In this document: piece by piece, positions 1-63,661 of the stretch
Position numbering within the stretch: the first letter of the stretch is position 1
Layout of the letters: each line of letters opens with the position of its first letter
Source: a virus
Taxonomy: Duplodnaviria > Caudoviricetes
IMG/VR virus record: IMGVR_UViG_3300048851_000168
Span: 1 to 63,661 of that record
Length of the DNA: 63,661 nt
Strand: one strand, 5' to 3'
The notes under the pieces: model-generated
Told to the model about the DNA's origin: nothing
Database searches by the model: none
The model's input: the letters and a program-made list of their open reading frames with translations, nothing else
Translations under genes and position numbers: made by a program

Positions 1-1152
1 TCATTCGGTAGCAGCAGCCCGTTTCACCATTCGCCGGTCGTAATTTTTGTGAGTCGTTGACGGGTCCGCGTGCGCCGCGAAGTCGTACACATCTGCCGAC
101 CGTTCCGTCAGTTTTGTTGTGATGGCGGCCGGCCGGATGTCCTGCAGCGCGAAGTAAAGCGGATGGTGAGTCACCAAGTCGCCCTCTTTGACATTTCTGT
201 CCAGCGTGCGAATCCATGCATTCATGGCGTCCTGCCATGACGAACTCCACCCCGATTTCGAATAGCAGGCAGTCCGCTTCGTCGGCGCGAACAGGTAGAT
301 GCTTCTGACGACGCCATCGCGCTGCTGCGCCCGCGCAACCACGCAGCGTAGGCGTGGCGACCATTCGCGCAGCTTCTGGACCCTCGCCTGCCCTTTCTTA
401 CGCTTCGCCGATTCGACTGACACACCGTCATCGCCTATGCCCGACCGAAGAAATGGCCGAACCTCGGCCGCGCGAAAGCCGGTGAGGTAGGTAAACATGG
501 CGGCGCACCCCATCGTTCGGTAGTTCTGCCGCTGCTTGACGGACCAGAGGTAAAAGCGCACCACCTGCTGGCGGACGATGGTCCGAACCTGGGATTCGGT
601 GACGTTTCGCGTCATATCAGTGAATGGGTTGCGCTCAACCAAGCCCCATCTGACACCGTAATGGCAAATGGTCGACATCAGCGCCAGTTCCTTGTTTGCG
701 CGCGCGGGCGCCCCGGCCTTGGCGCGAGCGTCCAGGAACTGGTATCCGTGCAAGGTTTTGAGCTTCGCGGGCGACATCTTGCCGAAGAATGCGGTCAGCA
801 CACTGAGCATAGCCTTGCGGTTGGCAACACCGTCCTTGCTTTGATCGAGGTAGTGCGTGGGCGCCTCCTCGATCTCAAAGCGTTCGATCATCTCACCCAC
901 AGAGTTCGCGACGATGCGGCCTTGAAGGCGGTCGGCGGCCGTGATCTGTGCCAGGCGCCACGCGTCGCGCAGCCCAGCACGATCTCCTATAGGGCAGGAC
1001 GCCAGCGTCTCGCTGCGCCCGTCCGGATGTTTGTATATCCAAGAGACTTTCCGTTTACCGACGCGTTTGTAAAGCCGATCGATGCCGGTCTTTTCCCATG
1101 TTGGCGAAGGCGTCGAGGTTGGGCGTCGACGCGAGCGTGGTGGCGTGGCCAT
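1..1152 (-). CDS. int: Tyrosine recombinase / phage integrase
   Basis: TGFRAAEV, DIRPAA, AAH..TTHKNY catalytic-type motifs; start placed at MATPPRSRRR (1152). Confidence 0.9.
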   Translation of the reverse strand: MATPPRSRRRPTSTPSPTWEKTGIDRLYKRVGKRKVSWIYKHPDGRSETLASCPIGDRAGLRDAWRLAQITAADRLQGRIVANSVGEMIERFEIEEAPTHYLDQSKDGVANRKAMLSVLTAFFGKMSPAKLKTLHGYQFLDARAKAGAPARANKELALMSTICHYGVRWGLVERNPFTDMTRNVTESQVRTIVRQQVVRFYLWSVKQRQNYRTMGCAAMFTYLTGFRAAEVRPFLRSGIGDDGVSVESAKRKKGQARVQKLREWSPRLRCVVARAQQRDGVVRSIYLFAPTKRTACYSKSGWSSSWQDAMNAWIRTLDRNVKEGDLVTHHPLYFALQDIRPAAITTKLTERSADVYDFAAHADPSTTHKNYDRRMVKRAAATE

Positions 1153-1327
1153 CAGTCGTGATTCCCATTTTTTTATCGTGATAGGCCCGTGCGACGCGCG
1201 GCAACCCTGTTCGGCCACGGACCCAGCGCCAGCCATTGTTGTCGAGCCATCGGGCCATGATGGCGCGCTGATTGGGCTCACATCCTATAAGGGACGCCAA
1301 CTCGTCGGCGGATAAATAGTCGTTCAA
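1055..1327 (-). CDS. Excisionase-like small DNA-binding protein (DUF4224-like)
   Basis: YLSADELASLIG..WLDNNGW..GLPRVAR; TTG start with GGAG RBS; directly upstream of the integrase. Confidence 0.75.
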   Translation of the reverse strand: MNDYLSADELASLIGCEPNQRAIMARWLDNNGWRWVRGRTGLPRVARAYHDKKMGITTDGHATTLASTPNLDAFANMGKDRHRSALQTRR

Positions 1328-1503
1328 GGGGGTCTCCCAATGTGGGTGGGCGGGACGTTGATGATGGGAAAGGTGCCCATGGACCGGGCAGGATGATCGG
1401 TTCGTAGCGCGTTGCGTACCGCCCAGCTGGGAGGCCCTACGCGAGATATCGGTCGGCGGCGATGGGGCTGTATTCTTCGCCTGGGGGCGGTAGCCCAATC
1501 CCC

Positions 1504-1887
1504 CTACGCGGGGCCATCCGTGTATTCGAATTCGATCCGGGTAATTTCCGTATCAGACGTGCAGCCCTTATGGCTGGCGCAGAACATGCGAACCCAGGCG
1601 CTGGGATCGCCACATTCCGGATGCCGCGCGAAGCCCTCGCGGCGCACTTCGTTGTAGCCGTAGTCCAGATCATCCAACATGGCGCGCAGAGGCTCGAAAC
1701 GGACGCTGAGTATGCGGATTGGACCGCGCAGTGGTTGGATCGTCTCGCCAGGCCGCAGGCCCATCGCCTTTAGCACCGGCCGCACCAGGTCACCCGGCTT
1801 CAGAAAACGCCAGCCGGCGCGCCTGGTTACGTCCTTTGTGCCCGCGCGGATCTGCTCAGTAGTCAGCGCGAAGCTCATGTTGCGCAT
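1504..1887 (-). CDS. ASCH/PUA-like domain protein
   Basis: SF..EQIRAGTKDVTRR..W..LKPGD and REGF motifs. Confidence 0.65.
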   Translation of the reverse strand: MRNMSFALTTEQIRAGTKDVTRRAGWRFLKPGDLVRPVLKAMGLRPGETIQPLRGPIRILSVRFEPLRAMLDDLDYGYNEVRREGFARHPECGDPSAWVRMFCASHKGCTSDTEITRIEFEYTDGPA

Positions 1888-2423
1888 GATTCACCTCGAT
1901 CTGCCGCGGCAGTTGCTGCGCCGGCTTTCAGCGCCTTCAATGCCTGGGCATGGCCGGCGTACGCGTTCACGGGCTGGCCGTCGCCGGACAGCCGCTCGTG
2001 GCATAGGAAGGCGTCGAAAGTGCCCTGGCACCAGGTGACGTCGCTGGTCGTTGGCTCGCACTGGTTGGCCGGCGTGCCGAGGCGGTAAGCGCAACCTGCG
2101 CACAAGCCTTTCCCGCTGACGGAATTGGCCAAGCGAACCCCTGCGATGGCGCCAAATATGGTTGGCATGTTGATCTTCTCGGCGGTGTAGGGGTGAACGC
2201 CGCCGTCGGTGACGAGCAGATCCTCGGCCATCACTCGGCAGTTTTCCGCCACCGAGTTGGCGAGCCCCATAAATTGCACCATCAACTGCAGCAGCGCTTG
2301 CGCTCCCTGTGCGTGCAGAAAGCGCAACAGCATGGCTTGACGCTCTCCCGATGGCATCAGGGCGGCGATACCGAGAGTTTCCGCCTGTGCGTCGGTTAAC
2401 GAATAGGATGCCTTGTCGCTCAT
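1875..2423 (-). CDS. Hypothetical phage protein (CxxC)
   Basis: Overlap-coupled to neighbours; CAGCAYR motif. Confidence 0.65.
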
Positions 2424-3556
2424 GATGCCGCCCCCTGAGCGTCTCGCCGCAACAGCAGTTTCCGCGTGCCGTCCTGCTGCATCGGGGTGACCACGCCGTG
2501 CTGTTCCAGACCTTCCAGCAGCCGAGCTGCACGGTTGTACCCGATTTGCAGATGGCGCTGGATCAGCGATATCGATGCCCGCTGGTTCTTCACCACTATT
2601 TCCTGTGCTTCTCCGAAAAGCGGGTCATCGCCGGCCAGGTCGGGCGGTGGCGGCGGTTCGGCCTGGCGCTCACCGCCCAGAGCAGCCACCACATCGCCGA
2701 GCAACTTGGCCAACTCGCCCGTCATCAGCGCGAAGTCGGAATCGAATCGCTCGTCGTCGGTCTGGCCCAGTGCGTCGCCATTCTCTTTCAGCACGTCCAA
2801 GGCCACGATCCGCTTAATGTCCAGCGATTCAGTCAGGACGAACGACACGCGGTCTGCCCATGTCATTGCCAAGCGCGTGCAGTGCTTGCCCAACCCAATA
2901 TGCCGGCGCACGTCGTCCGCATCGATGGAATGCTTCACGTAGCGGATGGCCGCGCGGCTTTCATCGGAAGCCCGCAACTCCGTGTCCTGGTCAATGCTGA
3001 GATTTGACGGGGCCTCGTCGGCTGCCAACCATCCAGTCATGGCGGATGCGGGAGAAGTGTGGACGTACAGGCTTTCCAGCGGGAATGGATCGATGGACTT
3101 GGCCAGAATCCCCAGCACCTCGTCGGCCTTAGCCGGTGCCGCGGCGTCGATCGCCAGCCAACGGTTCACCGGGTCGATCCAGACGCGGGTATCGCGGTAG
3201 ACGCTGAACGCCTTAGGTAGAAGCTCGTCAGTGACCCTCTCCTTGATCTCCTTCATTTGCTTGCGGCCGGGCTTGTAGCCTTGCTGCTCCTCAAGTTCCT
3301 GCATTCGCGCCTTGGTCACCTGATTGATGACGCTGGCGGGCAGCAACTTCTTCTCGGCGCGCAGCGCCAGCAGCATTTGGCCGTTCACGGCATGCACCAA
3401 GCCGCCGTGCTCGCGCGGAGCTATCCATCCTAGGCTTTGCATTTCCAGCGAAGTGCCAGTCTTGAACACATGAAAGGAAAGGGCATTTTCGAGCAGCTCA
3501 GCCGATAACGACCAAGCCGCAGTGAGGCGATAAACCTTCAGGTTTTTGAACCACAT
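2420..3556 (-). CDS. rdgC: Recombination-associated protein RdgC with C-terminal FtsK gamma domain
   Basis: [27 protein letters not shown] (RdgC); [24 protein letters not shown] (FtsK gamma). Confidence 0.92.
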
Positions 3557-3568
3557 ATGAGTCCCGGT

Positions 3569-3772
3569 TTAATCGGAATATTGGGAAATGCAGCGGCACA
3601 GCCAGTCGCGGAACATCTGTTCGCGGAGCCTGCGGGATGCGTGGGGAGGGAGAGGAATCAGCGGCACCGGGGCCGGTGCGGGGCGGAAAGACCAGAACCG
3701 TCTGCGTTGCAGGCGCCGCAGTTCGGCCTTGAGGGTAATGATGTCGGCAGGCTCTTCCGCGCCGTCCGTCAT
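3569..3772 (-). CDS. Small hypothetical protein
   Basis: ATGA overlap with the upstream gene. Confidence 0.4.
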   Translation of the reverse strand: MTDGAEEPADIITLKAELRRLQRRRFWSFRPAPAPVPLIPLPPHASRRLREQMFRDWLCRCISQYSD

Positions 3773-4851
3773 ATCGGGAAGCCGTCGTGCTGGATGCCGT
3801 CCAGCAGCCGGCCGGCGGCCTTCTTGCCCACCTTGAAGATTTGCATGGCGCCAGAACCGTGCCGGCAGGCCATCGGCTCGTCAATGTTCAGCAGGGTGCC
3901 ATTGTTGTGCACTATGCCAGTAGGGACGGAGCAATCTCGCCCATAGATATCGTCCAGCACGTTTTGATCCTCGTGCGCACGTGCCTTTACCCTTGATCGG
4001 TACAGGACGCTGTGCTCCGCATCTGCCATCTGGCTAATAGGGCGCCACTCGCCCCACTGCTTGAACAGGAAGGGCACGCCGGCGGCAGCGCACTGGTCAC
4101 GAAGGCTGCGGGCCCAGTCGGGGTGCATCGGCCGCGCACCAGGGCCGCTCTCGCCGCCGACAATCACCCAGTCGATGAAGCGGGCATGCGCCCACACCAG
4201 TGCTTGGCGCTTCAAGCCACATTCCGCGCCAGCCGCTTTCGCTTCCCGATAGCTGTTGTACGGCCCCTTCCACCACCCGTGTATCGGCCACATGTAGCGA
4301 GCGACGTTCACCGGACCGAGCAACGGCTCAATGCTTAGGAAGCGCACGCGAGCTGGCGTGTCGAGCAGCTTAGGTATGTCCCGGTCTGCCTCTTCCTGGT
4401 TGACGATGGTGGCGCCAATCCAGACATGCTCCGGCGTGCCGGCCGGGAACATGTCGGCGAGCATCGCACCGGCATTGCCAATGCGCTTCGTCAGCAAAAG
4501 CCAATCCAAATTCGGCGTCATCATGATCAGGGTGGCCAAGTCCCGGCGCCAGTCGCCCACGACCTGGTTGTCGAACACGTCGGCCAAGCTGGCGCAAAAT
4601 ACGCGCTGGCGCCGGCCGTGCTGGGAGAAGAACGTAGAGTGCCCACGGTTCCACGCCAGCGGTTTACGCCAGTTGGCGGCGCTGGTGCGCCGACGCGGCG
4701 CGCCAGGACCCCAGTTGACGGCTAGACCGCCAGCGAAACGCGCATTGCGCGTCTCGGCATAGCAGTGGTCGCAGCCAGGTCCCACCTTCTGGCAGCCCTC
4801 CCAGGGATTCCACGTAGAATCACACCATTCAATATTCGTTTTATGGCTCAC
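3769..4851 (-). CDS. DUF5131 / phage Gp37-Gp68 family protein (radical-SAM-like)
   Basis: IEW..TWNPWEGC..GPGCDHCYA, LLTKR, SIEPLLG, DWVIVGGESG, PFLFKQWG. Confidence 0.92.
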   Translation of the reverse strand: MSHKTNIEWCDSTWNPWEGCQKVGPGCDHCYAETRNARFAGGLAVNWGPGAPRRRTSAANWRKPLAWNRGHSTFFSQHGRRQRVFCASLADVFDNQVVGDWRRDLATLIMMTPNLDWLLLTKRIGNAGAMLADMFPAGTPEHVWIGATIVNQEEADRDIPKLLDTPARVRFLSIEPLLGPVNVARYMWPIHGWWKGPYNSYREAKAAGAECGLKRQALVWAHARFIDWVIVGGESGPGARPMHPDWARSLRDQCAAAGVPFLFKQWGEWRPISQMADAEHSVLYRSRVKARAHEDQNVLDDIYGRDCSVPTGIVHNNGTLLNIDEPMACRHGSGAMQIFKVGKKAAGRLLDGIQHDGFPI

Positions 4852-4881
4852 GGTATTCCTATGGTGATGAAGGGCTCAACG

Positions 4882-5286
4882 ATGTCCGCGGAGAGCCGCG
4901 CCAAGATGAGTGCGGCGGCGAAAGCTCGCGGCAGCAACAGGACGGGCACCAAACATTCTGCGGAGACTCGTGCGTTGATCAGCGCGAGGACGCGAGAACG
5001 GACGCCTCGTGGCGAGCAATGCCACAGCTACATCGACGGGAAATCGCAGGAGCGCAAGGATCTGCGATCCACGCCCGAAGGTCGAAAGTGGCGTTTCGAC
5101 GTGATGAGCCGCGACGAATTTGCATGCGTGCATTGCGGGGATGATCGCGGCGGCAACCTGGAAGCCCACCATGTGCAGCCGTTTGCTGAATGCCCCGAGC
5201 GGCGGCTTGATGTGAGCAATGGAAAGACACTCTGCGTCCACTGCCACTGGATGGCGCATGCGTACGCGGGGCTCCCCGGGCTCTAA
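4882..5286 (+). CDS. HNH homing-type endonuclease with NUMOD3-like repeats (alternative start 4861)
   Basis: SAESRAKMS / HSAETRALIS; RDEFACVHC..LEAHH..NGKTLCVHCH. Confidence 0.88.
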   Translation: MSAESRAKMSAAAKARGSNRTGTKHSAETRALISARTRERTPRGEQCHSYIDGKSQERKDLRSTPEGRKWRFDVMSRDEFACVHCGDDRGGNLEAHHVQPFAECPERRLDVSNGKTLCVHCHWMAHAYAGLPGL

Positions 5287-5325
5287 CGTGTGATCAGTCC
5301 ATTCGATGCCGGAATTTTCCGCCAT
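5287..5325 (-). pseudogene. Orphaned original 5' end of the DUF5131 gene
   Basis: GGAG RBS plus MAENSGIEWTDHT, homologous to MSHKTNIEWCDST at 4851. Confidence 0.8.
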
Positions 5326-5394
5326 ACTTGCTCCGGTAGCGCAGTCGCCGGAGCATGCGGCCCGGCGGCCGCGAGGGATGAAAATTCAGATGCC

Positions 5395-5748
5395 TTAAGC
5401 GGCGATCCATACCCGCCGCGGCTTCGCCGCATCCGGGCCAGTGCCGGCCAGCCATTTGGCGCGCAGGTAGGGGCCCCCGGTATCCCAGCCTTCAATGTGG
5501 ATGTCCCTGCGGCGGTGTAGCTTGTCGACCGCTTCGCGCGTCGGCTTGCTGAACACGCCTAGCTGGCGGCGCAACTCGTCGGTCGTCATGGGTACGGCCA
5601 GCGCGGCCAGGACCCGGGCTGGCAGGCATTCTGGAACTGCCGGCCCGGCGCTGTCCACAGACTCGCCGTGGACCAGGCAGGATGATCCGGAGGTCGTCAT
5701 AAGCGACCCCTCGGGCTGGCCGGGTCCACGCCTTTGAATGTCAGGCAT
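5395..5748 (-). CDS. Hypothetical protein, possible winged helix
   Basis: PMTTDELRRQLG..REAVDKL; overlaps the upstream stop. Confidence 0.55.
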   Translation of the reverse strand: MPDIQRRGPGQPEGSLMTTSGSSCLVHGESVDSAGPAVPECLPARVLAALAVPMTTDELRRQLGVFSKPTREAVDKLHRRRDIHIEGWDTGGPYLRAKWLAGTGPDAAKPRRVWIAA

Positions 5749-6070
5749 GGTCGGCCCCTAACAGTGCAAGCGCGAGCTGTCGAGGCTCGAATCCGAAGCC
5801 CATGCACGCCATCCCCGGCAAACCATGCCGGAACGTGAGGAACGGATTCACGGAGCATGGAAGTTGTTGCCGGCGACACCATCCTCCCCGCGAATATGAG
5901 CAGTCGCAGCAGCGCTCCTGTGGCCCGGCCCATTCCCGGACAGCCCGCCCGATCACTGGACGCGCCAAGTGAACCCACGCCGCCCAGCGGGCGCGTCGCT
6001 CTGCCGGTGGGGCGTCGCCCGGTAACAGATCGCACCATGAGCTTTCCAGACAGATTTCAATGCTCGGCAT
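5741..6070 (-). CDS. Cys-rich hypothetical protein
   Basis: GGAGG RBS; CCDC..WC..PC..AC. Confidence 0.6.
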   Translation of the reverse strand: MPSIEICLESSWCDLLPGDAPPAERRARWAAWVHLARPVIGRAVREWAGPQERCCDCSYSRGGWCRRQQLPCSVNPFLTFRHGLPGMACMGFGFEPRQLALALLGADHA

Positions 6071-6455
6071 GTTTCCCTCCCAGCGCAGCGGCTGCGCGGA
6101 CGCATTGCGGCTCATGTCCGTGGCCGGCGATATCCCATCCACGAGAGCACCAGCAGCCGGGACCGCGCCACGTCGGCGTCAGATCGCGTATGGTGGACTC
6201 CAGTTCGGCGATGCGATCCGTCAGAGCGACGATTTTTGCCGGGCTGGCTAGTTCGATGAACTCCTGTACGCCCGGCGCCATCGCTACATTCGGCCATTTG
6301 TCGTAGGGGTGTACCGTACCGTGCAGCGCGCCGCCGTCGCGGGTATTCGCGCCGTCCTTGAACGTCAGGCGCCGGTACGAGTTTGACGTCCACCACTGCC
6401 AGTCCAGACCTCCCGCCGCCTGCGCCGCTCTCCTGAGCAGTTCCTTATCGTCCAT
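6057..6455 (-). CDS. Ead/Ea22-like protein
   Basis: FIELASPAKIVALTDRIAELE motif; GGAGG RBS. Confidence 0.6.
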   Translation of the reverse strand: MDDKELLRRAAQAAGGLDWQWWTSNSYRRLTFKDGANTRDGGALHGTVHPYDKWPNVAMAPGVQEFIELASPAKIVALTDRIAELESTIRDLTPTWRGPGCWCSRGWDIAGHGHEPQCVRAAAALGGKHAEH

Positions 6456-6729
6456 CGGTGCCTCCTGCGTTGCACGTTTTGCAGACCGGCATTTCAATCC
6501 GCACCTTTTGGCCGGTTTTGTCGCGGGGTTGAGCCACGGCCACGACGTCGGATAGCTCCTGCGGATACTTCCATTTGCCGCAGCGGCCGCATTCCTTCTG
6601 CCGCAGACCGGCCTTGTGCTGAACCTCGGCCCACTCGTGCCAGTCCAGATAGCCGGACGGCGGCATGTCGCCGGGCTTGAAGTCGCCCCCTACGGTCAGA
6701 ATCACGTCACCCATGATGATGTCAGGCAT
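6445..6729 (-). CDS. Zn-finger-like hypothetical protein
   Basis: CGRC..CKTC; overlap-coupled. Confidence 0.6.
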   Translation of the reverse strand: MPDIIMGDVILTVGGDFKPGDMPPSGYLDWHEWAEVQHKAGLRQKECGRCGKWKYPQELSDVVAVAQPRDKTGQKVRIEMPVCKTCNAGGTDGR

Positions 6730-7756
6730 TTCCATCCCCCTGTGCATCGGCACGCTGGGCGCGGGCGGCGTCGGCCATCGCTCTCATCTCGGCATCCGCA
6801 TGCGTCGACCAATCCTTGCCATGGCGCTGGTAGGCACGCAGCAAGAAATAGATGACGGCTGCCTGTTCTGCCTCGGCCTTTCGGGGGATGTTTTGCCCGC
6901 TGATCCTGAAGAGTTCGGCGATCCTGATGCAGGTGAAGCACATGCGGCCAAGAATCTCGCTCAGGTCATCGTTCAATTCGCCGAGCACAGACGCCTTGTC
7001 CTCCGCATCCCCCGCGCCGGGCTGCCGAGAGATGGCAGTTTCGATGGGCGGGTTCCACCGCATCCACGCCCGCTTAGTGACTTCCGCGACGTAGCCACAT
7101 GCGTCGTTTGGAGTGATATCCAGCCCACGCACGAGGGCCCATATCTCGAACGCCAGGCGGTCCTTACCTGTATCGCGTTCCGTAGCGGCCCGCTCGCCGC
7201 CCTGGATTTGAAGGGGGTGGTGTTTCACCACCCCCTTGCTTGTGCTGGCGGCAAGGGCGGCGCGGTCGAACGCGGCCACTATTTCGCGCGCGACGTAATC
7301 AGGCACGGAAACCATAGGCCAGTCCTGGCGACGCCGTAGCCATTCAACCGCCCGCTCGTCGCCCTGCGCAACTGTTAGAGAATCTCTAATAGTTGCCTCG
7401 TCGCCCTGCGCAGCCGGTGCAACGCCGTAGCGGGCGAGCAAGGCGCGGGCGAATGCGATTTCTCCGGCGTAATCGTGCTTCGTCCAGGATGTAATTGTGT
7501 CAGCCAGCGAGCCGATTTCCGCATCTGTTGGCGCGTCCTGCTGTGCACGCAACTGCTCGACTTCATCGGTCAGGATGGCATTAGCCTGGCGTTCCGAGTC
7601 AAGCAATTCGGGATTCGTCCTGGAGCGCAGCTCCAGCAACTGTTCGGATAGGTGCCTGACCTGCGCTTCCTTGGCGGTGACGATAGCCTCGAGGGCGCGG
7701 AACCGCTTGCACAGCGTAGGCAGATCGTCGCGGGAGATATCAATGCGCATCATCAT
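6722..7756 (-). CDS. Mosaic hypothetical early protein
   Basis: N-terminal coiled coil, AQGDE linker repeats. Confidence 0.65.
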   Translation of the reverse strand: MMMRIDISRDDLPTLCKRFRALEAIVTAKEAQVRHLSEQLLELRSRTNPELLDSERQANAILTDEVEQLRAQQDAPTDAEIGSLADTITSWTKHDYAGEIAFARALLARYGVAPAAQGDEATIRDSLTVAQGDERAVEWLRRRQDWPMVSVPDYVAREIVAAFDRAALAASTSKGVVKHHPLQIQGGERAATERDTGKDRLAFEIWALVRGLDITPNDACGYVAEVTKRAWMRWNPPIETAISRQPGAGDAEDKASVLGELNDDLSEILGRMCFTCIRIAELFRISGQNIPRKAEAEQAAVIYFLLRAYQRHGKDWSTHADAEMRAMADAARAQRADAQGDGNA

Positions 7757-8240
7757 CCCCTTCAGCCGCGGCGGCAACTCCACTTCGCCAGCACTCGCCG
7801 GGGGCGGACGGCTGGCGAGCGAGGGCGGCGCGGTATCCCTTTTTGAACCACGCCCTATCTACTGCGGTTATTCCAAGGTTTGCCGGGTCGGTCCAATCGA
7901 TAGAATGACCCTGACCTACGGCATTGCGGGCCAGTTCTTCTAGCGCCCGCTCGTCGCCCTGCGCCGCCGGCTTGCCGCAAATCTCGCGAGCGGGAGTCGC
8001 CGCGTTCGGCTCTTCAGGCTTTGCACTGTTCGATGAAGAAACTAGCCGGAGTTCGATGTGCTTGGCGTAGCCTGCGCGCTGCATGTCGAGATAGACGGCG
8101 TGTGCGTCCCAATCGAGAGGGCCAACAATGCGCTTCGACCACTTGCCGAAGGCATACATATCCCACAAAAGACCGGCGCCGCCATGCCATTGCATTAGGC
8201 GAACTTGCGCGCCCAGCGCATCGCCCTGCGCAGCCGGTGC
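7349..8240. repeat. Four dispersed ~20 bp repeats, core TCGCCCTGCGC
   Basis: 7349-7369 identical to 7944-7964; 7401-7420 identical to 8221-8240. Confidence 0.85.
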
Positions 8241-9125
8241 GGGCTGGGCACTGTCGCTCAGATATTGCGCAAGCACGCATGCGAAGTCCGCAGCAAGCGT
8301 ATCCGATATGTACCTGTCGAAGTCGTGCCGCTTCAGGCGCTTGCGGAAATATTCGGCGATATAGCCGCGCCCGCCTTTGCTGGTGCGCAGATCGTGCGGT
8401 CCAATGTCGTCCTGCTTATCCTGCTGCGCGGGCGCATTCGATGGGGCGGCGAGTGCCCGACGCAGCACGTTCACGGATTCGCAGGCCCCGCGATCATTGC
8501 CGTTGCAACTGGCGATGAAGTCATCGACCCAATCCAGTGCATCGCGCACCGCCCCGGCCTCTACAGGTGCGGGAGGGGAGGTGAAGAGCTTCGTACCTGC
8601 TGGCAACACGGGCGCGCCATCCAGCATGACGGGTTCTTGGCTGAAACCGTTGCGTGCGATGCCGGAATATTCATAGTGCCGAATTTCCGCCACCGGCACC
8701 GCCCCGGCCTCGCTGGCGTCAAGGCGCCCCGCGAAATTCACGGCCTGTTCGTCGCGCAGCTTTTCCCACTGGTGCTCTACCAGCTTGGGGCCGTAGACCA
8801 TTCCCCACGCCAATGCCTCGCGGAACAGGTCGACAGCGGCCTCGCTGGCGGCAGGCAGGAGGCGGGAGCGGGCGTACACGTTCAGCTTGCCCAGTGCAGC
8901 AAACCCCTGCTGATAATTGATCGGAATGTATTGCCTGACGCCGGCGACAAGATGATCGAGCTCCTTTAGCCACTCATCCCCCGCCACCGCGCCCAGCTTG
9001 GACATTGCGGTCAGCGAGTCTGCTAGATCACTTACCACCGCAGCATCTATGGGGACCAGCACTTTCATGTACTCACGCAGGGTGCCGGCCGCTACACTCA
9101 GCAGTGTTTGTTCATTGGTCTTCAT
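7740..9125 (-). CDS. Mosaic hypothetical early protein
   Basis: Start MKTNEQ; modules separated by EAGAV and AAQGD linkers. Confidence 0.65.
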   Translation of the reverse strand: MKTNEQTLLSVAAGTLREYMKVLVPIDAAVVSDLADSLTAMSKLGAVAGDEWLKELDHLVAGVRQYIPINYQQGFAALGKLNVYARSRLLPAASEAAVDLFREALAWGMVYGPKLVEHQWEKLRDEQAVNFAGRLDASEAGAVPVAEIRHYEYSGIARNGFSQEPVMLDGAPVLPAGTKLFTSPPAPVEAGAVRDALDWVDDFIASCNGNDRGACESVNVLRRALAAPSNAPAQQDKQDDIGPHDLRTSKGGRGYIAEYFRKRLKRHDFDRYISDTLAADFACVLAQYLSDSAQPAPAAQGDALGAQVRLMQWHGGAGLLWDMYAFGKWSKRIVGPLDWDAHAVYLDMQRAGYAKHIELRLVSSSNSAKPEEPNAATPAREICGKPAAQGDERALEELARNAVGQGHSIDWTDPANLGITAVDRAWFKKGYRAALARQPSAPGECWRSGVAAAAEGDDDAH

Positions 9126-9468
9126 GGCCTTCCTTGGTAGTGGGGATGGAATTGATGGCCGCGTAGATGCCGAAGTGGGCACCGAACGCCTTGTTCGCGT
9201 CGGCATGGGCCTTGAATTCCGCCTCGCCGAACTGGCCGTGCTTCGCCTTGTATTCCCAGCCAAGGCAGTCGGGCCGACGCAACTGTTCCATGCCGATGCA
9301 GTATTGACGGTCAGCGTAGGCATGCATCCCCGCGACCCACTCCGCGCGGGCCTGGGCGATGATGGCCTCGGCGAATTCAATAGCGTCCTCTTCACTTGGC
9401 GGATTCATTCCCGGCCCAGCAATCATTCCGTGCCCATAGGCGATTTCGCGTATCTTGTCGTCCGTCAT
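9112..9468 (-). CDS. Hypothetical protein
   Basis: Overlap-coupled in the operon; AAGGAG RBS. Confidence 0.65.
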   Translation of the reverse strand: MTDDKIREIAYGHGMIAGPGMNPPSEEDAIEFAEAIIAQARAEWVAGMHAYADRQYCIGMEQLRRPDCLGWEYKAKHGQFGEAEFKAHADANKAFGAHFGIYAAINSIPTTKEGHEDQ

Positions 9469-9692
9469 GTCGACTCCTTGCGGTCGAGCATCGATCGGAC
9501 GAGTTTTGCGCTCGTGTTGAACTGCTCATACTCAAACCGTGCGGCAACTTCCTCCAGAACCTTGCGCCGCACTTCATGGCCCCACCGCAAGATGGATTCA
9601 TCGCTGCGGGCTACGAAATCGCCCTCGAAGTCGCGCACATCCTTACGAGGCAGCGGCGGCAACTCCGGCCGGGCGGCGGTCTTGTTAGGCAT
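9465..9692 (-). CDS. Hypothetical protein
   Basis: GGAGG RBS; ELPPLP motif. Confidence 0.55.
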   Translation of the reverse strand: MPNKTAARPELPPLPRKDVRDFEGDFVARSDESILRWGHEVRRKVLEEVAARFEYEQFNTSAKLVRSMLDRKEST

Positions 9693-10017
9693 GGAATCCT
9701 CCGTAGATGGCGATAGTGGCCCACACCACTTTGCACAGAATGTGTACGGCTTGGTCGGCGTTCAGGCCGATGCGCTTCTCGCATTTAAGCCAATCGGTGA
9801 GGGCATGGATGCAGACCTCTGCAACGGCCAGCGGCAGCAGCCCGGTTATCAGCAGCACCGCGCCGCCGTGAATCATCGAGTGCGCGAACAGGGCGTGCGG
9901 CCAGAACAGCTTGCCCAGGTCGCTATTGCGATCCTTGGCGCGGGCAAGGAAGTCGCCTTGAAGCGGGTAGTCGCAGAGCGCATGCGCCGCCATCAGGAGG
10001 AAGAGCATTTCAGACAT
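9685..10017 (-). CDS. DUF3307 family membrane protein
   Basis: HALCDYPLQ..HSMIH..HALTD..DQAVH pattern. Confidence 0.8.
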   Translation of the reverse strand: MSEMLFLLMAAHALCDYPLQGDFLARAKDRNSDLGKLFWPHALFAHSMIHGGAVLLITGLLPLAVAEVCIHALTDWLKCEKRIGLNADQAVHILCKVVWATIAIYGGFHA

Positions 10018-10021
10018 TGCC

Positions 10022-10705
10022 CTAGCCTCCGGTCATGGCGGCGTCGATGGCAGCGTCCAGCGTGGAGCCGTGCCAAACGTTGAAGCCGACTGGCGTGTTC
10101 GGGTAGACCTGAAGGCGCCATATCGTGTTGGCGGCTCGCATGCGTTCCACCTCGGCAGGGTCGTCGTCGCTGAAATCTTGGATCGTGTTGTCGATCCAAT
10201 CCGATGCCGTCATGTAGTTGCAGGCATGGTCGCCGTCGCGCGTCAGATGAAGCGAGTTGCACGCCAAGTCGCGCAGCCACCGATACCGCGCCGCATCCCG
10301 TGCGTTGGCGTTCGCCGCGATGCATGCGTCCTCGTACTGCTGGGCCAGCGGCAGGCCGTCCGCATCCCCGCCTTCCTGCTGCTCGGCGGGGTGGGCTGGA
10401 GCGGCGTCGATCATGGCACGGTAGGCACCATGGAATTCCTCGTCGCAATCTTCGCTGGATGGCGCCGTGTCCCAGGCATCCTGCATCGCCTTCGTCGCGT
10501 TCTCCGGCACCAGCTTCCACCCGGCCGGCTGCTGCGGCTGGGCGGAGGTGAGGGCGGCACACCAAGTCAGCCACATTTCGTGGACGTGCTGATCCGCGTA
10601 GCCATCTCCCCATCGCGCGGGAATATCGCCGTCCGTCCAGATGGAGCGGACATGGTTCTCAAACTGCTCGCGCAGGGCTGCGGTATGGTCTTGGGGGGGA
10701 GTCAT
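10022..10705 (-). CDS. Hypothetical early protein
   Basis: GWKLVP, YRAMIDAAP, DAARYRWLR and LDAAIDAAM phage modules. Confidence 0.7.
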   Translation of the reverse strand: MTPPQDHTAALREQFENHVRSIWTDGDIPARWGDGYADQHVHEMWLTWCAALTSAQPQQPAGWKLVPENATKAMQDAWDTAPSSEDCDEEFHGAYRAMIDAAPAHPAEQQEGGDADGLPLAQQYEDACIAANANARDAARYRWLRDLACNSLHLTRDGDHACNYMTASDWIDNTIQDFSDDDPAEVERMRAANTIWRLQVYPNTPVGFNVWHGSTLDAAIDAAMTGG

Positions 10706-13245
10706 GCTGCCTGCTCCGTCTCGAAGTCAAACATGGTCGGCATGCTCTGATCGCGCGCCGCTGCGGCGCAGTAGGCCGCTCCATCAAGGAAGTATGTGGG
10801 GGAAAGCTCGCAGCCGCGACCTTGGCGCCCTAGCCGTACGGCGCAATACGGGACCGTCATGAGGCCGCCGAAAGGGTCGTAGACGACTTCATTGGGCATG
10901 CTGTATTGCTCGATGGCGCGATCGACAATGTCCAGCGGCAGCGGGCAAAGGTGCTGCTCTTTTCCCTTGACGGCCTGTGCGGTGTTCAACGTCCGCATCC
11001 GGACGACGTCGGTGAGCACGTCGGGGTGCCACGATTGGGGCTGCAGCAGCATGAACGTGGTCGGCAGCCAGCCGGATTTGTCGACCGCCTCGGCGATCTT
11101 CACATCGTGACGGAAGTCGTAGACATTCTCTAGGCTATGCCGCTTGAACATTTGGAAGATGGCAGCCTGATCCAGACCTTCCAGCTCCTCCGGCTTCAAA
11201 TGCCGATCGCCGCCTGATCGGGCGAAGCCGTGGGCGTCGAACTGCCAGCGCGGGCGCGTGTAGTTCCGTTTGTCTTTCACCACTGGAATATCGGCGTAGC
11301 CGTTGCTGCGATCGCTTGGTGGCTTGCGAAAGACCAGCAGGTATTCCGGCATGCCGGCGCCCATACGAGAACCGTCCTTGCATTGCTCGGTCCAGCCGAG
11401 GCGGTACGTCTGGCTGTTCTCCCGGACCACGTCCGTGACAATCGTCTTCCTGGCCAGGAACGCGAAGCCGTGCTTGGTGAATGCTGCCACGCATTCGTCG
11501 CTGAAAGGCTGCACGGTCTGGAAGCCGAAACCATTGATACCGCCAGGCGTTATCCGGTCCTTTACGTGGATAGCAGCCACCCGGCCAGGCTGCAGCACGC
11601 GCAGCAGCTCAGGGATAAGAAAGTCCATCTGGCGCCAGAAATGCGCGTTGTCGTCCGTATGCCCGAAATCGTTGTAGGACGGGCTGTACTCGTACTGCGT
11701 GCTGAACGGGATGCTGGTGACCATTAGGTGAATGCTATCGGCGTCCATTCGGCGCGTCTCATCTACGCAGTCGTTGTTCACGACCACGTACCCGGGGCCG
11801 GAGGCCTCGACGCGATCCACGCCAAGGGACCTGGTCAGTTTGCTCGCCATGGCGGCGTGCGCCAGACCGAACTCTCGAATGATGCCGCTCATCTTCTCCG
11901 CCTGCTGGTTGTGCTGCGCCCACTTGCGCTCGAGCTGGCGCCGGATGTCGCGCTCGGCCTCGGTGTAGATCAGGTCGATACGCACGGAATGCTGCTGGCC
12001 GAACCGCTGGATGCGGTGAACCGCCTGAATGAAGTCCCGGAACTTGAAGCCGATGCCCAGGAAGACGGCATGGTGGCAGTGGCGCTGGAAGTTGCAGCCT
12101 GCGCCGGCAATCACCGGCTTGGCGGCCAGTTCGGGGAACTTGCCATCGCTGAAGTCGATGATGGCCTGCTCACGAACGTCCAGGTCCTGGGAGCCGTAGA
12201 CGGTTACCACGCCCGGCACGGACGCCTCGATTGCGTGCCGTTCTGCCTCCAGGTCGTGCCAGATCAGGCGGTGTGCGGGCGCTGTCTCCGCGCGGATCTC
12301 CTGCAGGATGTCGATGCGTGCCGGCAGGCTTTCGCGCTTTTCCTTCGCTGCGTCGACCACACCGATTGCTGCGCTTCGGAACAGGCGCGCTTGGCCGTCC
12401 TTCTCGTTGCCTGCGTCGGCATGGTTAGACGGAACCTCATGCCAGCGCAGGTCCAGCTCGGGCAGCCGATACCCTTCATCGCTGAATCCCAGGTCGCTGG
12501 GGCGCTGAACAAAGAGGGCCCAACTGGCAACCCATATCCAGAATTCTTCTTCCTTGTGCGGGTGCAGCGTCAGCTGGTCGGCCTTCTCGATATTGCGCTT
12601 GAAGAAGCGCGTCTTCGCCGCGGCCACGTCCATAATTCCCAGGTATGCGGAATAGGCGAGCAACTCGATGTAGTCATTGGGGGAAGGGGTAGCCGTGGCG
12701 ACGAACCGGTACCGGATTCCTTCCGTGCGCACTCCGGCTCGGCGATCGTCGCCGGCGAACAGCTTCATGAACTCTCGGAACGTCTTGCTGCCGCCGAAGC
12801 CGCGCAGCACGTCTGCCTCGTCCAGGCTGGTCGCGTCGAAGGCACGTGGATCCAGCTTGCCGTCCCGGATGGTCTCGTAGTTGGTCAGGTACACGCCGGT
12901 CGGCTCAGCCTCCTCGACCCGGCGGATGAACCGCGGGGGCTCCGACCAGCCCAGTCGCTCCACCGCATCGCGCCGGAACTCCTGGCGGACGCCCAGCGGG
13001 ATGGTGATGAGCCCACGGCCGCCGGCATGCTCGCTGGCCAAGCGCACGGCCTCCAGCTGGATGACGGTCTTGTGCAGGCCAAAACTGGCGAAGAGCGCGC
13101 GCCGGCCTCCGGCCAGCAGCCAGGGCACGATGGCGCGGCAGTGCGGTTTCATGCGCGGATTGATCGCCTCCTGGTCAACCTCAAAGCCGAGGGATGGCGC
13201 GGCCGCGACCTTTGCGCGCAAGAACTCAAGGTATGCATCGGTCAT
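10702..13245 (-). CDS. SNF2-like helicase / N4-N6 DNA methyltransferase fusion
   Basis: FGLHKT, TNYE, LDEA, TATP, QAVHRIQRFGQ (helicase); TSIPF, HLCPL, YDPFGG (beta-class MTase). Confidence 0.88.
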   Translation of the reverse strand: MTDAYLEFLRAKVAAAPSLGFEVDQEAINPRMKPHCRAIVPWLLAGGRRALFASFGLHKTVIQLEAVRLASEHAGGRGLITIPLGVRQEFRRDAVERLGWSEPPRFIRRVEEAEPTGVYLTNYETIRDGKLDPRAFDATSLDEADVLRGFGGSKTFREFMKLFAGDDRRAGVRTEGIRYRFVATATPSPNDYIELLAYSAYLGIMDVAAAKTRFFKRNIEKADQLTLHPHKEEEFWIWVASWALFVQRPSDLGFSDEGYRLPELDLRWHEVPSNHADAGNEKDGQARLFRSAAIGVVDAAKEKRESLPARIDILQEIRAETAPAHRLIWHDLEAERHAIEASVPGVVTVYGSQDLDVREQAIIDFSDGKFPELAAKPVIAGAGCNFQRHCHHAVFLGIGFKFRDFIQAVHRIQRFGQQHSVRIDLIYTEAERDIRRQLERKWAQHNQQAEKMSGIIREFGLAHAAMASKLTRSLGVDRVEASGPGYVVVNNDCVDETRRMDADSIHLMVTSIPFSTQYEYSPSYNDFGHTDDNAHFWRQMDFLIPELLRVLQPGRVAAIHVKDRITPGGINGFGFQTVQPFSDECVAAFTKHGFAFLARKTIVTDVVRENSQTYRLGWTEQCKDGSRMGAGMPEYLLVFRKPPSDRSNGYADIPVVKDKRNYTRPRWQFDAHGFARSGGDRHLKPEELEGLDQAAIFQMFKRHSLENVYDFRHDVKIAEAVDKSGWLPTTFMLLQPQSWHPDVLTDVVRMRTLNTAQAVKGKEQHLCPLPLDIVDRAIEQYSMPNEVVYDPFGGLMTVPYCAVRLGRQGRGCELSPTYFLDGAAYCAAAARDQSMPTMFDFETEQAA

Positions 13246-13308
13246 GACAATTCCTCCTGCCCCGGATAAGGCACATCCCTTCTGGGCTTCTGGTGTTTCC
13301 TGCGGCTG

Positions 13309-13338
13309 TTGCGGCTCATGTCCGCCGCGCAGTACGAT
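13309..13338 (+). promoter_or_regulatory. Putative sigma70 promoter, copy 1
   Basis: TTGCGG-N18-TACGAT upstream of the 13362 ORF. Confidence 0.55.
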
Positions 13339-13361
13339 TCCCGATCAACAGGGAGCGGAAC

Positions 13362-13595
13362 ATGCTGGAAGGAACCCATCGATCCGAGTCGGGACGAGAC
13401 ATCGAATACCAGATCGAATTCACCATCGATGGCAACAGCATCGTATGGAGCGGCCGCGCGCGCCTTCACGGCAGCGTCTGGACCGACATACCGGGCGGTG
13501 TCAACGAGATTTTCGATCCCGGATTCGTCGCGGAGGAAGTGCATGCCTTGATGCACGCGGCCATAGACGACAGGTTGCGCGGCGAGGCGGGGTAG
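13362..13595 (+). CDS. Small acidic moron protein
   Basis: GGGAG RBS, own promoter, antisense to the operon. Confidence 0.7.
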   Translation: MLEGTHRSESGRDIEYQIEFTIDGNSIVWSGRARLHGSVWTDIPGGVNEIFDPGFVAEEVHALMHAAIDDRLRGEAG

Positions 13596-13599
13596 GGTG

Positions 13600-13629
13600 T
13601 TGCGGCGCAGGGCTGGGGCGCAGTACGAT
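13600..13629 (+). promoter_or_regulatory. Putative sigma70 promoter, copy 2
   Basis: TTGCGG-N18-TACGAT with the same flanks as copy 1. Confidence 0.55.
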
Positions 13630-13659
13630 CGGCGCGAGATTCGCAACTTGGGCGAGGAC

Positions 13660-14403
13660 ATGAAAGAGAACCTACGTTGGCCGGACGTCGTTGCGATAGC
13701 CTCTGTAGCTGGGTTTGCTGCGGTATGCCTAAGAGGATGGCCTGGCCCGCTGGGCGGATTCTGGGACTCGGTGATGAAGCCCGTTCTAGATGCTGCTACC
13801 GCCGCAGGGACGGTCGGCGTTGTCATAGTGACGTATCGTTTGGCAAAGCGAGAGCGAGAGGCATCGGAGCGAAATGAGGCAACCCGCGCCGAAATGGCAT
13901 GGGCTCGCATCGCGCCGGAACTTTGGGCGCTACATAGGAACGTGGAGCATGCGGCGCTTGCCGTGCGTTCTATAGCCGACCAGCATGACGGAGACACGAT
14001 CCGCGATGGAACTCGGAGCCTGCTCCAGCAGACTAGAGCGGCATTATCCTTAGAGAATACGAGTCGATCGTTGCCTGATCTGGTTGTGCGGAGCGATGTA
14101 AGTCTCCAACTTGCAGCCATACTTGGGCAAATGCCAAAGGTTCTGCGACAGATCGATGCGCTGCTATCTATGGGCGATGTACTCCCTAACGGCGCGAACA
14201 TCAACGCATTCATTATCCTGGAAGAGTTGTGCTCCCTCGGGGAGAAGATCGATGGCGCGCTTGGAAAGGTAAAGACGAAATATTTCGATCTGGCATGGCA
14301 TGAAGCACTGGCCGTAAAGCTAGGGATTCGCAGTCCGGAAGACCATTCCATCGCAAGCGATTTCATGATGTTGGAACCCATCACTACGCCGCCTCCTGCA
14401 TAG
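13660..14403 (+). CDS. Moron membrane protein (two N-terminal hydrophobic segments plus helical domain)
   Basis: GAGG RBS; lower GC; hydrophobic N-terminus. Confidence 0.75.
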   Translation: MKENLRWPDVVAIASVAGFAAVCLRGWPGPLGGFWDSVMKPVLDAATAAGTVGVVIVTYRLAKREREASERNEATRAEMAWARIAPELWALHRNVEHAALAVRSIADQHDGDTIRDGTRSLLQQTRAALSLENTSRSLPDLVVRSDVSLQLAAILGQMPKVLRQIDALLSMGDVLPNGANINAFIILEELCSLGEKIDGALGKVKTKYFDLAWHEALAVKLGIRSPEDHSIASDFMMLEPITTPPPA

Positions 14404-14481
14404 CCGGCGCCTCGGGCTGCACGGGCGAGAGATCGATCTGATTGCTCATGATCCACGGCAGCCATACGTTGTAGCGGTCTG

Positions 14482-14766
14482 TCATCCAGGATCCTTTGGC
14501 AGCTCGTCGGTGGCATGGCCAGGACAGCCACCCTCGGGGCCGTAGTCGAATCCCGTGCAACTGGCGTAGCTGCACGGGTTGCCACATGTCGTGGACATGG
14601 GGATAACTTCGTGGCCTTTGACCAGCTCGTCCATTAGGGCATCGTCGGCTTCGTCGGCGGTCATCGTGCGGCCGTCGTCGTGCTTGAACATCCCGCGCTT
14701 CTCGCGCTTCGTCATGTTGCGCAGGGCGCCACGGACGTTTAGGCACATATACATGGTTTTGCTCAT
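14482..14766 (-). CDS. Hypothetical phage protein
   Basis: ATGA-coupled; C..FDY..GCPGH end. Confidence 0.7.
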   Translation of the reverse strand: MSKTMYMCLNVRGALRNMTKREKRGMFKHDDGRTMTADEADDALMDELVKGHEVIPMSTTCGNPCSYASCTGFDYGPEGGCPGHATDELPKDPG

Positions 14767-16664
14767 GCTGCAATCCTTCGCTGCTTGGCTTCTTTGGGCG
14801 TCCACGTGGCCAATTCCGGCACGTTGGCCCGCACCAGCGCCGCGGCGAGCGGCGGGCATACGCTGTTGCCGCACATGCGCACCTGGGCATGCTTCGGCAA
14901 GCGGCGTCCATTGACGGTGGGGGCGATCACGTAGGTCGCCGGGAATCCCTGGGCGGCATACAGTTCGTGCGGCTCGAGCATCCGCATGCCGATATCAGCG
15001 ATGACGTACTCCTGTCCGGACACCGTCACCAGCCCGAGCCGGTCCTTCGTGGGAATGGTGTGCATCGGGTCCCGGCAATCCTGGTCCTGGCCGCCTTCGC
15101 CGTAGTACTTCACCAAGAAGGTCCGGACGTCGGCTACGTGGCCACCACCGGCGGTGAGCGTTGGCATCGGCTCGTCGGTCGCTTGGCCGAACTGGTTATT
15201 GCGCGGCTTTGCCAAGCGGGACGTGACAATGCAGGTATCAGCCTTGGCGGTCAACGTCTGCGCCGGCTCGCCGGCATCGCGAGGACGGCTTTGTCCAGCG
15301 CGGCCGCCGCAGCCCACCAGTTGCGCCGCAACCAGCGCATGGTGGTCAACCGTCGTTGCGGTATGGGCAGGGCCGTCCAGCGGGGCGCCGGGCCCGTCAT
15401 AGTTGCCGCCGTAGTGCTTCGCCAGAAAGGCCGAAACGAGTGCGTGCTTCACGCCGCCCGCCACGGCGGTACCAAGCGGCTTATCGAGGCCTGGAGCCCG
15501 CGGCGCTTGGCCCGGAGCCTCACCGTAGCCGGTCTGGACGAGCGTCGGCGCGACCATGGCGAAGTGGCCGCCCTTGACCTCGGCACACTGGGTACGCAGG
15601 GGCGCATCGGCGTCGAAGTTTCGCTGCGTCGACCCGTTGGCGTGCTCGGTCAGGAATGGCGCCACCACGGCATATGCGCTGTTCGCCGTCACGGTTTGGA
15701 AAGGCGCGTCGATATCGCGCGCGCCGGGGCCCCAACGCTGCGCCTTCCCAGGCTGACCTTCGCCGTGCGACAAGGTGACCACAAAGGGCTTCGCCGCCTC
15801 GACCACGTACCGCCGAATGCCACGCGCGATGCGCTTCAGCGTGGCTTCGGCGAGCGGCCGCGTACGCTCGAAGATGGACGGGCAGGGGATGGTCCAGTCA
15901 ATGCAATCCGCCGCGGTACGCCACGGCTTAAGCGTACCGACCAAGACGCCGGACGACGTCGGTACCCCGTGCGTCGGTTCCGGCCAGACGATCGGCTGCC
16001 CATCGCATCGACCGACGCCGAAAAGCCGCTTTCGAATTGTCGGAACGCCGTAATCGCATGCGCGGAGCTCCCGGTGTTCGAAGGTGTATTGCAAACCCTT
16101 GATCAGCCGCTGGCGCTGAGCTTCGGTAAGTTCCAGGACCTCAGTTGCCTCAACGAGAGCCGGGCTGTCCGGGTCGACGCCCGTGGTCAGCATTGCGACG
16201 AACGCATTAAACGTCTCGCCGCGGCGATCCTTGCAGGGCAACATGGCCTCCGTCAGAGGTCCCCATGTTCTGAACTCTTCGACGTTCTCCAAGATGAAAA
16301 CGCGCGGACGTGCTGTAAGCAGCCAGCGGATAATGATCCAGGCAAGGCCGCGTATCTTTTTGCTGACCGGTTTCCCGCCTTTCGCTTTGCTGAAATGCTT
16401 GCAGTCGGGTGAGAACCACGCCAGCCCCACCGGGCGCCCCTGCGTCGCCTGCATTGGATCTACATCCCACACGGACTCGCAGAAGTGCTGCGTTTGGGGA
16501 TGATTCATCTCGTGCATCGCCACGGCTTCAGGGTCGTGATTGATCGCGATGTCGACGCAGCGGCCCAGGGCCATTTCGATGCCGGTCGATGCGCCGCCAC
16601 CGCCCGCAAAGTTATCTACGATGATTTCGTGATGGACGTCTAGGAGGAACTGATCACGGATCAT
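14763..16664 (-). CDS. C5 DNA cytosine methyltransferase
   Basis: DNFAGGGG, SPDC, ENV, RKRLF, GNSV. Confidence 0.93.
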   Translation of the reverse strand: MIRDQFLLDVHHEIIVDNFAGGGGASTGIEMALGRCVDIAINHDPEAVAMHEMNHPQTQHFCESVWDVDPMQATQGRPVGLAWFSPDCKHFSKAKGGKPVSKKIRGLAWIIIRWLLTARPRVFILENVEEFRTWGPLTEAMLPCKDRRGETFNAFVAMLTTGVDPDSPALVEATEVLELTEAQRQRLIKGLQYTFEHRELRACDYGVPTIRKRLFGVGRCDGQPIVWPEPTHGVPTSSGVLVGTLKPWRTAADCIDWTIPCPSIFERTRPLAEATLKRIARGIRRYVVEAAKPFVVTLSHGEGQPGKAQRWGPGARDIDAPFQTVTANSAYAVVAPFLTEHANGSTQRNFDADAPLRTQCAEVKGGHFAMVAPTLVQTGYGEAPGQAPRAPGLDKPLGTAVAGGVKHALVSAFLAKHYGGNYDGPGAPLDGPAHTATTVDHHALVAAQLVGCGGRAGQSRPRDAGEPAQTLTAKADTCIVTSRLAKPRNNQFGQATDEPMPTLTAGGGHVADVRTFLVKYYGEGGQDQDCRDPMHTIPTKDRLGLVTVSGQEYVIADIGMRMLEPHELYAAQGFPATYVIAPTVNGRRLPKHAQVRMCGNSVCPPLAAALVRANVPELATWTPKEAKQRRIAA

Positions 16665-17113
16665 GTCGGGCGTGCCTCCATCTCTGCCTTAATCCGCGTT
16701 TGCTGCAGGATGTCTATCTGGTCCTCCGGATCCCCGCTAGCCATTGCACGCTGCAATCTAGGCATGTCGGAGCGCAGTTTGATCAATGTGGATTGTTGAA
16801 TGGGGACCAGGTACTTCAGCGCGATGTGCAGTTCGCGTAGGCCATCCAACGGCAGAGCCAAGTTGTGGCGCGTGGCCATCATTTCGAAATGCCAGATCAC
16901 ACCCTCGATTGCCGGCGCCGCTTCGTACCAACGGCCATCGCCGGCGAGGAACTGCGGCGTGCCTCGCCCATCGACGTCGACGGTGCCGTGCATTTCAATC
17001 TGATCGATGATCTGCTGTAGCGGGCGCAGCACCAGATCCGATCCAACCAGCATGGGGGTACGAATCTGCCTGGGCCGATACGTCTTGTGACGCGGCTTGC
17101 GGTGACGGCTCAT
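16661..17113 (-). CDS. Hypothetical phage protein
   Basis: AAGGA RBS, basic N-terminus, ATGA-coupled. Confidence 0.7.
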   Translation of the reverse strand: MSRHRKPRHKTYRPRQIRTPMLVGSDLVLRPLQQIIDQIEMHGTVDVDGRGTPQFLAGDGRWYEAAPAIEGVIWHFEMMATRHNLALPLDGLRELHIALKYLVPIQQSTLIKLRSDMPRLQRAMASGDPEDQIDILQQTRIKAEMEARPT

Positions 17114-17204
17114 GGTTCATCCTTGGTAGGAATATGGCGGACGGCCGCCTTTCCCCTGCCAGGGTTTGGCAGGGGGAGGGGATGCTGGCGGTCAACCTGA
17201 GGGG

Positions 17205-18845
17205 TTATGCGGCCTTGCGCTGCTCGGCGCGGACCGTGGTGATATGGGTGATCAAGGTCTGGCAGATGCGGTCGAAATCCCGCTCGTGGTAGAGCACCGC
17301 GTTTCGTTCCCGGCCGGAGGCCTCAAACCCGAGGTTGCGCAGAAACTCCGCAGTCAGGGAGAAGCCCAGACGCTCGCCGATCTGGCCCAGCTTCAGGGAT
17401 GGAGGCTCATTCTTGGCCGGAAGTGCTCGAGACCCGCCAGGGGATGGAGCGGCCACGACTGGAAACAGAGGCGATGTGCCCTGGACGTCAGGTGCCGGTT
17501 TCGCCGCCTGTTCAATGGCCGCGGCAGCCGTTGCTTTGGCTGCGTCCTCGGCGCGCTTGCGCTCTTCCTCTGCCTGTCGGTGGGCCGTAATCCTGGTCGT
17601 GACGACCAGATGGAAGTCGTCCGCTTCCTTGAGCGCTAAGGTGCCCAGGTCGGCAAATAGGAATTTGCAGTCGTCGACGTTATCTTCGTACCACGCCAAG
17701 TTCGCACGAATAGCCTTGGCCGCGGCGTCAGCCTTGATCTTGGCGTTTGCCAGTTCAGTGTCCAGCGCATCATGTAGGCTGGCCAGGGTGCGTTTGTTCT
17801 TGGCGCCACCGGGGAAATCCGGTCCTGGTTGAATGACCAGCTTGACCGGATGAATTTCCTTTTCGAGCGATTCGATGTGGCTGGCGTATGCCTCGCGGGC
17901 CTTGGCGATCGCGCCTTCCTTAATCGAAGTCTTCTTAGCCGTGACCAGCTTTTCTAGGGTAAGCCGCTTGGTGCGCAGCTGATCCCTGATGAAATCGATG
18001 GTCTTCATCAGATCGTCGATGGACGCGGTCTGGCCCAGCGCAGCGGCCTTGGCAGCCTCCAGATCCCGTTCCGCGCCGTCGCAGAACTTGACGGCGGCGT
18101 CCGCGTTAGCGAAGTCTTCGTCGGTTTCGAGATCGGTCTTGATGCTGGCGATGAAAGTAGTCGCGGCATCGCGGAACGCCGGCAGGTTGCTGGTGACGAC
18201 CTCGCCGCGTATCTGCACGGCGAGCGAGGGAAGGCGCATGATTGCCGCAGGCTGAGGCTTCTCCGCATATTCGATTGGCACGTAGCATTCGAGATCCTTC
18301 GCGAACTGGGCCCAGCCGTCTTTAATTCGCTGGAACCAATCCGGATCCGGCGAGACCTCGGTATAAACCAGCCGCTCGGGCGTACCGTCGGACACCGTAA
18401 AAAGCACGCGGTTCGCCCTGGTGATCATGAGCAGTTGCTGGCATTGCGGCATATGCTCATCCGGAACGACGCCGGCTCGTACCAGCGTTGCCAGCGCTTC
18501 GTTCCACTGCTTGTGTTCGAACACCGTGTCTTCCGTCATCGTGAGCCCGTCGCACGAGGCCGAGAGGTGGCCGTCCGAGCACGTAACCGGGTACAGGTCC
18601 TCGCCGATGATTTCTTCGATCATCGGCCGGGCAAGCGCTTCGACTTCGTGGCCGTAGTCAAGGATGTTCTTCTGCACCCAGTCGGAGAATTCCTTGGCGC
18701 TACCGGTGTGCTTCATGTGCAGCAGTTCCGTGCGCTTGACCTTCGGCGACAGGCCAAGCATCGCAGCGGCCTCGCTGGCGCCGAAGTGGGTAGCGCGGAA
18801 CTGGTGCCAGGCGTCAGTGCCCTGGACGAGGTTATGAATTTCCAT
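17205..18845 (-). CDS. YqaJ/lambda-exonuclease family protein with long helical C-terminus
   Basis: QGTDAWHQFR..GASE, GHEVE, ASCDG, EHK. Confidence 0.88.
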   Translation of the reverse strand: MEIHNLVQGTDAWHQFRATHFGASEAAAMLGLSPKVKRTELLHMKHTGSAKEFSDWVQKNILDYGHEVEALARPMIEEIIGEDLYPVTCSDGHLSASCDGLTMTEDTVFEHKQWNEALATLVRAGVVPDEHMPQCQQLLMITRANRVLFTVSDGTPERLVYTEVSPDPDWFQRIKDGWAQFAKDLECYVPIEYAEKPQPAAIMRLPSLAVQIRGEVVTSNLPAFRDAATTFIASIKTDLETDEDFANADAAVKFCDGAERDLEAAKAAALGQTASIDDLMKTIDFIRDQLRTKRLTLEKLVTAKKTSIKEGAIAKAREAYASHIESLEKEIHPVKLVIQPGPDFPGGAKNKRTLASLHDALDTELANAKIKADAAAKAIRANLAWYEDNVDDCKFLFADLGTLALKEADDFHLVVTTRITAHRQAEEERKRAEDAAKATAAAAIEQAAKPAPDVQGTSPLFPVVAAPSPGGSRALPAKNEPPSLKLGQIGERLGFSLTAEFLRNLGFEASGRERNAVLYHERDFDRICQTLITHITTVRAEQRKAA

Positions 18846-19911
18846 TGTTGCTTCCAGCGATGGGCGCCCAGGACGCGATCTCGACCTTCTGGTCGTCGGT
18901 CAAGGTTTCCCTGGTTTGGATGGTGGCGATCAAGTCGTTGACCGTTTTCTTTCCGCTTTCGATGGTGGCTTTCCAGCCGGCTTTCTTCTTCTCGAAAGCT
19001 TCGGCGGTGCAAACGGGAAGCGCGGCACCGGCAGCGGAACTGCCGGCGGTCGGCTTTCCGTCCATGTCGGCCTTGTTTTGCATGACGCCCTGCCACGTCG
19101 CTTCGCCGTCCCGGATGGCGCCGTAGATGCCCCGAAGGTTGACGATCTGCGCAGGAGAGCATTTGCCGAGGTCATGGCCGAGGTAGCCAGTCAGGTCCGT
19201 GGCGGAGACACCGATATCCGCGAAGGCATCGACGATCTTTCGGCGCTCGGCGTCCGGATCCTTCGCGGCTTCATCAAGGCGGATATGCTTGATGATGTCT
19301 TCCGCCTCATCGCACAGATCGCCCGGAATGATCCGCAGGCCCAGCGTCCGGATGGCCTTGGAGATCAACGCGCCTCGCTTGTTCAGGATGTCGTCGTCGG
19401 TCCCCGGGACGGTATAGACGTTTCGGTTGTAGCTGTTCTTGCGGACGCTGATATACGTGCCGTCGCTCGCAGGCTTACTCCGCTCCACCGTCTTGGATAC
19501 TCGTACATCGAGCGGGTACGTAATGTTCGCTTCGAGGTCGGTGACCGACACACGGTGTATTTCCTTCGCATCGTCCTCGAAAATCATCGTCGTTTCGATC
19601 AGGACGTTTTTCATGCACCGCAGGGCTACTTCGACGAATCGAATGCCTAAACCCTCGACGCCGTCACCTATGGGCTTGATGTAATAGGCGCTTTTATTAT
19701 TGGCGAAGGTGGGGCGCCGGCATTCCTTGAGCAGTTCCTGGCGTACGGCGTCCCACTGGCGCGGGTTACGCATCGCCATGACGTACCGCGATTCGACCAT
19801 CGCCTTGGATTGGGCTGCTATCGCGGTGGATGCTGTTTCCACCAACGCATAGGTATGGGTTTGGTCATTGAAGCCTTGCTGGACCGCAAGGGCTCCTTGG
19901 TGGTCGGACAT
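18832..19911 (-). CDS. Hypothetical protein, probable recombination (strand-annealing) partner of YqaJ
   Basis: Long coupled ORF directly upstream of the exonuclease; function inferred from position. Confidence 0.6.
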   Translation of the reverse strand: MSDHQGALAVQQGFNDQTHTYALVETASTAIAAQSKAMVESRYVMAMRNPRQWDAVRQELLKECRRPTFANNKSAYYIKPIGDGVEGLGIRFVEVALRCMKNVLIETTMIFEDDAKEIHRVSVTDLEANITYPLDVRVSKTVERSKPASDGTYISVRKNSYNRNVYTVPGTDDDILNKRGALISKAIRTLGLRIIPGDLCDEAEDIIKHIRLDEAAKDPDAERRKIVDAFADIGVSATDLTGYLGHDLGKCSPAQIVNLRGIYGAIRDGEATWQGVMQNKADMDGKPTAGSSAAGAALPVCTAEAFEKKKAGWKATIESGKKTVNDLIATIQTRETLTDDQKVEIASWAPIAGSNNGNS

Positions 19912-19998
19912 GGTGCTTCCTTGAATGTTGAATTAGGGGGCGGCCAGAGATATTCAGTACCCAGGTGCAGTTCGTCTTGGTCACGAGCGTCGCGACGG

Positions 19999-20196
19999 TC
20001 AGAACCCCGCGAAGACGGCAAGCCACAAAACGCCGATCCACGCCGCCACCACGATGGCAGCGCCAATCCAAGCAACCGGCGGGATACGGTGGCTGTTCGG
20101 TGCCCAGTTGCCGCCCCATTCGGCCGTCCGCGGTACGCGACCGGTCCAATTCGTGCTGCTGTAGTCGGTGCCTTGCGGCCAGTTGCTGGTGTTCAT
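19999..20196 (-). CDS. Small membrane protein
   Basis: C-terminal hydrophobic helix; GGAG RBS. Confidence 0.6.
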   Translation of the reverse strand: MNTSNWPQGTDYSSTNWTGRVPRTAEWGGNWAPNSHRIPPVAWIGAAIVVAAWIGVLWLAVFAGF

Positions 20197-20480
20197 GCGA
20201 AGCTCCAGTTTTGGATGTTGGCCAGCGCGCGCTCTTCAGCCAGCACCGCAGCCTCCGATGCGAGATAGTCTCGTAGCAGCCGGTTCAGCTTCTGCTGCTC
20301 GATCGGGATGCCGATGACGGCGCCCTTGCACAGCACGCGGTAGCCGGTGACGAATTCCTCGTACGCGTCATTCGGGTCGCGGCTGACCTGGCGCTCATCC
20401 GTTTCCAGTTCCAGCGTGGCTGGCGTATTCAGGTCGTAGAAGTCGCTCTTGAATTCGAAGTCAAGGCGGTGGATGGTCAT
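20193..20480 (-). CDS. Hypothetical protein
   Basis: ATGA-coupled at both ends. Confidence 0.65.
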   Translation of the reverse strand: MTIHRLDFEFKSDFYDLNTPATLELETDERQVSRDPNDAYEEFVTGYRVLCKGAVIGIPIEQQKLNRLLRDYLASEAAVLAEERALANIQNWSFA

Positions 20481-20818
20481 GGCGCGCTCCCGGTGGCTTT
20501 CTCGATCGCGGCCAGCATGTGGTCCAAGTCGGCCTGCGCCTTGGCGGCAGTGCTGGCGTGGCCCACCTGCTTGAGAATTTCGACGGCGGCGGACAGGTTG
20601 CCGGCGCCGAGCACGGCAGCCTTCAGCAGATCCGGCGCGGCGGCCATCAGGGCGGCATTCGCCAAGCGTTCGGATTCAACCTCGCCGAGCGGGTCGACGG
20701 GCCGATAAAGGACTCTGGCAATCTTCGTCCCGCCTGCGACGATATGCACACCGCCGTTGCCGGTCTTGTTGCTACGGTTGTCCAGTACGGACCACGGGCC
20801 TTTCGTGTGCAGGCTCAT
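20477..20818 (-). CDS. Hypothetical phage protein
   Basis: HTKGPW..ANAALMAAAPDLL motif. Confidence 0.7.
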   Translation of the reverse strand: MSLHTKGPWSVLDNRSNKTGNGGVHIVAGGTKIARVLYRPVDPLGEVESERLANAALMAAAPDLLKAAVLGAGNLSAAVEILKQVGHASTAAKAQADLDHMLAAIEKATGSAP

Positions 20819-20934
20819 CGCGTAGCCCTCCAGCCATCGCGCTTCCGATCCCAGGCCGCCCAGGCATCGCCGCACTTGGCGAAGGCCAGCAGCACGCCGG
20901 CCACAATCAGGGATAAGTGCAGGGCGCCGATCAT
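20815..20934 (-). CDS. 39-aa hydrophobic peptide
   Basis: MIGALHLSLIVAGVLLAFAK; ATGA-coupled at both ends. Confidence 0.5.
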   Translation of the reverse strand: MIGALHLSLIVAGVLLAFAKCGDAWAAWDRKRDGWRATR

Positions 20935-21293
20935 TGCTTCGGCCCGATCATGATGCTATGCCCGGCCAGCTGCATGTCCACCAGCTGCTCCGCGGCGTGG
21001 ATGGTCGCGGACATGACATAGAGCGTGAACTTATCGGCGATATCGCCGTTGGTGGCGGCCGTCTTCCAGGCGTCGGCCTTCATCGCGGTCAGTACCGGAT
21101 CCCCCAGCGCCAGAATCTCGACGGCCTCGAAGGACAGCTCCGGGCCAGTGCTGTGGCCGCTGACGTACCAACCGCGCGCTGTGGCATGCTGCAGGTCAAT
21201 GATGACCTGGCCGATCAGGGCTTCGCGGATCTGGGGAGCGGTGTTATCGGACACGATGCAGTTGAAGTGCTGGGGGATGTCGAAGCGGCTCAT
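20931..21293 (-). CDS. Hypothetical protein
   Basis: TGATG coupling; GGAGG RBS. Confidence 0.65.
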   Translation of the reverse strand: MSRFDIPQHFNCIVSDNTAPQIREALIGQVIIDLQHATARGWYVSGHSTGPELSFEAVEILALGDPVLTAMKADAWKTAATNGDIADKFTLYVMSATIHAAEQLVDMQLAGHSIMIGPKQ

Positions 21294-21583
21294 CAGTTCC
21301 GCCCTCCGTCGTCAGAGACCTGCTGTTCCATCGAAGCCGCGATACGAGGCGCGTGCTGGTCGAAGGCCTTGAGCGCTTCGGCGCGGACCTGCTCGTCCAT
21401 CGCACACAGACGCGCGAGTTGGCGGTACTGCTCGAAGTCCTGAGAGAAGGCCATTTTGAGCTTTGCCTGCCGCATCGGATCAGCCACGAGCCAAGCATCG
21501 GCAAGCCGCTTCATGAACTCGGTGCCGGACTTGCGCATGGCATGTACTGCGTCAGCGTCGGTGGGAATGAGAAATTTGTGCAT
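21293..21583 (-). CDS. Hypothetical phage protein
   Basis: AGGAG RBS; F..LADAWLVADP..KLK.AF. Confidence 0.7.
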   Translation of the reverse strand: MHKFLIPTDADAVHAMRKSGTEFMKRLADAWLVADPMRQAKLKMAFSQDFEQYRQLARLCAMDEQVRAEALKAFDQHAPRIAASMEQQVSDDGGRN

Positions 21584-21722
21584 GAGAATCTCCTTTCAGC
21601 TACCAAGCCGACCACCCACAGGCCAACAACAAACAGCACGGCCAGCGGGAACCATATGCGCCGGGGGTTGAAGGCGCCGACGCGGATCAGGCACGGCATG
21701 GTGCAGTGGGCAGGCGACGTGG

Positions 21723-22205
21723 CTAGGCGCGTTCGGGGGGCGCTTCGAACTGCAAGCCGGGCTCGAAGGCGCGGCGGAAATCGGCTTCGTCGAGTCCGTT
21801 CATCGCGCAATGCGCGGCAACCACTTGATCGTAGGTTTCCGTCGCGGGGCAGATGTAAAAGGCGACGCGCGGATCGCTCTGAATGCGCCGTAGGACTGCA
21901 GCGATGGCTGATTTGGCGGCGGCAAGCGCGGTAGATTCCGGAAGGGTCGGCGTCGATTCGTCTATCTTGGTATACGGGTAGCGATTGGGATTGATCTTGA
22001 TGTATCGCTTGAAAAAGCTGCCCTTGGACTCGACGTCTAGAAACGCCGCGAAGTCCTCCGCGGTGAAGTTGGCATAGTGGTACAGCGACCCGGGTCCACC
22101 TTTGCTGAGGAAGCGGATGGCAAGGGTGTTCGTTGCGGCGTCGTGGCCAATGCTGTGCAGCTGCGACGACTCGACAGGCGTCAGCGTGATGACGGGATGC
22201 GTCAT
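21723..22205 (-). CDS. KTSC domain protein
   Basis: VESSQLHSIGHD..LAIRF..YHY..ESKGSFFKRYIK. Confidence 0.85.
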   Translation of the reverse strand: MTHPVITLTPVESSQLHSIGHDAATNTLAIRFLSKGGPGSLYHYANFTAEDFAAFLDVESKGSFFKRYIKINPNRYPYTKIDESTPTLPESTALAAAKSAIAAVLRRIQSDPRVAFYICPATETYDQVVAAHCAMNGLDEADFRRAFEPGLQFEAPPERA

Positions 22206-22239
22206 GGTGGTCCTTGGGTTGGGGGGGATGGAGGGGAGG

Positions 22240-23300
22240 GGAATCCGGCTTTGACCATGTCCGGCATGGGCCTGTGCGCGCTGTATTCAGGCTCGCGGCC
22301 GGGTACGTTTCCGGCGTCGATTGGCGGTCGACCGACTTGGTTACCCACCCGCAGCTTGCCAAGCCCAAGGTGTGAGGGGTCGCGGGGCCCAAGTCTTTAT
22401 CGCTCGTCGGGCAGCGAGCCGCGGGTAGCACAGGGGGGGAGAGCCCTTGCTTCGTTCCCGCAGTTTTGATGGTGCCGCGCGCTCTCCCTGCAGCCCCGCG
22501 AGAAGGGGGAAGCGCAGGACTGCGTCTCGGTCCAGGGCGGCAACCCCGGCGCGGATCTCCGTCAGGCTTTCACCTTCACCATCATCGAGCCGTCCGCTAC
22601 TCGCTACCGCTTGGCCTGGCCGTCGTTACCCGCCCGTTGTCCGGGGCTGTGGCGCGACGGCTGGCGGCATCCGCTTTTGCAGGCGGCTCGATGATGGCCC
22701 TGGGGCGAACCCCAGGACCGCTGATTTGCCGCCATTACGCGCTGACGGGCTCAACTGGCCCACGGCTACCGGCCGCACGGGATGGCTTACAGTTTCGGCT
22801 TCTCTGGCGCCCCTTGCGGACGCCAGGCGCCGGGGAGCGATCTCATGTTTCAGGTGCCTCATGGGCTGCTGCCATCACTGCCGCACCCGGCCCCAGGAAC
22901 CCGCATACACGGCGGTCCTTTGGGTTGCCCATGTCGGTGGGCAGATTGGTGGGCCGACACCCGGATATCCAGATGCGGCAGTGATGGCCCTGGGCACTGA
23001 CGCGGCCCAGGTTTACGGCCATTTGCCGATGGCTCGGTACTGCTCGCTATGCGGGTCTGTCCAGCCGCTCTTGACCGTCCCTCTGGACCTCGGCCGGGGT
23101 TTACAGCGGCACACCCGGCGGTATCACCATGGACGCGTGCTTCGCCTTTCGGCAGCACGCTTAAGACCCTCTCGGGGGGTATCTAGCCGGTTACGTCTCC
23201 GGCCCCGCGATCTCGCTGCGGGCGTGGGGCGAACCCTGTGCGCTCGGTTCATGTGTTGTGTGATTGCTTGGGTCCGCCCGCACTAGGCCCGCGCGGGAAG
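22240..23300 (-). ncRNA. Putative structured RNA region in the pL transcript
   Basis: No credible CDS; perfect 14-15 bp inverted repeats; GNRA/UUCG loops and G-U pairs in the minus orientation. Confidence 0.55.
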
Positions 23301-23394
23301 CAGGCTTCACACCTCACCACTGGTACAGCACCGAAAACAAACCGCTGCTCTGTGGGCACAGCACGCGAGGCAATGGCCGGGGCTGTTGGGCGGC

Positions 23395-23619
23395 TTAGTA
23401 CCCGGCTTCGCACTGGTGCAGAAATTTCTCTTCGTGGTCGTCATCGTTGCTGGCCTCGCAGGGAACGATGCTGCGCGAAACCTCGTAGGCCATTTTCGGG
23501 AAGTCATCGAACACGGCTTGCGCTTCTTCCGTCGTATCGCACTCAAACAGAGGGTGGCACGACTTAACTCCGGTTGCGGGGTACTCCAAATGCGCGATAA
23601 CAAGATAGGCGGATGTCAT
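23395..23619 (-). CDS. Small acidic hypothetical protein
   Basis: GAGG RBS before MTSAYLVIAH. Confidence 0.55.
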   Translation of the reverse strand: MTSAYLVIAHLEYPATGVKSCHPLFECDTTEEAQAVFDDFPKMAYEVSRSIVPCEASNDDDHEEKFLHQCEAGY

Positions 23620-24069
23620 TTCGATTCCCTCAGTTCTGCCCCGGCGAGCCGGGGCGATTTGATCCTTCATCTGTATGCGTCCTGTCACGGCGCATGCGGA
23701 TAAATTCCGGGGCAGGCCAGCGCGAAGGCACAGCGCTGGACCTGCCCGCACCTCCATTTGCGCAACACCCGGCTTATGCCGGCTCGCAATGGCGGTGGTT
23801 CCCGGTCTTCTCCCGGTGGTCACTGATCGATTACTCGCCATCGATCGGTTCTTGGCGCCCATCCGCCACACTGCGCGGGTACTGCGGGATCAACGCGTCT
23901 GCCAGGCTCTGCACCCGGCCGAATTTTTTCAATCTGGCATTGCTGCCACCCGGGCTTTACGGGCCATCGATTGACGCATCGACTCTTCCACGTCTAGTTG
24001 TCCGGGGCCGTGGGTCTCCCTTGTCGCAGCGCCTCACGGCGTGTACGGGACGGTTTGTGCTTCGTAGGG

Positions 24070-24079
24070 TTAAAGAGCG
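24070..24079 (-). promoter_or_regulatory. boxA antitermination element (nutL-like)
   Basis: CGCTCTTTAA on the minus strand, downstream of pL. Confidence 0.7.
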
Positions 24080-24173
24080 GTGCTGCAACCCTCTTTCGAG
24101 GGGTAAGTCATCTGCTGAAGCCCGCTGCGACGGGCTTGGACCGATGGCTTGGATAGTGCGAATCGCGTAGGTG

Positions 24174-24263
24174 CTACCAACCGATCAGGTACAGGCCAGC
24201 GATGAACAGCATGGCCAGGGGGAGCGACCAGTAGCGGAGGTTGGTGCGGAGGGCGTGGGACAT
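24174..24263 (-). CDS. 29-aa hydrophobic peptide
   Basis: MSHALRTNLRYWSLPLAMLFIAGLYLIGW, 2 nt after the upstream stop. Confidence 0.4.
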   Translation of the reverse strand: MSHALRTNLRYWSLPLAMLFIAGLYLIGW

Positions 24264-24265
24264 GG

Positions 24266-24910
24266 TTATTCGTCGTCGGACTGCTTGCAGCCCGTCACAT
24301 CACGGGCGAATACCATCCAGTGCTTCCGCAACTGTTCGGACATGGAGTCCCAGCGGGGCGCGATGTCGTCTTCGAGCACGAGGCCGTTCTCTAGCTGGAA
24401 CAGGCCGCAGTTGCTTCCTATGTCTTCGTCCGCGTAGCGCACATAGATCACGTCGCGAGGGAAGCGCTTCGACCACGCCATAAGCAGCGGCTTCGGGCAG
24501 CTCCAGGCCGTCTGAAACTCAGCAGTTCCGGCTTCGGTATCGACCTTGCTTTCGCAGGCATTCCACTTCGTACCCCATACGGCGCGGGCGAAATCCATGT
24601 TGTGCAGATGGCCGCACGTTCGATGGTTGCGCAGCATCTGGATGAACTGCTCGAAGCTTTCGTCGGAAAGCTGGGCCACGTTGGCCTTCTCGCGACTTTC
24701 ATGCTGGAGGTGCGCGATCAGCGGATGCTCGTGGACCGGGCGGCCGATTACGATTTCGGCCATTTCCTCGGCATCACGGAAGACGCCGTCATAGGTCCAT
24801 TGACCAGGGAACGGCGCGATCAGGTTGAAGTCGACTCGGCCTTCGGCATTGACGATCGCCTTGATGACTTCCGGCGTCGACCGGATCTTGTTGGTGACCC
24901 AGTTAGGCAT
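24266..24910 (-). CDS. DUF1281/YubB ferredoxin-like protein, first pL gene
   Basis: MPNWVTN, WGTKWNA, FQTAWSCP, YADED.G.NCG; AAGGAG RBS. Confidence 0.8.
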   Translation of the reverse strand: MPNWVTNKIRSTPEVIKAIVNAEGRVDFNLIAPFPGQWTYDGVFRDAEEMAEIVIGRPVHEHPLIAHLQHESREKANVAQLSDESFEQFIQMLRNHRTCGHLHNMDFARAVWGTKWNACESKVDTEAGTAEFQTAWSCPKPLLMAWSKRFPRDVIYVRYADEDIGSNCGLFQLENGLVLEDDIAPRWDSMSEQLRKHWMVFARDVTGCKQSDDE

Positions 24911-24946
24911 CCTGTTCTCCTTCGCGTCGGGTGACGCGTTGGAGAA

Positions 24947-24986
24947 ACTATAGCAACGCTACATCAAGCGTGCAATAGCAATGCTC
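24947..24986 (-). promoter_or_regulatory. pL promoter with two operators
   Basis: TTGCAC-N17-TATAGT; TAGCAACGCTA 24951-24961 and TAGCAATGCTC 24976-24986. Confidence 0.85.
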
Positions 24987-25007
24987 TAGTTTTTTGTAAC
25001 GGGCGTG

Positions 25008-25029
25008 AAAAAGCCGCCCGGAGGCGGCT
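25008..25029 (-). terminator. Intrinsic terminator of the repressor operon
   Basis: AGCCGCC-stem hairpin followed by a T run on the minus strand. Confidence 0.75.
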
Positions 25030-25047
25030 ACGCAGTCGTTGGCTTGT

Positions 25048-25662
25048 TTATCGAAGTGGCTGCCAATCCGGGTCCTCGTTCGGGCCGAAGTAGCATGTGT
25101 TCGAGGCAATCTGCTGCAGGTCAAATGGGCCGAAGGCGCGACCCTCGCCGAAGTAGATGTGGTTCACGAGCCTCTTCATGTAGTCAGGAGCCAGTTCGAC
25201 TCCCTGTATGCGATGCACTTGCGTAAAGGCGGTTTGAGGCGACTGGCCGGCGCTGCGCATGCCGCCGACAATCTCTGCGGCGCGACCCTTTGCCGAACAT
25301 TCGTCTGAGAGTTGTGTAAGAACGGTTCCTAACGTCCAGCCGCGCGCTTGCATCCTCGTCGAAAGATCATCGCGTCGATTGCATTGTGGCGAATGTCCGG
25401 AGCCGCCGGCGATTGCAACGTCACATGCTTTGGCAGCTCGAACGTACTGCGAAGCCATTGTTCGCACGTCGCCGGGCATCGGTTTCGTTCCGATGGAGTC
25501 ACCTTTGGAAGGCGAGGATTGCCTCCCCGATTCTGCCGGCGCGTTCGTGGGACCAGGGATGGTGATTGGGGGAAGCTCAATCGGGTCAGCAAGCGCCGTT
25601 GCGGCGATAGTCGCCGCGACTGCAGCGGCGAACAAGATTGCCATTCCTCTCGTCGAAGGCAT
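25048..25662 (-). CDS. Exported protein in the repressor operon
   Basis: Signal peptide ending ATALA, Pro-rich linker, four Cys. Confidence 0.7.
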   Translation of the reverse strand: MPSTRGMAILFAAAVAATIAATALADPIELPPITIPGPTNAPAESGRQSSPSKGDSIGTKPMPGDVRTMASQYVRAAKACDVAIAGGSGHSPQCNRRDDLSTRMQARGWTLGTVLTQLSDECSAKGRAAEIVGGMRSAGQSPQTAFTQVHRIQGVELAPDYMKRLVNHIYFGEGRAFGPFDLQQIASNTCYFGPNEDPDWQPLR

Positions 25663-25676
25663 GCTTTGGTCCCTGT

Positions 25677-25931
25677 TTATCGTCCCCAGGTGTCGCCCAA
25701 TTCCCTGAACATTCGGCTGAGCATTATGCAGCACCCCAGCATAAGCGTGTAGGCATCCTGCTTCGTGTTGTGCGTTTCTTGATAGGAGAGGCGCCCCGCG
25801 GGGTTTACGCTGATCCTGATTCGCGTCGCGCGGTGACGGGTGGGCTTCACAACCTTCGATGAAGGCGGTTTAGCACGCCTCGCGCTATCGATGTTCACCA
25901 CGTCGGCTGTTGGCCTTTTTGGCGCGTCCAT
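25677..25931 (-). CDS. Small hypothetical protein downstream of the repressor
   Basis: Overlaps the repressor 3' end. Confidence 0.5.
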   Translation of the reverse strand: MDAPKRPTADVVNIDSARRAKPPSSKVVKPTRHRATRIRISVNPAGRLSYQETHNTKQDAYTLMLGCCIMLSRMFRELGDTWGR

Positions 25932-26484
25932 GGTCTTCGTTCCTTTCGGCGACTTTTTCTAGCGCCCGTGTTTCAACGTCGAGAGCGGCCATGTTATCGC
26001 TTTCACGCTTCAATTCATTACCTTGAATTGCAGTCGAATCACTGTTCTTTTCATTGGAACCGTATGAGGCGAGGGTGCCGGCGACGAATCCAGTAAGGGT
26101 TTTATCTAATGCGGCGCGGTCCGCTGGGCGCAGCTTTTCAAAGTCCTCGCGGGGGACCGTAAACGGCCAGCTTTTGGCTTGGTCGACCCGATAGGACCCA
26201 GACGGCTCTTCAACGTACAGCGGGGCAGACGCCGTGACAGTGTAAGGCGCTGCGGTACGCACTTCCTGGGCAAGCCGTGGGCTGATCTCTTCGAGGCTCA
26301 CGCCGAACGCGCCGGCGTACACCTTCGCTGCGTCTAGGCTGATGGGCCGCATTGCGTTGATGTGCTGGTAGATCAGCGCCTGGCCGCCCTTGAATTGATG
26401 CTGGCGTGCGAACGCGGCGCGGTTTACGCCGGCAAAGCGCGCGCGCAGGGCAGCTGCTTCCTGTTCCATAGTCCAAATTTCCAT
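25885..26484 (-). CDS. Prophage repressor (cI-like HTH)
   Basis: HTH NRAAFAR..QALIYQHIN..YAGAFGVSLEEISPRLA; divergent from cro. Confidence 0.85.
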   Translation of the reverse strand: MEIWTMEQEAAALRARFAGVNRAAFARQHQFKGGQALIYQHINAMRPISLDAAKVYAGAFGVSLEEISPRLAQEVRTAAPYTVTASAPLYVEEPSGSYRVDQAKSWPFTVPREDFEKLRPADRAALDKTLTGFVAGTLASYGSNEKNSDSTAIQGNELKRESDNMAALDVETRALEKVAERNEDHGRAKKANSRRGEHR

Positions 26485-26485
26485 A

Positions 26486-26548
26486 TAGCAATGCTACGAA
26501 TTGCGCGCTATAGCATGGCTTGCTTTTCAGCTATAGCAACGCTATAGT
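26486..26548 (+). promoter_or_regulatory. pR promoter with three operators
   Basis: TTGCTT-N17-TATAGT; operators 26486-26496, 26511-26521 (degenerate), 26534-26544. Confidence 0.85.
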
Positions 26549-26555
26549 TAGCGCC

Positions 26556-26801
26556 ATGAACCTGTCCGACTACCTATCCAGCGGGGACGGCGCCATCGGC
26601 GCATCCGCGCTCGCGCATGCTGTTGGGGTTAGCCCAGCTCTTGTCTACCAATGGCGGACAGGGCGCCGTCCCGTGCCCATTGAGCACTGCGCTGCCATCG
26701 AGTTGGCGACCAACGGCAGGGTTTCGCGCCGTGACCTGCGCCCCGATGACTGCGAACGAATCTGGCCCGAGCTGGCCCCGAAGGAACCCGCCAATGCATG
26801 A
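26556..26801 (+). CDS. cro: Cro/YdaS-like repressor
   Basis: ALAHAVGVSPALVYQW..IELATNGRVSRRDLRPD. Confidence 0.88.
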   Translation: MNLSDYLSSGDGAIGASALAHAVGVSPALVYQWRTGRRPVPIEHCAAIELATNGRVSRRDLRPDDCERIWPELAPKEPANA

Positions 26802-26939
26802 CCCCGACCCGCGCGACGAGCGCTTGTGGATTGATTCCTTGGATGCGTAAGTACCTGTCATTGCAAAAAATTTTGCCTGATGCTCATCCTGTAATTCACG
26901 CTGTAACTCAATGATTTTTTCCTAACAACGAAGAAGAAC

Positions 26940-27320
26940 ATGCACCCCCAAACCGTACCGGTGATCCCGGTGGAAATAGGGCAAGCGACACCGGCAAAGC
27001 GCTTTTTGCCGCGGCCCAAGATTGAAGCAATCGGCTCATACCGAGAAGCCGTGCGCCTAGCCTTTGAACATCGCGCGTCACCCGGCATGACACAGCGCAC
27101 GCTCGCCGAGATATGCGATCTCTATGCGCCTCACGTCAGCAGCTACCTGCACGAAAGTGAACTCGACGAGAAAGGCAGGCCGCGTCTTGACCTGCCGGCA
27201 AAGAAGATCGCCGCGTTTCAGCGCGCCGTCGGAAATGACATCGTCGCCCAGTATTTGGCGTACCAGTGGTCGCTGAGCTTGATGGAAGAGTACATGGCCT
27301 GGAGACAGGTGGCTGCATGA
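26940..27320 (+). CDS. CII-position HTH regulator
   Basis: MTQRTLAE..HVSSYL HTH; follows cro. Confidence 0.65.
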   Translation: MHPQTVPVIPVEIGQATPAKRFLPRPKIEAIGSYREAVRLAFEHRASPGMTQRTLAEICDLYAPHVSSYLHESELDEKGRPRLDLPAKKIAAFQRAVGNDIVAQYLAYQWSLSLMEEYMAWRQVAA

Positions 27321-27511
27321 CATATGAAGAAGCCCAAGAAAGGGCGACTCTCGTGGTGCATGGAATACACGAGGGGCTCAAAGACAAGGACGACAAGGAC
27401 GCCTTTCGCGCGGCTTTGCGCGCGAGGTTGGAGACGGATGCTCAATTCAACGCCGATTGCCGGCTGTGCGGGCTGATGACCCTCGAAAGCTGGCAGGCGA
27501 CAAGGCACTGA
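27317..27511 (+). CDS. Small hypothetical protein
   Basis: ATGA-coupled. Confidence 0.55.
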   Translation: MTYEEAQERATLVVHGIHEGLKDKDDKDAFRAALRARLETDAQFNADCRLCGLMTLESWQATRH

Positions 27512-27512
27512 C

Positions 27513-28034
27513 ATGGCCGAAATTACCCTTGTTCGCCAGGAACAGGCCGAGATCTCCGAAGAGGATAGGGCGGTGGTCCGCCGCGTCCTTTTCGGGCAGG
27601 TCGACGGCCTGGGCGAGCGCGGGAAGAAGCAATGGCGGCGCCTCTGGAATCGCATCTTCAAGATGCAGCCCGGCGAGATGATCGACCTGAAAACGCACCA
27701 GGAGCGCATCGGCTGGTACCACCGCAAGCACATGGCCATGGAGTCGTCGCTTTTCGAGGCGCAGGAGCGTTTCGACGATTTCGATGCATTCCGCGCCTGG
27801 CTGAAGACTGGCAGCGGCTTTGTCGATTGGTATCCGGGCCCGAAGGGAGGGGTGATACCCGTACCGCGGTCCATCAGCTACGCGAAGCTGGAGCAGGCGG
27901 AAATGGAAGAGTTTCACGGACGCGCGGTTGAGTTTTTCCGGACTCCGCACGCGCAAAAGACGATGTGGCCGCACTCGCCGCCGGCCCACGCGTCCGAGGC
28001 GATGGAGGCGGTGCTGCGCGAGTTTGGCGAATAA
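27513..28034 (+). CDS. DUF1367-like protein
   Basis: FDAFRAWLK..G..PRSISYAKL..EEF. Confidence 0.75.
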   Translation: MAEITLVRQEQAEISEEDRAVVRRVLFGQVDGLGERGKKQWRRLWNRIFKMQPGEMIDLKTHQERIGWYHRKHMAMESSLFEAQERFDDFDAFRAWLKTGSGFVDWYPGPKGGVIPVPRSISYAKLEQAEMEEFHGRAVEFFRTPHAQKTMWPHSPPAHASEAMEAVLREFGE

Positions 28035-28048
28035 CCCAAAGGACTGGA

Positions 28049-28912
28049 ATGGCAAAGAACTCAGTCGACGCCTATGGCGCGTCGGGAAAAACCAACCTGC
28101 TGTATTTCGATCCCGAAGCACTGCTGCTGGTGATCGATGAAACGTCGCCGCTTTACGATCCGCGTGTGCATCTGCCGGTGGATGAGAATCTCGCTAGGAA
28201 CATCGATTACCAGGGGGTGTTGCAGGCCATCTCCGTGAGCAAGAACCCGGAGACCGGCAAGACTGAGGTAGCCGTAGGGCGCCAGCGCGTGAAAGCCGCT
28301 CGGCTGGCTAACGAGTGGCGTCGTGCGCGTGGCGTGCCTCCGGTACAAGTCCCTGGAGTTGTGTATCAAGGGAAACGTCAAGACGCCCTGGACGCGATCG
28401 TCAGCGAAAACGAAGCCCGTAAGGCAGATTCGCCGCTGGGCCGTGCCGAGAAGATGCGTCGGCACATGGCGCTCGGTCGGGGCGAAGACCAGATCGCCGT
28501 CATCTACAGCTGCTCGGTTGCAACTGTGCGCAGCACGCTCGCCCTGCTGGACTGCACGCAAGCCGTTCAACAGGCCGTAGAGTCCGGCAAGGTAAGCGTC
28601 ACCCAGGCCAAAGCCCTTTCGAAGCTTGAACCCTCAGTGCAGCGGGAGAAGGTCAAGGATCTGGTGGCGGCCGGCGAGGGCGCCAAGCCGCACGAGCGCG
28701 CGCGCCGGCAGGCCCAGGTGCTGGGCACCGGCCCGCGCATGAAGTCCCGCAAGGAGATCCAGAAGCGCCTCGAAGGCGCGCATGGGCATTACCGTGACGC
28801 CCTGGCTTGGGTTCTCGGCCTGGACGCTCGCAATGAGCTGCCCGGTGCCGATGCAGCGAAGGATGCGTTGTCGAGCTTCGACGCGCAGATTGCCGAGGTC
28901 GCTGCAGCATGA
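28049..28912 (+). CDS. ParB-like protein
   Basis: MAKNSVDAYGASGKTN, VGRQRVKA, SENEAR, HTH. Confidence 0.8.
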   Translation: MAKNSVDAYGASGKTNLLYFDPEALLLVIDETSPLYDPRVHLPVDENLARNIDYQGVLQAISVSKNPETGKTEVAVGRQRVKAARLANEWRRARGVPPVQVPGVVYQGKRQDALDAIVSENEARKADSPLGRAEKMRRHMALGRGEDQIAVIYSCSVATVRSTLALLDCTQAVQQAVESGKVSVTQAKALSKLEPSVQREKVKDLVAAGEGAKPHERARRQAQVLGTGPRMKSRKEIQKRLEGAHGHYRDALAWVLGLDARNELPGADAAKDALSSFDAQIAEVAAA

Positions 28913-29421
28913 TGCGACGTTCACCTATGGTCCGCAAGACGCCGATGGCGCGCGGCACGGGGTGCCTGGCGCATGCCCGCGCGGGGGCCGCTCGCGGTCC
29001 TGGCCTAGCGCAACGCATCGCCGAGGCGCTGGGGCTGGCGGTTAAAGCCGAACGTCGTGGGCCGTCCGTTTTCCGGAGCCGGGCTCACCGGATGAATGTG
29101 GCTGGCCTGGACTGCATATGCTGCGGTCGTGTGGGGCGATCCCAGGCTGCGCATCTGAACTTGGTCGCTCTGGGCAAAGGGAAGGGCCTGAAAGTGTCCG
29201 ACGCCCTCCTGGTGCCGCTGTGCTGCGACGAGCCCGGTCGCCACGGGTGCCATCACCAACTGGATCAGGGCGGCGTCTACGGCAAGGCAACCTCGACAGC
29301 CCTTCAGATTCTCTGGCTGCACGAAACGCGCGACCTGCTGACGGCCCGCGGGCAATGGCTCGAAGCTGCCGAGGCTGACATGGTTCGGCTCGTGGGCGCA
29401 TACCTCGCAAGAGCGGCATGA
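28909..29421 (+). CDS. Zn-binding nuclease-like protein (DUF968/Ref-like)
   Basis: CICC..AAH..KGKGLKVSD..PLC..CH. Confidence 0.7.
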   Translation: MMRRSPMVRKTPMARGTGCLAHARAGAARGPGLAQRIAEALGLAVKAERRGPSVFRSRAHRMNVAGLDCICCGRVGRSQAAHLNLVALGKGKGLKVSDALLVPLCCDEPGRHGCHHQLDQGGVYGKATSTALQILWLHETRDLLTARGQWLEAAEADMVRLVGAYLARAA

Positions 29422-29465
29422 GTGAGTCAACTGTGAATCCTCATAGCCGCATCCATCGCGCCGGT

Positions 29466-29750
29466 TTATTCAGCAGCCACTTTTCTAGAAACTTTTTTGG
29501 TGACTTTGCGCGCCGCTTTCTTCACAGCGGTGCCCGATTTCCCACTCTCATCCTTCATCTTTTGAATGAAGTTCGGAATGCTGAGCTTGATTCCATTCTC
29601 GACTTTGGTTCTTCCTTCACACCAAATGATGTTGGATTTGTTGATTACCAAGTCGCCGATGAAATTCCCGCTCGGATCGCGGATTTCGAGCTCGATTCCC
29701 TTGTTCTTAAGCTCGATCTCGGCCGCCAATTCCTTAATTTTGACTTGCAT
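29466..29750 (-). CDS. AT-rich antisense moron protein with Lys-rich tail
   Basis: GAGG RBS; MQVKIKEL..KKAARKVTKKVSRK. Confidence 0.75.
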   Translation of the reverse strand: MQVKIKELAAEIELKNKGIELEIRDPSGNFIGDLVINKSNIIWCEGRTKVENGIKLSIPNFIQKMKDESGKSGTAVKKAARKVTKKVSRKVAAE

Positions 29751-29905
29751 ATTTTCCTCGTTAGTAATTTTGCCAAAAGGCAACGGATAGTACAGCAGAG
29801 GGGCGGAGCTAAGGCGACGTGGGCTCAGTGTCGATCATGCGGCACTGAGCGGGGACGGTACCTGCATTCGTCGTTTCGGCCCATGCAGGAATGGGAGCGT
29901 TGGGC

Positions 29906-31075
29906 ATGAAGCGACCATCGTTCCAGTTCTACCCTTTCGACTGGACGGGAAATAGCAACCTGCGCCGCTGCTCCCACGCTGCAAAGGGTGCCTGGATAGA
30001 CGTCATGTGCCTGATGCACGACCAGGACGAATATGGCGTTCTAAGGTGGTCCCTCAAGGAAATTGCGCAGGCAACTGGCTGCCAGGTGATTCACCTAAAG
30101 GAACTCTCGTCCAAGGGCGTGCTCAAGGGGGACGACAGACGGCTCATCGAGGCGTTCATCTACACGCCGCGAAGCGGCCGAAAGAATGGTGAACCGGTCG
30201 AGCTTCTTCCCGCCCAGGACGGTCCGATCTGGTATTCGAGCCGGATGGTCAAGGACGAACACGTACGCAAGCATGCCGGCGCTTCTACCAGATTCGGTGC
30301 TGATGCCCGTGGCCACGATAAACCAGCACCCCAGCCTAAAGCCGAGACTGAACGCGCGAAGCTGCGCGCGAGGATCCTGGAAAAGACCGCTGGCGACTGC
30401 TATCACTGTGCAGCGGCGTTGGGTGAGCGGTGGGAGATCGATCATCTGATGCCCCGAAGCAAGGGGGGCCGGCACACATTCGCGAACATGGTGGCCTCCT
30501 GCGTCTCCTGCAATCAGGATAAATCGGACACCCTGCCGGATGATTGGGATGCACTGCGCCCTTCACCAAGCCGGCGGCATGGTGAAGTGGAGGGTGCCAA
30601 TCAAGGTGACGGCTCTACATCTCCATCTTCACCTACAGATAAAAAGAATTCCGTTCCTGACGGAACGGGCGCTGAAGCGCCGCCAGCCGAGGCGCCGCCT
30701 GATCCGTTGACCCCGAAAGAGGCGCTGTTTCAGGTTGCCGTGCCTTGGTTGGTTGCCAGAGGGATGCGTGATCCGAATGCCCGCTCTCTGCTGGGCGGGG
30801 CGGTCAAGCAACTTGGCGAGGACGAAGCGTGGTTGCTGGCGTCCGAGTGCATTCGAGGGGACGTGTTGGAGCCTGGCGCCTGGATATCCAAGGCTTTGAA
30901 CGAGCGGATTGCCGCTGGCGGCACGTTGTCGCGCGGAGCCACATCGAAACCCAAGGCGGCCGAACGGCGCGCCGATTGGAATGCGGAAATGGCGGCCACG
31001 ATTGCCGCGGCTACGTCGACCTCTCGACGTGAAATTGACATGGGGACTATCGATGCCACTGGCAACCCAGTTTGA
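29906..31075 (+). CDS. Replication initiator-like protein with internal HNH domain
   Basis: MKRPSFQFYP.DW N-terminus (DUF1376/YdaU-like); CYHC..IDHLMPRSKGG..NMVASCVSCN. Confidence 0.78.
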   Translation: MKRPSFQFYPFDWTGNSNLRRCSHAAKGAWIDVMCLMHDQDEYGVLRWSLKEIAQATGCQVIHLKELSSKGVLKGDDRRLIEAFIYTPRSGRKNGEPVELLPAQDGPIWYSSRMVKDEHVRKHAGASTRFGADARGHDKPAPQPKAETERAKLRARILEKTAGDCYHCAAALGERWEIDHLMPRSKGGRHTFANMVASCVSCNQDKSDTLPDDWDALRPSPSRRHGEVEGANQGDGSTSPSSPTDKKNSVPDGTGAEAPPAEAPPDPLTPKEALFQVAVPWLVARGMRDPNARSLLGGAVKQLGEDEAWLLASECIRGDVLEPGAWISKALNERIAAGGTLSRGATSKPKAAERRADWNAEMAATIAAATSTSRREIDMGTIDATGNPV

Positions 31076-31763
31076 CCCGTCCGTCCCTGCACCGGCTGCC
31101 TGGGTCGCCAGGCTGATCGAGCGGCTGCAGGCCTTGTACGGCGCCAAGTTCGCGCAACAGTGGGAAGGCATCTCGCCTGCACGGCTGAACGAAATATGGG
31201 GCGAAGAGCTTGCCGGTTACGCCGGCGACGAGATCGCGCGCGGACTGCTTGCGTGCCGTACCCGCGTCTTTCCGCCCACGCTTCCGGAATTCTTGCTGCT
31301 TTGCCGCCCTGGGCTAGCGCCGGATGTGGCATTTCAGGACGCCGTCGCCGGCATGGCGGCGCGTCGACGCGGGGAGGTGGGCTATTGGAGCCATCCAGCC
31401 GTGTACTGGGCCGCCGTGGCGGTCGGGCCGCACGATCTACTGCAATGCACGTACGGGACGCTCAGGAGCCGCTGGGAGCGGGCGCTGTCGGACCAGATGG
31501 CGAAGGGTCAGTGGGCACCAGTTCCTGAGCCAGCGCCCGCATTGCCGGCACCAGGGCAGACGTTGGCGACCCGCGAGGAAGCGGCGGCCGCAATGAAACG
31601 GATGGGGGCAGACAAAGTCCTGAGCCAGACCGGGCGCAACCAGCGCGATTGGGCGCACCGAATCTTCGCCGAGCAGGAACGAAAGGGCGGGAAGCGCTCG
31701 TCGATCACGGTCATCGCCATGGCCCGGCGTGCGCTCGATTTACCCACCGAGGTGTTGCCATGA
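31053..31763 (+). CDS. Replication protein P-like (helicase loader position)
   Basis: YGAKFAQQW, FPPTLPEFLLLC, WSHPAVYWAA. Confidence 0.72.
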   Translation: MPLATQFDPSVPAPAAWVARLIERLQALYGAKFAQQWEGISPARLNEIWGEELAGYAGDEIARGLLACRTRVFPPTLPEFLLLCRPGLAPDVAFQDAVAGMAARRRGEVGYWSHPAVYWAAVAVGPHDLLQCTYGTLRSRWERALSDQMAKGQWAPVPEPAPALPAPGQTLATREEAAAAMKRMGADKVLSQTGRNQRDWAHRIFAEQERKGGKRSSITVIAMARRALDLPTEVLP

Positions 31764-32017
31764 CGGTCCGTTGCGTCGCCTGCCAGCTATTCAACCTTCA
31801 GCAATACCCTGGCATGGCGAAAGAGGGCTATGGCCGCTGCGGGCGCGATGTGACACCGCCAGGCCGATTCGAGAGCGCGGTCTTCCCACGGCAATGTCGG
31901 GACTTTCGCCCGGCGCTGCCCGTCGACGTCGAGCGGCGCATCACGTGGATCAGCGCCCAACGCGCGCGCGCCAATGCTGCGCTAGGCATTTCGGCCGCGG
32001 CGGCCAACCCGAATTAA
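31760..32017 (+). CDS. Cys-motif hypothetical protein
   Basis: GAGG RBS, ATGA-coupled; CVAC..C..C. Confidence 0.65.
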   Translation: MTVRCVACQLFNLQQYPGMAKEGYGRCGRDVTPPGRFESAVFPRQCRDFRPALPVDVERRITWISAQRARANAALGISAAAANPN

Positions 32018-32029
32018 GGAGAACGGAAA

Positions 32030-32176
32030 ATGTGGATTAAGCCTCGCGCGCGGCCCATTGGATGCCGCTGGCGCTGCCTTGGCAACGGAAAGATGCGCTT
32101 CGGCGCCACCATGGAAGAAGCATATCGGTCGTGGGCCTATGCCGCCGGTATCCCGATGAAAGGGGAGTGGGCATGA
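32030..32176 (+). CDS. 48-aa hypothetical protein
   Basis: AAGGAG RBS; stop overlaps the next ATG. Confidence 0.55.
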   Translation: MWIKPRARPIGCRWRCLGNGKMRFGATMEEAYRSWAYAAGIPMKGEWA

Positions 32177-32925
32177 CCAGAATCCAGACCTTCGAGCGGA
32201 ACGAACTCGGCCGGGACTTCGCCGTAGGCGACATTCACGGGTATTTCACGCGGCTAAGCGCCGCACTGCAGCTGGTCGCCTTTAACCCTGAGGTGGACAG
32301 GCTGTTCTCGGTGGGTGACCTAATCGACCGCGGGCCCGAGTGCGAGGACGTGCTGAACTGGCTCCGCCAGCCATGGTTCCATGCCGTGATGGGGAATCAC
32401 GACGACATGGCTGTACGTTGGGTCCGGAATGGCAAGATGGTGGGCGACAACTGGCGCTCCCACGGAGGAGGCTGGTTCCTCGACCTGCCGCAGGGCCGCC
32501 AGCGAGAGATTGCGGAGGCGTTTGCCGAGCTGCCGAACGCCATTGAGGTCGAAACGACAGCTGGTACGGTGGGCATCGTCCACGCAGATTGCCCGTCGGA
32601 CAGCTGGCTGGATCTGCGCGCCGGCCTGCAGGATGGCGGTCGGCGAAGCGTCCTAATGTCGTATGCGGACCGCTGCATGTGGTCGCGCGATCGCTTCGAC
32701 GCCAGGGATCACCGCGGCGTGGCCGACATACGGGCAGTCGTTGTGGGCCATACGCCGTCTGACGCCCCCGTGATACTGGGGAATGTCTACCACATCGACA
32801 CCGGCGGGTGGCTGCCCCAGGGGCGTTTCACATTGCTGGATCTGGCACGACTGATCCCAGCTCCGTACAACACCCCAAATTTGAACTGGGACGCTGAGCC
32901 ATCAGTCGCCGGAGTTGCAACATGA
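32173..32925 (+). CDS. ninI: NinI-like Ser/Thr metallophosphatase
   Basis: GDIHG, GDLIDRG, GNHD, GHTP, IDTG. Confidence 0.92.
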   Translation: MTRIQTFERNELGRDFAVGDIHGYFTRLSAALQLVAFNPEVDRLFSVGDLIDRGPECEDVLNWLRQPWFHAVMGNHDDMAVRWVRNGKMVGDNWRSHGGGWFLDLPQGRQREIAEAFAELPNAIEVETTAGTVGIVHADCPSDSWLDLRAGLQDGGRRSVLMSYADRCMWSRDRFDARDHRGVADIRAVVVGHTPSDAPVILGNVYHIDTGGWLPQGRFTLLDLARLIPAPYNTPNLNWDAEPSVAGVAT

Positions 32926-33176
32926 GCGCGGGCCGCCAAGACATCAACACCGTCCGGCGCGACAGCCGGGCAGCGGCAGCGAAGGCTCTGACGGTGCAGC
33001 GAGAGGCGACCGCAGCTGCGTATGCCCCATCCGCCATCCGAGACGTCGGAGGATCCGCGCCGCTCAAACCGTACAGCCTACCTCCGGCGCTTGCCCGAGC
33101 CGGCGCGCGTGCCGCCGATGTCCAGCCTCCATTTTTTTCACCGACCAGCCAATCTCACCACGGGAAACGGGGATGA
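32922..33176 (+). CDS. Hypothetical protein
   Basis: ATGA-coupled at both ends. Confidence 0.5.
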   Translation: MSAGRQDINTVRRDSRAAAAKALTVQREATAAAYAPSAIRDVGGSAPLKPYSLPPALARAGARAADVQPPFFSPTSQSHHGKRG

Positions 33177-33817
33177 ACACGACCGCAATAACGCTGGCGG
33201 GCGGCTCGACCGCGACGCCGCAGAACTACGAAGCGCCGCTATTCTCCAGCGCGCATGCCGCTCTGACATTCGCCTATAACCATTCTGGCCAGGTCTACGA
33301 CCGACCAGCCATGGCTCGCGCGGCTCAGCGAAATACCTCCTCTGGGAAGGGGCTTGGCGGCGTTGCAGGTGCCGCACAGGCCGGGATGATCTTGAGGGCA
33401 GTGCAGGATCTGCCGAGGCTGCACCAGGCCATCCTGCGCGCTCGTTTTGGTGGTAGAGGGGCAAAGTGCCCGCACTGCAACGCAGATGCTGATGACTCTG
33501 ACTGGCTTGCCGCTGTGCGCGAAATATCTGATGCGGCGGTTGCCAGCGCGATGTCATCGCACCTGACGAACCGAAAACTGCGCGACGGCATCATTGCCAG
33601 GTACTTTGGCAAGAAGGTGCTTCTTTCGGCTGCCGCCAGGGCAGCCGAGGTCAGTGATGCCACGGCGAGCCAACACAACGGGATGATCATCGGCTGGCTG
33701 AGAGGCACGCGCACGACCAAGGAACAGGGCGGCGATCGGAGCGATGGAAAGAAGGGGCAGGAGCAAATTGCGATGGAAGCAATCACCGATTTGCTGGCTG
33801 GAAAAGGGCTCTTCTAA
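33173..33817 (+). CDS. Late-gene activator / antiterminator Q-like protein
   Basis: CPHC plus C-terminal HTH; last early gene before a strong promoter-terminator pair. Confidence 0.65.
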   Translation: MNTTAITLAGGSTATPQNYEAPLFSSAHAALTFAYNHSGQVYDRPAMARAAQRNTSSGKGLGGVAGAAQAGMILRAVQDLPRLHQAILRARFGGRGAKCPHCNADADDSDWLAAVREISDAAVASAMSSHLTNRKLRDGIIARYFGKKVLLSAAARAAEVSDATASQHNGMIIGWLRGTRTTKEQGGDRSDGKKGQEQIAMEAITDLLAGKGLF

Positions 33818-33824
33818 CTATTTC

Positions 33825-33853
33825 TTGAAAAACTGAAGTTTTACCCCTAGAAT
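33825..33853 (+). promoter_or_regulatory. Late promoter (pR'-like)
   Basis: TTGAAA-N17-TAGAAT. Confidence 0.75.
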
Positions 33854-33890
33854 CCGGCTTGTTAATTCAAGGTGCATTACTTCGCCCACG

Positions 33891-33922
33891 AAGCCCCGAG
33901 CCAAAACGGCCGGGGCTTTTTT
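33891..33922 (+). terminator. tR'-like terminator
   Basis: AAGCCCCG..CGGGGCTT followed by a T run. Confidence 0.75.
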
Positions 33923-34193
33923 GCGTCCGTTAGATGGTGACGACCATGTAAACGACCAGATTTCCAGCGCAGCAAGGCACGCATCGGCCGCTTCGACCGC
34001 CCAGGTCACAGGCCTACCGTCGCGCCGCTGCCCGGACCAGCCGGACAGTGTCCGCAACAACCCCGGCTGCGTGCCACGTGACGCCACCTGTTGCCTCCTT
34101 GCAGGGAAATGCGCGGCGGGGGCACGTGCGGTTTATGGTGCTATTCATCGACCCGCGCAAAGAAGCGCCGAGCCATTGGCCGGGGCTTTTGCT

Positions 34194-34877
34194 TTAATGC
34201 AACGCAAATTGCGCCAATCTCCAAAGGCATACGACGATCGCCGCCCCCGCAAAAAACAAAGGATAGGAAATATCCTGGTAGGCCTGAGATTTCCAATTGG
34301 TCATCAGATCGGAAGCAAGTTCGATGCGGCGTAGAGCCCAACGGGAGACTTGGTATGTGAAGCTTGCCGATGAATTTCGCATGCCAGAACTAGCTTGAAC
34401 CATGTAGCCAAATGAACTGTCCTTGCCGATGTTGGCAAGTTCTGGGGGAGCCTTAAGCGCTCCCGCGGCGTCCTGTGGAGAGAAATATAGATCAGCGTCC
34501 TTCCACCTCGCGCCCGTGAGCGTCTCTGGAAGTCGGACAATGAATTGGAAGCCTCTTGTGGAGGATCCTGCTAGGTGCTCCCTTAGCGCGCCAAGCAGTC
34601 GGCGCCGGAAGGCTTCATCTGCCGCTGCGGTTCGCTGCTTCTTAGCCTTGGCCCTCTGTTGCGTAAATTCGTCGTCGGTGTAGAAGCGCCACACTTGATA
34701 GTCGAGAATTAGCAGCACCACCATCCAGACCTTCCAGGGTGGCGCTATCCGGGCATCCAGGTGGAGCTCGTTTATTGCCAAAGCTGGCATCTTTAATCCC
34801 AGGAAGGCTGCAATCAGCACGGCCACGGACGTCACCATGAGGTTGCGCCGTTTCTTGTTCCCATCCTCTTCCACCAT
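34194..34877 (-). CDS. Antisense moron membrane protein
   Basis: GGAG RBS; about three hydrophobic segments; lower GC. Confidence 0.75.
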   Translation of the reverse strand: MVEEDGNKKRRNLMVTSVAVLIAAFLGLKMPALAINELHLDARIAPPWKVWMVVLLILDYQVWRFYTDDEFTQQRAKAKKQRTAAADEAFRRRLLGALREHLAGSSTRGFQFIVRLPETLTGARWKDADLYFSPQDAAGALKAPPELANIGKDSSFGYMVQASSGMRNSSASFTYQVSRWALRRIELASDLMTNWKSQAYQDISYPLFFAGAAIVVCLWRLAQFALH

Positions 34878-35294
34878 CGTCTCCTCTCCGCGAAAAAGCG
34901 GATCGTAACCCTTCTTCCACCGGCCTGCCGCCTCGCCATCCCCGCTGAAACGGGTTCATCCTCCCTGGGTGCATGGGGAAGGTTGGAGGCGGCAGGCCAG
35001 TGGATGCAGATTCCACATGAATGGTGACTAGGGTCGGTTGAAGTCCGGCGGAGAGAGCGCGGCATTAGGCCGTTCACCGCAATCCGAGCGGGATAGTCGC
35101 CATTCACGTGGGAGCAGCCGCCGCAATCGACCAGTACGGCGAGATACAGGCCCGTAGTCGGGAATCCGCCATAGGGAAATCGTTCCCACGATGCTGGCTC
35201 CGACCGGCGCCGCCATGATCACAGCCGACCTGGCAGATTAACTCTGCATGGATAGGCTCCATGCGTGGCCCCACACCCATTTTCAGGACCATCC

Positions 35295-35615
35295 ATGGCC
35301 AAGCAATCCCAGCCGTTCCAGAACGGTACCGCGACGATCGACGTCGGCGCCGAGGCGACCCTGTCCTGGCACGAGGTCGCGCTGACCTTCCAGATGGCGG
35401 ACGGCACGCCCTACCTCGGCACCATGGCCGGGTCTGCCACGATCGAAGCCATGGGCGCGTTTGCTGACGTCTGGGAGCCAGGCGCCAACCCACTGGACCT
35501 GACCACGGAGCGCCGCTGGGCGCCGTTCCTATCCGGGGTGAGGGGAATCCGTATCACCGTGACCGGCGCCCCGACGGATGCCTATTGCGTGGCCACCGTG
35601 GCGAGTTCCTGGTGA
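35295..35615 (+). CDS. Beta-rich hypothetical late protein
   Basis: AGGA RBS before MAKQSQ. Confidence 0.65.
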   Translation: MAKQSQPFQNGTATIDVGAEATLSWHEVALTFQMADGTPYLGTMAGSATIEAMGAFADVWEPGANPLDLTTERRWAPFLSGVRGIRITVTGAPTDAYCVATVASSW

Positions 35616-35622
35616 GGCCGGC

Positions 35623-36411
35623 ATGTCGGTAGATACAGGATTCAACAACCCCGCGACGGGGTTTGGCGCCAGCCAGACGACCTCGGGCGGCGCGCCGGTT
35701 GAGGATGGTCAAGCCGTCACGGTGAAGCCTGCGAACGACCTCTCGCCTACCTACCAGGGCACGGCGGACGTTCAGGACGACGCAGTCACTGTCACGCTGC
35801 CGGCTACGGTCGCCATGGTCGCGGCCAATAGCACCGTGGCCTTGGCCACCAGCGGGGGCTCGGGCGCCGGCAACGGCACGGCCTTCGTCAACCAGGGCGC
35901 GCTGACCGATGTCCGGTTCCCCGCCGGCAATACGCTGGTCACCGACGGCAACAGTCTGCCGCTGTCAAAGGAAGACAACACCGGCCTACTGGCCATGGTC
36001 ACCGCTCATGTGGCCAGCGACGTCTTTCAGAACGTGGCGCTGCCGCATAACTACGCCGTCCTGGAAGACCAGGGCGATAGCGTGGCCGTCAACCAGTACG
36101 ACGACACCGGTGACGTGGCCATGACGATCGCCGTGGCCAACAACACGCCGACGTTCACCCTGGCAAACGCCACGACGCGCATTGTGTTCGATGCGCTTCC
36201 GGTTGATGTGAAGACCGCCGGCGGCACGACCGCGGCGAGCGGCACCATAGGAGTCAACCAAGGCGCTCTGACGGGTATTTCCCTGCCTGCGAACTACGCA
36301 GTTGTCCAGGACGCCACGGACCTTACCGTCCCAGTGACCGGCACCTACACCACGAAGATCACCCCCGCGGTGGATGCCGATGGCGCCATCACTGGTTTCA
36401 CCCTGACCTAA
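35623..36411 (+). CDS. Thr/Val-rich repeat protein, possibly virion-associated
   Basis: Repeats VNQGALT..P and LP.NYAV. Confidence 0.7.
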   Translation: MSVDTGFNNPATGFGASQTTSGGAPVEDGQAVTVKPANDLSPTYQGTADVQDDAVTVTLPATVAMVAANSTVALATSGGSGAGNGTAFVNQGALTDVRFPAGNTLVTDGNSLPLSKEDNTGLLAMVTAHVASDVFQNVALPHNYAVLEDQGDSVAVNQYDDTGDVAMTIAVANNTPTFTLANATTRIVFDALPVDVKTAGGTTAASGTIGVNQGALTGISLPANYAVVQDATDLTVPVTGTYTTKITPAVDADGAITGFTLT

Positions 36412-36413
36412 GC

Positions 36414-37031
36414 ATGACCGATCCAAAGAAGCCAGCTCCGGACTGGGAGCGCATCGAAGCGGATTACCGTGCCGGGTTGCTGTCGGTTCGGGAAATTGCC
36501 GCTGCGCAAAGCATTTCCCATACCGCTATCCAGAAGCGCGCCAAGGCACAGGGATGGGAGCGAGACCTTACTGCCCGGATCAAGGCCAAGGCGGATTCCC
36601 TGGTTGCCAAACGGGAGGTTGCCAGCCAAGTTGCCACGGAACACCGGGCGGCAACCGACGCGGTGATCGTCGAGGCGAATGCTGAGGTTATCGCCCGTAT
36701 CCGCCTAGCGCACCGTAGCGATATCGCCAAGTCTCGGCGACTTGCCATGTCGTTGCTGGAAGAGCTGGAAGTGGAAACCGGCAACCTGGAACTGTTCGAG
36801 CAGCTGGGTGAAATGCTGCGGTCCGAGGACAAGAGCGGGGCCGACAGGCGCAACGATCTGTACCGCAAGGTCATATCGAGCGCGGGCCGCGTGGACAGCA
36901 TGAAGAAGCTGGCCGAGACCCTGAAGACTTTGGTGGGCCTGGAACGCGAAGCATACGGACTGGCTGTTGACCAGGGCGGCGAGCCGGGCGCCGTGCCCAC
37001 GGGGTTGTCACACTTCTATGGAGAGTCATAA
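36414..37031 (+). CDS. terS: Terminase small subunit
   Basis: PDWERIEADYRAGLLSVREIA..W.RDL; overlaps terL. Confidence 0.85.
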   Translation: MTDPKKPAPDWERIEADYRAGLLSVREIAAAQSISHTAIQKRAKAQGWERDLTARIKAKADSLVAKREVASQVATEHRAATDAVIVEANAEVIARIRLAHRSDIAKSRRLAMSLLEELEVETGNLELFEQLGEMLRSEDKSGADRRNDLYRKVISSAGRVDSMKKLAETLKTLVGLEREAYGLAVDQGGEPGAVPTGLSHFYGES

Positions 37032-38415
37032 GCCAACCCTAAACCCAGCATTGCGGGAATTCTGGGCCGCGCCGGCGCGCAACCGGGTGTTGTACGGGGG
37101 CCGAGCCTCCACGAAGTCATGGGACGCCGCAGGGTTTGCGACTTTCCTGGCCAGCAACTACAAGCTCCGGATCCTGTGTGTACGCCAGTTCCAGAACAAG
37201 ATCGAAGAATCGGTCTACACGCTGCTGAAGAACCAAATCGAGCGGTTTGGCCTGAATCCTAGGTTCCGGATACTGGAAAACAAGATCGTCGGCCGGGACA
37301 CCGGCACCGAGTTCATGTTCTATGGGCTGTGGCGTTCCATTGACGAGATCAAGTCGCTGGAGGCTATAGACATCCTCTGGATTGAGGAAGGCCACAACCT
37401 GACCGAGGATCAATGGAAGATCCTGGAGGCGACCATTCGTAAACAGGGGTCGCAGATCTGGATCATCTTCAATCCTCGGCTCGCTACGGACTTCGTATAC
37501 AAGCGTTTCGTGCTGAATCCTCCGCCCGACACCATCAAGCGGCTGATCAATTACACCGAGAACCCGTTCCTCTCGGACACGATGCGCAAGGTTATCGAAG
37601 CCGCCCGCGCCGAGGATGAGGACGAATACCGCCATATCTACCTGGGCGAGCCGAAGCAGGATGACGAAAGCTCGATCATTAAGCGGTCGTGGATCATGGC
37701 TTCCATCGACGCCCACAAGGCGCTTGGATTTGCCGCTGAAGGTCGAAAGCGCCTGGGCTTCGATATCGCCGACTCCGGCATCGATAAATGCGCGAACGTC
37801 TACTCGCATGGTTCCGTCGTGTTGTGGACCGACCTGTGGAAGGCCGGGGAAGATGAGCTGCTTATGTCATGCACCCGGACTTACCTCGCGGCACGCGACC
37901 GTGGCGCGCACATCACCTACGACTCGATTGGCGTGGGCGCTACCGCTGGCGCGAAGTTCGCTGAATTGAACGCCGCACGGCACGGGGTGAGCCCCGTCGT
38001 CTATGCCAAGTTCAATGCTGGGGGCGCCGTCTTTCGACCGGAAGCAGAATACAAACCGGGCACGAAGAACAAGGACATGTTCTCCAACATCAAGGCGCAG
38101 GCCTGGTGGCTGTTGGCGGACCGTTTCCGCAACACTTACAACGCGGTGCGCAAGGGCGAGAAATTCCCCGTCGACGAGATGATCAGCCTGTCGAGCGATC
38201 TACCCAACATTGAGCTGCTCATTGAAGAACTTGCCACCCCCAAGAAAGACTACGACCAGAACGGTCGAGTGAAGGTCGAAAGCAAGAAGGACCTGGCCAA
38301 GCCGAACCGTGAGGGTGGCCCGGTGCCATCTCCGAACCTGGCTGACGCGATAGTTATGGCGTACGCGCCGGCGCCCGCACCAATGCAAATTTCCGATGAA
38401 GCCCTTGCTGGCTGA
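37018..38415 (+). CDS. terL: Terminase large subunit, PBSX family
   Basis: YGGRASTKS, WIEEG, FNP, GFDIAD, SPNLADA. Confidence 0.93.
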   Translation: MESHKPTLNPALREFWAAPARNRVLYGGRASTKSWDAAGFATFLASNYKLRILCVRQFQNKIEESVYTLLKNQIERFGLNPRFRILENKIVGRDTGTEFMFYGLWRSIDEIKSLEAIDILWIEEGHNLTEDQWKILEATIRKQGSQIWIIFNPRLATDFVYKRFVLNPPPDTIKRLINYTENPFLSDTMRKVIEAARAEDEDEYRHIYLGEPKQDDESSIIKRSWIMASIDAHKALGFAAEGRKRLGFDIADSGIDKCANVYSHGSVVLWTDLWKAGEDELLMSCTRTYLAARDRGAHITYDSIGVGATAGAKFAELNAARHGVSPVVYAKFNAGGAVFRPEAEYKPGTKNKDMFSNIKAQAWWLLADRFRNTYNAVRKGEKFPVDEMISLSSDLPNIELLIEELATPKKDYDQNGRVKVESKKDLAKPNREGGPVPSPNLADAIVMAYAPAPAPMQISDEALAG

Positions 38416-38427
38416 TACCCGTATCCA

Positions 38428-39981
38428 ATGATCAATCTCAAATTCTGGCGTAAGGCAGCGCCGGCGGTCGGTGCTGCGCCTGCCGTGCCGGATACACCAG
38501 GTGCCACCAAGATTGGCGGGATGAAGATCAGCGATGTGGCCGTCTTGACTGTCCCGGGGGCTGAAATACCTCGCGGAGTAGCATTCAAGGCGCCTGACGT
38601 GCCGCCGGGGGTGATCCCGGCACAGGCTAAGTTGGCCTGCGACTCGGCGATGACGCAGAACTATGCGTTTGCTGTCCAGGGAGCGTATAGCGAAGGCCTG
38701 GAGTTCATGGGCTATGCATACCTATCGGAACTGACCCAGCGGCCGGAATACCGGCGTCCAGCCGAGATCCTGGCCAAGGAAATGACTCGGGAGTGGATCA
38801 AGCTGCAGGCGATTGGCGACGATCCGACGGGCGCGATCGCCGAAAAGCTGCGCAAGATCGAGGCGGAGATGAAGCGCCTGGGCGTCCAGGCTGCGTTCCA
38901 GAAGGCGGCGGAACAGGATGGGTACTTCGGACGCTCGCAGATTTATCTAGATACCGGCAGCACCGATGATCTTGAAGAACTTAAGATTCCACTGTCCGAG
39001 ACGGCTGAAAAGATCGGCATCGGGATGCTGAAGGCCATCACGGTCATCGAGCCGATCTGGACCTATCCGAATGCCTACAACAGCACGGATCCGCTGAAGC
39101 ATGACTTCTTCCGTCCTCAGAACTGGTTCGTCATGGGGAAGGAAGTTCACGCAAGCCGTTTGCTGACGTTCGTGAGCCGGCCGGTACCGGACATGCTGAA
39201 GCCTTCCTATGCATTCGGCGGCCTCAGCCTTTCCCAGATCTCCAAGCCGTACGTGGACAACTGGCTGCGGACGCGCCAGAGTGTCTCGGACCTGATCAGC
39301 AACTTCAGCGTCATGGGGGTCAAGACGGACCTTTCAACGGTCCTGAATGGCGGCGGCTCCGAGATGATGAACAAGCGAGCCCAACTGTTCAACCAGACGC
39401 GGAACAACCGCGGCTTGATGATGTTGAACAAGGATACAGAGGAGTTCTTTAATGTCTCGGCACCTCTCGCCAGCCTGGACAAACTGCAGGCGCAGTCTCA
39501 AGAGCATATGGCGGCGGTCGACGGAATCCCGCTGGTGATCCTTCTGGGCATCACGCCGACCGGCTTGAACGCCTCCAGTGAAGGCGAATTGGAAACGTTC
39601 TATGCCTGGACCAAGGCGCAGCAGGAAGCACTTTTCACGCCCCAGCTATCCAAGCTGATCAATGTGATTCAACTGTCCCTGTTCGGGGAGATCGATCCCG
39701 CAATCGGGTTCAAGTACATGCCGCTGTGGACGCTGAGCGAAGTTGAACAGGCGACCGCCCGGAAGACCGAAGCAGATACGGACATTGCCTACATCGGTGC
39801 GGGCGTCATCACGCCGGACGAGTCGCGGGCCAGACTGGCTGGCCAAGAAGACGGACCATATTCGTCCCTGGATCTCTCCGAGGAATTACCGGAAGTCCCC
39901 GAGCCGGAAAGTGGACCGTTGCGACACGCCGAAGAGGTCAGCGGGCAACAGGAAGAGGAAGACGAGGCGCTTGCGGCCTAG
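38428..39981 (+). CDS. Portal protein (DUF1073)
   Basis: GYAYLSELTQRPEYR, IPLVILLGITPTGLNASSEGE; follows terL. Confidence 0.88.
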   Translation: MINLKFWRKAAPAVGAAPAVPDTPGATKIGGMKISDVAVLTVPGAEIPRGVAFKAPDVPPGVIPAQAKLACDSAMTQNYAFAVQGAYSEGLEFMGYAYLSELTQRPEYRRPAEILAKEMTREWIKLQAIGDDPTGAIAEKLRKIEAEMKRLGVQAAFQKAAEQDGYFGRSQIYLDTGSTDDLEELKIPLSETAEKIGIGMLKAITVIEPIWTYPNAYNSTDPLKHDFFRPQNWFVMGKEVHASRLLTFVSRPVPDMLKPSYAFGGLSLSQISKPYVDNWLRTRQSVSDLISNFSVMGVKTDLSTVLNGGGSEMMNKRAQLFNQTRNNRGLMMLNKDTEEFFNVSAPLASLDKLQAQSQEHMAAVDGIPLVILLGITPTGLNASSEGELETFYAWTKAQQEALFTPQLSKLINVIQLSLFGEIDPAIGFKYMPLWTLSEVEQATARKTEADTDIAYIGAGVITPDESRARLAGQEDGPYSSLDLSEELPEVPEPESGPLRHAEEVSGQQEEEDEALAA

Positions 39982-40226
39982 CCGTACTTGATGGCGTCGA
40001 TGCGCGCGATCATGGCGGCCAGCTCGAAGCGAAGGGCATCGAAACGCGGTTTTCCGTCAGCGGACGTCGCGCCATCCTTCAACTTGAACATGTCCAGCTC
40101 GGTATCGAGCAGATCGGATAGGTTGAAGCGTGCGGCATATTCGTCATTCTGGCCGACGTAGACGACCACGCGCTGAAATTCCTCGTGGTCATAGCCGACA
40201 TAATCGACGGCGATGTCCTGTTTCAT
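39978..40226 (-). CDS. Small acidic antisense moron protein
   Basis: AAGGA RBS; stop overlaps the portal stop. Confidence 0.65.
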   Translation of the reverse strand: MKQDIAVDYVGYDHEEFQRVVVYVGQNDEYAARFNLSDLLDTELDMFKLKDGATSADGKPRFDALRFELAAMIARIDAIKYG

Positions 40227-40244
40227 GATTCTGGTGTCCTTCTG

Positions 40245-41114
40245 ATGGGTTTGCGCATGGCCACCGATGCACTGAAGAATGCTAGCCCGGATCGCAGCCT
40301 GGTGTCCCCGACCGGAAAAGAGATCCACGTGCGGCCGGTGCGTCCGAATGCCGGCGTTCAGGCCCAGTACCGGAAGCAGCTCGATCAGATGATCGACGCG
40401 ATGCAGAAATCCCTGGTGTGGTGGCTTTCGGCCCAGTATAGGGCGAATTCCCCGACGCTCGCGGAGGATGCCGGCAAGGAACGGTCGGTCGGCAGCCCGG
40501 CCATGACGTTACGCCGAGCGATGCACCGGCTGACCACTTACTGGCAACGCCGGTTCGACGAGCGCTCGCGCCAGATGGCGCTGAACTTCTCCGACAAGGC
40601 CATGGGGAATGCCGACTTCCAGCTCCGGGAGTCCTTGAAGGCATCCGGGTTTTCGGTGGAATTCAAGATGACGGCGGCGGCCAATGACGTCTACCAGGCC
40701 ACCATCGGGGAGAACGTCGGGCTGATCCGCTCCATCGCCGCGGAGCACCTGCAGGAGGTCGAAGGCCTCGTGATGCGGTCGGTGACGCAGGGACGCAAGT
40801 TGGACGACCTGTCAAAGGACTTGGAGAAGCGCTACCAGGTCACGAAGCGCCGGGCCGCGCTGATCGCCCGTGACCAGAACAACAAGGCCACGGCGACGAT
40901 TACGCGCGTGCGCCAGCAGGGCCTGGGAATTAAGCAGGCGCGTTGGATGCACTCAGCCGGCGGGAAGGAGCCGCGGCAGTCTCATGTGGCGGCCAGCGGC
41001 AAGCTGTACGACGTGGACAAGGGCATGTACATCGACGGCGAGTGGATCCGACCGGGTGAGATGATCAATTGCCGATGCGTGGCGCAGAGCGTGATCCCTG
41101 GATTCGAGGACTGA
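40245..41114 (+). CDS. Minor head protein (SPP1 gp7 / Mu F family)
   Basis: RAALIARDQ..PRQSH..PGEMINCRC. Confidence 0.88.
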   Translation: MGLRMATDALKNASPDRSLVSPTGKEIHVRPVRPNAGVQAQYRKQLDQMIDAMQKSLVWWLSAQYRANSPTLAEDAGKERSVGSPAMTLRRAMHRLTTYWQRRFDERSRQMALNFSDKAMGNADFQLRESLKASGFSVEFKMTAAANDVYQATIGENVGLIRSIAAEHLQEVEGLVMRSVTQGRKLDDLSKDLEKRYQVTKRRAALIARDQNNKATATITRVRQQGLGIKQARWMHSAGGKEPRQSHVAASGKLYDVDKGMYIDGEWIRPGEMINCRCVAQSVIPGFED

Positions 41115-41115
41115 T

Positions 41116-41271
41116 ATGGCGACGGTGAAGATCGGGTTTCGATTCGTCTGGTGGGCTCGTCCGCTGGCCGTGACTGCCATGTATGCGGCGCTGCCCTTCG
41201 TGGGCGTGGAGCGAGCGTTAAGCGCTGGCGTCTGGGTCTTCATGCGCGGCATGCGCATTGTCATCTCGTAG
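41116..41271 (+). CDS. 51-aa hydrophobic protein
   Basis: GAGG RBS; ATG 1 nt after the upstream stop. Confidence 0.5.
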   Translation: MATVKIGFRFVWWARPLAVTAMYAALPFVGVERALSAGVWVFMRGMRIVIS

Positions 41272-41295
41272 AAAGCAGTTCCCGAATAGCCAATA

Positions 41296-41322
41296 GCCCG
41301 CCGCAAGCGGGCATTTTTATTT
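41296..41322 (+). terminator. Intrinsic terminator
   Basis: GCCCGC/GCGGGC stem followed by ATTTTTATTT. Confidence 0.7.
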
Positions 41323-41332
41323 GCACGACGCC

Positions 41333-43204
41333 ATGGCCACTCCGAAAACGCTGTATGTCTGCCGGCCCCTGGCCAACGCGAACGACCTGATCGCATGGGC
41401 GCAGTCCCAGGGATTCGGTAAAACGCTCGACGGCGACGATATACATACGACGCTCGCCTACAGCCGGACGCCTCTGGATTGGGACGCTGCGGGGACCGGC
41501 GCGGACGCGCTGGTCGTTCCAGGCGGGGCAGAGGGGCGGTCGGTCGAGCAGCTCGGCGACAGGGGCGCCATCGTCCTCAAGTTTGGGTCGCCCGACCAGG
41601 CCAATCGCTGGCAGCAGTTCCGGGATGCGGGGGCATCTTGGGATTACGAAGGCTACCAGCCGCACGTGACCATCACCTATGACGCCTCGGGCGTCGACCT
41701 CGCTGCAGTGCAGCCCTACGACGGTCCCCTGAAATTTGGTCCGGAGCGGTACGCCGAAATCGATGACGGGCGCGCGGAAAGGGCGGCGGCAATGGATGCA
41801 GTGCTGATCACCTCCAGCCGCATGGCGTTCGACCGCAGCACCGTCCGTCGGATCGACCAAGACGGACGTCTCCACGTCGACATCAGCAACATCAGTAAGG
41901 CTGCGGTGAACCCCTACCTGGGTTCTGAAATACCGGATTGGGAGGAACTGGGCCTGGACCCGACGAAGGTCTACCAGTTGCTCCGCGATCCAGAGGAACT
42001 GAAGAAGGCCGCGCCGACCTTCAACAACCTGCCGCTGATTGACGCTTACGAACAAACCGGCAAGGAGCACATCCCGGTATCGGCCCTGGATCCCAAGAAA
42101 GAGATCATCTGCGGCAGCTTCGGGACCGATGCGGAATTCGTTTCCCCTTACCTGCGTAACAGCCTCGTTGTCTGGGACGCTACGGCGATCAAGGGAATTC
42201 AGAACGAAACGCGGAAGGAAATTTCCTGCGCCTATTACTACCGGGCGGACATGACGCCCGGCACCTATCAAGGCACCGCCTATCACGGCGTGATGCGTGA
42301 CATTCGTGGCAACCACGGCGCGCTTGTACGCGCTGGCCGCGCTGGCTCCGACGTTGTTGTCGGGGATTCTCAACTGGAGAAAAGCACTATGAGCAAGAAG
42401 CCCCTTTCTCGGAAGGCAGCGTTGGCGAAGGGGGCCTTGCTGGCCCACCGTCCGAAGCTGGCCGCCGATGCAAAGCTCGACCTGAACGCCATCATGGCCG
42501 GCATCACCGCTGCGAACTGGAAGGACAAGAAGAGCGGCATCCTGGCCGCGATCAAGCCCAAGCTCGCTGCCGATGCCGACGTAGGCGGATTGGTGGCGCT
42601 GCTGGACAGCCTGGACAACGCCGACGACAACGTGGGTCTGGATGACGACCAAGCCGACATGATTGATGGCGCCGTTGACGCCGGCCCCATCGAAGACATC
42701 ATCTCCGGCCTGAAAGGCAAGATCAGCGACGAAGACCTGGCGGCGGTCGAAGCCAAGCTCCGTGCGCTGAAGCTGGCGAAGGCAGAGGAAGACCCGCCGG
42801 TCGGTGATGATCCGCCGGCGACCAATGGCACTCCAGCCGCTCCGGCCACGTCCAACACGGACGACGTGGTAAGCAAGCCGGCCATGGACGCCGCAATCCA
42901 GCGCGCGGTCAAGGAGACCGAGAACCGTACCGTCGCGCGCATGCGCGATATCGCGGCCGCACAGGAGTTCGTGCAACCCTGGGTCGGGAAGCTTGCCTTG
43001 GCACAGGACAGCGCTGAAGGCGTCTACCGCGTGGCTCTGGAGACGCTTGGCGTAGACATCAAGGGCGTGCATGCCAGCGCCTATCGGCCCATCCTGCAAG
43101 CCCAGCCCAAGCCCGGCGAAGTGCAGAAGCGCATAGCCCAGGACAGCGCGCAGCCGCAAGGCTTCAGCGATCGTTTCCCGAACGCTTCTGTCCGTCACGT
43201 TTAA
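41333..43204 (+). CDS. Fusion: Acb1-like 2H phosphoesterase + DUF2213 head-maturation domain + scaffold-like C-terminus
   Basis: IHTTLAYSR and YQPHVTITY (two HxT motifs); [32 protein letters not shown] (DUF2213). Confidence 0.85.
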
Positions 43205-43215
43205 GGAGCAACAAA

Positions 43216-44115
43216 ATGGGATTTCCCACTCAAGTCAATGTCGTTCCAGGCGTAGGCGTCGCCGGCGACTTCGCCTCTGCCAACCCCCGCGCTTCCGTGG
43301 TAAACGGTCCCGGCGCGTTCGTGGCCGGCCCGGCCGGCGTAGCCGTCGGCCTCTTCGCCTGGGCGGATGCGGCCAATATCCGCGTCAACAACTTCGGCGG
43401 CGGCAAGCCAACCGGATTCGTCCACCGCGCCCAGCAGGGCCTCATCACTCGCTTCCTGGAAGAATCGTCCATGGTTGTGCCGGCCGGCCTGCCCGTGACG
43501 CTCTTCAGCGCGGGTGACTTCTGGGTCAAGAACGACGGCGCCACCACGTCGGCCATCGGCCAGACCGCGTACGCCGACAATTCGAACGGCAAGGTGCAAT
43601 TCGGCTCCAACTGGACCGGCGCCAGCGTGACCGGCTCCATTGCCGCGAACGTGGTTACCGGCTCCATCGCGGGAACGACGCTGACGGTGACTGCCGCCAC
43701 GACCGGCGTGCTGACCGTCGGCCAGACCATCAGCGGCACCAACGTCACCGCGGGCACCCAGATCGTCGAGATCTTGACCGGTACGGGCGGCGTCGGCACG
43801 TACAAGGTGAGCGTCGGGCAAACGGTGGCCAGCACGACCATCACCGGCTCTGGCGGCACGCTAACCGTCACCGCCGTCGGCTCTGGCTCGCTCGGTCTAG
43901 GCGATGCCCTGAGCGGCTCCGGCATCACCGACGGGACCTACATTACTGGCCTCATCACCGGCGCCGGCGGCACGGGCACCTACGCGGTCAACGTCGGCCA
44001 GACGGCGTCCTCGACCACGGTCACGGTCGCCTCCGGCACGGCAACCAAGTGGGTCGCCCTGTCGGTCGGCGCACCGGGTGATCTGGTCAAGATGTCCACC
44101 TACGTCCTCGGCTAA
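43216..44115 (+). CDS. Head decoration/cement protein with inserted beta repeats
   Basis: [24 protein letters not shown]; directly before the capsid gene. Confidence 0.75.
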
Positions 44116-44132
44116 GCCAAAGGAAGAAAATC

Positions 44133-45203
44133 ATGCAACGCAATCAAGACCTGGCGGTGTTCGAGCGCGAGTGGGGCATCACGTTCCCCGGCTCGATGGC
44201 ATTCACCAAACCGGAATGGAAACAAAACATCCAACTGGCCATGGATGCCCAGCCTTCGCTGGTTACCACGCCGAACAGCGGCATTCCGTCGTTTCTGACG
44301 ACCTTCGTCGATCCGGACATCCTGACCATCTTGACGGCCAAGAACGCGGCCGCCGAGATCTTCGGCGAGGTGCGAAAGGGCGCCTTCGTCGATACGACCG
44401 CGATATTCCCGGTGGTGGAACATACTGGCGAGGTGTCCAGCTACGGGGATTTCTCGGAAAATGGCATGTCGGGTGCGAACTCCAACTTTCCGCAGCGCGA
44501 AGCGTACCTGTACCAGACCATCGTCAATTACGGCGACCTGGAAATGGAACGCGCCGGCCTGGCGAAGATCGGCTGGGCTGCCACGCTCAAGCAATCGGCC
44601 GTCATCAACCTGAACAAGTTCCAGAACCTGACGTACTTCTTGGGCGTTCAGGGCCTCCAGAACTACGGGTTGCTGAATGATCCGGGCCTGTCGGCGCCGA
44701 TCGCTCCGGCGCCTAAAGCTGCTGGTGGCAACAAGTGGATCAATAACGGGGTGATCGTTGCCACGGCCAACGAGGTCTATGCCGATATCCAGAGCCTCTT
44801 CATCCAAGAGGTGGTTCAATCATCGGGCAATATCGACCAGAAGTCGCCCATGACGCTGGCAATGTCGCCTGTCGCCGAAGTAGCCCTGACCGCGACCAAC
44901 CAGTTCAACGTCAACGTCAGCGATCTGCTGAAGAAGAACTTTCCCAACTTGGTGGTCAAGACGGCCGTCCAGTACGGGGCGCTCTCGGCGCAGAACCCGC
45001 AGGGCAATCCCGCTGGCGAACTCGTGCAGCTGATCGCCGACGAAGTGGAAGGTCAGGACACAGGCTACTGCGCGTTCAACGAAAAGCTCCGCGGCGGCGT
45101 GATCGTCCAGAACCTATCCAGCTTCAAACAGAAGATGTCGCAGGGAACGTGGGGCGCCATCGTTCGCCAGCCGTTCGCGATCTCGCAGATGGTGGGCGTC
45201 TAA
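44133..45203 (+). CDS. Major capsid protein (DUF2184-like)
   Basis: N..YFLGVQGLQNYGLLNDP, QKMSQGTWGAIVRQP. Confidence 0.88.
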   Translation: MQRNQDLAVFEREWGITFPGSMAFTKPEWKQNIQLAMDAQPSLVTTPNSGIPSFLTTFVDPDILTILTAKNAAAEIFGEVRKGAFVDTTAIFPVVEHTGEVSSYGDFSENGMSGANSNFPQREAYLYQTIVNYGDLEMERAGLAKIGWAATLKQSAVINLNKFQNLTYFLGVQGLQNYGLLNDPGLSAPIAPAPKAAGGNKWINNGVIVATANEVYADIQSLFIQEVVQSSGNIDQKSPMTLAMSPVAEVALTATNQFNVNVSDLLKKNFPNLVVKTAVQYGALSAQNPQGNPAGELVQLIADEVEGQDTGYCAFNEKLRGGVIVQNLSSFKQKMSQGTWGAIVRQPFAISQMVGV

Positions 45204-45227
45204 CCACGTCAGATCCGCAACATCAGG

Positions 45228-45260
45228 AAATGGCCCGCCTTGCGCGGGCCATTTTTATTT
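45228..45260 (+). terminator. Terminator after the capsid gene
   Basis: AAATGGCCCGC..GCGGGCCATTT followed by T run. Confidence 0.75.
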
Positions 45261-45281
45261 CACAACAGGAAGGAGAATCAC

Positions 45282-45707
45282 ATGCCCGGTACCGTCACAA
45301 TCGCGTGCAAGCTGCCTCATGGGCTCATCTTGCGCGTTTTCGACATGATCGATGGCCAGGAGCCAGTCATGGGCGGTGGCTTTCGCAAGATCAAGGTCGC
45401 CAAGGAGCGCCAGGAGCGCGCCACCATCAAAGGTTGGGCCCATCCGCAGAACCATGCTCCCAAGGCACCGTTGGTGGGCGGATTCGCGCTGACCTCCGGC
45501 GTCGACAAGGATCTGTGGGACGCGTGGCTGGCGCAGAATGGCCAGTCCGACCTGGTCAAGAACGGCCTGATCTTCGCTCACGAGACGGTCGACAGCGTCA
45601 ACGATGAAGCGAAGGAGAAGCGTGCGCTGCGCTCGGGCTTGGAACGCCTCGATCCCGCCAAACTGCCCAAGGGCATCCAAAAGCACGAAACCGTCGAGGA
45701 ACAGTAA
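45282..45707 (+). CDS. Head-associated hypothetical protein
   Basis: AGGAG RBS; [18 protein letters not shown]. Confidence 0.75.
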
Positions 45708-45709
45708 CC

Positions 45710-46165
45710 ATGGAAGGCGTCGTCGTTTTCGACTACGCCGCCTGGGCTCTTCGGTATCCGGAGCTGGCGGCGTCGGTGCCCCAGCCCCTGGCCCAGCAGT
45801 ACTTCAACGAGGCCCAGCTTTACTGTGACAACACCCCGTGCAGCCCGATCCGTGACTGGAAGCCGGGCGGCGAGCGCGCGATGCTGCTCAACATGGTCAC
45901 GGCGCATATCGCAGCGCTGAATGCGCCTATAGGCGGTCAAGGGTCGTCCCCACTGGTGGGGCGCATTAACAGCGCGACCGAGGGTAGTGTTTCCGTGCAG
46001 TCGCAACTCGACATGCCGCCCGGTACCGCGCAATGGTTTGCTCAGACCAAGTTCGGCCTTGCGTTCTGGACTGCGACTGCGCAGTACCGGACCATGCGGT
46101 ACGTCCCGGGCCCGGTGTTTGACCCAGACCCATGGGCGGCTGGATTCGGCTATCGGATTCGCTGA
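45710..46165 (+). CDS. Head-tail adaptor (DUF4054)
   Basis: [25 protein letters not shown]. Confidence 0.82.
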
Positions 46166-46617
46166 TGGCTGCCGTCGGATTGTCCGGGGGCGTCGTCCTC
46201 CAAGCGAAGCTGGCCGAGATTGCCAAGCGGGTTGGCCAGGGCGGAACGTTGCGCGTGGGCTTCCTGGAGGGTGCGACCTACCCGGACGGCACGCCCGTCG
46301 CCTACGTAGGCGCCATTCAGGAGTATGGCGATCCAGCACACAACCTGCCGGCCCGCTCGTTCTTCCGGACGATGATCGCGGGGAAAGCGGCGCAGTGGGG
46401 TGTAGCGCTGGGCAAGATCGCCATTGCGACCGACTATGACGTTGATCAGACGTTGGGGCAGATGGGCGAAGGGATCAAGGGCCAACTGCAAGGATCCATC
46501 CAGGCGCTGACGTCACCCCCGCTCAAGCCGTCGACGGTCAAGGCGAAGGGATTCGACAAGCCGTTGGTGGACACCGGCCACATGCTCAACAGCGTCGATT
46601 ACGAGGTGGACACGTGA
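46165..46617 (+). CDS. Neck/tail completion protein
   Basis: VGFLEGATYPDG, PARSFFR, KPLVDTGHM. Confidence 0.8.
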   Translation: MAAVGLSGGVVLQAKLAEIAKRVGQGGTLRVGFLEGATYPDGTPVAYVGAIQEYGDPAHNLPARSFFRTMIAGKAAQWGVALGKIAIATDYDVDQTLGQMGEGIKGQLQGSIQALTSPPLKPSTVKAKGFDKPLVDTGHMLNSVDYEVDT

Positions 46618-46988
46618 ACCTGCATGGAATCGTGGCGCCGATCATCTCCGCCGTGAACCCGATGATCACGGCGACGGTGAAGTACAGCACCGGGTCAGTG
46701 AAGGATCCCGATACCTTTGAGCAGGTGCCCTCCTACAGCACGGTCGAAGGCGCAAGGATCCAGGTGCAGGCGCTGACCGGCGAGGACATCGACCATATCC
46801 AGGGCCTGAATCTGCAGGGCGTCGTGCGCGCGATCTACCTGTACGGAGACACCCAAGGGGTAAATCGGCCCAGCCAGAAGGGCGGCGACCTGGTCATTTT
46901 CAATGGCCAGACCTGGCTGACTGCCATCGTGCTGGAGACGTGGCCGGATTGGTCCAAAGTCGCGGCGACGCTGCAGATGGATGCCTGA
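46614..46988 (+). CDS. Head closure-like protein
   Basis: MNLHGIV..KGGDLV..VLETWPDW. Confidence 0.75.
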   Translation: MNLHGIVAPIISAVNPMITATVKYSTGSVKDPDTFEQVPSYSTVEGARIQVQALTGEDIDHIQGLNLQGVVRAIYLYGDTQGVNRPSQKGGDLVIFNGQTWLTAIVLETWPDWSKVAATLQMDA

Positions 46989-47518
46989 TGCCGACGATAT
47001 CTATTACCGAGAAGAACCTGTTCAAGGTGCTTGGCGACTTCTTGACGTCGGTCGTTGGAGATATCGTCGTCAAGGGTCAGGTCAACCGAGTACCGATGCC
47101 GTCCGGCGATACGGTGTATATGACGCCCGGCGCATCGGTGCAGCTCGCGACGGTTGTCCAGACCTACACGGACGAGGGCAATACCCACACGTCAAATTTC
47201 AAGCAGTCCAAGCAGTGGGCCGCGCAGATCGACTGCTACGGCGACAGCGCGAACGACTGCGCCGCGGTGATCTCTACCGCGCTGCGCACGATCTACGCAT
47301 GTGATTTCTTCAAGGCGACAGGGCTGGAGATTCAGCCTCTGTATGCCACCGACCCCCAACAGCTACCGCTGGTGACCGGCGAAAACCAATACCTGGAACG
47401 CTGGGGCTTTCAAGCGGTGCTTCAGTACAACCCCGTCATCACGGTCACGCAGGAATTCGCGGACCAGCTGGTGATCGGACTTATCAACGTCGACGCAACA
47501 TTCCCAGCCGGAGCTTAA
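46988..47518 (+). CDS. Neck/tail terminator-like protein
   Basis: GQVNRVP, QIDCYG, LQYNP; precedes the sheath gene. Confidence 0.72.
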   Translation: MPTISITEKNLFKVLGDFLTSVVGDIVVKGQVNRVPMPSGDTVYMTPGASVQLATVVQTYTDEGNTHTSNFKQSKQWAAQIDCYGDSANDCAAVISTALRTIYACDFFKATGLEIQPLYATDPQQLPLVTGENQYLERWGFQAVLQYNPVITVTQEFADQLVIGLINVDATFPAGA

Positions 47519-47521
47519 GCA

Positions 47522-48997
47522 ATGTCGATCCCTGCAAGTGAAATCGTCCAGGTCATCCCTGGCGTGATCAGCGCCGGCGGTTCGGCGCTCGATCTGAACG
47601 GCCTGATCCTGACGAACGACGGCAGCGTGCCGATCGGCCAGGTGATGAGCTTCGAGACGGCCGCAGGTGTGGCCGACTACTTCGGCCCGACGTCGCCGGA
47701 GGCTGGCGCGGCCAGCATCTACTTCAACGGCTTCGACAATTCCACGAAGAAGCCCGGCGCAATGCTTATGGCGCAATATCCGGCTGCCGACGTCGCCGCT
47801 TACCTGCGCGGCGGATCGCTAGCCGGCATGACGCTGGACCAGTTGAAAGCCCTGTCCGGAACCCTGATTATCACGGTCGACGGCACCGTGAAGACGTCGA
47901 CGTCAATCAGCCTGTCAGCCGCCACCAGCTTTTCGAATGCTGCGACGATCATCGCCGCAGGGTTCACCAGCGGCCCGGCGGTCACGTACGACAGCATCCT
48001 GTCCGCCTTCGTGTTCACGTCGACCACGGACGGCGCGGATTCGACCATCAGCTACGCCACTGGCACGCTGTCGGCCGGGCTGAAGCTGACCTCGGCGACG
48101 GGCGCCGTTCCGTCCCAGGGCGCGGTCGCGGGCGTGCCGGCCACGGTTATGGGTCAGATAGCCGCCATCACCCAGAACTGGGCCTCATTCACGACGTTGT
48201 TCGAGCCGGATACCGAGGGCAAGCTGGCGTTCTCGGCCTGGAACAACTCGCAGGGCAACCGCTACTTGTATGCCGGGTGGGACACGGATGCGCAGGCCAC
48301 GGTACAGGGCAGCACGACGGCCTGGGGGGTGCAGGTCAAGACGGCGGGTTACTCCGGCATCGCACCCGTGTATGAGAGCCTGGACGACGCGGTATTCATG
48401 CTGGGAACCATCGCGTCGGTCGACTTCGAGCGCACCAACGGCCGCATCACCCTGGCATTTAAGGGACAGTCCGGCCTGAGCGCGACGGTTACGGATGCCA
48501 CGGATGCCGAAACGCTCATCGCCAATGGCTACAACTTCTACGGCGACTACGCGACGGCGAACGATGAATTCCGCTTTTTCTATCCCGGACAGATCAGCGG
48601 CGATTTCCAGTGGATCGATTCGTACGTCAACCAGATCTGGCTGAATAACGCGCTGCAGCAGGCCATGATGACGTTGCTGACGACGGTGACCTCAGTACCG
48701 TACAACACGGCCGGCTACACGCTGATCGAGCAAGCCTGCATGGACCCGATCAATGCGGCGCTGAACTTCGGCGCCATCCGGGCGGGCGTGACGCTGTCCG
48801 CGCTCCAGGCGGCAGAGGTGAACAACCAGGCCGGCGTCAACATCTCGAACACGCTCCAGACGCGCGGCTGGTACCTCCAAATCAAGGACGCCACGGCGCA
48901 AGTGCGCCAGGCGCGCCAGTCGCCGCCCATGACGCTCTGGTACATGGATGGCCAGGCCGTCCAACAGCTCACCCTGGCCTCCATCCTGATCCAGTAA
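47522..48997 (+). CDS. Tail sheath protein (DUF3383)
   Basis: IVQVIPGV..NGYNFYG..WIDSYVNQIWL. Confidence 0.88.
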   Translation: MSIPASEIVQVIPGVISAGGSALDLNGLILTNDGSVPIGQVMSFETAAGVADYFGPTSPEAGAASIYFNGFDNSTKKPGAMLMAQYPAADVAAYLRGGSLAGMTLDQLKALSGTLIITVDGTVKTSTSISLSAATSFSNAATIIAAGFTSGPAVTYDSILSAFVFTSTTDGADSTISYATGTLSAGLKLTSATGAVPSQGAVAGVPATVMGQIAAITQNWASFTTLFEPDTEGKLAFSAWNNSQGNRYLYAGWDTDAQATVQGSTTAWGVQVKTAGYSGIAPVYESLDDAVFMLGTIASVDFERTNGRITLAFKGQSGLSATVTDATDAETLIANGYNFYGDYATANDEFRFFYPGQISGDFQWIDSYVNQIWLNNALQQAMMTLLTTVTSVPYNTAGYTLIEQACMDPINAALNFGAIRAGVTLSALQAAEVNNQAGVNISNTLQTRGWYLQIKDATAQVRQARQSPPMTLWYMDGQAVQQLTLASILIQ

Positions 48998-49009
48998 GGG
49001 GAACACGTA

Positions 49010-49441
49010 ATGTCAACTCTCACCAGTGCCAACTCGGTCCTGATGCTCGCCGTGGGCGGCGTCTTTCCAGTCGCGCAGCAAATCCAGGGCTTCGCAACTG
49101 ATGACGCATTCACGGTTGAGGCCGTGAGTCCGGTCGAAACCCGCATGGGCGTGGACTCCAAGCTGTCGGGGGGCTATACGCCTTATCCGACCGTCCTGCA
49201 AATAACGCTTCAAGCGGACTCTCCCTCGGTTTTCGTGTTCGATACGTGGGGGACAGCGCAGAAAGTCGCGCGAGAGGTTTTCACAGGCGAGGGAACGATC
49301 TCGATCCCCTCCATAGGCAAGAAGTTTGCTCTAACCAAGGGATTCCTGACCAGCTTCACGCCGCTGCCGCCCAACAAAAAGATCCTGGAGCCGCAGACCT
49401 ACACCATCACGTTCGAGTCCTGCACTCCTTCCCCGATCTGA
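49010..49441 (+). CDS. Tail tube protein
   Basis: TLTSAN..QGFATD..MGVD..LQADSPS; follows the sheath gene. Confidence 0.82.
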   Translation: MSTLTSANSVLMLAVGGVFPVAQQIQGFATDDAFTVEAVSPVETRMGVDSKLSGGYTPYPTVLQITLQADSPSVFVFDTWGTAQKVAREVFTGEGTISIPSIGKKFALTKGFLTSFTPLPPNKKILEPQTYTITFESCTPSPI

Positions 49442-49442
49442 T

Positions 49443-49871
49443 ATGGCACGCAAAACCGCAACTATCACCATCGAGGCCGAAGGCCGGGACAAGGGCAAGG
49501 TCTTCGTCCTGACCGAGCTTTCGGCATCGGACGCCGAAGACTGGGCCATGCGCGCCTTGTTCGCGCTCATGAACGCGGGTGTCGAAGTGCCCGACAATCT
49601 GGCCGAGGCTGGCTTGGCGGGCGTTGCCACCATGGGCATGGATGCGCTCAAGCGGATTCCGTATGAGGCAGCAAAGCCTCTGATGGACACCATGAAGCAG
49701 TGCATCAAGGTCAAGCTGGCTGTCGTGCGCGAACTGATCGAGGACGACATCGAAGAGATGTCGACGTGGTTCTATCTTCGAAAGCAGGTGTTGCTGCTGC
49801 ACATGGATTTTTCTATGGCCGCCGCCCTATCGACCTTGGGCCAGGGCGCGGCCGAGGAAACCAGCGCCTAA
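49443..49871 (+). CDS. Tail assembly chaperone
   Basis: GRDKGKVF..DIEE..LHMDF; lies between tube and tape measure. Confidence 0.78.
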   Translation: MARKTATITIEAEGRDKGKVFVLTELSASDAEDWAMRALFALMNAGVEVPDNLAEAGLAGVATMGMDALKRIPYEAAKPLMDTMKQCIKVKLAVVRELIEDDIEEMSTWFYLRKQVLLLHMDFSMAAALSTLGQGAAEETSA

Positions 49872-50038
49872 TCGATTATGCAAACGTACCGCGCCGTATC
49901 GGCGTGGTCGTATCGCGCGGCCTCGCGACCCTGATCGAACTGCAAACGGCGTATGGGTCGGAAGACCTGTACAACCTACTGGAAATCATCGCGGTGGACG
50001 ACTACAACCGCGCCATCCTGAGCAAGGCCAAGGAATAG
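49805..50038 (+). CDS. Putative -1 frameshift extension of the tail chaperone
   Basis: GGATTTTTC site; the -1 frame is open to 50038 (ATLIELQTAY..DLYNLLEI). Confidence 0.55.
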   Translation, partial: GFFYGRRPIDLGPGRGRGNQRLIDYANVPRRIGVVVSRGLATLIELQTAYGSEDLYNLLEIIAVDDYNRAILSKAKE

Positions 50039-50039
50039 C

Positions 50040-51743
50040 ATGCCGACCGTTATTGACGCGCTGGTGGTTACGCTGGGCCTGGACCCCTCCAAGTACAACC
50101 AGGGGAACAAGAAATTCGTCTCCGATTTCCGAAAGTCCAAGGACGACGCGAGGCGCATCACGTCGGAAATGACGGAGGACGAGCGGAGCGCCGCCAAGCA
50201 GCGTGAAGAAATCGCCAAACAGGAGATGGAGGCGCGCAAGGAGTACGCCAAACGTGTAGGCATGGCCATCTCCAAGGTCCGCAATGAGGCGCTGGCTCTT
50301 TTGGGTGTCTTTACGGCCGGCCTGGGCATCAAGAACTTCGTCGGCGACACGATCAACCAAGCGGCAAGCCTGAGTCGGCTGTCCGAAAACCTGAACATCA
50401 GCGCCACCGACCTGGCGACGTGGCAGCTGGCCGCGAAGAACGCCGGCGGCACGATGGAGGGCATGACCGCCCAGCTGAAGGAGTCGGCCGACGCGGTTGC
50501 CAACTTCAAGGCCGGCTTCGGCGCCGACTCCGGAATGCAGTTCTTCTTTCGGATGGGCGGCACGACCCAGGACCTGAAGGACGGAAACTCGTACCTGATG
50601 GCGCGAGCGAAGATCGTTGCGGACATTTACAAGACGGACCGGCAGCGCGCGGCCGTGGTGTCCAAGGCGATGGGCCTGGACGAGGCACAGTTCAATCTGT
50701 ACCGGCTCGGCCCGCAAGGCATCGCCCAGCGCCGGCAGGAGCAAGCGCCGCTGGCCAACGATCTGGCCGCGAACGCTGCAAGTGCTGAAGCGCTGCGTCG
50801 CAAGTACGACACCGTGATGAACAAGTTCTCCAGCGTCGGGGTGAACATTCTCAACGCGGTGATGCCATCCATCAACCTGGTGGTGGACAAGATCATCGAG
50901 CTGGGAAACTGGGTGGTGCAGCACAAGGACACGATCAACACCGCGGTTGCGTCTTGGGTCAAGGGTTTCGGGGACTTCCTGAAATCACTGGATGGTCTGT
51001 CGAAAAAATGGGATGACTTTAAGAACACCCCCATCGGCCGGATGCTGAACAGCCTGCTGAATGCCGGCATCGAGGCGACGGTGCCGAAGGCGGCGAGAGA
51101 GACCGAAAAGCGCGTGAACGATGCCGAGTACGGCAAGATGCGGTACGACGACCCACGGCTGAACGAGTACGCCACGCAGGTCGAGCGCCGGGAAGGGTTG
51201 CCGGCCGGCCTGCTGAACAGCATCAAGAACCGAGGTGAGCGCAGCAACCCGGATCAGGTGTCGCCGCGTGGTGCCGTCGGCGTTATGCAGTTCATGCCCA
51301 AGACCTGGGATCAATACGGCGACGGCGACCCCAAGAACCCCTACGCATCGCTTGACGCGGCCGGCCGCTACTTCAAGGATCTGCTGAAGCGCTACAACGG
51401 GAGCGTCGATGCCGCCATCACGGAATACAACGGCGGTGTGAAGCAGGCGCGCTCCGTGCAAACTGGTGGCGCGCCCTGGGACCCGGAGACGGTCGGCTAT
51501 CTGGACCGCGTGCGCCGCGGGCTCGGCACGGACGCGACGATTGCGACCGCGAATGCGGCGCAGTCTTCGCCGGCCGCCGCGTCCACCAGCACGACAACGA
51601 CAAGCAGTACCACCGAGACGAACATCAACGGTCCCATCACGATCCATACCCAGGCATCCGACGGCCACGGGATCATGAGGGACCTGATTCAGGGCGCTGG
51701 AAACATGACCCTTGCGACCCAGGCCAACACCGGACTTCGATAG
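50040..51743 (+). CDS. Tape measure protein with lytic transglycosylase (SLT) domain
   Basis: MPTVIDALVVTLGLD; SPRGAVGVMQFMP, YNGG. Confidence 0.88.
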   Translation: MPTVIDALVVTLGLDPSKYNQGNKKFVSDFRKSKDDARRITSEMTEDERSAAKQREEIAKQEMEARKEYAKRVGMAISKVRNEALALLGVFTAGLGIKNFVGDTINQAASLSRLSENLNISATDLATWQLAAKNAGGTMEGMTAQLKESADAVANFKAGFGADSGMQFFFRMGGTTQDLKDGNSYLMARAKIVADIYKTDRQRAAVVSKAMGLDEAQFNLYRLGPQGIAQRRQEQAPLANDLAANAASAEALRRKYDTVMNKFSSVGVNILNAVMPSINLVVDKIIELGNWVVQHKDTINTAVASWVKGFGDFLKSLDGLSKKWDDFKNTPIGRMLNSLLNAGIEATVPKAARETEKRVNDAEYGKMRYDDPRLNEYATQVERREGLPAGLLNSIKNRGERSNPDQVSPRGAVGVMQFMPKTWDQYGDGDPKNPYASLDAAGRYFKDLLKRYNGSVDAAITEYNGGVKQARSVQTGGAPWDPETVGYLDRVRRGLGTDATIATANAAQSSPAAASTSTTTTSSTTETNINGPITIHTQASDGHGIMRDLIQGAGNMTLATQANTGLR

Positions 51744-52382
51744 ATGCCGCTGATCCCTTTCCCTGATGTGCCGCAGGTGCCAGGCGTGCCGGCGGTATTC
51801 CGGAACCTGACCATTCCCACGCCGGAACAGTTGCTGAACCTTGCGCTGGGCGGCCTGACGGACCTGATCTTTGGCACACCGCTGTGGGGCGTCTACGACC
51901 AAGACGGAAACAAGGTGCTGGAGCCCGACTCTTTTCTCGGGATCAGATTTCGCAATGGCGCGCACGTGGCAGATGCACCCATGGAGGCGGGTTCGTTTTC
52001 GTCCTACAACAAGGTCCAGACGCCTTTCGATGCGGCGATACGCATGTCCATTGGTTCGGATCTGGCGGGCCGGCAGGAGTTTCTAGGGACGGTAGGAGCA
52101 CTGGTGCAGTCCACGGACCTGTACGCCGTCGTGACGCCGGAAATCTCGTATGGCAGTGTCAATATGGTTGGCTATAGCTACAGCCGATCGGAGCGGCAAG
52201 GCACGACGCTGCTGGTCGTTGAAATGGCCTTCCAGGAAATCAGGCAGTCTGCGGTCGCGCAGTTCTCCCAGGTGCAAGCGCCAAGCGGCGCGAATCCGGT
52301 AAACGATGGTCAGGTGCAGGCGCTGCCGGTTCCCGATGTGGGATCGCTGGCTACGGGCGAATTCGGGGTGAACATCCGATGA
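51744..52382 (+). CDS. Tail tube initiator / baseplate protein
   Basis: PMEAGSFSSYNKV; position in the tail module. Confidence 0.72.
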   Translation: MPLIPFPDVPQVPGVPAVFRNLTIPTPEQLLNLALGGLTDLIFGTPLWGVYDQDGNKVLEPDSFLGIRFRNGAHVADAPMEAGSFSSYNKVQTPFDAAIRMSIGSDLAGRQEFLGTVGALVQSTDLYAVVTPEISYGSVNMVGYSYSRSERQGTTLLVVEMAFQEIRQSAVAQFSQVQAPSGANPVNDGQVQALPVPDVGSLATGEFGVNIR

Positions 52383-52678
52383 AGACCATACCCCTACAGG
52401 CGGTACCGTCGCAGTCCCTGAGCGTGGTCCTTGGCAGCCAGAATTGCCAGATAAACGTCTACCAGAAGTCCACGGGCTTGTTCCTGGATCTGTTCGTGAA
52501 CAACGAGCCGATCATCACCGCGGCGTTGTGCCTGGATCGCGTGCGGCTGGTGCGCACGAGTTACCAGGCCTTCGTAGGCGATCTGGCCTTCGCTGACACG
52601 CTGGGAACTGCGGACCCGACGTACCAGGGGCTGTCCACCCAGTTCCAACTGCTTTACCTGGAATCCACGGACCTATGA
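52379..52678 (+). CDS. Baseplate protein
   Basis: IPLQAVPSQ..GDLAF.D..G..DP. Confidence 0.72.
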   Translation: MKTIPLQAVPSQSLSVVLGSQNCQINVYQKSTGLFLDLFVNNEPIITAALCLDRVRLVRTSYQAFVGDLAFADTLGTADPTYQGLSTQFQLLYLESTDL

Positions 52679-53538
52679 GCTTCGTCAAGCGCCGCATCGA
52701 CGTCACGATCAGCCTAGGAGAAGGGCAGTTCGGCGAGAGCAAGGGGCAAGACGTCACCCTGACCGGTTATCGGACGTCGGCAGCCATCGTTGCTTATACC
52801 GCCGACATCCAGGCCCAGATGCAGCTCCGGATGTGGGGCCTTCCCCTGGAGATGATCAACCGGCTGACCACCATCGGGCCGATCATGCCGCAGCAGAGAA
52901 AGAACTCCATTCTCGTGGCGGCCGGCGACGAGGGGAGCGCGCTGAGCGTTGCTTATCAGGGGGTGATAACGACCGCCTTCGGCGACTTCAACCAGGCACC
53001 GAACGTATCGTTGAATATCCTGGCGCAGGCTGCACAGGTGGATGCGATCAAGCCGGTGGCAGCGCGTAGCTACCCCGGATCGGTGAACGCCGCGGGCATC
53101 ATGGCGGACTTGGCGCAGCAGATGGGCTTGGCGTTCGAAAACAACGGCGTGAACGTCCAGTTATCGAATGCGTACCTGCCGGGCACGGCCCTGGATCAGG
53201 TAAAGGCGTGCGCGCGAGCGGCGAATATCTCGTACACCATCGATCGCGGAGTGTTGGCGATCTGGCCTCTCGCCGGCGCGCGCATGGCGGAACCGGTGCT
53301 GATTTCCCCAGCCACGGGACTGGTCGGCTACCCTGCTTTTTCGAGTGGCGGGATCGTTTTCACAACCCTGTATAGCCCGGCGCTGTCGCTGGGTGGGAAG
53401 GTCAACGTGCAGAGCTCGCTAGGCGTCGCTAACGGCGAGTGGAACGTCTTCTCCTACGCCCATATGCTGGAAGCGCAGATGCCGAATGGGCAATGGTTTA
53501 CGCAGGTCCAATGCTGGAGGCCCATCGATGGCCAATGA
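52675..53538 (+). CDS. Baseplate hub protein
   Basis: FENNGV, ISPATGLVGYP; position. Confidence 0.75.
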   Translation: MSFVKRRIDVTISLGEGQFGESKGQDVTLTGYRTSAAIVAYTADIQAQMQLRMWGLPLEMINRLTTIGPIMPQQRKNSILVAAGDEGSALSVAYQGVITTAFGDFNQAPNVSLNILAQAAQVDAIKPVAARSYPGSVNAAGIMADLAQQMGLAFENNGVNVQLSNAYLPGTALDQVKACARAANISYTIDRGVLAIWPLAGARMAEPVLISPATGLVGYPAFSSGGIVFTTLYSPALSLGGKVNVQSSLGVANGEWNVFSYAHMLEAQMPNGQWFTQVQCWRPIDGQ

Positions 53539-54280
53539 AATGGGATTCGCTGGCTTGGCCCAGCCAGGCGACGGGGTGGGACCGTATGGCGCGCTGCTCT
53601 TCCTGATCCGGTCAACCTTGCTCAAAGAGATGCGCACTGTCGACCTCGTGCAGGTCGTCGCGGTCACGAACGACGGCGGCGTCAGCCCGGTGGGCTTCGT
53701 CGACGTCCAGCCGCTGGTCAACCAGGTGGATGGAAACGGCAACGCGACGCCGCATGGCGTGCTGCACCACCTGCCGTATTTCCGGCTCCAGGGTGGCGCA
53801 GACGCCGTCATTCTTGACCCGAAGGTGGGCGACATCGGAATGGCCGCATTCGCGAGTCGGGACGTGTCGTCGGTGAAGGCGAACAAGGCGCAGGCAAACC
53901 CGGGATCGAACCGGTCTTTCGACATGGCAGATGGCCTGTACTTCGGTGGCCTGCTGAACGGCACGCCGGCGCAGTATGTTCAATTCAACGAGGGCGGCAT
54001 CAACATTGTGTCGCCCAGCAAGGTGACCGTGGTGGCACCAGCTGTCGAAGTGGATGCGAGTGCCGCGATCACCTACAACTCGCCGCTTATCACGCTGAAC
54101 GGCACAGTCGCTCAGGGGAACGGCTCGTTTGGTGGAACGACGAGTTGGAAGGGAAACATGCAGATCGACGGAGATGTGGCTATCAACGGCATGCTGACGA
54201 ATAACGGCGTGCCGGTCGGTTCTACGCACACTCACCATGAAAACGGAGCGGGCAACAATACCAACCCGCCGAACCCATGA
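53528..54280 (+). CDS. Baseplate spike protein (Gp138/GpV-like)
   Basis: VDVQPLV, PKVGDIG, C-terminal HTH(H) metal site. Confidence 0.85.
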   Translation: MANEMGFAGLAQPGDGVGPYGALLFLIRSTLLKEMRTVDLVQVVAVTNDGGVSPVGFVDVQPLVNQVDGNGNATPHGVLHHLPYFRLQGGADAVILDPKVGDIGMAAFASRDVSSVKANKAQANPGSNRSFDMADGLYFGGLLNGTPAQYVQFNEGGINIVSPSKVTVVAPAVEVDASAAITYNSPLITLNGTVAQGNGSFGGTTSWKGNMQIDGDVAINGMLTNNGVPVGSTHTHHENGAGNNTNPPNP

Positions 54281-54795
54281 AACGAGACATCACCGCCGAC
54301 GAGGCGCGCGCGCTGCTCAAATATGACCCCGATACGGGGTCTTTTTTTTGGCGGGTGACACGCAACAATCGTACGAAAGCCGGCAGTCAAGCCGGCAATG
54401 TGGAGGCCAATGGCTATACGGTCATCAAGATTGATGGCCGCATCTACAAGGCGCACCGCCTGGCATGGTTGATCACCTACGGTCGCTGGCCTGACGGGGA
54501 AGTGGATCACATCAACCGAATTAGGGCCGATGATCGGATCTGCAATCTACGCGACGTCACGACCAGCGAAAACTGCCGTAACCGCGGCACGAGATCCGAC
54601 AACAGCAGCGGTTATCCAGGCGTCCATCGGCGCGGGGCGAAGTGGCAGGCACGAATACATACCGACAACGGCCGGATCAGCCTGGGGCATTTCGAAAGAC
54701 TATGCGATGCCGTGGCAGCCCGGCAAAGCATGGAGCGGAAGCTTGGTTATCTCACGCGGCCCAGTGGAGGCATGAATGCGCACGCTTCTACTTGA
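54277..54795 (+). CDS. HNH endonuclease with AP2 domain
   Basis: YDPDTG, AHRLAW, VDHINR..NLR, SGYPGV..WQARI. Confidence 0.9.
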   Translation: MKRDITADEARALLKYDPDTGSFFWRVTRNNRTKAGSQAGNVEANGYTVIKIDGRIYKAHRLAWLITYGRWPDGEVDHINRIRADDRICNLRDVTTSENCRNRGTRSDNSSGYPGVHRRGAKWQARIHTDNGRISLGHFERLCDAVAARQSMERKLGYLTRPSGGMNAHAST

Positions 54796-55126
54796 CAGAA
54801 CGGCATGGGATTGTGTGATCGATGCCGCTGGAAATTGGGCGGTCGCCAGTGACCCATATTCTTTGGCCCAGGACGTCGCCAGCGCGGTCAAGCTGTTCCT
54901 GGGGGAGTTGTACTACGACACCACGAAAGGGATCCCGTACTTCCAGCAGGTCCTGGGCCAGTGGCCGCCGCTGGCGCTGGTCCGCGCACGGATCGAAGCC
55001 GCAGCGCTGACCGTCCCCGAAGTGGTCCAGGCGCGCTGCACCATTACCGCGTTCCAGGGCCGCGTCATCACAGGTCAAGTCTTGGTCATCGACCAGGACG
55101 GACAAGAGCACAACGTCACTTTCTGA
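54776..55126 (+). CDS. Baseplate wedge / sheath initiator (gp25/gp46-like)
   Basis: AQDVASAVKLFLGE..GIPY. Confidence 0.75.
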   Translation: MRTLLLDRTAWDCVIDAAGNWAVASDPYSLAQDVASAVKLFLGELYYDTTKGIPYFQQVLGQWPPLALVRARIEAAALTVPEVVQARCTITAFQGRVITGQVLVIDQDGQEHNVTF

Positions 55127-55134
55127 GGTAATCC

Positions 55135-56346
55135 ATGGCGACAAGCCAAGTACCGGCGATCCAGTGGACGCCGGAAGGCCTCGTATTGCCCGCAGAATCG
55201 GCGATCCTGGCCGGCGTGCAGGCTGACCAGGATCAGGCGTTTGGCGGCGGCATGAACCCCGCCCTGGAGGCACCACAGGGCCAGATTGCCAGCACGACGA
55301 CCGCGGTCATCGGCCAGAAGAACAGCGAGATCGCGAGCCTCGTCAACCAGGTGAACCCGGCGTTCGCCGAAGGGCGGATGCAGGACGCGATCGGGTACAT
55401 CTACTTCCTGGAGCGTAAGCCCGGCACACCGACTGCCGTTGTGGCGACCTGCACGGGCCAGGAAGACACGATCATCCCTGTGGGAGCCCAGGCACGCGAC
55501 ACGGCCAACAACATCTATCTCTGCACGCAGGCCGGAACGATCCCCTCGGGCGGCTCGATCGACCTGACGTTCGCGTGCTCCGTAAACGGGCCGATCGCCT
55601 GCCCGGCTGGCCAACTGAACCGCATCTACCAATCGATCCCCGGCTGGGACTCGATCCTGAACGCCGACGACGGCACGCCTGGGAGCGACGTCGAAAGCCG
55701 CGCCGAGTTCGAGGAGCGGCGCAAGGCCTCCGTGGCGCTCAATGCGGTGAACTCGCTGCAATCCATCTACGGCAACGTGCTGAACGTCGCCGGTGTGATA
55801 GATGCGTATGCGACCGAGAACGTCACCGCCGCGCCGCTGACGGTCGGCGGTGTGACCCTGGCGCCGCATTCGATCTGGGTAGCGGTTGTGGGCGGCGCTG
55901 CGGCGGATATTGCCGGCGCAATCTGGCGCAAGAAGTCCCTCGGCGCGAACTACAACGGCAACACGTCTTTCACCGTGCAGGACACGACGGGCTACGAATA
56001 TCCATACCCGTCGTATGTGGTGAGTTGGGAAACAGCGGATGCGCTGCCGATCCTGTTCGCGGTGCAGCTGTCCAACAATCCCAGCCTGCCGTCTGACATC
56101 GTCAACCTCACGAAACAGGCCATCGTCGCGGCCTTCAATGGTCAGGATGGCGGTATTCGCGCGCGCATCGGAGCGTCGATCTCGGCCAGTCGCTACTACG
56201 CGCCGGTGATCAATATCGCGCCGAGTGCCGTGACGATTCTGTCGCTGCTTCTCGGTCCGACGACGCCCGCGTTGCCGCTGTACACGGTGCCAATAGACAG
56301 GCGGCCCACTATAAGCGCCGCCAACATCACGGTGACTCTCGTATGA
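55135..56346 (+). CDS. Baseplate J/gp47 family protein
   Basis: PQGQ, G.DVESRAEF, PHSI. Confidence 0.88.
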   Translation: MATSQVPAIQWTPEGLVLPAESAILAGVQADQDQAFGGGMNPALEAPQGQIASTTTAVIGQKNSEIASLVNQVNPAFAEGRMQDAIGYIYFLERKPGTPTAVVATCTGQEDTIIPVGAQARDTANNIYLCTQAGTIPSGGSIDLTFACSVNGPIACPAGQLNRIYQSIPGWDSILNADDGTPGSDVESRAEFEERRKASVALNAVNSLQSIYGNVLNVAGVIDAYATENVTAAPLTVGGVTLAPHSIWVAVVGGAAADIAGAIWRKKSLGANYNGNTSFTVQDTTGYEYPYPSYVVSWETADALPILFAVQLSNNPSLPSDIVNLTKQAIVAAFNGQDGGIRARIGASISASRYYAPVINIAPSAVTILSLLLGPTTPALPLYTVPIDRRPTISAANITVTLV

Positions 56347-57035
56347 CCGTAACGCCGAAACCTGGTCTGGTCGCGCAGACCATCATCAGCCAGTACGCGA
56401 ACAGCCCCACGCTCGTCCAGCTGTGCAACAACATGGACACGTACATCAATCCGGACGCCGATCTGGACATGTTCTACGACTACGTCTGGAACGTGATGAC
56501 GGCGCTTGGCTTCGGGCTGGACATCTGGGGGCAGATCGTCAATATCGGGCGACAGCTGACGATCCCCGGCGCCGCGACATATCTGGGCTTCAGCGAGGCG
56601 TACACGCAACCCACAGCTGACATTGGACCGCAACCGTTCGGCCAGGCGCCTTTCTACGCGGGCGTGCAGGACACGGAAACCTACACGCTTTCAGACGACG
56701 CGTATCGCACTCTCATCCTGGTCAAGGCCTTGGCCAACATATCGGATTGCACGGCCCCTAGCCTGAATCAATTGCTGCAAAACCTCTTCCAGGGTCGTGG
56801 ACGCTGCTACGTCAACGATCTGGGCAACATGCAGATGCGGTTCACCTTCGAGTTTTATCTCCAGCCGTTCGAGATGGCGATCATGACGCAGTCAGGTGCC
56901 ATTCCAAGGCCGGCTGCGGTGCAGGCATTTCTCACACAGGTTCCGGTTCCAAACACGTTCGGATTTGCCGAGATGGGCAATGTGGCCCCTTTCGGACAAG
57001 GCACGCTTTTCAACGGGGTAGTCAATGCAAACTAG
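56343..57035 (+). CDS. Baseplate protein (DUF2612)
   Basis: SQYANSP, GLDIWGQIV, LSDDAYR. Confidence 0.85.
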   Translation: MTVTPKPGLVAQTIISQYANSPTLVQLCNNMDTYINPDADLDMFYDYVWNVMTALGFGLDIWGQIVNIGRQLTIPGAATYLGFSEAYTQPTADIGPQPFGQAPFYAGVQDTETYTLSDDAYRTLILVKALANISDCTAPSLNQLLQNLFQGRGRCYVNDLGNMQMRFTFEFYLQPFEMAIMTQSGAIPRPAAVQAFLTQVPVPNTFGFAEMGNVAPFGQGTLFNGVVNAN

Positions 57036-58392
57036 CAATAAGCCGGCCCTCATTCCGGTGCCATTCGCCGACACCGGCACGAAGAATGTCATTCCAACGA
57101 ATCCGCCCGCGACGCCTGGCTTGGCATCATTGCAGCTGGGCTTCCCGCCTGTAACGATGATCGCATTGCCTGCCGGCGGCATCCCGCCGGAGGGCGCCGA
57201 CTTCAATGGCATCCTGAACCTCATCTCCGCGGCATCACGCTGGTCCCAAGCAGGGGGTGGATACACGTACGACTCGGATTTTGCGACAGCAATCGGCGGC
57301 TATCCGAAAGGATCTGTGCTGGTGAATACGGCTGGCGACGGGTTCTGGATCAGCTTAGTCGACAACAACACGGCGGACCCCGACGCCGGCGGCGCTGGCT
57401 GGGTGCCTGCGTTCAATCAGGGCATCAATGCCATCACGGGACTGACCAATGCAAACGTCACGCTGACGTCCGCGCAGTCTGCGAAGCCGATCATCACCCT
57501 GGCCGGCACCCTGACCGGCAATATCCAGATCATCTTCCCTGCCACGCAACAGCAATGGCTGGTCGTGAACGGCACGACCGGCGCCTTCACGGTGACGTGC
57601 AAGACGGCGGCCGGTACGGGCGTGGCAGTGTCGCAAGGCGGAGCGGCGCGGATCTATGGCGATGGTGCGAACATTGCCCTGCCGCCGCAGCAGGTCGGAT
57701 TGGCGACGGCGCCTACGCATGCCATGCAGTTGGCTCAGGCGACAGGACGGCTGATAGGCGTCCGGGTATTTGGCTCGGTAGGTACTTCAATATATACGCC
57801 GACACTAGGTACGAATGCGGTGATCGTCGAGCTTCAAGGAGGCGGCGCTGCCGGTGGCGGGACACCAGTGACTGGCTCTGGCCAGGCCGCCGTGGGTGGC
57901 GCAGGTGGCGGCGGAGGATATGCTATGTCATATCTCACCAGCGGCTTTAGCGGGGTGGCTGTCACTATTGGCTCGGGTGGAGCGCCTGCGGTGGCGGCGA
58001 CCGGCGGCGCAGGCGGGACATCGTCGTTCGGAGCGCTGCTCTCCGCAACGGGTGGATCAGGAGGACCTGGCGGTTCGTCCACCGTTACGCCACCATGGAT
58101 TACGGGCGGAGGATCAGGTGGGGTCGGGGTCGGTGGAAACATCGTCAATAAGGCCGGTGGACAAGGCGGATCGTCTTTCGCATTGAGCACCGGTTCAGCC
58201 TTGCAAGGGGGAGTAGGCGGTTTCTCCTTCCTCGGGGGTACTGGTGGCGCCGTGTCTCCTGGGAATGGATCGGGTAATTCTGCCGGGGTTCCTGGCGCAG
58301 GCGGGGGTGGTGTCGCGATGGGCCAGAGTCAGGCGTCTGTCCAAGGCGGAGCTGGGTTCCGCGGCGTCGCCGTTATTTGGGAGTATTCCTAA
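57025..58392 (+). CDS. Tail fibre with glycine-rich C-terminal domain
   Basis: GFPPVTM..GGIPP..DFNG, IGGYPKG; GGGG-rich tail ending VIWEY. Confidence 0.85.
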   Translation: MQTSNKPALIPVPFADTGTKNVIPTNPPATPGLASLQLGFPPVTMIALPAGGIPPEGADFNGILNLISAASRWSQAGGGYTYDSDFATAIGGYPKGSVLVNTAGDGFWISLVDNNTADPDAGGAGWVPAFNQGINAITGLTNANVTLTSAQSAKPIITLAGTLTGNIQIIFPATQQQWLVVNGTTGAFTVTCKTAAGTGVAVSQGGAARIYGDGANIALPPQQVGLATAPTHAMQLAQATGRLIGVRVFGSVGTSIYTPTLGTNAVIVELQGGGAAGGGTPVTGSGQAAVGGAGGGGGYAMSYLTSGFSGVAVTIGSGGAPAVAATGGAGGTSSFGALLSATGGSGGPGGSSTVTPPWITGGGSGGVGVGGNIVNKAGGQGGSSFALSTGSALQGGVGGFSFLGGTGGAVSPGNGSGNSAGVPGAGGGGVAMGQSQASVQGGAGFRGVAVIWEYS

Positions 58393-58574
58393 TGGAAAAT
58401 TATGCACGCGTAGACAAGGGGGTGGTTGTTGAGTTTTTCGATAACACCACCGGGTTGCCAATGTCCGAGCTCTTTCACCCTTCCTTGATCTGGGTTTTGG
58501 TTGGCGACGCCTCGCCGGAGATCGGGTGGCTATGGGACGGAGAGAAATTCACGCCGCCGGTCGCACCAGATTGA
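58392..58574 (+). CDS. Small tail-fibre assembly-like protein
   Basis: TAATG coupling; YARV..VVE..LFHP..IGW.WDG..FTPP. Confidence 0.7.
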   Translation: MENYARVDKGVVVEFFDNTTGLPMSELFHPSLIWVLVGDASPEIGWLWDGEKFTPPVAPD

Positions 58575-59728
58575 GCGACCGTGGCAAACACGACTGAGCA
58601 GAGTCGTTGAACAATCTTGCGCACACTGTCCGTCCTTAGCTCGAATGACCACCAGAAGGCAATGCAACATACATTCGTGATCGCAAGATATGCCATGAGT
58701 CTCATCAAATCATGGCTGTTGTAAGGCTTGTTGATCGCGGTCAGGGGATCAAAGGCGAACAACAGGACAAGAACAGGCAGATGCATCACGTAGAGGGAGT
58801 AACTAAACCCGGCGATGAACTTCGCTGGGCGGCGTAGCCCAAGGGTCGGCAGATTTACGGAAAGAACAATCACACACGCGGTGATAAGTCCCGTCAGAAA
58901 ATCGCGTAGGTACGTGCCAATATCGGGCGCCACAAGATCGGCGCATACCAGCGCTGATGCACCAATAAGCAGCGCGGCGGCGGATGCCGTAGGCGACGGT
59001 CTAATGAAGTAGGCGCCCGCGCCAAGTAGCCAGATGCAGAATCCAAACAAGAAGTACAGCGTCACTATCGGGGAAACCCGGGTCAGTATCAGAACGAATA
59101 TGGCGATCACGGCAAGCGCTAAGCCGCGTTGTTTGGCCGAACCGAACGGCAACAGGGCAAGCGCCGGAAGTAGCGCGTAGTACCAGAATTCGTTAGCCAA
59201 GCTCCACAAGGAAATGTTGGTGCCGTATTGCGGGACAAGGAAGTTGACGACGAAAAAGGCATTGCCCAAAAAGCGGGAAATGCTCCAGGCATCTCCATTG
59301 GCTATCCATCCAGGTAGGAATAGCGATGACCAATTCGATATGACGTACTCGCCGGCTCCCAAACTGACCGAGATGCGATCAAGGATAAAGGTCAGTATCA
59401 GGCAGGGAATGAGCACCGTCCAAAGCCTACTAAGGCGCGCTATGAGGTACTTCGGCCACTCGAAGACTTTGGCGCGCAACGCTTCGATGGCTCTTCCGCC
59501 CACTAAATACCCGCTCAGAACAAAGAAGACGATTACCGCGTCGTGAGACCACTTCGACAGATAGATGATGAGCGAGTGAACGGTCATCGTTATTTTGGAC
59601 TCAGGTCCGGCGTGGTTGCCGAAGAAGAACAGTTGATAAGCGTGGCCCAGTAGAACGGCTTGGGCCGCCCCGCCGCGCAATATATCCAGCCATACAGAAG
59701 TTCTCGGCGAGATCACCCTTGTCGACAT
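58475..59728 (-). CDS. Acyltransferase-3 family membrane O-acyltransferase (moron)
   Basis: LDILRG.AA..V..GH, FFVLSGY, RLSRL, WSLANEFWYY, SYSLY..H; lower GC. Confidence 0.92.
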   Translation of the reverse strand: MSTRVISPRTSVWLDILRGGAAQAVLLGHAYQLFFFGNHAGPESKITMTVHSLIIYLSKWSHDAVIVFFVLSGYLVGGRAIEALRAKVFEWPKYLIARLSRLWTVLIPCLILTFILDRISVSLGAGEYVISNWSSLFLPGWIANGDAWSISRFLGNAFFVVNFLVPQYGTNISLWSLANEFWYYALLPALALLPFGSAKQRGLALAVIAIFVLILTRVSPIVTLYFLFGFCIWLLGAGAYFIRPSPTASAAALLIGASALVCADLVAPDIGTYLRDFLTGLITACVIVLSVNLPTLGLRRPAKFIAGFSYSLYVMHLPVLVLLFAFDPLTAINKPYNSHDLMRLMAYLAITNVCCIAFWWSFELRTDSVRKIVQRLCSVVFATVAQSGATGGVNFSPSHSHPISGEASPTKTQIKEG

Positions 59729-59791
59729 TTCCCCTCCCACTCTTCCAGTAGAACGCGGGGATTGTAGTACTGACCATAGAGCCAACCCCAG

Positions 59792-59814
59792 AACCCGCCC
59801 CGGCGGGTTTTTTT
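59792..59814 (+). terminator. Intrinsic terminator
   Basis: AACCCGCC..GGCGGGTT followed by a T run. Confidence 0.75.
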
Positions 59815-59830
59815 ACGCCTGGAGAAATCA

Positions 59831-60166
59831 TTGTCGGACCCCAAGAACGACGACGCCGTCGCGAAGGCCCTCTGGGCTTTGAAAAAAGACCTGGATCAGC
59901 GCCATGACGAAAACGTCGGCCGCAGCCAGGATCACGAACGCAGCATGCGCGCGCTGAACGAGAAGGTGGACCGCGTGCTGGCTGGATTTCCCGACGGCGA
60001 TCCGGACGGCCACCGTCGATTTCACGAATCCATCATTGCGAAGAACGAAAGCCGCGCGCGCATGTACGAGGCGGTCCGCGATGAGCTGGTCACGAAAGGG
60101 TTATGGGCCACGATTGCGTTTATATGCGCCGCCCTCTGGTACTTCATCTGGAATCACAAGCCATGA
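59831..60166 (+). CDS. Holin/antiholin-like protein (one C-terminal TM)
   Basis: GGAG RBS; coupled to the endolysin. Confidence 0.55.
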   Translation: MSDPKNDDAVAKALWALKKDLDQRHDENVGRSQDHERSMRALNEKVDRVLAGFPDGDPDGHRRFHESIIAKNESRARMYEAVRDELVTKGLWATIAFICAALWYFIWNHKP

Positions 60167-60621
60167 ACCCCAAGGACTTCATTGCAGCCATCGCACCCGC
60201 GGCGCATGCATCGGCCGCGCACACCAAGATCCCGCCCAGCTTCACGATTGCCCAGGCCGCGCTGGAATCCGGGTGGGGAAAATCCCAGCTCGCGCGCGAG
60301 GCATTCAACCTGTTCGGTGTGAAAGCCGATGCGTCTTGGCATGGCGCTGTGCTGGAGCTGCCGACGAAGGAATTCATCGGTGGGCAGTGGGTGACGGAGG
60401 TTGCGCGGTGGCGCCGCTATCCGGGCTGGCTGGAATGCCTGGACGACCACGCGCGGTTCCTGACGGACAACCCGCGTTACCGGCCGGCATTCCAGTTCCA
60501 GGATGGCCGCCGCTTTGCCTCGGCAGTGGCCGCCGCTGGCTACGCGACCGACCCGACGTACTCGGCCAAGATCATTTCCATCATCCAGTTCCGAGGCCTG
60601 GCCGCGCTCGATACTGCCTGA
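60163..60621 (+). CDS. Endolysin, GH73 glucosaminidase (FlgJ-like)
   Basis: AQAALESGWG, NLFGVKA, GYATDP.Y. Confidence 0.92.
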   Translation: MNPKDFIAAIAPAAHASAAHTKIPPSFTIAQAALESGWGKSQLAREAFNLFGVKADASWHGAVLELPTKEFIGGQWVTEVARWRRYPGWLECLDDHARFLTDNPRYRPAFQFQDGRRFASAVAAAGYATDPTYSAKIISIIQFRGLAALDTA

Positions 60622-60644
60622 CCTTTCGCACCTGATTTTTCCTC

Positions 60645-60669
60645 GCCGCCTTCGGGCGGCTTTTTCTTT
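60645..60669 (+). terminator. Intrinsic terminator
   Basis: GCCGCC-TTCG-GGCGGC followed by a T run. Confidence 0.7.
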
Positions 60670-60679
60670 GGAGCGTTCC

Positions 60680-60967
60680 ATGACCGTGAAAGAGAAGTTG
60701 ATCGCGTGCGCCATCGCCGCGGTATTCCTGCTGTGCGTGCTGGCCGTCTACGGCTACCTGGTGGTGGCCGGCAAAGCGCCCATCGACCCGTTCCTGGCCA
60801 TCCTCACCACCCTGGTGACGGTGGTGATCGGCCTGGTCAGCGGTTTGGCAGGGCATGCGGCGGGTGCTGCGGGGGCGCCCGACGGCATAAACCCGCCGCG
60901 CGCGCCTGCCGCGCCGGTTCCGGGCTCGGACGTCGCCGCCACTACCCCGCCCGGCGCGCCGCAATGA
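60680..60967 (+). CDS. Two-TM membrane protein, holin-like
   Basis: GGAG RBS; two hydrophobic helices. Confidence 0.6.
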   Translation: MTVKEKLIACAIAAVFLLCVLAVYGYLVVAGKAPIDPFLAILTTLVTVVIGLVSGLAGHAAGAAGAPDGINPPRAPAAPVPGSDVAATTPPGAPQ

Positions 60968-61302
60968 TCCGCGTGTTCCTCGCCCTGGCGCTGGCCAGCC
61001 TGGCCAGCCTGGCCGGCTGCGCCAGCCTGACGGACGCCGGCATTGCCCACTACCAGGTCAGCACCTTCTACGACGCCGGCGCCGGCCGGGTCCTGTGCTG
61101 CCGCGCCGATATCCGCAACGGCAAGAACATCGACCGCGTCCAACTGCACGTGCGGCGCACGGCGGCCGATGACTGGACCGTCGACCTGACCGAGATCCGC
61201 ATCGACGCATCCACGGGCCAGGGCATCGCAGCCCAGGCCGCCGCCAGCGTCGCCGGTGCAGTTTCTGACGCGGCCACCTCGGCCGCGACCATCCTCAAAT
61301 AG
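60964..61302 (+). CDS. Lipoprotein (lysis region)
   Basis: Lipobox LAGC. Confidence 0.7.
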   Translation: MIRVFLALALASLASLAGCASLTDAGIAHYQVSTFYDAGAGRVLCCRADIRNGKNIDRVQLHVRRTAADDWTVDLTEIRIDASTGQGIAAQAAASVAGAVSDAATSAATILK

Positions 61303-61311
61303 GAATTTCCC

Positions 61312-61740
61312 ATGCGCAAGATTGCAACCATGGCGGCCGCTGCGGCCGTCGGCTTGATGCTGTCCGCCTGTGCCAGCCAGCAGCAGGCATCCAACCTTCA
61401 GGGCAAGATCGCCGCAGCGTGCCCGGTCGTTCAGGTTGCCCTGGCCAATGTACAGGCCCTGGGCGCCGGCCTGCCACCCGAGGTCCTGGCAAAGGCAGCC
61501 GACCTGGCTCCCGTCATCGCCCAGGTCTGCGCGGGCAACGCCACCATCGATACGGCCAGCCTGGCGAGCCTGGTGCAGACTGGCCTGCCGGCGTTGATTG
61601 CCGACATCAATGCCACCACGCTGCCGGCCGATACGAAGGCACGCGCGGTAACGGCCCTGGCGCTGGCTCAGATCGCTTTGACGGCGGTCGTGCAGCTCGC
61701 ACCCCAGCCGACGGCCAGCGTCGCGCCTGCGCCGCAATGA
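61312..61740 (+). CDS. Lipoprotein (lysis region), Ala-rich helical
   Basis: Lipobox LSAC; hydrophobic C-terminal segment. Confidence 0.7.
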   Translation: MRKIATMAAAAAVGLMLSACASQQQASNLQGKIAAACPVVQVALANVQALGAGLPPEVLAKAADLAPVIAQVCAGNATIDTASLASLVQTGLPALIADINATTLPADTKARAVTALALAQIALTAVVQLAPQPTASVAPAPQ

Positions 61741-62102
61741 GCCGCTTCCTGACGCAGTTGTCGGTGCGTCGGGAGGACCGGCGGGATATCGGGAAATGGA
61801 TCCTGAATGTCCCGCTGGTCTACCAATCGGATGTCGCCGGCCGGACGATCAAGGTGCCGGCTGGGTTCTCCACCGATTTCGCCTCGGTGCCGCGGTGGCT
61901 GCCGTTTGCCTTCGCCTGGCTTGGCGGTCATGGGGACTCGGCGGCCACGGTGCATGATTTCCTGTACACCCGGAAGCCTGTCAGCCGCCGCATGGCGGAC
62001 CTGGTGCTGCGCGAGGCCCTAGCGGCTTCCTACGTCGCGCGCTGGCGGATCCCGCTGTTCTACTGGGGCGTGCGGCTGTTCGGCTGGTCGCATTGGCGTT
62101 GA
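61737..62102 (+). CDS. DUF1353 family protein
   Basis: VPAGFSTDFASVPR, AATVHDFLY, GVRLFG. Confidence 0.85.
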   Translation: MSRFLTQLSVRREDRRDIGKWILNVPLVYQSDVAGRTIKVPAGFSTDFASVPRWLPFAFAWLGGHGDSAATVHDFLYTRKPVSRRMADLVLREALAASYVARWRIPLFYWGVRLFGWSHWR

Positions 62103-62207
62103 CGGAAGTGTGCATCGAAGTGATCAACACGGCTTTTTGTTGAACTTCCCGTTTCCATTGGGCGCGAGGTTATATTCGCGTACATTCGAATTCTGGGGAG
62201 AAAATAA

Positions 62208-62630
62208 ATGCGAAGATTGCTGGTCCTATTCGCCATTGCTTTGTTGGGAGGGTGTTCCACGACGGCAGTGACTGCCGATAAGGCGACTCCAATCAAGCTT
62301 GATCGCCAAGTCGCACTTGCAACGCGCTCGGGCGACGCAGATGCCACCGTTGTAGTTACGCGCGATGCAGGCATGATGGGATCCGGCTGTTATATGACGT
62401 TTTTCGTCGATGGGAAGCCGGCTGCAAGGTTTGAAACTGCTGAAACGGCCAAGTTCTTCATCCCTGCTGGCACGGTGATTTTCGGCGTCAGTTTGGAAGG
62501 GTCCGGACTATGTGCGATGAATCCGGCACGGCGGGAGCGGGAGTTCTTACTCCGAGCCCACGATGACCGAAGATTTCGCCTTTTCATGGGTTCAGACGGG
62601 GATGCTGACGTGTTGCCTACCACGCTGTAA
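62208..62630 (+). CDS. Moron lipoprotein
   Basis: GGAG RBS, lipobox LGGC, VTRDAG..GSGC..VDG; AT-rich upstream region. Confidence 0.8.
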   Translation: MRRLLVLFAIALLGGCSTTAVTADKATPIKLDRQVALATRSGDADATVVVTRDAGMMGSGCYMTFFVDGKPAARFETAETAKFFIPAGTVIFGVSLEGSGLCAMNPARREREFLLRAHDDRRFRLFMGSDGDADVLPTTL

Positions 62631-62672
62631 CGCGGCACGGATCAATGGCGAAGCAATTCATCTGCTCGGCCG

Positions 62673-63661
62673 CTAGGCAATGCGTCGGCTCCGCTCGCCT
62701 GTCACCTTCCGCGCCGGCTTATCCTCGCGCACGCCCTGGAAAGACGCCTGCCGAAGGATGCCGCCGTTCGTGATCGTGGTGTAGGCGACTTCCACGACCA
62801 TTTCCGGCCGGACCCAATGCATGACCGGTTTCGAATTGCCGCCCCATCGATCCGACAGCACAGGCCTTTCGGTGAACGGCATTTCATCGGTCGCCAGGGG
62901 CGCCAGGCGCTTCATCAGCATGTCGATCGTCTGCCGCTGTACCCGGTGCCAACCCGGCCGGCATAGCGCAGCTTGGCGCCATCGCGCAGCCCGACGAGCA
63001 GGGCGCCGAAGCCGCTCCTGGATCCACTTGGATTCGTCCACCCGCCGACGACAAACTCCTGCCTGGGCCGGCATTTCAGCTTGATCCAGGTATTGGTCCT
63101 CCCCGCGCGGTACGGCGCATCCAGGCGCTTACCCATCAGACCTTCCAGTTTGCGTTTGCACGCCTCGGCCAGCAGCGCGGCCGCGTGGTCGGCATCGTCG
63201 ACATCCGCGACCACGCTTCGAAGGATGGCGGCGTTATCGGGAATGTCGGCAAGGACGGCCCGCAGCGCCTTGGCGCGCTCGCGCAACGGGTAATCGCGCA
63301 GGTCCTGGTCGTTCCACCAAGGGATGTCGAAGGCGACGAATTGCACCTGCTTGGCCACGCTCTTGTCCATGGCGTTCTGCAGGCGCTGGAAGCTGCTCAC
63401 GCCGAACTCGTCCAGCACCACGATTTCGCCGTCCAGCCAGCCGGTGCCGGCCAGGTCAAGCGCCTCGATTCGCGCCACCAGGTCGGCAAGCTTTGGCGTC
63501 CAGTCCTTCGCCTCACGGCTGAAGAAGCGCGCGCCGGACTCGTCGATTCGACATAGCATCCGGTAGCCGTCGTACTTGAGCTCGTAGGCGTAGCCGCTGG
63601 GCGGCGGTGCGTCTACGAGCGTCGCAAGCGGCGGCTTGATGAATTCGGGGAGGCTGGCCAT
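62673..63661 (-). pseudogene. ligD: ATP-dependent DNA ligase (LigD ligase domain), frameshifted near 62932
   Basis: ELKYDGYR, LDGE, EGLMGK, WIKLK, GRVGTG in one frame; WVRPEMVVEV..LRQASFQGVREDK in another. Confidence 0.85.

Follow-up and report, generated by a model that had tools for sequence, protein, structure and literature searches.

A junction-coupled open reading frame spans an antisense cargo cassette in a phage early operon

Gene layout and junctions

The window analyzed here is a 63,661-nt stretch of DNA from a virus of the Caudoviricetes (IMG/VR record IMGVR_UViG_3300048851_000168). Its minus-strand early operon contains a 379-codon open reading frame (ORF), hereafter the bridge, that lies antisense to two plus-strand genes (Table 1). 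The first-pass annotation had described this frame as stop-free from the ATG at 14381 to 13242, which the sequence confirms; the longest version of the frame covers 13242..14585 (minus strand, 447 codons from a GTG), with the ATG at 14381-14379 in frame inside it. The start, GGAGG..TAG-TG-ATG, and the end were also read directly in the sequence as first described. The TAG of a preceding 33-codon ORF is followed by TG and then by the bridge ATG, and the bridge TGA (13244-13242) overlaps, as ATGA, the ATG (13245-13243) of a helicase-methyltransferase gene. The 13-nt right-end motif that holds the GGAGG was found by motif mapping and alignment to be common to the window, L086, and L109/L126 (L numbers denote related or compared loci). 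The final codons and TAG (14386-14384) of the 33-codon ORF fall in the same motif.

Minus-strand genes overlap by 4 nt on either side of the insert, with ATGA at 14485/14482, 13245/13242, and 10705/10702. As in translationally coupled cistrons, the bridge starts a few nucleotides past an upstream stop and stops on the next start, and operon-spaced, co-oriented genes flank the antisense genes on both sides, which is the layout of a noncontiguous operon. The helicase-methyltransferase matches PHROG 16 (E = 2e-110) and Pfam N6_N4_Mtase (E = 9e-13), and four relatives of the 94-aa early-operon gene were found, none of which (0/4) has matching neighbors. The left-end tail of the bridge shares 18 of 25 residues with L086 and is also present in L108, L109/L126, L110, and L111. 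It contains GGAGGA (13257-13252), the Shine-Dalgarno sequence of the helicase-methyltransferase gene.

Table 1. Features of the bridged cassette and of the second bridge-like ORF in the window
Feature	Position	Strand	Remarks
Second bridge-like ORF, early operon	4876..5325	-	149 codons, codon-aligned, spans the antisense HNH gene
Antisense HNH + NUMOD3 endonuclease gene	4882..5286	+	Pfam HNH E = 6.5e-7, NUMOD3 E = 3.7e-5; PHROG HNH families
Helicase-N6/N4 methyltransferase fusion, downstream of bridge	10702..13245	-	847 aa; 80 related loci
Bridge ORF	13242..14381	-	ATG 14381-14379, 379 sense codons, TGA 13244-13242
Conserved left-end tail of bridge	13245..13319	-	25 codons from an internal ATG
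Repeated element, copy 1	13308..13338	+	GTTGCGGC-N13-GCAGTACGAT; 24 nt 5' of cargo gene 1
Cargo gene 1, 77-aa protein	13362..13595	+	71% identical homolog in L120
Repeated element, copy 2	13599..13629	+	31 nt 5' of cargo gene 2
Cargo gene 2, 247-aa protein	13660..14403	+	Homologs, fold, third-position substitutions, source annotation
33-codon ORF	14384..14485	-	ATG overlaps upstream gene's stop (ATGA); GC3 0.85
GGAGG, Shine-Dalgarno-like	14392..14396	-	10 nt 5' of bridge ATG; within right-end motif GGAGGCGGCGTAG
94-aa early-operon gene	14482..14766	-	PHROG 21034, E = 1.6e-18

Both plus-strand genes under the bridge are real genes, with plus as the protein-coding strand. At E <= 1e-3, the search for relatives of the 247-aa protein gave 17 homologs (best, 9.4e-52; identity down to 25%) with conserved motifs, and the protein comprises two N-terminal hydrophobic helices and a helical bundle (AF2 pLDDT 87.1, pTM 0.69). 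The gene call of the source annotation is on the plus strand, and comparison with L086 gave differences of 84/62/139 by codon position and 49% protein identity (48% over 207 aligned codons). Members of this family are tyrosine-poor, with 0 to 8 Tyr per protein. For the 77-aa protein, the differences from the L120 homolog are 13/9/22 by codon position, and no homology was found to the small gene in the equivalent place in L086. The initial description of two moron genes holds insofar as both look real, but they are members of a modular cassette with conserved ends. The ~31-nt element that precedes each of them also precedes differing cargo in L086, L108, L109/L126, L110, and L120. From its sequence, we infer that this element is promoter-like (TTGCGG-18-TACGAT); a consensus promoter and terminator scan returned 0 promoter sites and 0 terminators.

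The insert is missing from 80/80 related helicase-methyltransferase loci. A C5-methyltransferase (C5-MTase) gene abuts the helicase gene in L018, L076, L073, L061, and L039, and an upstream same-strand ORF ends on the helicase start in L005 and L006, so that coupling at this start is the ancestral state. Elsewhere, the cassette ends occur before a small methyltransferase gene (L086), C5-MTase genes (L108 and L110), another gene (L109/L126), or another bridge (L111). Absent from close relatives, and with ends placed differently in other loci, the window cassette has the distribution of mobile cargo. A cassette of the same type is present in L086, where the flanking genes are unrelated, with DNA homology spanning ATGnnGGAGGCGGCGTAG to the GGAGGA before the next gene.

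A second bridge-like ORF of the early operon spans an antisense HNH endonuclease gene, and it matches no Pfam or PHROG family. The HNH gene itself possibly starts at 4861 or 4843.

Chance and recurrence of open frames

The bridge had been described as out of register with the sense codons over the lower-GC 744-bp gene. This holds for that gene, over which third positions coincide, but not for the small gene, where position 1 faces position 3 and the bridge is thus codon-aligned. GC contents by codon position are.645/.46/.573 in the large plus-strand gene and.45/.65/.60 in the minus frame, and stops number 11 and 12 in the two remaining minus-strand frames of 13245..14381. Synonymous permutation within both plus-strand genes, the check proposed in the first-pass annotation, left the frame open in 192 of 5,000 trials (3.8%; mean of about 2 stops). 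When codons were instead drawn anew according to usage across the phage, 9.0% of trials kept it open, and when the two noncoding spacers were shuffled too, 0.535% of 20,000 trials did. This permutation null is calibrated, since 51 gene-like ORFs of the window carry 328 stops in the third-position register versus 316 expected. Among the same ORFs, the antisense frame is free of stops in 0/51 cases in the third-position register and in 9/51 cases in the codon-aligned one. Long codon-aligned shadows lie nearby, with 513 codons opposite the helicase-methyltransferase gene and 507 opposite the C5-MTase gene, and the L086 bridge is open in 41% of shuffles. Taken alone, the open frame of the window is only moderately unusual, and the window is ascertained, having come under study for its ORF. 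Overall, open frames exceed the frequency that composition and codon usage predict for shadow ORFs, less clearly so for the coding parts alone (3.8 to 9%).

In seven further prophage loci with other antisense cargo, one operon-sense ORF runs from the upstream stop to the next start. The bridges of L086, L109/L126, and L110 are open for 367, 168, and 123 codons, respectively. L111 (58% GC) has two tandem bridges. The first extends for 644 codons over three plus-strand genes, the two other frames there containing 19 and 23 stops, and the second, of 359 codons, covers a gene that matches Pfam HNH_2 (E = 2e-12). A 282-codon ORF lies between a C5-MTase gene and an AlpA gene in L107, with a 283-codon ORF of the same kind in L105. 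In L063, 281 codons separate the helicase-methyltransferase from the next gene, with an antisense HicB gene beneath (PHROG 497, E = 3e-25), and L078 has a 331-codon ORF over HicB. L109/L126, L110, and L111 were found via the repeated element, not via ORFs, and L105 and L107 via protein homology only. The coding strand was assigned from composition and the upstream element only for L109/L126, L110, two L111 genes, and the small L086 gene.

The junctions in these loci are tight. ATGA joins both ends of the bridge in L110, L105, L107, and L063; L086 and L109/L126 have TAG-CC-ATG at one end and TGA-2 nt-start at the other. L111 has TGA-A-ATG, and the TGA of its first bridge is overlapped by the start of the second (as TTGA, or as TGATG if the ATG one codon later is taken). 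The bridge transcripts are C-rich, with a C/G ratio of 1.10 to 1.30 in 9/9 bridges (1.24 in the window).

One ORF spans the cargo in 10/17 verified antisense-embedded sets, or in 7/14 when the related pairs (window/L086, L105/L107, and L063/L078) are counted once, compared to 3/28 window genes of >=200 codons. Seven verified antisense genes, counted regardless of transcription unit, have no single spanning ORF. These are the family genes in L102, L103, L104, and L106 (2, 4, 2, and 6 stops in the best frame), a CI-like repressor gene in L068 (6 stops), a PHROG 13321 gene in L071 (6 stops), and, in the window, an O-acetyltransferase gene at 58475..59785 (12 stops). Bridging of antisense genes is therefore no rule. 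When homologous loci were checked for stops, the frame was open in L086, L105, L107, and L111 and interrupted in L102, L103, L104, and L106. Of the 17 homologs of the 247-aa protein, known as proteins only, at least 6 must carry stops in the bridge register of the window.

Constraint on the frame and alternative explanations

Codon choice in the cargo was examined in nine codon-aligned genes (1,595 codons), excluding the window itself. None of their 214 Leu/Ser sites uses TTA, CTA, or TCA, the codons that would place a stop in the bridge. The rate in 28 high-GC3 background genes predicts 12.9 such codons (P = 2.6e-6), and scaling to each gene's own A-ending usage predicts 32. In the other register such codons are harmless, and the two cargo genes that lie in it have them at 11/75 sites (Fisher test versus 0/214, 2e-7). 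Of nine cargo genes in six cassettes, seven occupy the cheapest register, and the costliest is not used. The encoded product behaves differently: L105 and L107 share 76% identity in the cargo protein (38/31/135 differences by codon position) but only 39% in the bridge product (154/52/56), with the frame open in both, and this pair shows no purifying selection on the bridge amino acid sequence. The window/L086 pair is uninformative in this respect, as both frames share the wobble position. None of 5655 scored candidates proved homologous to the bridge product, which also matches no family in Pfam or PHROG and has an AF2 pLDDT of 29.5 (from an alignment of two rows only), and bridges over different cargo are unrelated to one another. 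These comparisons show avoidance of stop-making codons specific to the bridge frame and a product sequence without constraint.

The original proposal that selection keeps ribosomes on the transcript across the insert gains support as regards selection on frame openness, from recurrence, codon avoidance, and the diverging product. We consider a chance shadow ORF unlikely. It would arise from GC-rich DNA, a tyrosine-poor plus-strand protein, and rare TTA, CTA, and TCA codons, with junctions coupled incidentally through ATGA-type starts. Such an origin would fit the fraction of shuffles that leave the frame open (3.8 to 9% in the window, 41% in L086), the 9/51 window ORFs with a fully open codon-aligned antisense frame, the adjoining 513- and 507-codon shadows, the 0 to 8 Tyr residues of the plus-strand family, the seven unbridged antisense genes, and an ATGA at the helicase start that is older than the insert. 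For HicA, HicB, and the HNH gene of the window, only about one stop each is expected by chance. However, the window frame is open in just 0.5% of trials once spacers are included, and L111 keeps 644- and 359-codon frames at 58% GC where sister frames hold 19 and 23 stops. The contrast of 0/214 with 11/75 stop-making codons, the placement of 7/9 cargo genes in the cheapest register, and the combination of tight start and stop in the window, L086, L109/L126, L110, L111 (both bridges), L105, L107, and L063 also argue against chance.

The suggestion of a real overlapping gene with a conserved function fared worse. A functional 379-aa product, as proposed for gene 10 of phage Fc02 versus olg1, is improbable, even though the GGAGG-preceded start and operon position would suit it and Fc02 antisense pairs are reported to be expressed in lysogeny and lysis (PMC9936078). 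The lack of homologs and families, the low pLDDT, the GC pattern of the minus frame, and the forced stops in at least 6/17 homologs of the plus-strand protein all count against it, as do the unrelated bridges over other cargo and the 39% identity of the L105/L107 product, with changes concentrated at the first codon position. The conserved 25-codon tail (18/25) would also suit such a gene, but it coincides with the repeated element and the Shine-Dalgarno sequence of the next gene, which account for its conservation. The converse arrangement, in which the minus ORF is the sole real gene and both plus ORFs are its shadows, is hardly credible. The minus ORF is longer and suits the operon spacing, and the small plus gene and the opposing minus frame show mirror-image GC patterns. 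Nevertheless, this arrangement is contradicted by the homologs (17, down to 25% identity), predicted fold (pLDDT 87.1), and substitution pattern of the plus-strand protein. Differences from L086 are most numerous at the wobble position, which the two frames have in common (139 versus 84 and 62), with 48% identity over 207 codons for the plus-strand protein and 40% over 194 residues for the minus frame; the L105/L107 signal is unambiguous for the plus strand (38/31/135), and HNH_2, HNH + NUMOD3, and HicB domains lie on the cargo strand of other cassettes.

Proposed role and comparison with known systems

On balance, the bridge is probably a spacer cistron kept open by selection. That related phages keep such frames open over differing inserts suggests that ribosomes must be able to ride the operon transcript through them. 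According to this model, a 1.14-kb cargo cassette, made of two plus-strand genes each behind its own copy of the ~31-nt element, would have been inserted backwards into a tightly coupled minus-strand early operon. The putative spacer cistron starts 2 nt past the stop of the preceding gene, behind GGAGG, crosses the whole cassette, supplies GGAGGA, and then stops on the helicase-methyltransferase start codon. Its openness and presumed translation would matter, not the encoded product: ribosomes could follow RNA polymerase across a C-rich antisense stretch, which would go untranslated without such a frame, and reach the next start. The gain would lie in avoiding Rho-dependent polarity, in translational coupling, or in both. 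Coupling may not be needed by the downstream genes, since each has a GGAGGA of its own, and phage antitermination could make Rho irrelevant.

A more tentative extension, which we think possible without leaning toward it, is that in phages whose hosts couple transcription and translation an operon may tolerate an antisense gene only with a ribosome-carrying operon-sense ORF, the cassette ends acting as portable adapters. One adapter would consist of the end of the upstream gene (its final codons and stop), GGAGG, and ATG, and the other of the peptide tail, GGAGGA, and stop. They would make any cargo between them "translation-transparent," with cargo codon choice policed in the bridge frame. If true, there would be a class of long ORFs whose only selected property is their translation, and defense or lysogeny cargo would come with a built-in insulator.

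Several known arrangements resemble the bridged cassettes in part. Shadow ORFs of GC-rich genomes have reportedly been treated in a statistics paper. Ordinary shadows are codon-aligned and stop-free because TTA, CTA, and TCA are rare, and this applies to 7/9 cargo genes. The large window gene differs in being crossed in the third-position register (0/51 window ORFs stop-free), and the bridges differ in traversing several genes and spacers and ending on the starts of neighbors. Morons are autonomous cargo genes in prophages. Like them, the cargo genes are extra genes absent from relatives (0/80), with lower GC3 and an upstream element each. However, morons sit between transcription units, whereas this cargo lies antisense inside an operon, with no terminator-like site found by the scan, and the translation signals in the conserved ends of its cassette serve the opposite strand.

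Overlapping genes offer a further comparison. In the Pseudomonas beetrevirus Fc02, gene 10 of the lytic operon fully overlaps the lysogeny-expressed olg1/olg2 on the opposite strand, and exclusion activity has been reported for both products, which the authors read as iso-functional overlapping genes (PMC9936078). An operon-strand ORF wholly overlapping opposite-strand genes is common to both systems; the operon-sense products described here, in contrast to the iso-functional Fc02 products, show no relationship from one cassette to another and no sequence constraint. Translation has also been claimed for long antisense ORFs of Pseudomonas aeruginosa and Escherichia coli that lie in GC-rich DNA (PMC8850804, PMC9927249). 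The argument made for such genes is one of purifying selection on the proteins, whereas the signal here is on openness only and bridges, unlike those genes, are defined by operon junctions. If our reading is correct, being translated can by itself suffice to maintain a long ORF, which bears on how annotators handle shadow ORFs and on how claims of antisense overlapping genes are tested, as a functional protein does not necessarily follow from an open frame and ribosome footprints. The conserved cassette ends and varied cargo (HNH nuclease, membrane proteins) point to a route by which prophages exchange lysogeny or defense genes within essential early operons while leaving these operons intact.

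The closest parallel is the noncontiguous operon of Staphylococcus aureus and its phages, in which a nested antisense gene is driven by its own promoter and prophage cases are described as switching between lysogeny and lysis (PMC11087260). In this layout, there as here, an operon transcript would have to cross an opposite-strand gene with its own upstream element. The crossing stretch is treated as untranslated in the sections of those accounts considered, whereas here it is one open, junction-coupled ORF. The S. aureus atlas paper raises the puzzle of transcription persisting over an untranslated stretch and, in the sections considered, answers it with uncoupled "runaway" transcription in Gram-positive bacteria (PMC11034616). 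Database relatives of the window phage have Pseudomonas, Ralstonia, and Burkholderia hosts. The loci listed here provide a Gram-negative setting for the question of translation through antisense genes, and our reading, if it holds, bears on how an operon transcript survives a long antisense-opposed stretch, as in noncontiguous operons (PMC11034616).

Setting of the bridge in the early operon

The window is a 63.7-kb provirus record in which minus-strand genes, many of them linked by 4-nt overlaps, occupy the region from approximately 1 to 25.7 kb. Within this early operon, one ORF remains open across two antisense plus-strand genes (cargo 1 and cargo 2) and is referred to here as a bridge. Its ATG lies 2 nt past the TAG of a 33-codon ORF and 10 nt past a GGAGG, and its TGA has TG in common with the ATG of the helicase-methyltransferase gene. 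When the sequence was read directly, the bridge coordinates and junctions in the first-pass annotation proved correct. Relatives of the upstream 94-aa gene, at L001 to L004, have neighbors different from those in the window.

Coordinates of the bridge, its cargo, and other features (window positions unless a locus is named)
Feature	Position	Strand	Remarks
C5-cytosine methyltransferase	14763..16664	-	First in minus-strand order near the bridge
94-aa protein	14482..14766	-	PHROG 21034; after the C5-cytosine methyltransferase
33-codon ORF	14384..14485	-	ATG in ATGA with the stop of the 94-aa gene
Bridge ORF	13242..14381	-	ATG at 14381, 379 codons; after the 33-codon ORF
Helicase-N6/N4-methyltransferase	10702..13245	-	847 aa; downstream of the bridge
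Cargo 1, 77 aa	13362..13595	+	71% identical relative in L120
Cargo 2, 247 aa	13660..14403	+	17 homologs, AlphaFold2 model
~31-nt element, two copies	13308..13338 and 13599..13629	+	Sequence repeat
Shadow ORF, 513 codons	11728..13269	+	Opposite the helicase-methyltransferase
Shadow ORF, 507 codons	14889..16412	+	Opposite the C5-methyltransferase
DUF5131 gene	3769..4851	-	Pfam E 6e-90
Second bridge-like ORF	4876..5325	-	149 codons; between two genes of the early operon, over an antisense HNH+NUMOD3 gene
O-acetyltransferase/O-antigen acetylase-like gene, 436 aa	58475..59785	-	PHROG 3333, E 1e-26
L111 tandem cassettes	4088..7100 (oriented); 4625..7637 (original)	cargo antisense	HNH_2 nuclease, 247-aa family member, 100-aa and 234-aa proteins
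HicB-like antitoxin genes	L063 4819..5598; L078 5927..6682	-	Antisense, directly after the helicase-methyltransferase; related loci
Reverse-transcriptase-like ORF, 449 aa	L005 3452..4801	+	YVDD; upstream of the helicase-methyltransferase

The 247-aa protein has 17 homologs at an E value of ≤1e-3 among 1.84 billion representatives, eight of them at ≤1e-10 and the closest 49% identical (E 9.4e-52). Alignment revealed N-terminal hydrophobic helices and several motifs common to these homologs, and AlphaFold2, supplied with the homolog alignment, predicted an all-helical protein (mean pLDDT, 87.1; pTM, 0.69). Foldseek comparison of this model with the PDB yielded generic helical bundles, none of them at E ≤0.001, and Pfam, PHROG, and PADLOC contained no match to the cargo proteins. 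The relative of cargo 1 is encoded on L120, a 1-kb metagenome contig. The source annotation's gene call (209 aa) lies on the plus strand, as does the 247-aa gene.

Cassette ends and a repeated element

The insert is present in none of 80 related helicase-methyltransferase loci; the C5-methyltransferase adjoins the helicase gene in five of these, and at L005 and L006 a different upstream gene terminates on the helicase start. Upstream of the helicase-methyltransferase, L005 also carries a 153-aa ORF and a reverse-transcriptase-like ORF, the latter named from its translation alone; together they look like a retron- or DGR-like insert.

A homolog of the 247-aa gene occurs in one IMG/VR provirus, L086. 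In alignment, DNA homology between the two loci extends from ATGnnGGAGGCGGCGTAG, the final codons of the upstream gene together with its stop, to the GGAGGA that precedes the downstream gene; the genes on either side are unrelated between the loci. The minus frame of L086 is open too (367 codons; its ATG lies 2 nt past a TAG and its TGA 2 nt short of the next GTG), and the small plus-strand gene of L086, in the same position as cargo 1, is not homologous to cargo 1. The insert is a cassette, and its ends are conserved. The 247-aa gene itself continues 20 nt past the start codon of the bridge and overlaps the 33-codon ORF at its 3' end (14384..14403). There the conserved GGAGGCGGCGTAG motif, read in reverse, encodes the final residues of the 247-aa protein (TTPPPA); relative to this motif, the homolog in L086 ends 38 nt sooner.

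Ahead of each plus-strand cargo gene lies a ~31-nt element, GTTGCGGC-N13-GCAGTACGAT, which also precedes unrelated cargo in L086, L108, L109 and its metagenome twin L126, L110, and L120. It is often near-identical across 40 nt and borders the variable small gene on either side. The element can be read as a candidate TTGCGG-18-TACGAT promoter; a consensus scan called no promoters and no terminators, the element included. It may represent a shared promoter/operator or a recombination linker for cargo swapping. A separate conserved micro-gene in the last 25 bridge codons was also considered; the conserved blocks there match the repeated element and the Shine-Dalgarno sequence in position, and the counts are too small for a decision.

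In the phage database, a DNA search for relatives of the insert matched only its flanks and tblastn found none; the sole result of a word-indexed protein search was the 209-aa call of the window itself. No match was found when genome and metagenome contigs were searched with alignment A2. Scanning genome contigs with a 20-nt motif gave 14 matches in unrelated taxa, none encoding the 247-aa family, which were taken as chance; an 18-base motif matched 15 times in the metagenome, with only L120 and L126 related.

Bridged and unbridged antisense genes

Further loci were found by scanning for the ~31-nt element independently of ORFs. In L109 and L126, a bridge of 168 codons spans a different cargo (123 aa) flanked by the two conserved ends. 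L110 shows the left end; its bridge, 123 codons long and with ATGA at either junction, spans a cargo of 82 aa. L108 contains the small gene of L086. In L111, a locus with tandem cassettes, the first bridge (644 codons) begins with an ATG 1 nt past the upstream stop, spans three plus-strand genes, including a 247-aa family member, and ends in the conserved tail. Between oriented positions 7266 and 5166, its frame has no stops and the other two have 19 and 23. The start of the second bridge overlaps the stop of the first; it runs for 359 codons from the TTG in TTGA, with an ATG one codon later, spans a Pfam HNH_2 gene (E 2e-12), and terminates on the start codon of an N6-methyltransferase gene.

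L105 and L107 were fetched by protein similarity to the 247-aa family only. In L107, a C5-methyltransferase gene is joined through ATGA to a 282-codon ORF and this, again through ATGA, to an AlpA gene, with the 247-aa family gene entirely within the ORF; L105 is arranged likewise, with 283 codons. Three rough-survey candidates were verified by PHROG. At L063, a 281-codon ORF with ATGA at both junctions links the helicase-methyltransferase to the next gene across an antisense HicB-like gene and its partner; L078 is similar (331 codons), and L074, where the ORF covers a CI-like repressor, fits more loosely. The HicB-like genes of L063 and L078 each have an 85- to 87-aa partner. The second bridge-like ORF of the window begins MAENSGIEWTDHT, resembling the N terminus (MSHKTNIEWCDST) of the DUF5131 gene directly downstream, and the antisense HNH+NUMOD3 gene may have been inserted in the 5' end of the DUF5131 gene with duplication of its start.

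Seven strand-verified antisense genes lack a single spanning ORF. The family of cargo 2 is divided in this respect: the frame is open at L086, L105, L107, and L111, and at L102, L103, L104, and L106 the best frames contain 2, 4, 2, and 6 stops. The latter four were counted as unbridged despite being tiled by shorter operon-sense ORFs, whose excess over chance was not demonstrable. The other unbridged genes are a CI-like repressor in L068 and a PHROG 13321 gene in L071 (6 stops each), and the O-acetyltransferase-like gene of the window, which lies antisense amid plus-strand late-region genes and has 12 stops in its best opposite frame. Some unbridged genes may lie at operon ends. In addition, at least 6 of the 17 protein-only homologs of the 247-aa protein contain dipeptides forcing a stop in the window's register.

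Overall, 10 of 17 verified antisense sets are bridged, or 7 of 14 with related pairs counted once; in a comparison set of window genes of ≥200 codons, 3 of 28 are fully open in at least one antisense frame. When a crude gene caller based on GC3 was applied to 95 loci and the window, frames were open for 13/27 embedded genes of ≥120 codons versus 95/570 elsewhere. This count was rejected as evidence, being inflated by shadows of real operon genes scored as embedded antisense genes (PHROG; L025, L031, and L067). Pairs in L068 (4549-4878), L069, L071 (5945-6424), L075, and L082 had no match on either strand.

Chance, proposed selection, and probable translation of the bridge

Chance openness depends on register. 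Over the 77-aa gene, the bridge is codon-aligned (bridge position 1 opposite cargo position 3), and stop-making codons are absent from this register in 9 of 51 gene-like window ORFs. The 513- and 507-codon shadow ORFs, both codon-aligned, are ordinary shadows that show how readily this register stays open in the window. Over the 247-aa gene, third positions coincide; a stop then arises only where Tyr follows a codon ending in a pyrimidine, or where His or Gln follows a codon ending in T, and none of the 51 ORFs is stop-free in this register. The synonymous shuffling proposed in the first-pass annotation indicated a moderate departure from chance: all 379 codons stayed open in 3.8% of 5000 permutations, in 9.0% when codons were redrawn from phage-wide usage, and in 0.535% of 20000 trials when the two spacers were shuffled too. 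The permutation null was calibrated (328 stops observed versus 316 expected in the third-position register of window ORFs), and the sister frames of the bridge contain 11 and 12 stops. In the window alone, the frame is thus moderately more open than chance predicts; the window was selected because of its bridge, and its statistics alone would not carry a claim. Across the other cassettes, a bridge stop in the codon-aligned register corresponds to a cargo TTA, CTA, or TCA. Nine codon-aligned cargo genes (1595 codons, window excluded) use these codons at 0 of 214 Leu/Ser sites, against 12.9 expected from their frequency in 28 high-GC3 background genes of the same loci (70 in 8671 codons; P = 2.6e-6) and 32 when scaled to each gene's own A-ending usage elsewhere, background-calibrated. 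These codons create no bridge stop in the other register, and the two cargo genes crossed in it have them at 11 of 75 sites (Fisher, 2e-7). The test counts only cassettes having a bridge, and the tested frames are far too clean for chance, which is not a claim that all antisense cargo is bridged. We regard a merely fortuitous open frame in the window as rather unlikely.

A functional overlapping protein, which the first-pass annotation had offered as its other reading, we consider improbable. No homolog of the bridge product was found among 5655 scored candidates, the product has no Pfam or PHROG family, and GC by codon position in the minus frame (.45/.65/.60) is atypical. Its predicted fold has a pLDDT of 29.5, a weak test given the two-row alignment. 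Since homologs, fold, and source call support the plus strand only, the plus-strand genes are real and the bridge does not qualify as a conventional gene. Between L105 and L107, the cargo proteins are 76% identical, with 38/31/135 differences by codon position, and the bridge products 39% identical, with 154/52/56; the 135 cargo wobble changes fall on first positions of bridge codons, and no stop was gained in either frame. Bridges over the 247-aa family differ in register, being third-position in the window and L086 but codon-aligned in L105, L107, and L111, which speaks for repeated solutions rather than inheritance. Nine cargo genes from six cassettes occupy the cheapest register in seven cases, the middle one in two, and the costliest in none.

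From the frame-specific absence of stops, the tight Shine-Dalgarno-like junctions, and the unconstrained product, we infer that the bridge frame is probably translated. That selection for translation through the cassette holds it open is, in our judgment, reasonably probable. The first-pass annotation had proposed such selection for ribosome passage; the openness it noted stands, comparative evidence beyond its reach has been added, and support is partial.

Untranslated RNA that is C-rich and G-poor is subject to termination by Rho, which also suppresses antisense transcripts, and overlapping stop-start pairs promote re-initiation. A cargo gene read backwards would be untranslated C-rich RNA of the kind that Rho terminates. 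The C/G ratio is 1.24 in the window bridge and 1.10 to 1.30 in all nine bridges measured, and plus-strand GC skew reaches +0.23 in the window. However, a GGAGGA of their own precedes the downstream genes, and antitermination by the phage could serve instead; both argue against a need for bridge translation.

A keyword search of open-access literature found no operon-sense ORF kept open across antisense cargo, no junction-coupled long ORF with an unconstrained product, and no cassette ends supplying opposite-strand translation signals, which is not proof of absence. Among known arrangements, shadow ORFs have statistics like those of bridges. In Fc02, gene 10 is likewise a lytic-operon ORF opposite lysogeny genes, olg1/olg2, which the authors interpret as two functional genes (PMC9936078). 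The noncontiguous operon has the same layout as the window locus, and the Staphylococcus aureus atlas describes the same crossing problem, for which it invokes uncoupled transcription in Gram-positives (PMC11034616). Where transcription-translation coupling holds, the counterpart solution would be a spanning ORF.

Follow-up and report, generated by a model that had tools for sequence, protein, structure and literature searches.

An Acb1-type phosphodiesterase domain fused to a DUF2213 head protein in a Caudoviricetes provirus

One gene in the window (the whole stretch of DNA analysed, 63,661 nt, IMG/VR record IMGVR_UViG_3300048851_000168, a provirus without host flank) encodes, in order, an Acb1 domain, a linker, a DUF2213 domain and a scaffold-like tail (41333..43204, + strand; 623 aa from ATG 41333). 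We lean towards reading its product as one three-part head protein, made of an Acb1 2H enzyme, a probable protease and a capsid-binding scaffold, whose enzyme would be packaged as cargo, be cut free and cleave CBASS signals. The scaffold tail would bind the inside of the capsid shell and bring the whole protein into the procapsid, where the protease would cut Ala-x-Asp sites, including the one at the domain joint, and free a ~155-aa Acb1 enzyme within the head. The freed enzyme would cleave the cyclic di- and tri-nucleotide signals of CBASS, and the domain could act either in the producer, within unassembled late protein and at the moment when CBASS is triggered by the protease, or in the next host following ejection. 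Protease activity, joint cleavage, packaging, delivery and substrate are the steps of this mechanism that we infer.

Gene structure, relatives and translation start

The reading frame is limited by an in-frame stop upstream (41294-41296) and a stop codon at 43202-43204, with a TTG at 41321 as the earliest in-frame start. Six-frame search of the record placed the Acb1 match at 41345-41773 (124.7 bits), in a frame without internal stop. The passage in frame from Acb1 through DUF2213 to a scaffold-like tail, which the initial annotation had proposed, is borne out by Pfam together with a profile alignment to gp24 of phage Pa193. The gene lies in a head module ordered terminase, portal, MuF, Acb1-DUF2213 gene, cement and capsid, of which the portal gene (PF06381 by Pfam; 38428..39981), the Mu F-like minor head protein gene (40185..41114), the cement or minor capsid protein gene (43216..44115, with a strong aaggag SD) and the major capsid protein gene (44133..45203) are all on the + strand.

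The fusion is real and no assembly accident of this record, because 21 of the best 120 DUF2213 relatives have the identical two Pfam domains; with some of these pairs coming from isolate genomes, and NCBI isolate proteins named Bosea sp. among them, an artefactual fusion was ruled out. The initial annotation had raised the question of how often DUF2213 carries such a domain, and among these best 120 relatives the 21 with Acb1 stand beside 26 with NUDIX (one has both) and 73 with no further Pfam domain on record. The closest relative, P0002 (83% identical), has neither Acb1 nor NUDIX and starts with MAFDR at the position of M164, while the relative L005 (69% identical) has NUDIX in place of Acb1. 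Judged from these sequences, the N-terminus of the DUF2213 protein is a swappable slot that holds Acb1, NUDIX, both or nothing.

Two ATG codons on the + strand inside the gene are relevant to how much of the full-length protein is made. M154 (ATG 41792) is a candidate internal start with gaaaggg upstream, and M164 (ATG 41822..41824), which has no SD-like sequence upstream, is the equivalent of the start codon of the Acb1-less P0002. The full-length form may be minor, because ATG 41333 has no SD-like sequence upstream and lies 11 nt after a terminator-like hairpin (six G-C pairs, a loop of 5 and a T-rich tail; 41296..41322, + strand). The hairpin is the only + strand terminator-like site in 38000-46000; it was not itself counted as evidence, because the fold energy of 41296-41312 is no better than that of shuffles (z -0.42) and the region, with 5 terminator-like sites against 6.7 expected from shuffling, shows no excess of them. 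These features, with the gaaaggg ahead of ATG 41792 and the start of P0002 at the 41822 position, would fit an N-terminal domain that goes untranslated in vivo, the upstream frame being a recent, intact remnant and ATG 41792 or 41822 the start actually used. We regard this as very improbable, as the frame is open, the catalytic residues are all intact and 19 other clusters keep the same architecture at identities of 42-59%. Moreover, the portal, MuF and terminase genes of the module likewise have no SD, and the NUDIX relative has none ahead of its equivalent internal ATG. The two products may also coexist, in the manner of nested head genes; an internal start is annotated in T4 gene 21.

The N-terminal domain and its likely substrate

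The N-terminal domain (aa 5-147; 41345..41773, + strand) was assigned as an Acb1-type 2H phosphodiesterase by Pfam, an AF2 model and Foldseek. It matches Pfam PF23474 (Acb1) with E 5.4e-35 and 120.7 bits (cut-off 27) over profile positions 1-141 of 144. The catalytic tetrad of T4 Acb1 consists of H44, T46, H113 and T115 (PMC9117128), and both HxT motifs align with it: H38-T39-T40 (41444..41452, + strand) with H44/T46, and H111-V112-T113 (41663..41671, + strand) with H113/T115. The coordinates given for HTT and HVT in the initial annotation were exact, and H38, T40, H111 and T113 are invariant in all 20 fused relatives. The AF2 model of aa 1-153 (pLDDT 87.4, pTM 0.81) retrieved 7T26 as the top Foldseek match (E 2.5e-8, TM 0.68/0.75), then 7T27, then the BCSR5 PDE 9Q2Y and then LigT; 9Q2Y is a cGAMP-cleaving enzyme placed with Acb1 in structural group 3 (Doherty et al. 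2025). Identity is low throughout, at ~21% to T4 Acb1 and 24-25% to the FBB1 Acb1 of 7T26/7T27.

By sequence, tetrad and predicted fold, aa ~1-150 genuinely form a 2H phosphoesterase domain of the Acb1 family, and Acb1 of T4 (gene 57B) and of Erwinia phage FBB1 (7T26/7T27; PMC9117128) shares with it the full-length Pfam family, the tetrad in register and the closest fold. The Acb1-like reading that the initial annotation gave to the first ~145 aa is upheld by the Pfam score, the invariant tetrad and the predicted 2H fold, and the comparison with Acb1 by structure prediction that it had suggested returned 7T26/7T27 as the closest structures. Acb1 of T4 and FBB1 is a free protein, whereas here it forms the N-terminus of a head protein of 623 aa.

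The ligand contacts of the T4 enzyme are described as stacking by Y12, W74, F107 and W147, an adenine contact by E141 and a C-terminal lid (PMC9117128). In the alignment to T4 57B, Y8 corresponds to Y12 and Y105 to F107, and E138/E142 are retained, E142 adjoining the column of E141. The column of W74 holds Glu72 and that of the lid Trp W147 holds Arg (R147; 41771..41773, + strand), leaving no lid aromatic, in an alignment that is uncertain in the loops. Among the 20 fused relatives, the lid column is W in 14 and R in two, one of the latter being the gene studied here. By motif search the lid Trp is absent in 25 of 81 related natural proteins, a count that includes a few pattern misses and proteins ending before the lid, and Trp loss therefore appears to be common in the Acb1 clade.

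A plain LigT/RNA-ligase-associated 2H enzyme was considered as the identity of the domain and is retained as a rival of low probability, since Acb1 structures outrank LigT and LigT_PEase was not reported by the Pfam search of the 623-aa protein. More broadly, the domain could act on a different substrate, as an RNA-end or 2'-5' oligoadenylate phosphodiesterase, as an RNase or on other signals such as the cA3 of type III CRISPR, or its lack of the lid Trp could have crippled it. For 2H domains fused to head proteins, the first proposal was RNase activity or breakdown of 2'-5'A (Iyer et al. 2017), and Doherty et al. describe group-specific substrate ranges with two groups inactive on 18 messengers. 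R147 at the lid Trp, E72 at W74, the 24-25% identity to solved Acb1 and the match to PHROG 755, which bears the name RNA ligase, point the same way. We nevertheless think another substrate or an inactive domain unlikely, given that the Acb1 Pfam model is matched end to end while LigT_PEase goes unreported and that, among the nearest structures, LigT comes after the two group-3 enzymes that cleave cGAMP. Also retained are the tetrad, Y8, E138/E142 and an aromatic residue at position 105; Trp loss is common in the clade, and PDE-9 tolerated deletion of its lid for cGAMP (Doherty et al.).

The joint, the DUF2213 domain and the tail

The inter-domain linker (aa 148-171; 41774..41845, + strand) is modelled with low confidence, pLDDT being <50 at aa 148-153 in the first model and at aa 1-11 in the second. 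At the domain joint lies A153-M154-D155 (41789..41797, + strand), a candidate protease cut site. The motif A-[MLQF]-D occurs 6 times where 1.33 would be expected (2 in 1000 shuffles), in a test that is partly post hoc, F having been added to the motif and the linkers being Ala/Asp-rich. It is absent in the portal, MuF and cement proteins. The only A-x-D of the capsid protein is A36-M37-D38 (nt 44238-44246), which aligns with A62-M63-D64 of Pa193 gp26, and the model of E217 gp25 is described as beginning at residue 66. The NUDIX relative has IAMD at its own joint, and a linker A-x-D is found in 17 of the 20 fused relatives, the other three having no such motif. Release at D155 would give an Acb1 enzyme close in length to free T4 Acb1, which has 152 aa.

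The DUF2213 domain (PF09979, E 3.5e-43 by Pfam; aa 172-346, 41846..42370, + strand) is probably an assemblin/gp21-like prohead serine protease, an assignment drawn from modelling and database names and with weaker evidence than that for Acb1. Four matched PHROGs bear the name head maturation protease, and H246, S298 and H328 are invariant in 43/43 sequences. The His-to-Ser spacing is 52, compared with 55 in T4 gp21, for which H85 and S140 have been named (bioRxiv 10.64898/2026.03.04.709575). When the DUF2213 model was searched against the PDB with Foldseek, no fold match reached E<=1e-3, and the weak top matches were EBV protease (E 0.015) and T4 gp21 (E 0.027-0.044), with TM<=0.46; BFVD returned 75 matches at E<=1e-3, many of them named prohead protease and some COG3740. 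The hhalign comparison of a 43-sequence DUF2213 profile with the single T4 gp21 sequence gave no support and no sequence-profile relation (probability 0.4%, E 0.16), Pfam at E<=10 on aa 154-356 found DUF2213 alone and no protease family, and an NCBIfam search for this part found nothing. The reading as a head-maturation protein in the initial annotation is thus favoured by the PHROG and BFVD names and the weak fold matches, and is not supported by hhalign against T4 gp21.

The remainder of the protein is an Ala/Asp/Lys-rich scaffold-like tail (aa 347-623; 42371..43201, + strand) with a net charge of -7 in aa 450-530. It is collinear with gp24 of Pa193 (9B40_G), which matches the family by phmmer (E 1.1e-9) and by profile (E 1.4e-15 over chain residues 3-463), and the match to PHROG 2229 spans aa 162-618. 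Pa193 gp24 (9B40 chain G) is a DUF2213 protein collinear with aa 171-623, and the gene order portal, ..., gp24, decoration, capsid is the same; it differs in having no N-terminal enzyme domain, and residues 286-326 alone are modelled. These residues form a helix-turn-helix below the capsid five-fold vertex (PMC11456595), and aa 452-482 (42686..42778, + strand) are their probable approximate counterpart, as judged by eye from the profile alignment. The collinear homology to Pa193 gp24 thus includes its helical capsid-binding region, in keeping with a scaffold role. Pa193 gp24 was also detected by LC-MS in virions, and in the available text its authors call it a putative scaffolding protein only, and not a protease (PMC11456595). 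It is not obvious that a protein fixed below the vertices of the capsid, or to the portal, would be ejected.

Fusion partners, cargo and timing

Among long proteins with an Acb1 domain (n=28), 19 are portal fusions from three families and 3 are DUF2213 fusions. The 81 IMG/VR loci give a similar distribution, with PF06381 portal in 62, PF04860 portal in 7 and Mu portal in 2 (71 portal fusions in total), DUF2213 in 2 and an XkdF-type protease in 2; standalone Acb1 accounts for only 2. Short proteins (<=160 aa) number just 2 among the best 150 cluster representatives. Some proteins of the clade are giant and multi-domain, reaching up to 3,900 aa. On this sequence survey, most members of the Acb1 clade have a capsid-internal protein as fusion partner. 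The available text of the Pam3 paper (PMC9942802) does not mention the Acb1-like C-terminal domain of the Pam3 portal.

The idea of a head-fused 2H enzyme is not new. Packaging and injection of MuF- or portal-fused 2H domains, directed against nucleotide signalling, were already predicted by Iyer et al. in 2017 (PMC5512222) and 2022, who also described NUDIX fused to a capsid-processing serine peptidase. The logic of their head-fused or polyvalent effectors, an enzyme on a capsid-internal protein encoded in the head module, is the one seen here, where an effector domain sits on a capsid-internal carrier encoded by a head-module gene and a homologue of the carrier has been detected in virions. 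MuF and portal are the 2H partners that their texts name, whereas the protein described here has DUF2213 in that position, which is the less common arrangement (2/81 IMG/VR loci and 3/28 long proteins). Doherty et al. 2025 report 13 2H PDEs with more than one domain, their additional domains including some listed as 'proteases'. A literature search found no activity, packaging or cleavage data for the Acb1-DUF2213 protein or any fused homologue. The view of the initial annotation that a counter-defence enzyme is tied to the possible trigger of the defence accordingly stands in its domain identities, its in-frame fusion and the published trigger, and it is not new, the predictions of Iyer et al. 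being earlier.

That trigger, cited in the initial annotation as background, is in print as a preprint, which reports that T4 prohead protease activity activates CBASS (bioRxiv 10.64898/2026.03.04.709575). Activation late in infection, through the protease, fits an explanation by co-expression only, in which Acb1 acts in the producer cytoplasm on unassembled late protein, the fusion setting timing and dose (one antidote per potential trigger), and capsid entry is incidental, with no delivery. An induced prophage, having no incoming virion proteins, could be protected by newly made enzyme only, and Pa193 gp24 remains bound below the vertices. The Acb1 module also adjoins head genes in the phage records examined, standalone in ZHS and portal-fused just upstream of the protease gene in phiPSA1, which fits accidental merging with either neighbour. 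Against this, operon position by itself would give equal timing without fusion, and the low-copy portal is a poor vehicle for dose. The partners, furthermore, are almost all capsid-internal and belong to families without mutual relation (three portal families, MuF, DUF2213 and the XkdF protease), some of them giants, a pattern that points to localisation rather than timing. On balance we consider co-expression as the sole role somewhat doubtful and retain packaged, releasable cargo as the preferred reading.

Carried further, the cargo reading would make the DUF2213 N-terminus a general exchangeable cargo port, with Acb1, NUDIX or both cut at Ala-x-Asp and tens to hundreds of free enzymes per virion brought into the next cell, and with Acb1 also neutralising, in the producer, the CBASS alarm raised by the protease to which it is attached. 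We put this stronger form forward tentatively, as a possibility. ICP3 Gp15 offers a partial likeness, being an ejectosome virion protein that inhibits the CBASS effector CapV and thus a virion protein doubling as anti-CBASS (bioRxiv 10.1101/2025.07.23.666291); it differs in being described as a stoichiometric effector inhibitor, neither a signal-degrading enzyme nor a fusion.

Should the domain prove to be active and packaged, Acb1 would be not just a free early protein, as in T4, but a built-in head component in many temperate phages. Genome prediction of anti-CBASS capacity would then change, because such proteins are recorded as 'DUF2213 domain-containing protein' or 'portal protein'. The idea of an antidote tethered to the trigger itself could also be tested directly here, the fusion partner being a probable prohead protease, and the swappable slot with its candidate Ala-x-Asp joint suggests a natural route to load chosen enzymes in capsids.

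T4 offers a working analogy for capsid-targeted cargo, as its internal proteins (IPI, Alt) are freed by the maturation protease gp21 and injected as anti-defence, each such cargo being a separate gene with a targeting peptide. In T4, acb1 adjoins ipI, and Acb1 itself is a free protein, unlike the fusion described here.

An Acb1-family domain joined to a DUF2213 protein

The window spans 63,661 bases, a complete IMG/VR provirus record without host flank, with a late operon of myovirus type as its right arm. In this operon, the fusion gene (41333–43204, + strand) follows the genes for the large terminase (36967–38415), a PF06381 portal (38428–39981, +) and a Mu F-like (MuF) protein (40185–41114, +) and precedes those for a cement/minor capsid protein (43216–44115, +) and the major capsid protein (44133–45203, +), with portal, MuF, cement and capsid assigned by Pfam; a sheath-like DUF3383 protein and an SLT-domain tape measure come after the capsid gene. 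The reading frame is open from TTG 41321 or ATG 41333 to the stop at 43202–43204, giving 623 aa counted from the ATG. The initial annotation had proposed an Acb1-like N-terminal domain carrying two HxT motifs and joined in frame to DUF2213, all of which was borne out: PF23474 matches aa 5–147 (E 5.4e-35, profile positions 1–141 of 144), both motifs are present in the translation (HTT 41444–41452, HVT 41663–41671) and Pfam places PF09979 on aa 172–346 (E 3.5e-43). The Acb1–DUF2213 fusion is real.

The best solved relative by sequence is the portal of Pam3 (8HDS chain A, residues 467–613, E 4e-20) rather than Acb1 itself, with FBB1 Acb1 (7T26) as the next match (E 1e-7); the Pam3 domain is an Acb1-like C-terminal domain whose second motif reads H-I-S. 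H38, T40, H111 and T113 are invariant in 20/20 Acb1–DUF2213 proteins (42–59% identity over the domain) and fall, in the alignment with T4 57B, on the tetrad H44/T46/H113/T115 described with its ligand contacts by Hobbs et al. 2022 (PMC9117128), while Y8 falls on Y12 and Y105 on F107. Two differences qualify the likeness in the putative ligand contacts: T4 W74 aligns with Glu72, and W147 of the C-terminal lid of T4 Acb1 with Arg147, a position at which Trp is kept in 14 of the 20 fused relatives. The proposed likeness also extends to predicted structure, as an AlphaFold2 model of aa 1–153 (pLDDT 87.4) has 7T26 as its closest PDB entry (E 2.5e-8, TM 0.68/0.75), with 7T27 likewise among the nearest, followed by the Burkholderia phage BCSR5 phosphodiesterase (9Q2Y) and then LigT; 7T26 and 9Q2Y belong to one structural group broadly active on CD-NTase signals (Doherty et al. 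2025). By sequence, tetrad and modelled fold, the first domain is a bona fide Acb1-family member and a putative phosphodiesterase.

The DUF2213 body and its N-terminal slot

PHROGs names aa 162–618 'head maturation protease' (phrog_2229, E 3e-123), and the 'gp24 scaffolding protein' of Pa193 is matched end to end by a profile built on 43 DUF2213 proteins (9B40_G, E 1.4e-15, residues 3–463). Pa193 gp24 was detected by LC-MS in mature virions, a helix-turn-helix pentamer made of its residues 286–326 sits below the five-fold vertex, and its authors could not tell whether it was cleaved or uncleaved (PMC11456595). A model of aa 154–400 (pLDDT 80) had no PDB match at E ≤1e-3, the top matches being the EBV protease (E 0.015), T4 gp21 (E 0.027–0.044) and the KSHV and HCMV proteases; BFVD returned 75 matches at E ≤1e-3, many of them under the names prohead serine protease, COG3740 head maturation protease or capsid maturation protease, which are annotations rather than tests. 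H246, S298 and H328 are unchanged across all 43 DUF2213 sequences, and hhalign found no relation between the DUF2213 profile and T4 gp21 (probability 0.4%). We read the DUF2213 part and its tail as a protease–scaffold fusion of a type common in phage heads, the protease part being probable.

The whole protein's best 120 relatives all have DUF2213. How often it carries Acb1, a question raised by the initial annotation, can be answered for this set: Acb1 occurs in 21, NUDIX in 26 (P0078 has both) and PF13822 in 1, with 73 having DUF2213 without a further domain on record. The closest of the 120, P0002 (83% identical), starts MAFDR exactly at M164 of the fusion protein, and in two viral contigs, L005 and L006, whose shared part is 69% identical, a NUDIX box takes the same N-terminal position. 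Several alternative N-termini thus occur on one body, the Acb1 module being one of them. In some relatives with cargo, the enzyme domain is preceded by an additional conserved N-terminal peptide, either an AMEAAAHG...LGIP...VG.EF motif, common to the NUDIX form L005 (3521–3650) and the N-terminus of the Acb1 form P0123, or a Cys/Gly/Trp-rich stretch (P0011 and P0019); the fusion protein has neither type.

Start codon and joint

No Shine–Dalgarno (SD)-like sequence was found before ATG 41333, and the portal, MuF and terminase genes of the window likewise have none; aaggag and aaggaag lie ahead of the high-copy cement and capsid genes, and gaaaggg precedes ATG 41792 (M154). A terminator-like hairpin (41296–41312) with a T-rich tail (to 41322) ends 11 nt before ATG 41333 and is the only such + strand site in 38000–46000, with unremarkable fold energy. 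These signals are compatible with a possible low-level long form and a more abundant short form of the protein. The hairpin and a 51-aa hydrophobic ORF (41116–41271) lie in the gap between the MuF-like and fusion genes; L005 (3183–3518, − strand) and L007 have an opposite-strand ORF of 100–111 aa with a signal-peptide-like start in the equivalent gap, which resembles an insertion hot spot for small genes.

The fusion protein contains the tripeptide A-[MLQF]-D 6 times where 1.33 would be expected (2 in 1000 shuffles), F having been put into the motif after the sequence was seen and the linkers being Ala- and Asp-rich. One of the six, A153-M154-D155, lies at the joint; the motif is absent from the portal, MuF and cement proteins of the window. 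The sole A-x-D of the capsid protein (356 aa), A36-M37-D38 (44238–44246), is a candidate cut site for a propeptide. It aligns with A62-M63-D64 of Pa193 gp26; in the near-identical E217 gp25, the visible part starts only two residues further on, at 66, which its authors attribute to either possible cleavage or possible disorder. A NUDIX relative has IAMD at its joint, and A-x-D is found in the linker of 17/20 fused relatives. Taken together, these observations are no more than suggestive of Ala-x-Asp as the maturation cut site at the cargo joint. Cleavage at A153-M154-D155 would free a 155-aa enzyme with a free C-terminal lid, close in length to T4 Acb1 (152 aa). On our best reading, Acb1 would be a cargo in a swappable port of the protease–scaffold, probably released inside the head.

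Acb1 in head proteins of other phages

Acb1-domain matches were found in 199 of 50,697 phage records, the best (31–47% identity) being C-terminal ends of annotated portal proteins from Pseudomonas, Rhizobium, Synechococcus and Pseudanabaena phages, while T4-like free 57B genes reached only about 30%. Among 28 long-protein matches in a 5.8-billion-protein set, the partner was a portal of PF06381 (11), Mu (5) or HK97 type (3, two also with MuF), DUF2213 (3) or, once each, ChaB, ART-PolyVal, ADP-ribosyltransferase exoenzyme and PF02666, with no partner on record in two. Exhaustive HMMER search of 1.84 billion representatives gave 2,002 clusters at E ≤1e-3; among the best 150, only 2 were ≤160 aa, some short members possibly being fragments, and 134 were ≥291 aa, reaching 3,900 aa and often having the domain in their interior. 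Across 81 loci from IMG/VR (L009 together with the best 80 of 156 confirmed; not an unbiased sample, as a DUF2213 motif was one of two scan patterns), the carrier ORF matched Acb1 in 81/81, with partners PF06381 (62), PF04860 (7), Mu portal (2), DUF2213 (2), the XkdF-type protease S78_2 (2) and NUDIX (2), and Acb1 as a free 155-aa protein in two. From these partner counts, the DUF2213 fusion belongs to a large class as one of its minority forms; what unites the class is a partner lying inside the capsid.

This Acb1 clade is also found as an inner module within giant proteins (1,400–3,900 aa; P0155, P0157, P0169, P0171, P0177 and others), which are probably polyvalent proteins, and in some proteins of the IMG/VR loci, domains of the portal, MuF, ART, topoisomerase IB, methyltransferase and GNAT types occur together. 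The phiPSA1 portal (L004, 5001–5435) has the same Acb1-like domain as the Pam3 portal, directly upstream of the head maturation protease gene of phiPSA1. Free homologues include DSS3P8 gp129 (L003, 4989–5441), ZHS_4 (L002, 2116–2715) and T4 57B (L091, 5953–6411). In two phage records the label of such free genes is 'prohead protease', and T4-like 57B genes are called 'RNA ligase' in RefSeq and PHROG 755, names likely taken over from fused relatives or from the link between 2H and LigT.

Acb1 was defined as a free T4 protein by Hobbs et al. 2022 (PMC9117128), in whose main text the words fused, portal and capsid are absent, and no experimental work on head-fused Acb1 was found in the literature searched. 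Fusions of 2H domains with either MuF or a portal domain inside 'polyvalent' proteins were described by Iyer et al. 2017 (PMC5512222), who proposed breakdown of nucleotides of nucleotide-activated defences as their role; such fusions were later considered probably packaged and injected against SMODS (CBASS-type), cyclic-mononucleotide and CRISPR signalling (Iyer et al. 2022), and Doherty et al. 2025 report 13 multi-domain 2H phosphodiesterases, some with 'proteases'. This kind of fusion was thus already described in silico, and the protease–scaffold as partner is new here. The link between prohead protease and CBASS that was stated initially is documented for T4, whose prohead protease activity activates CBASS (2026 preprint, bioRxiv 10.64898/2026.03.04.709575), and a virion ejection protein inhibits a CBASS effector (2025 preprint, bioRxiv 10.1101/2025.07.23.666291). 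The boldest reading, a general Ala-x-Asp-gated cargo port that would also disarm the alarm raised by the phage's own protease, we regard as rather unlikely.

Elsewhere in the window, an RdgC domain is joined to an FtsK gamma domain (2420–3556), N6/N4 DNA methylase and C5 cytosine methylase domains occur in proteins of 847 aa (10702–13245) and 633 aa (14763–16664), respectively, an acyltransferase_3 membrane protein (58475–59785) is encoded downstream of the tail genes, and the ORF of an ATP-dependent DNA ligase (62915–63661) reaches the last base of the record with its N-terminal end.
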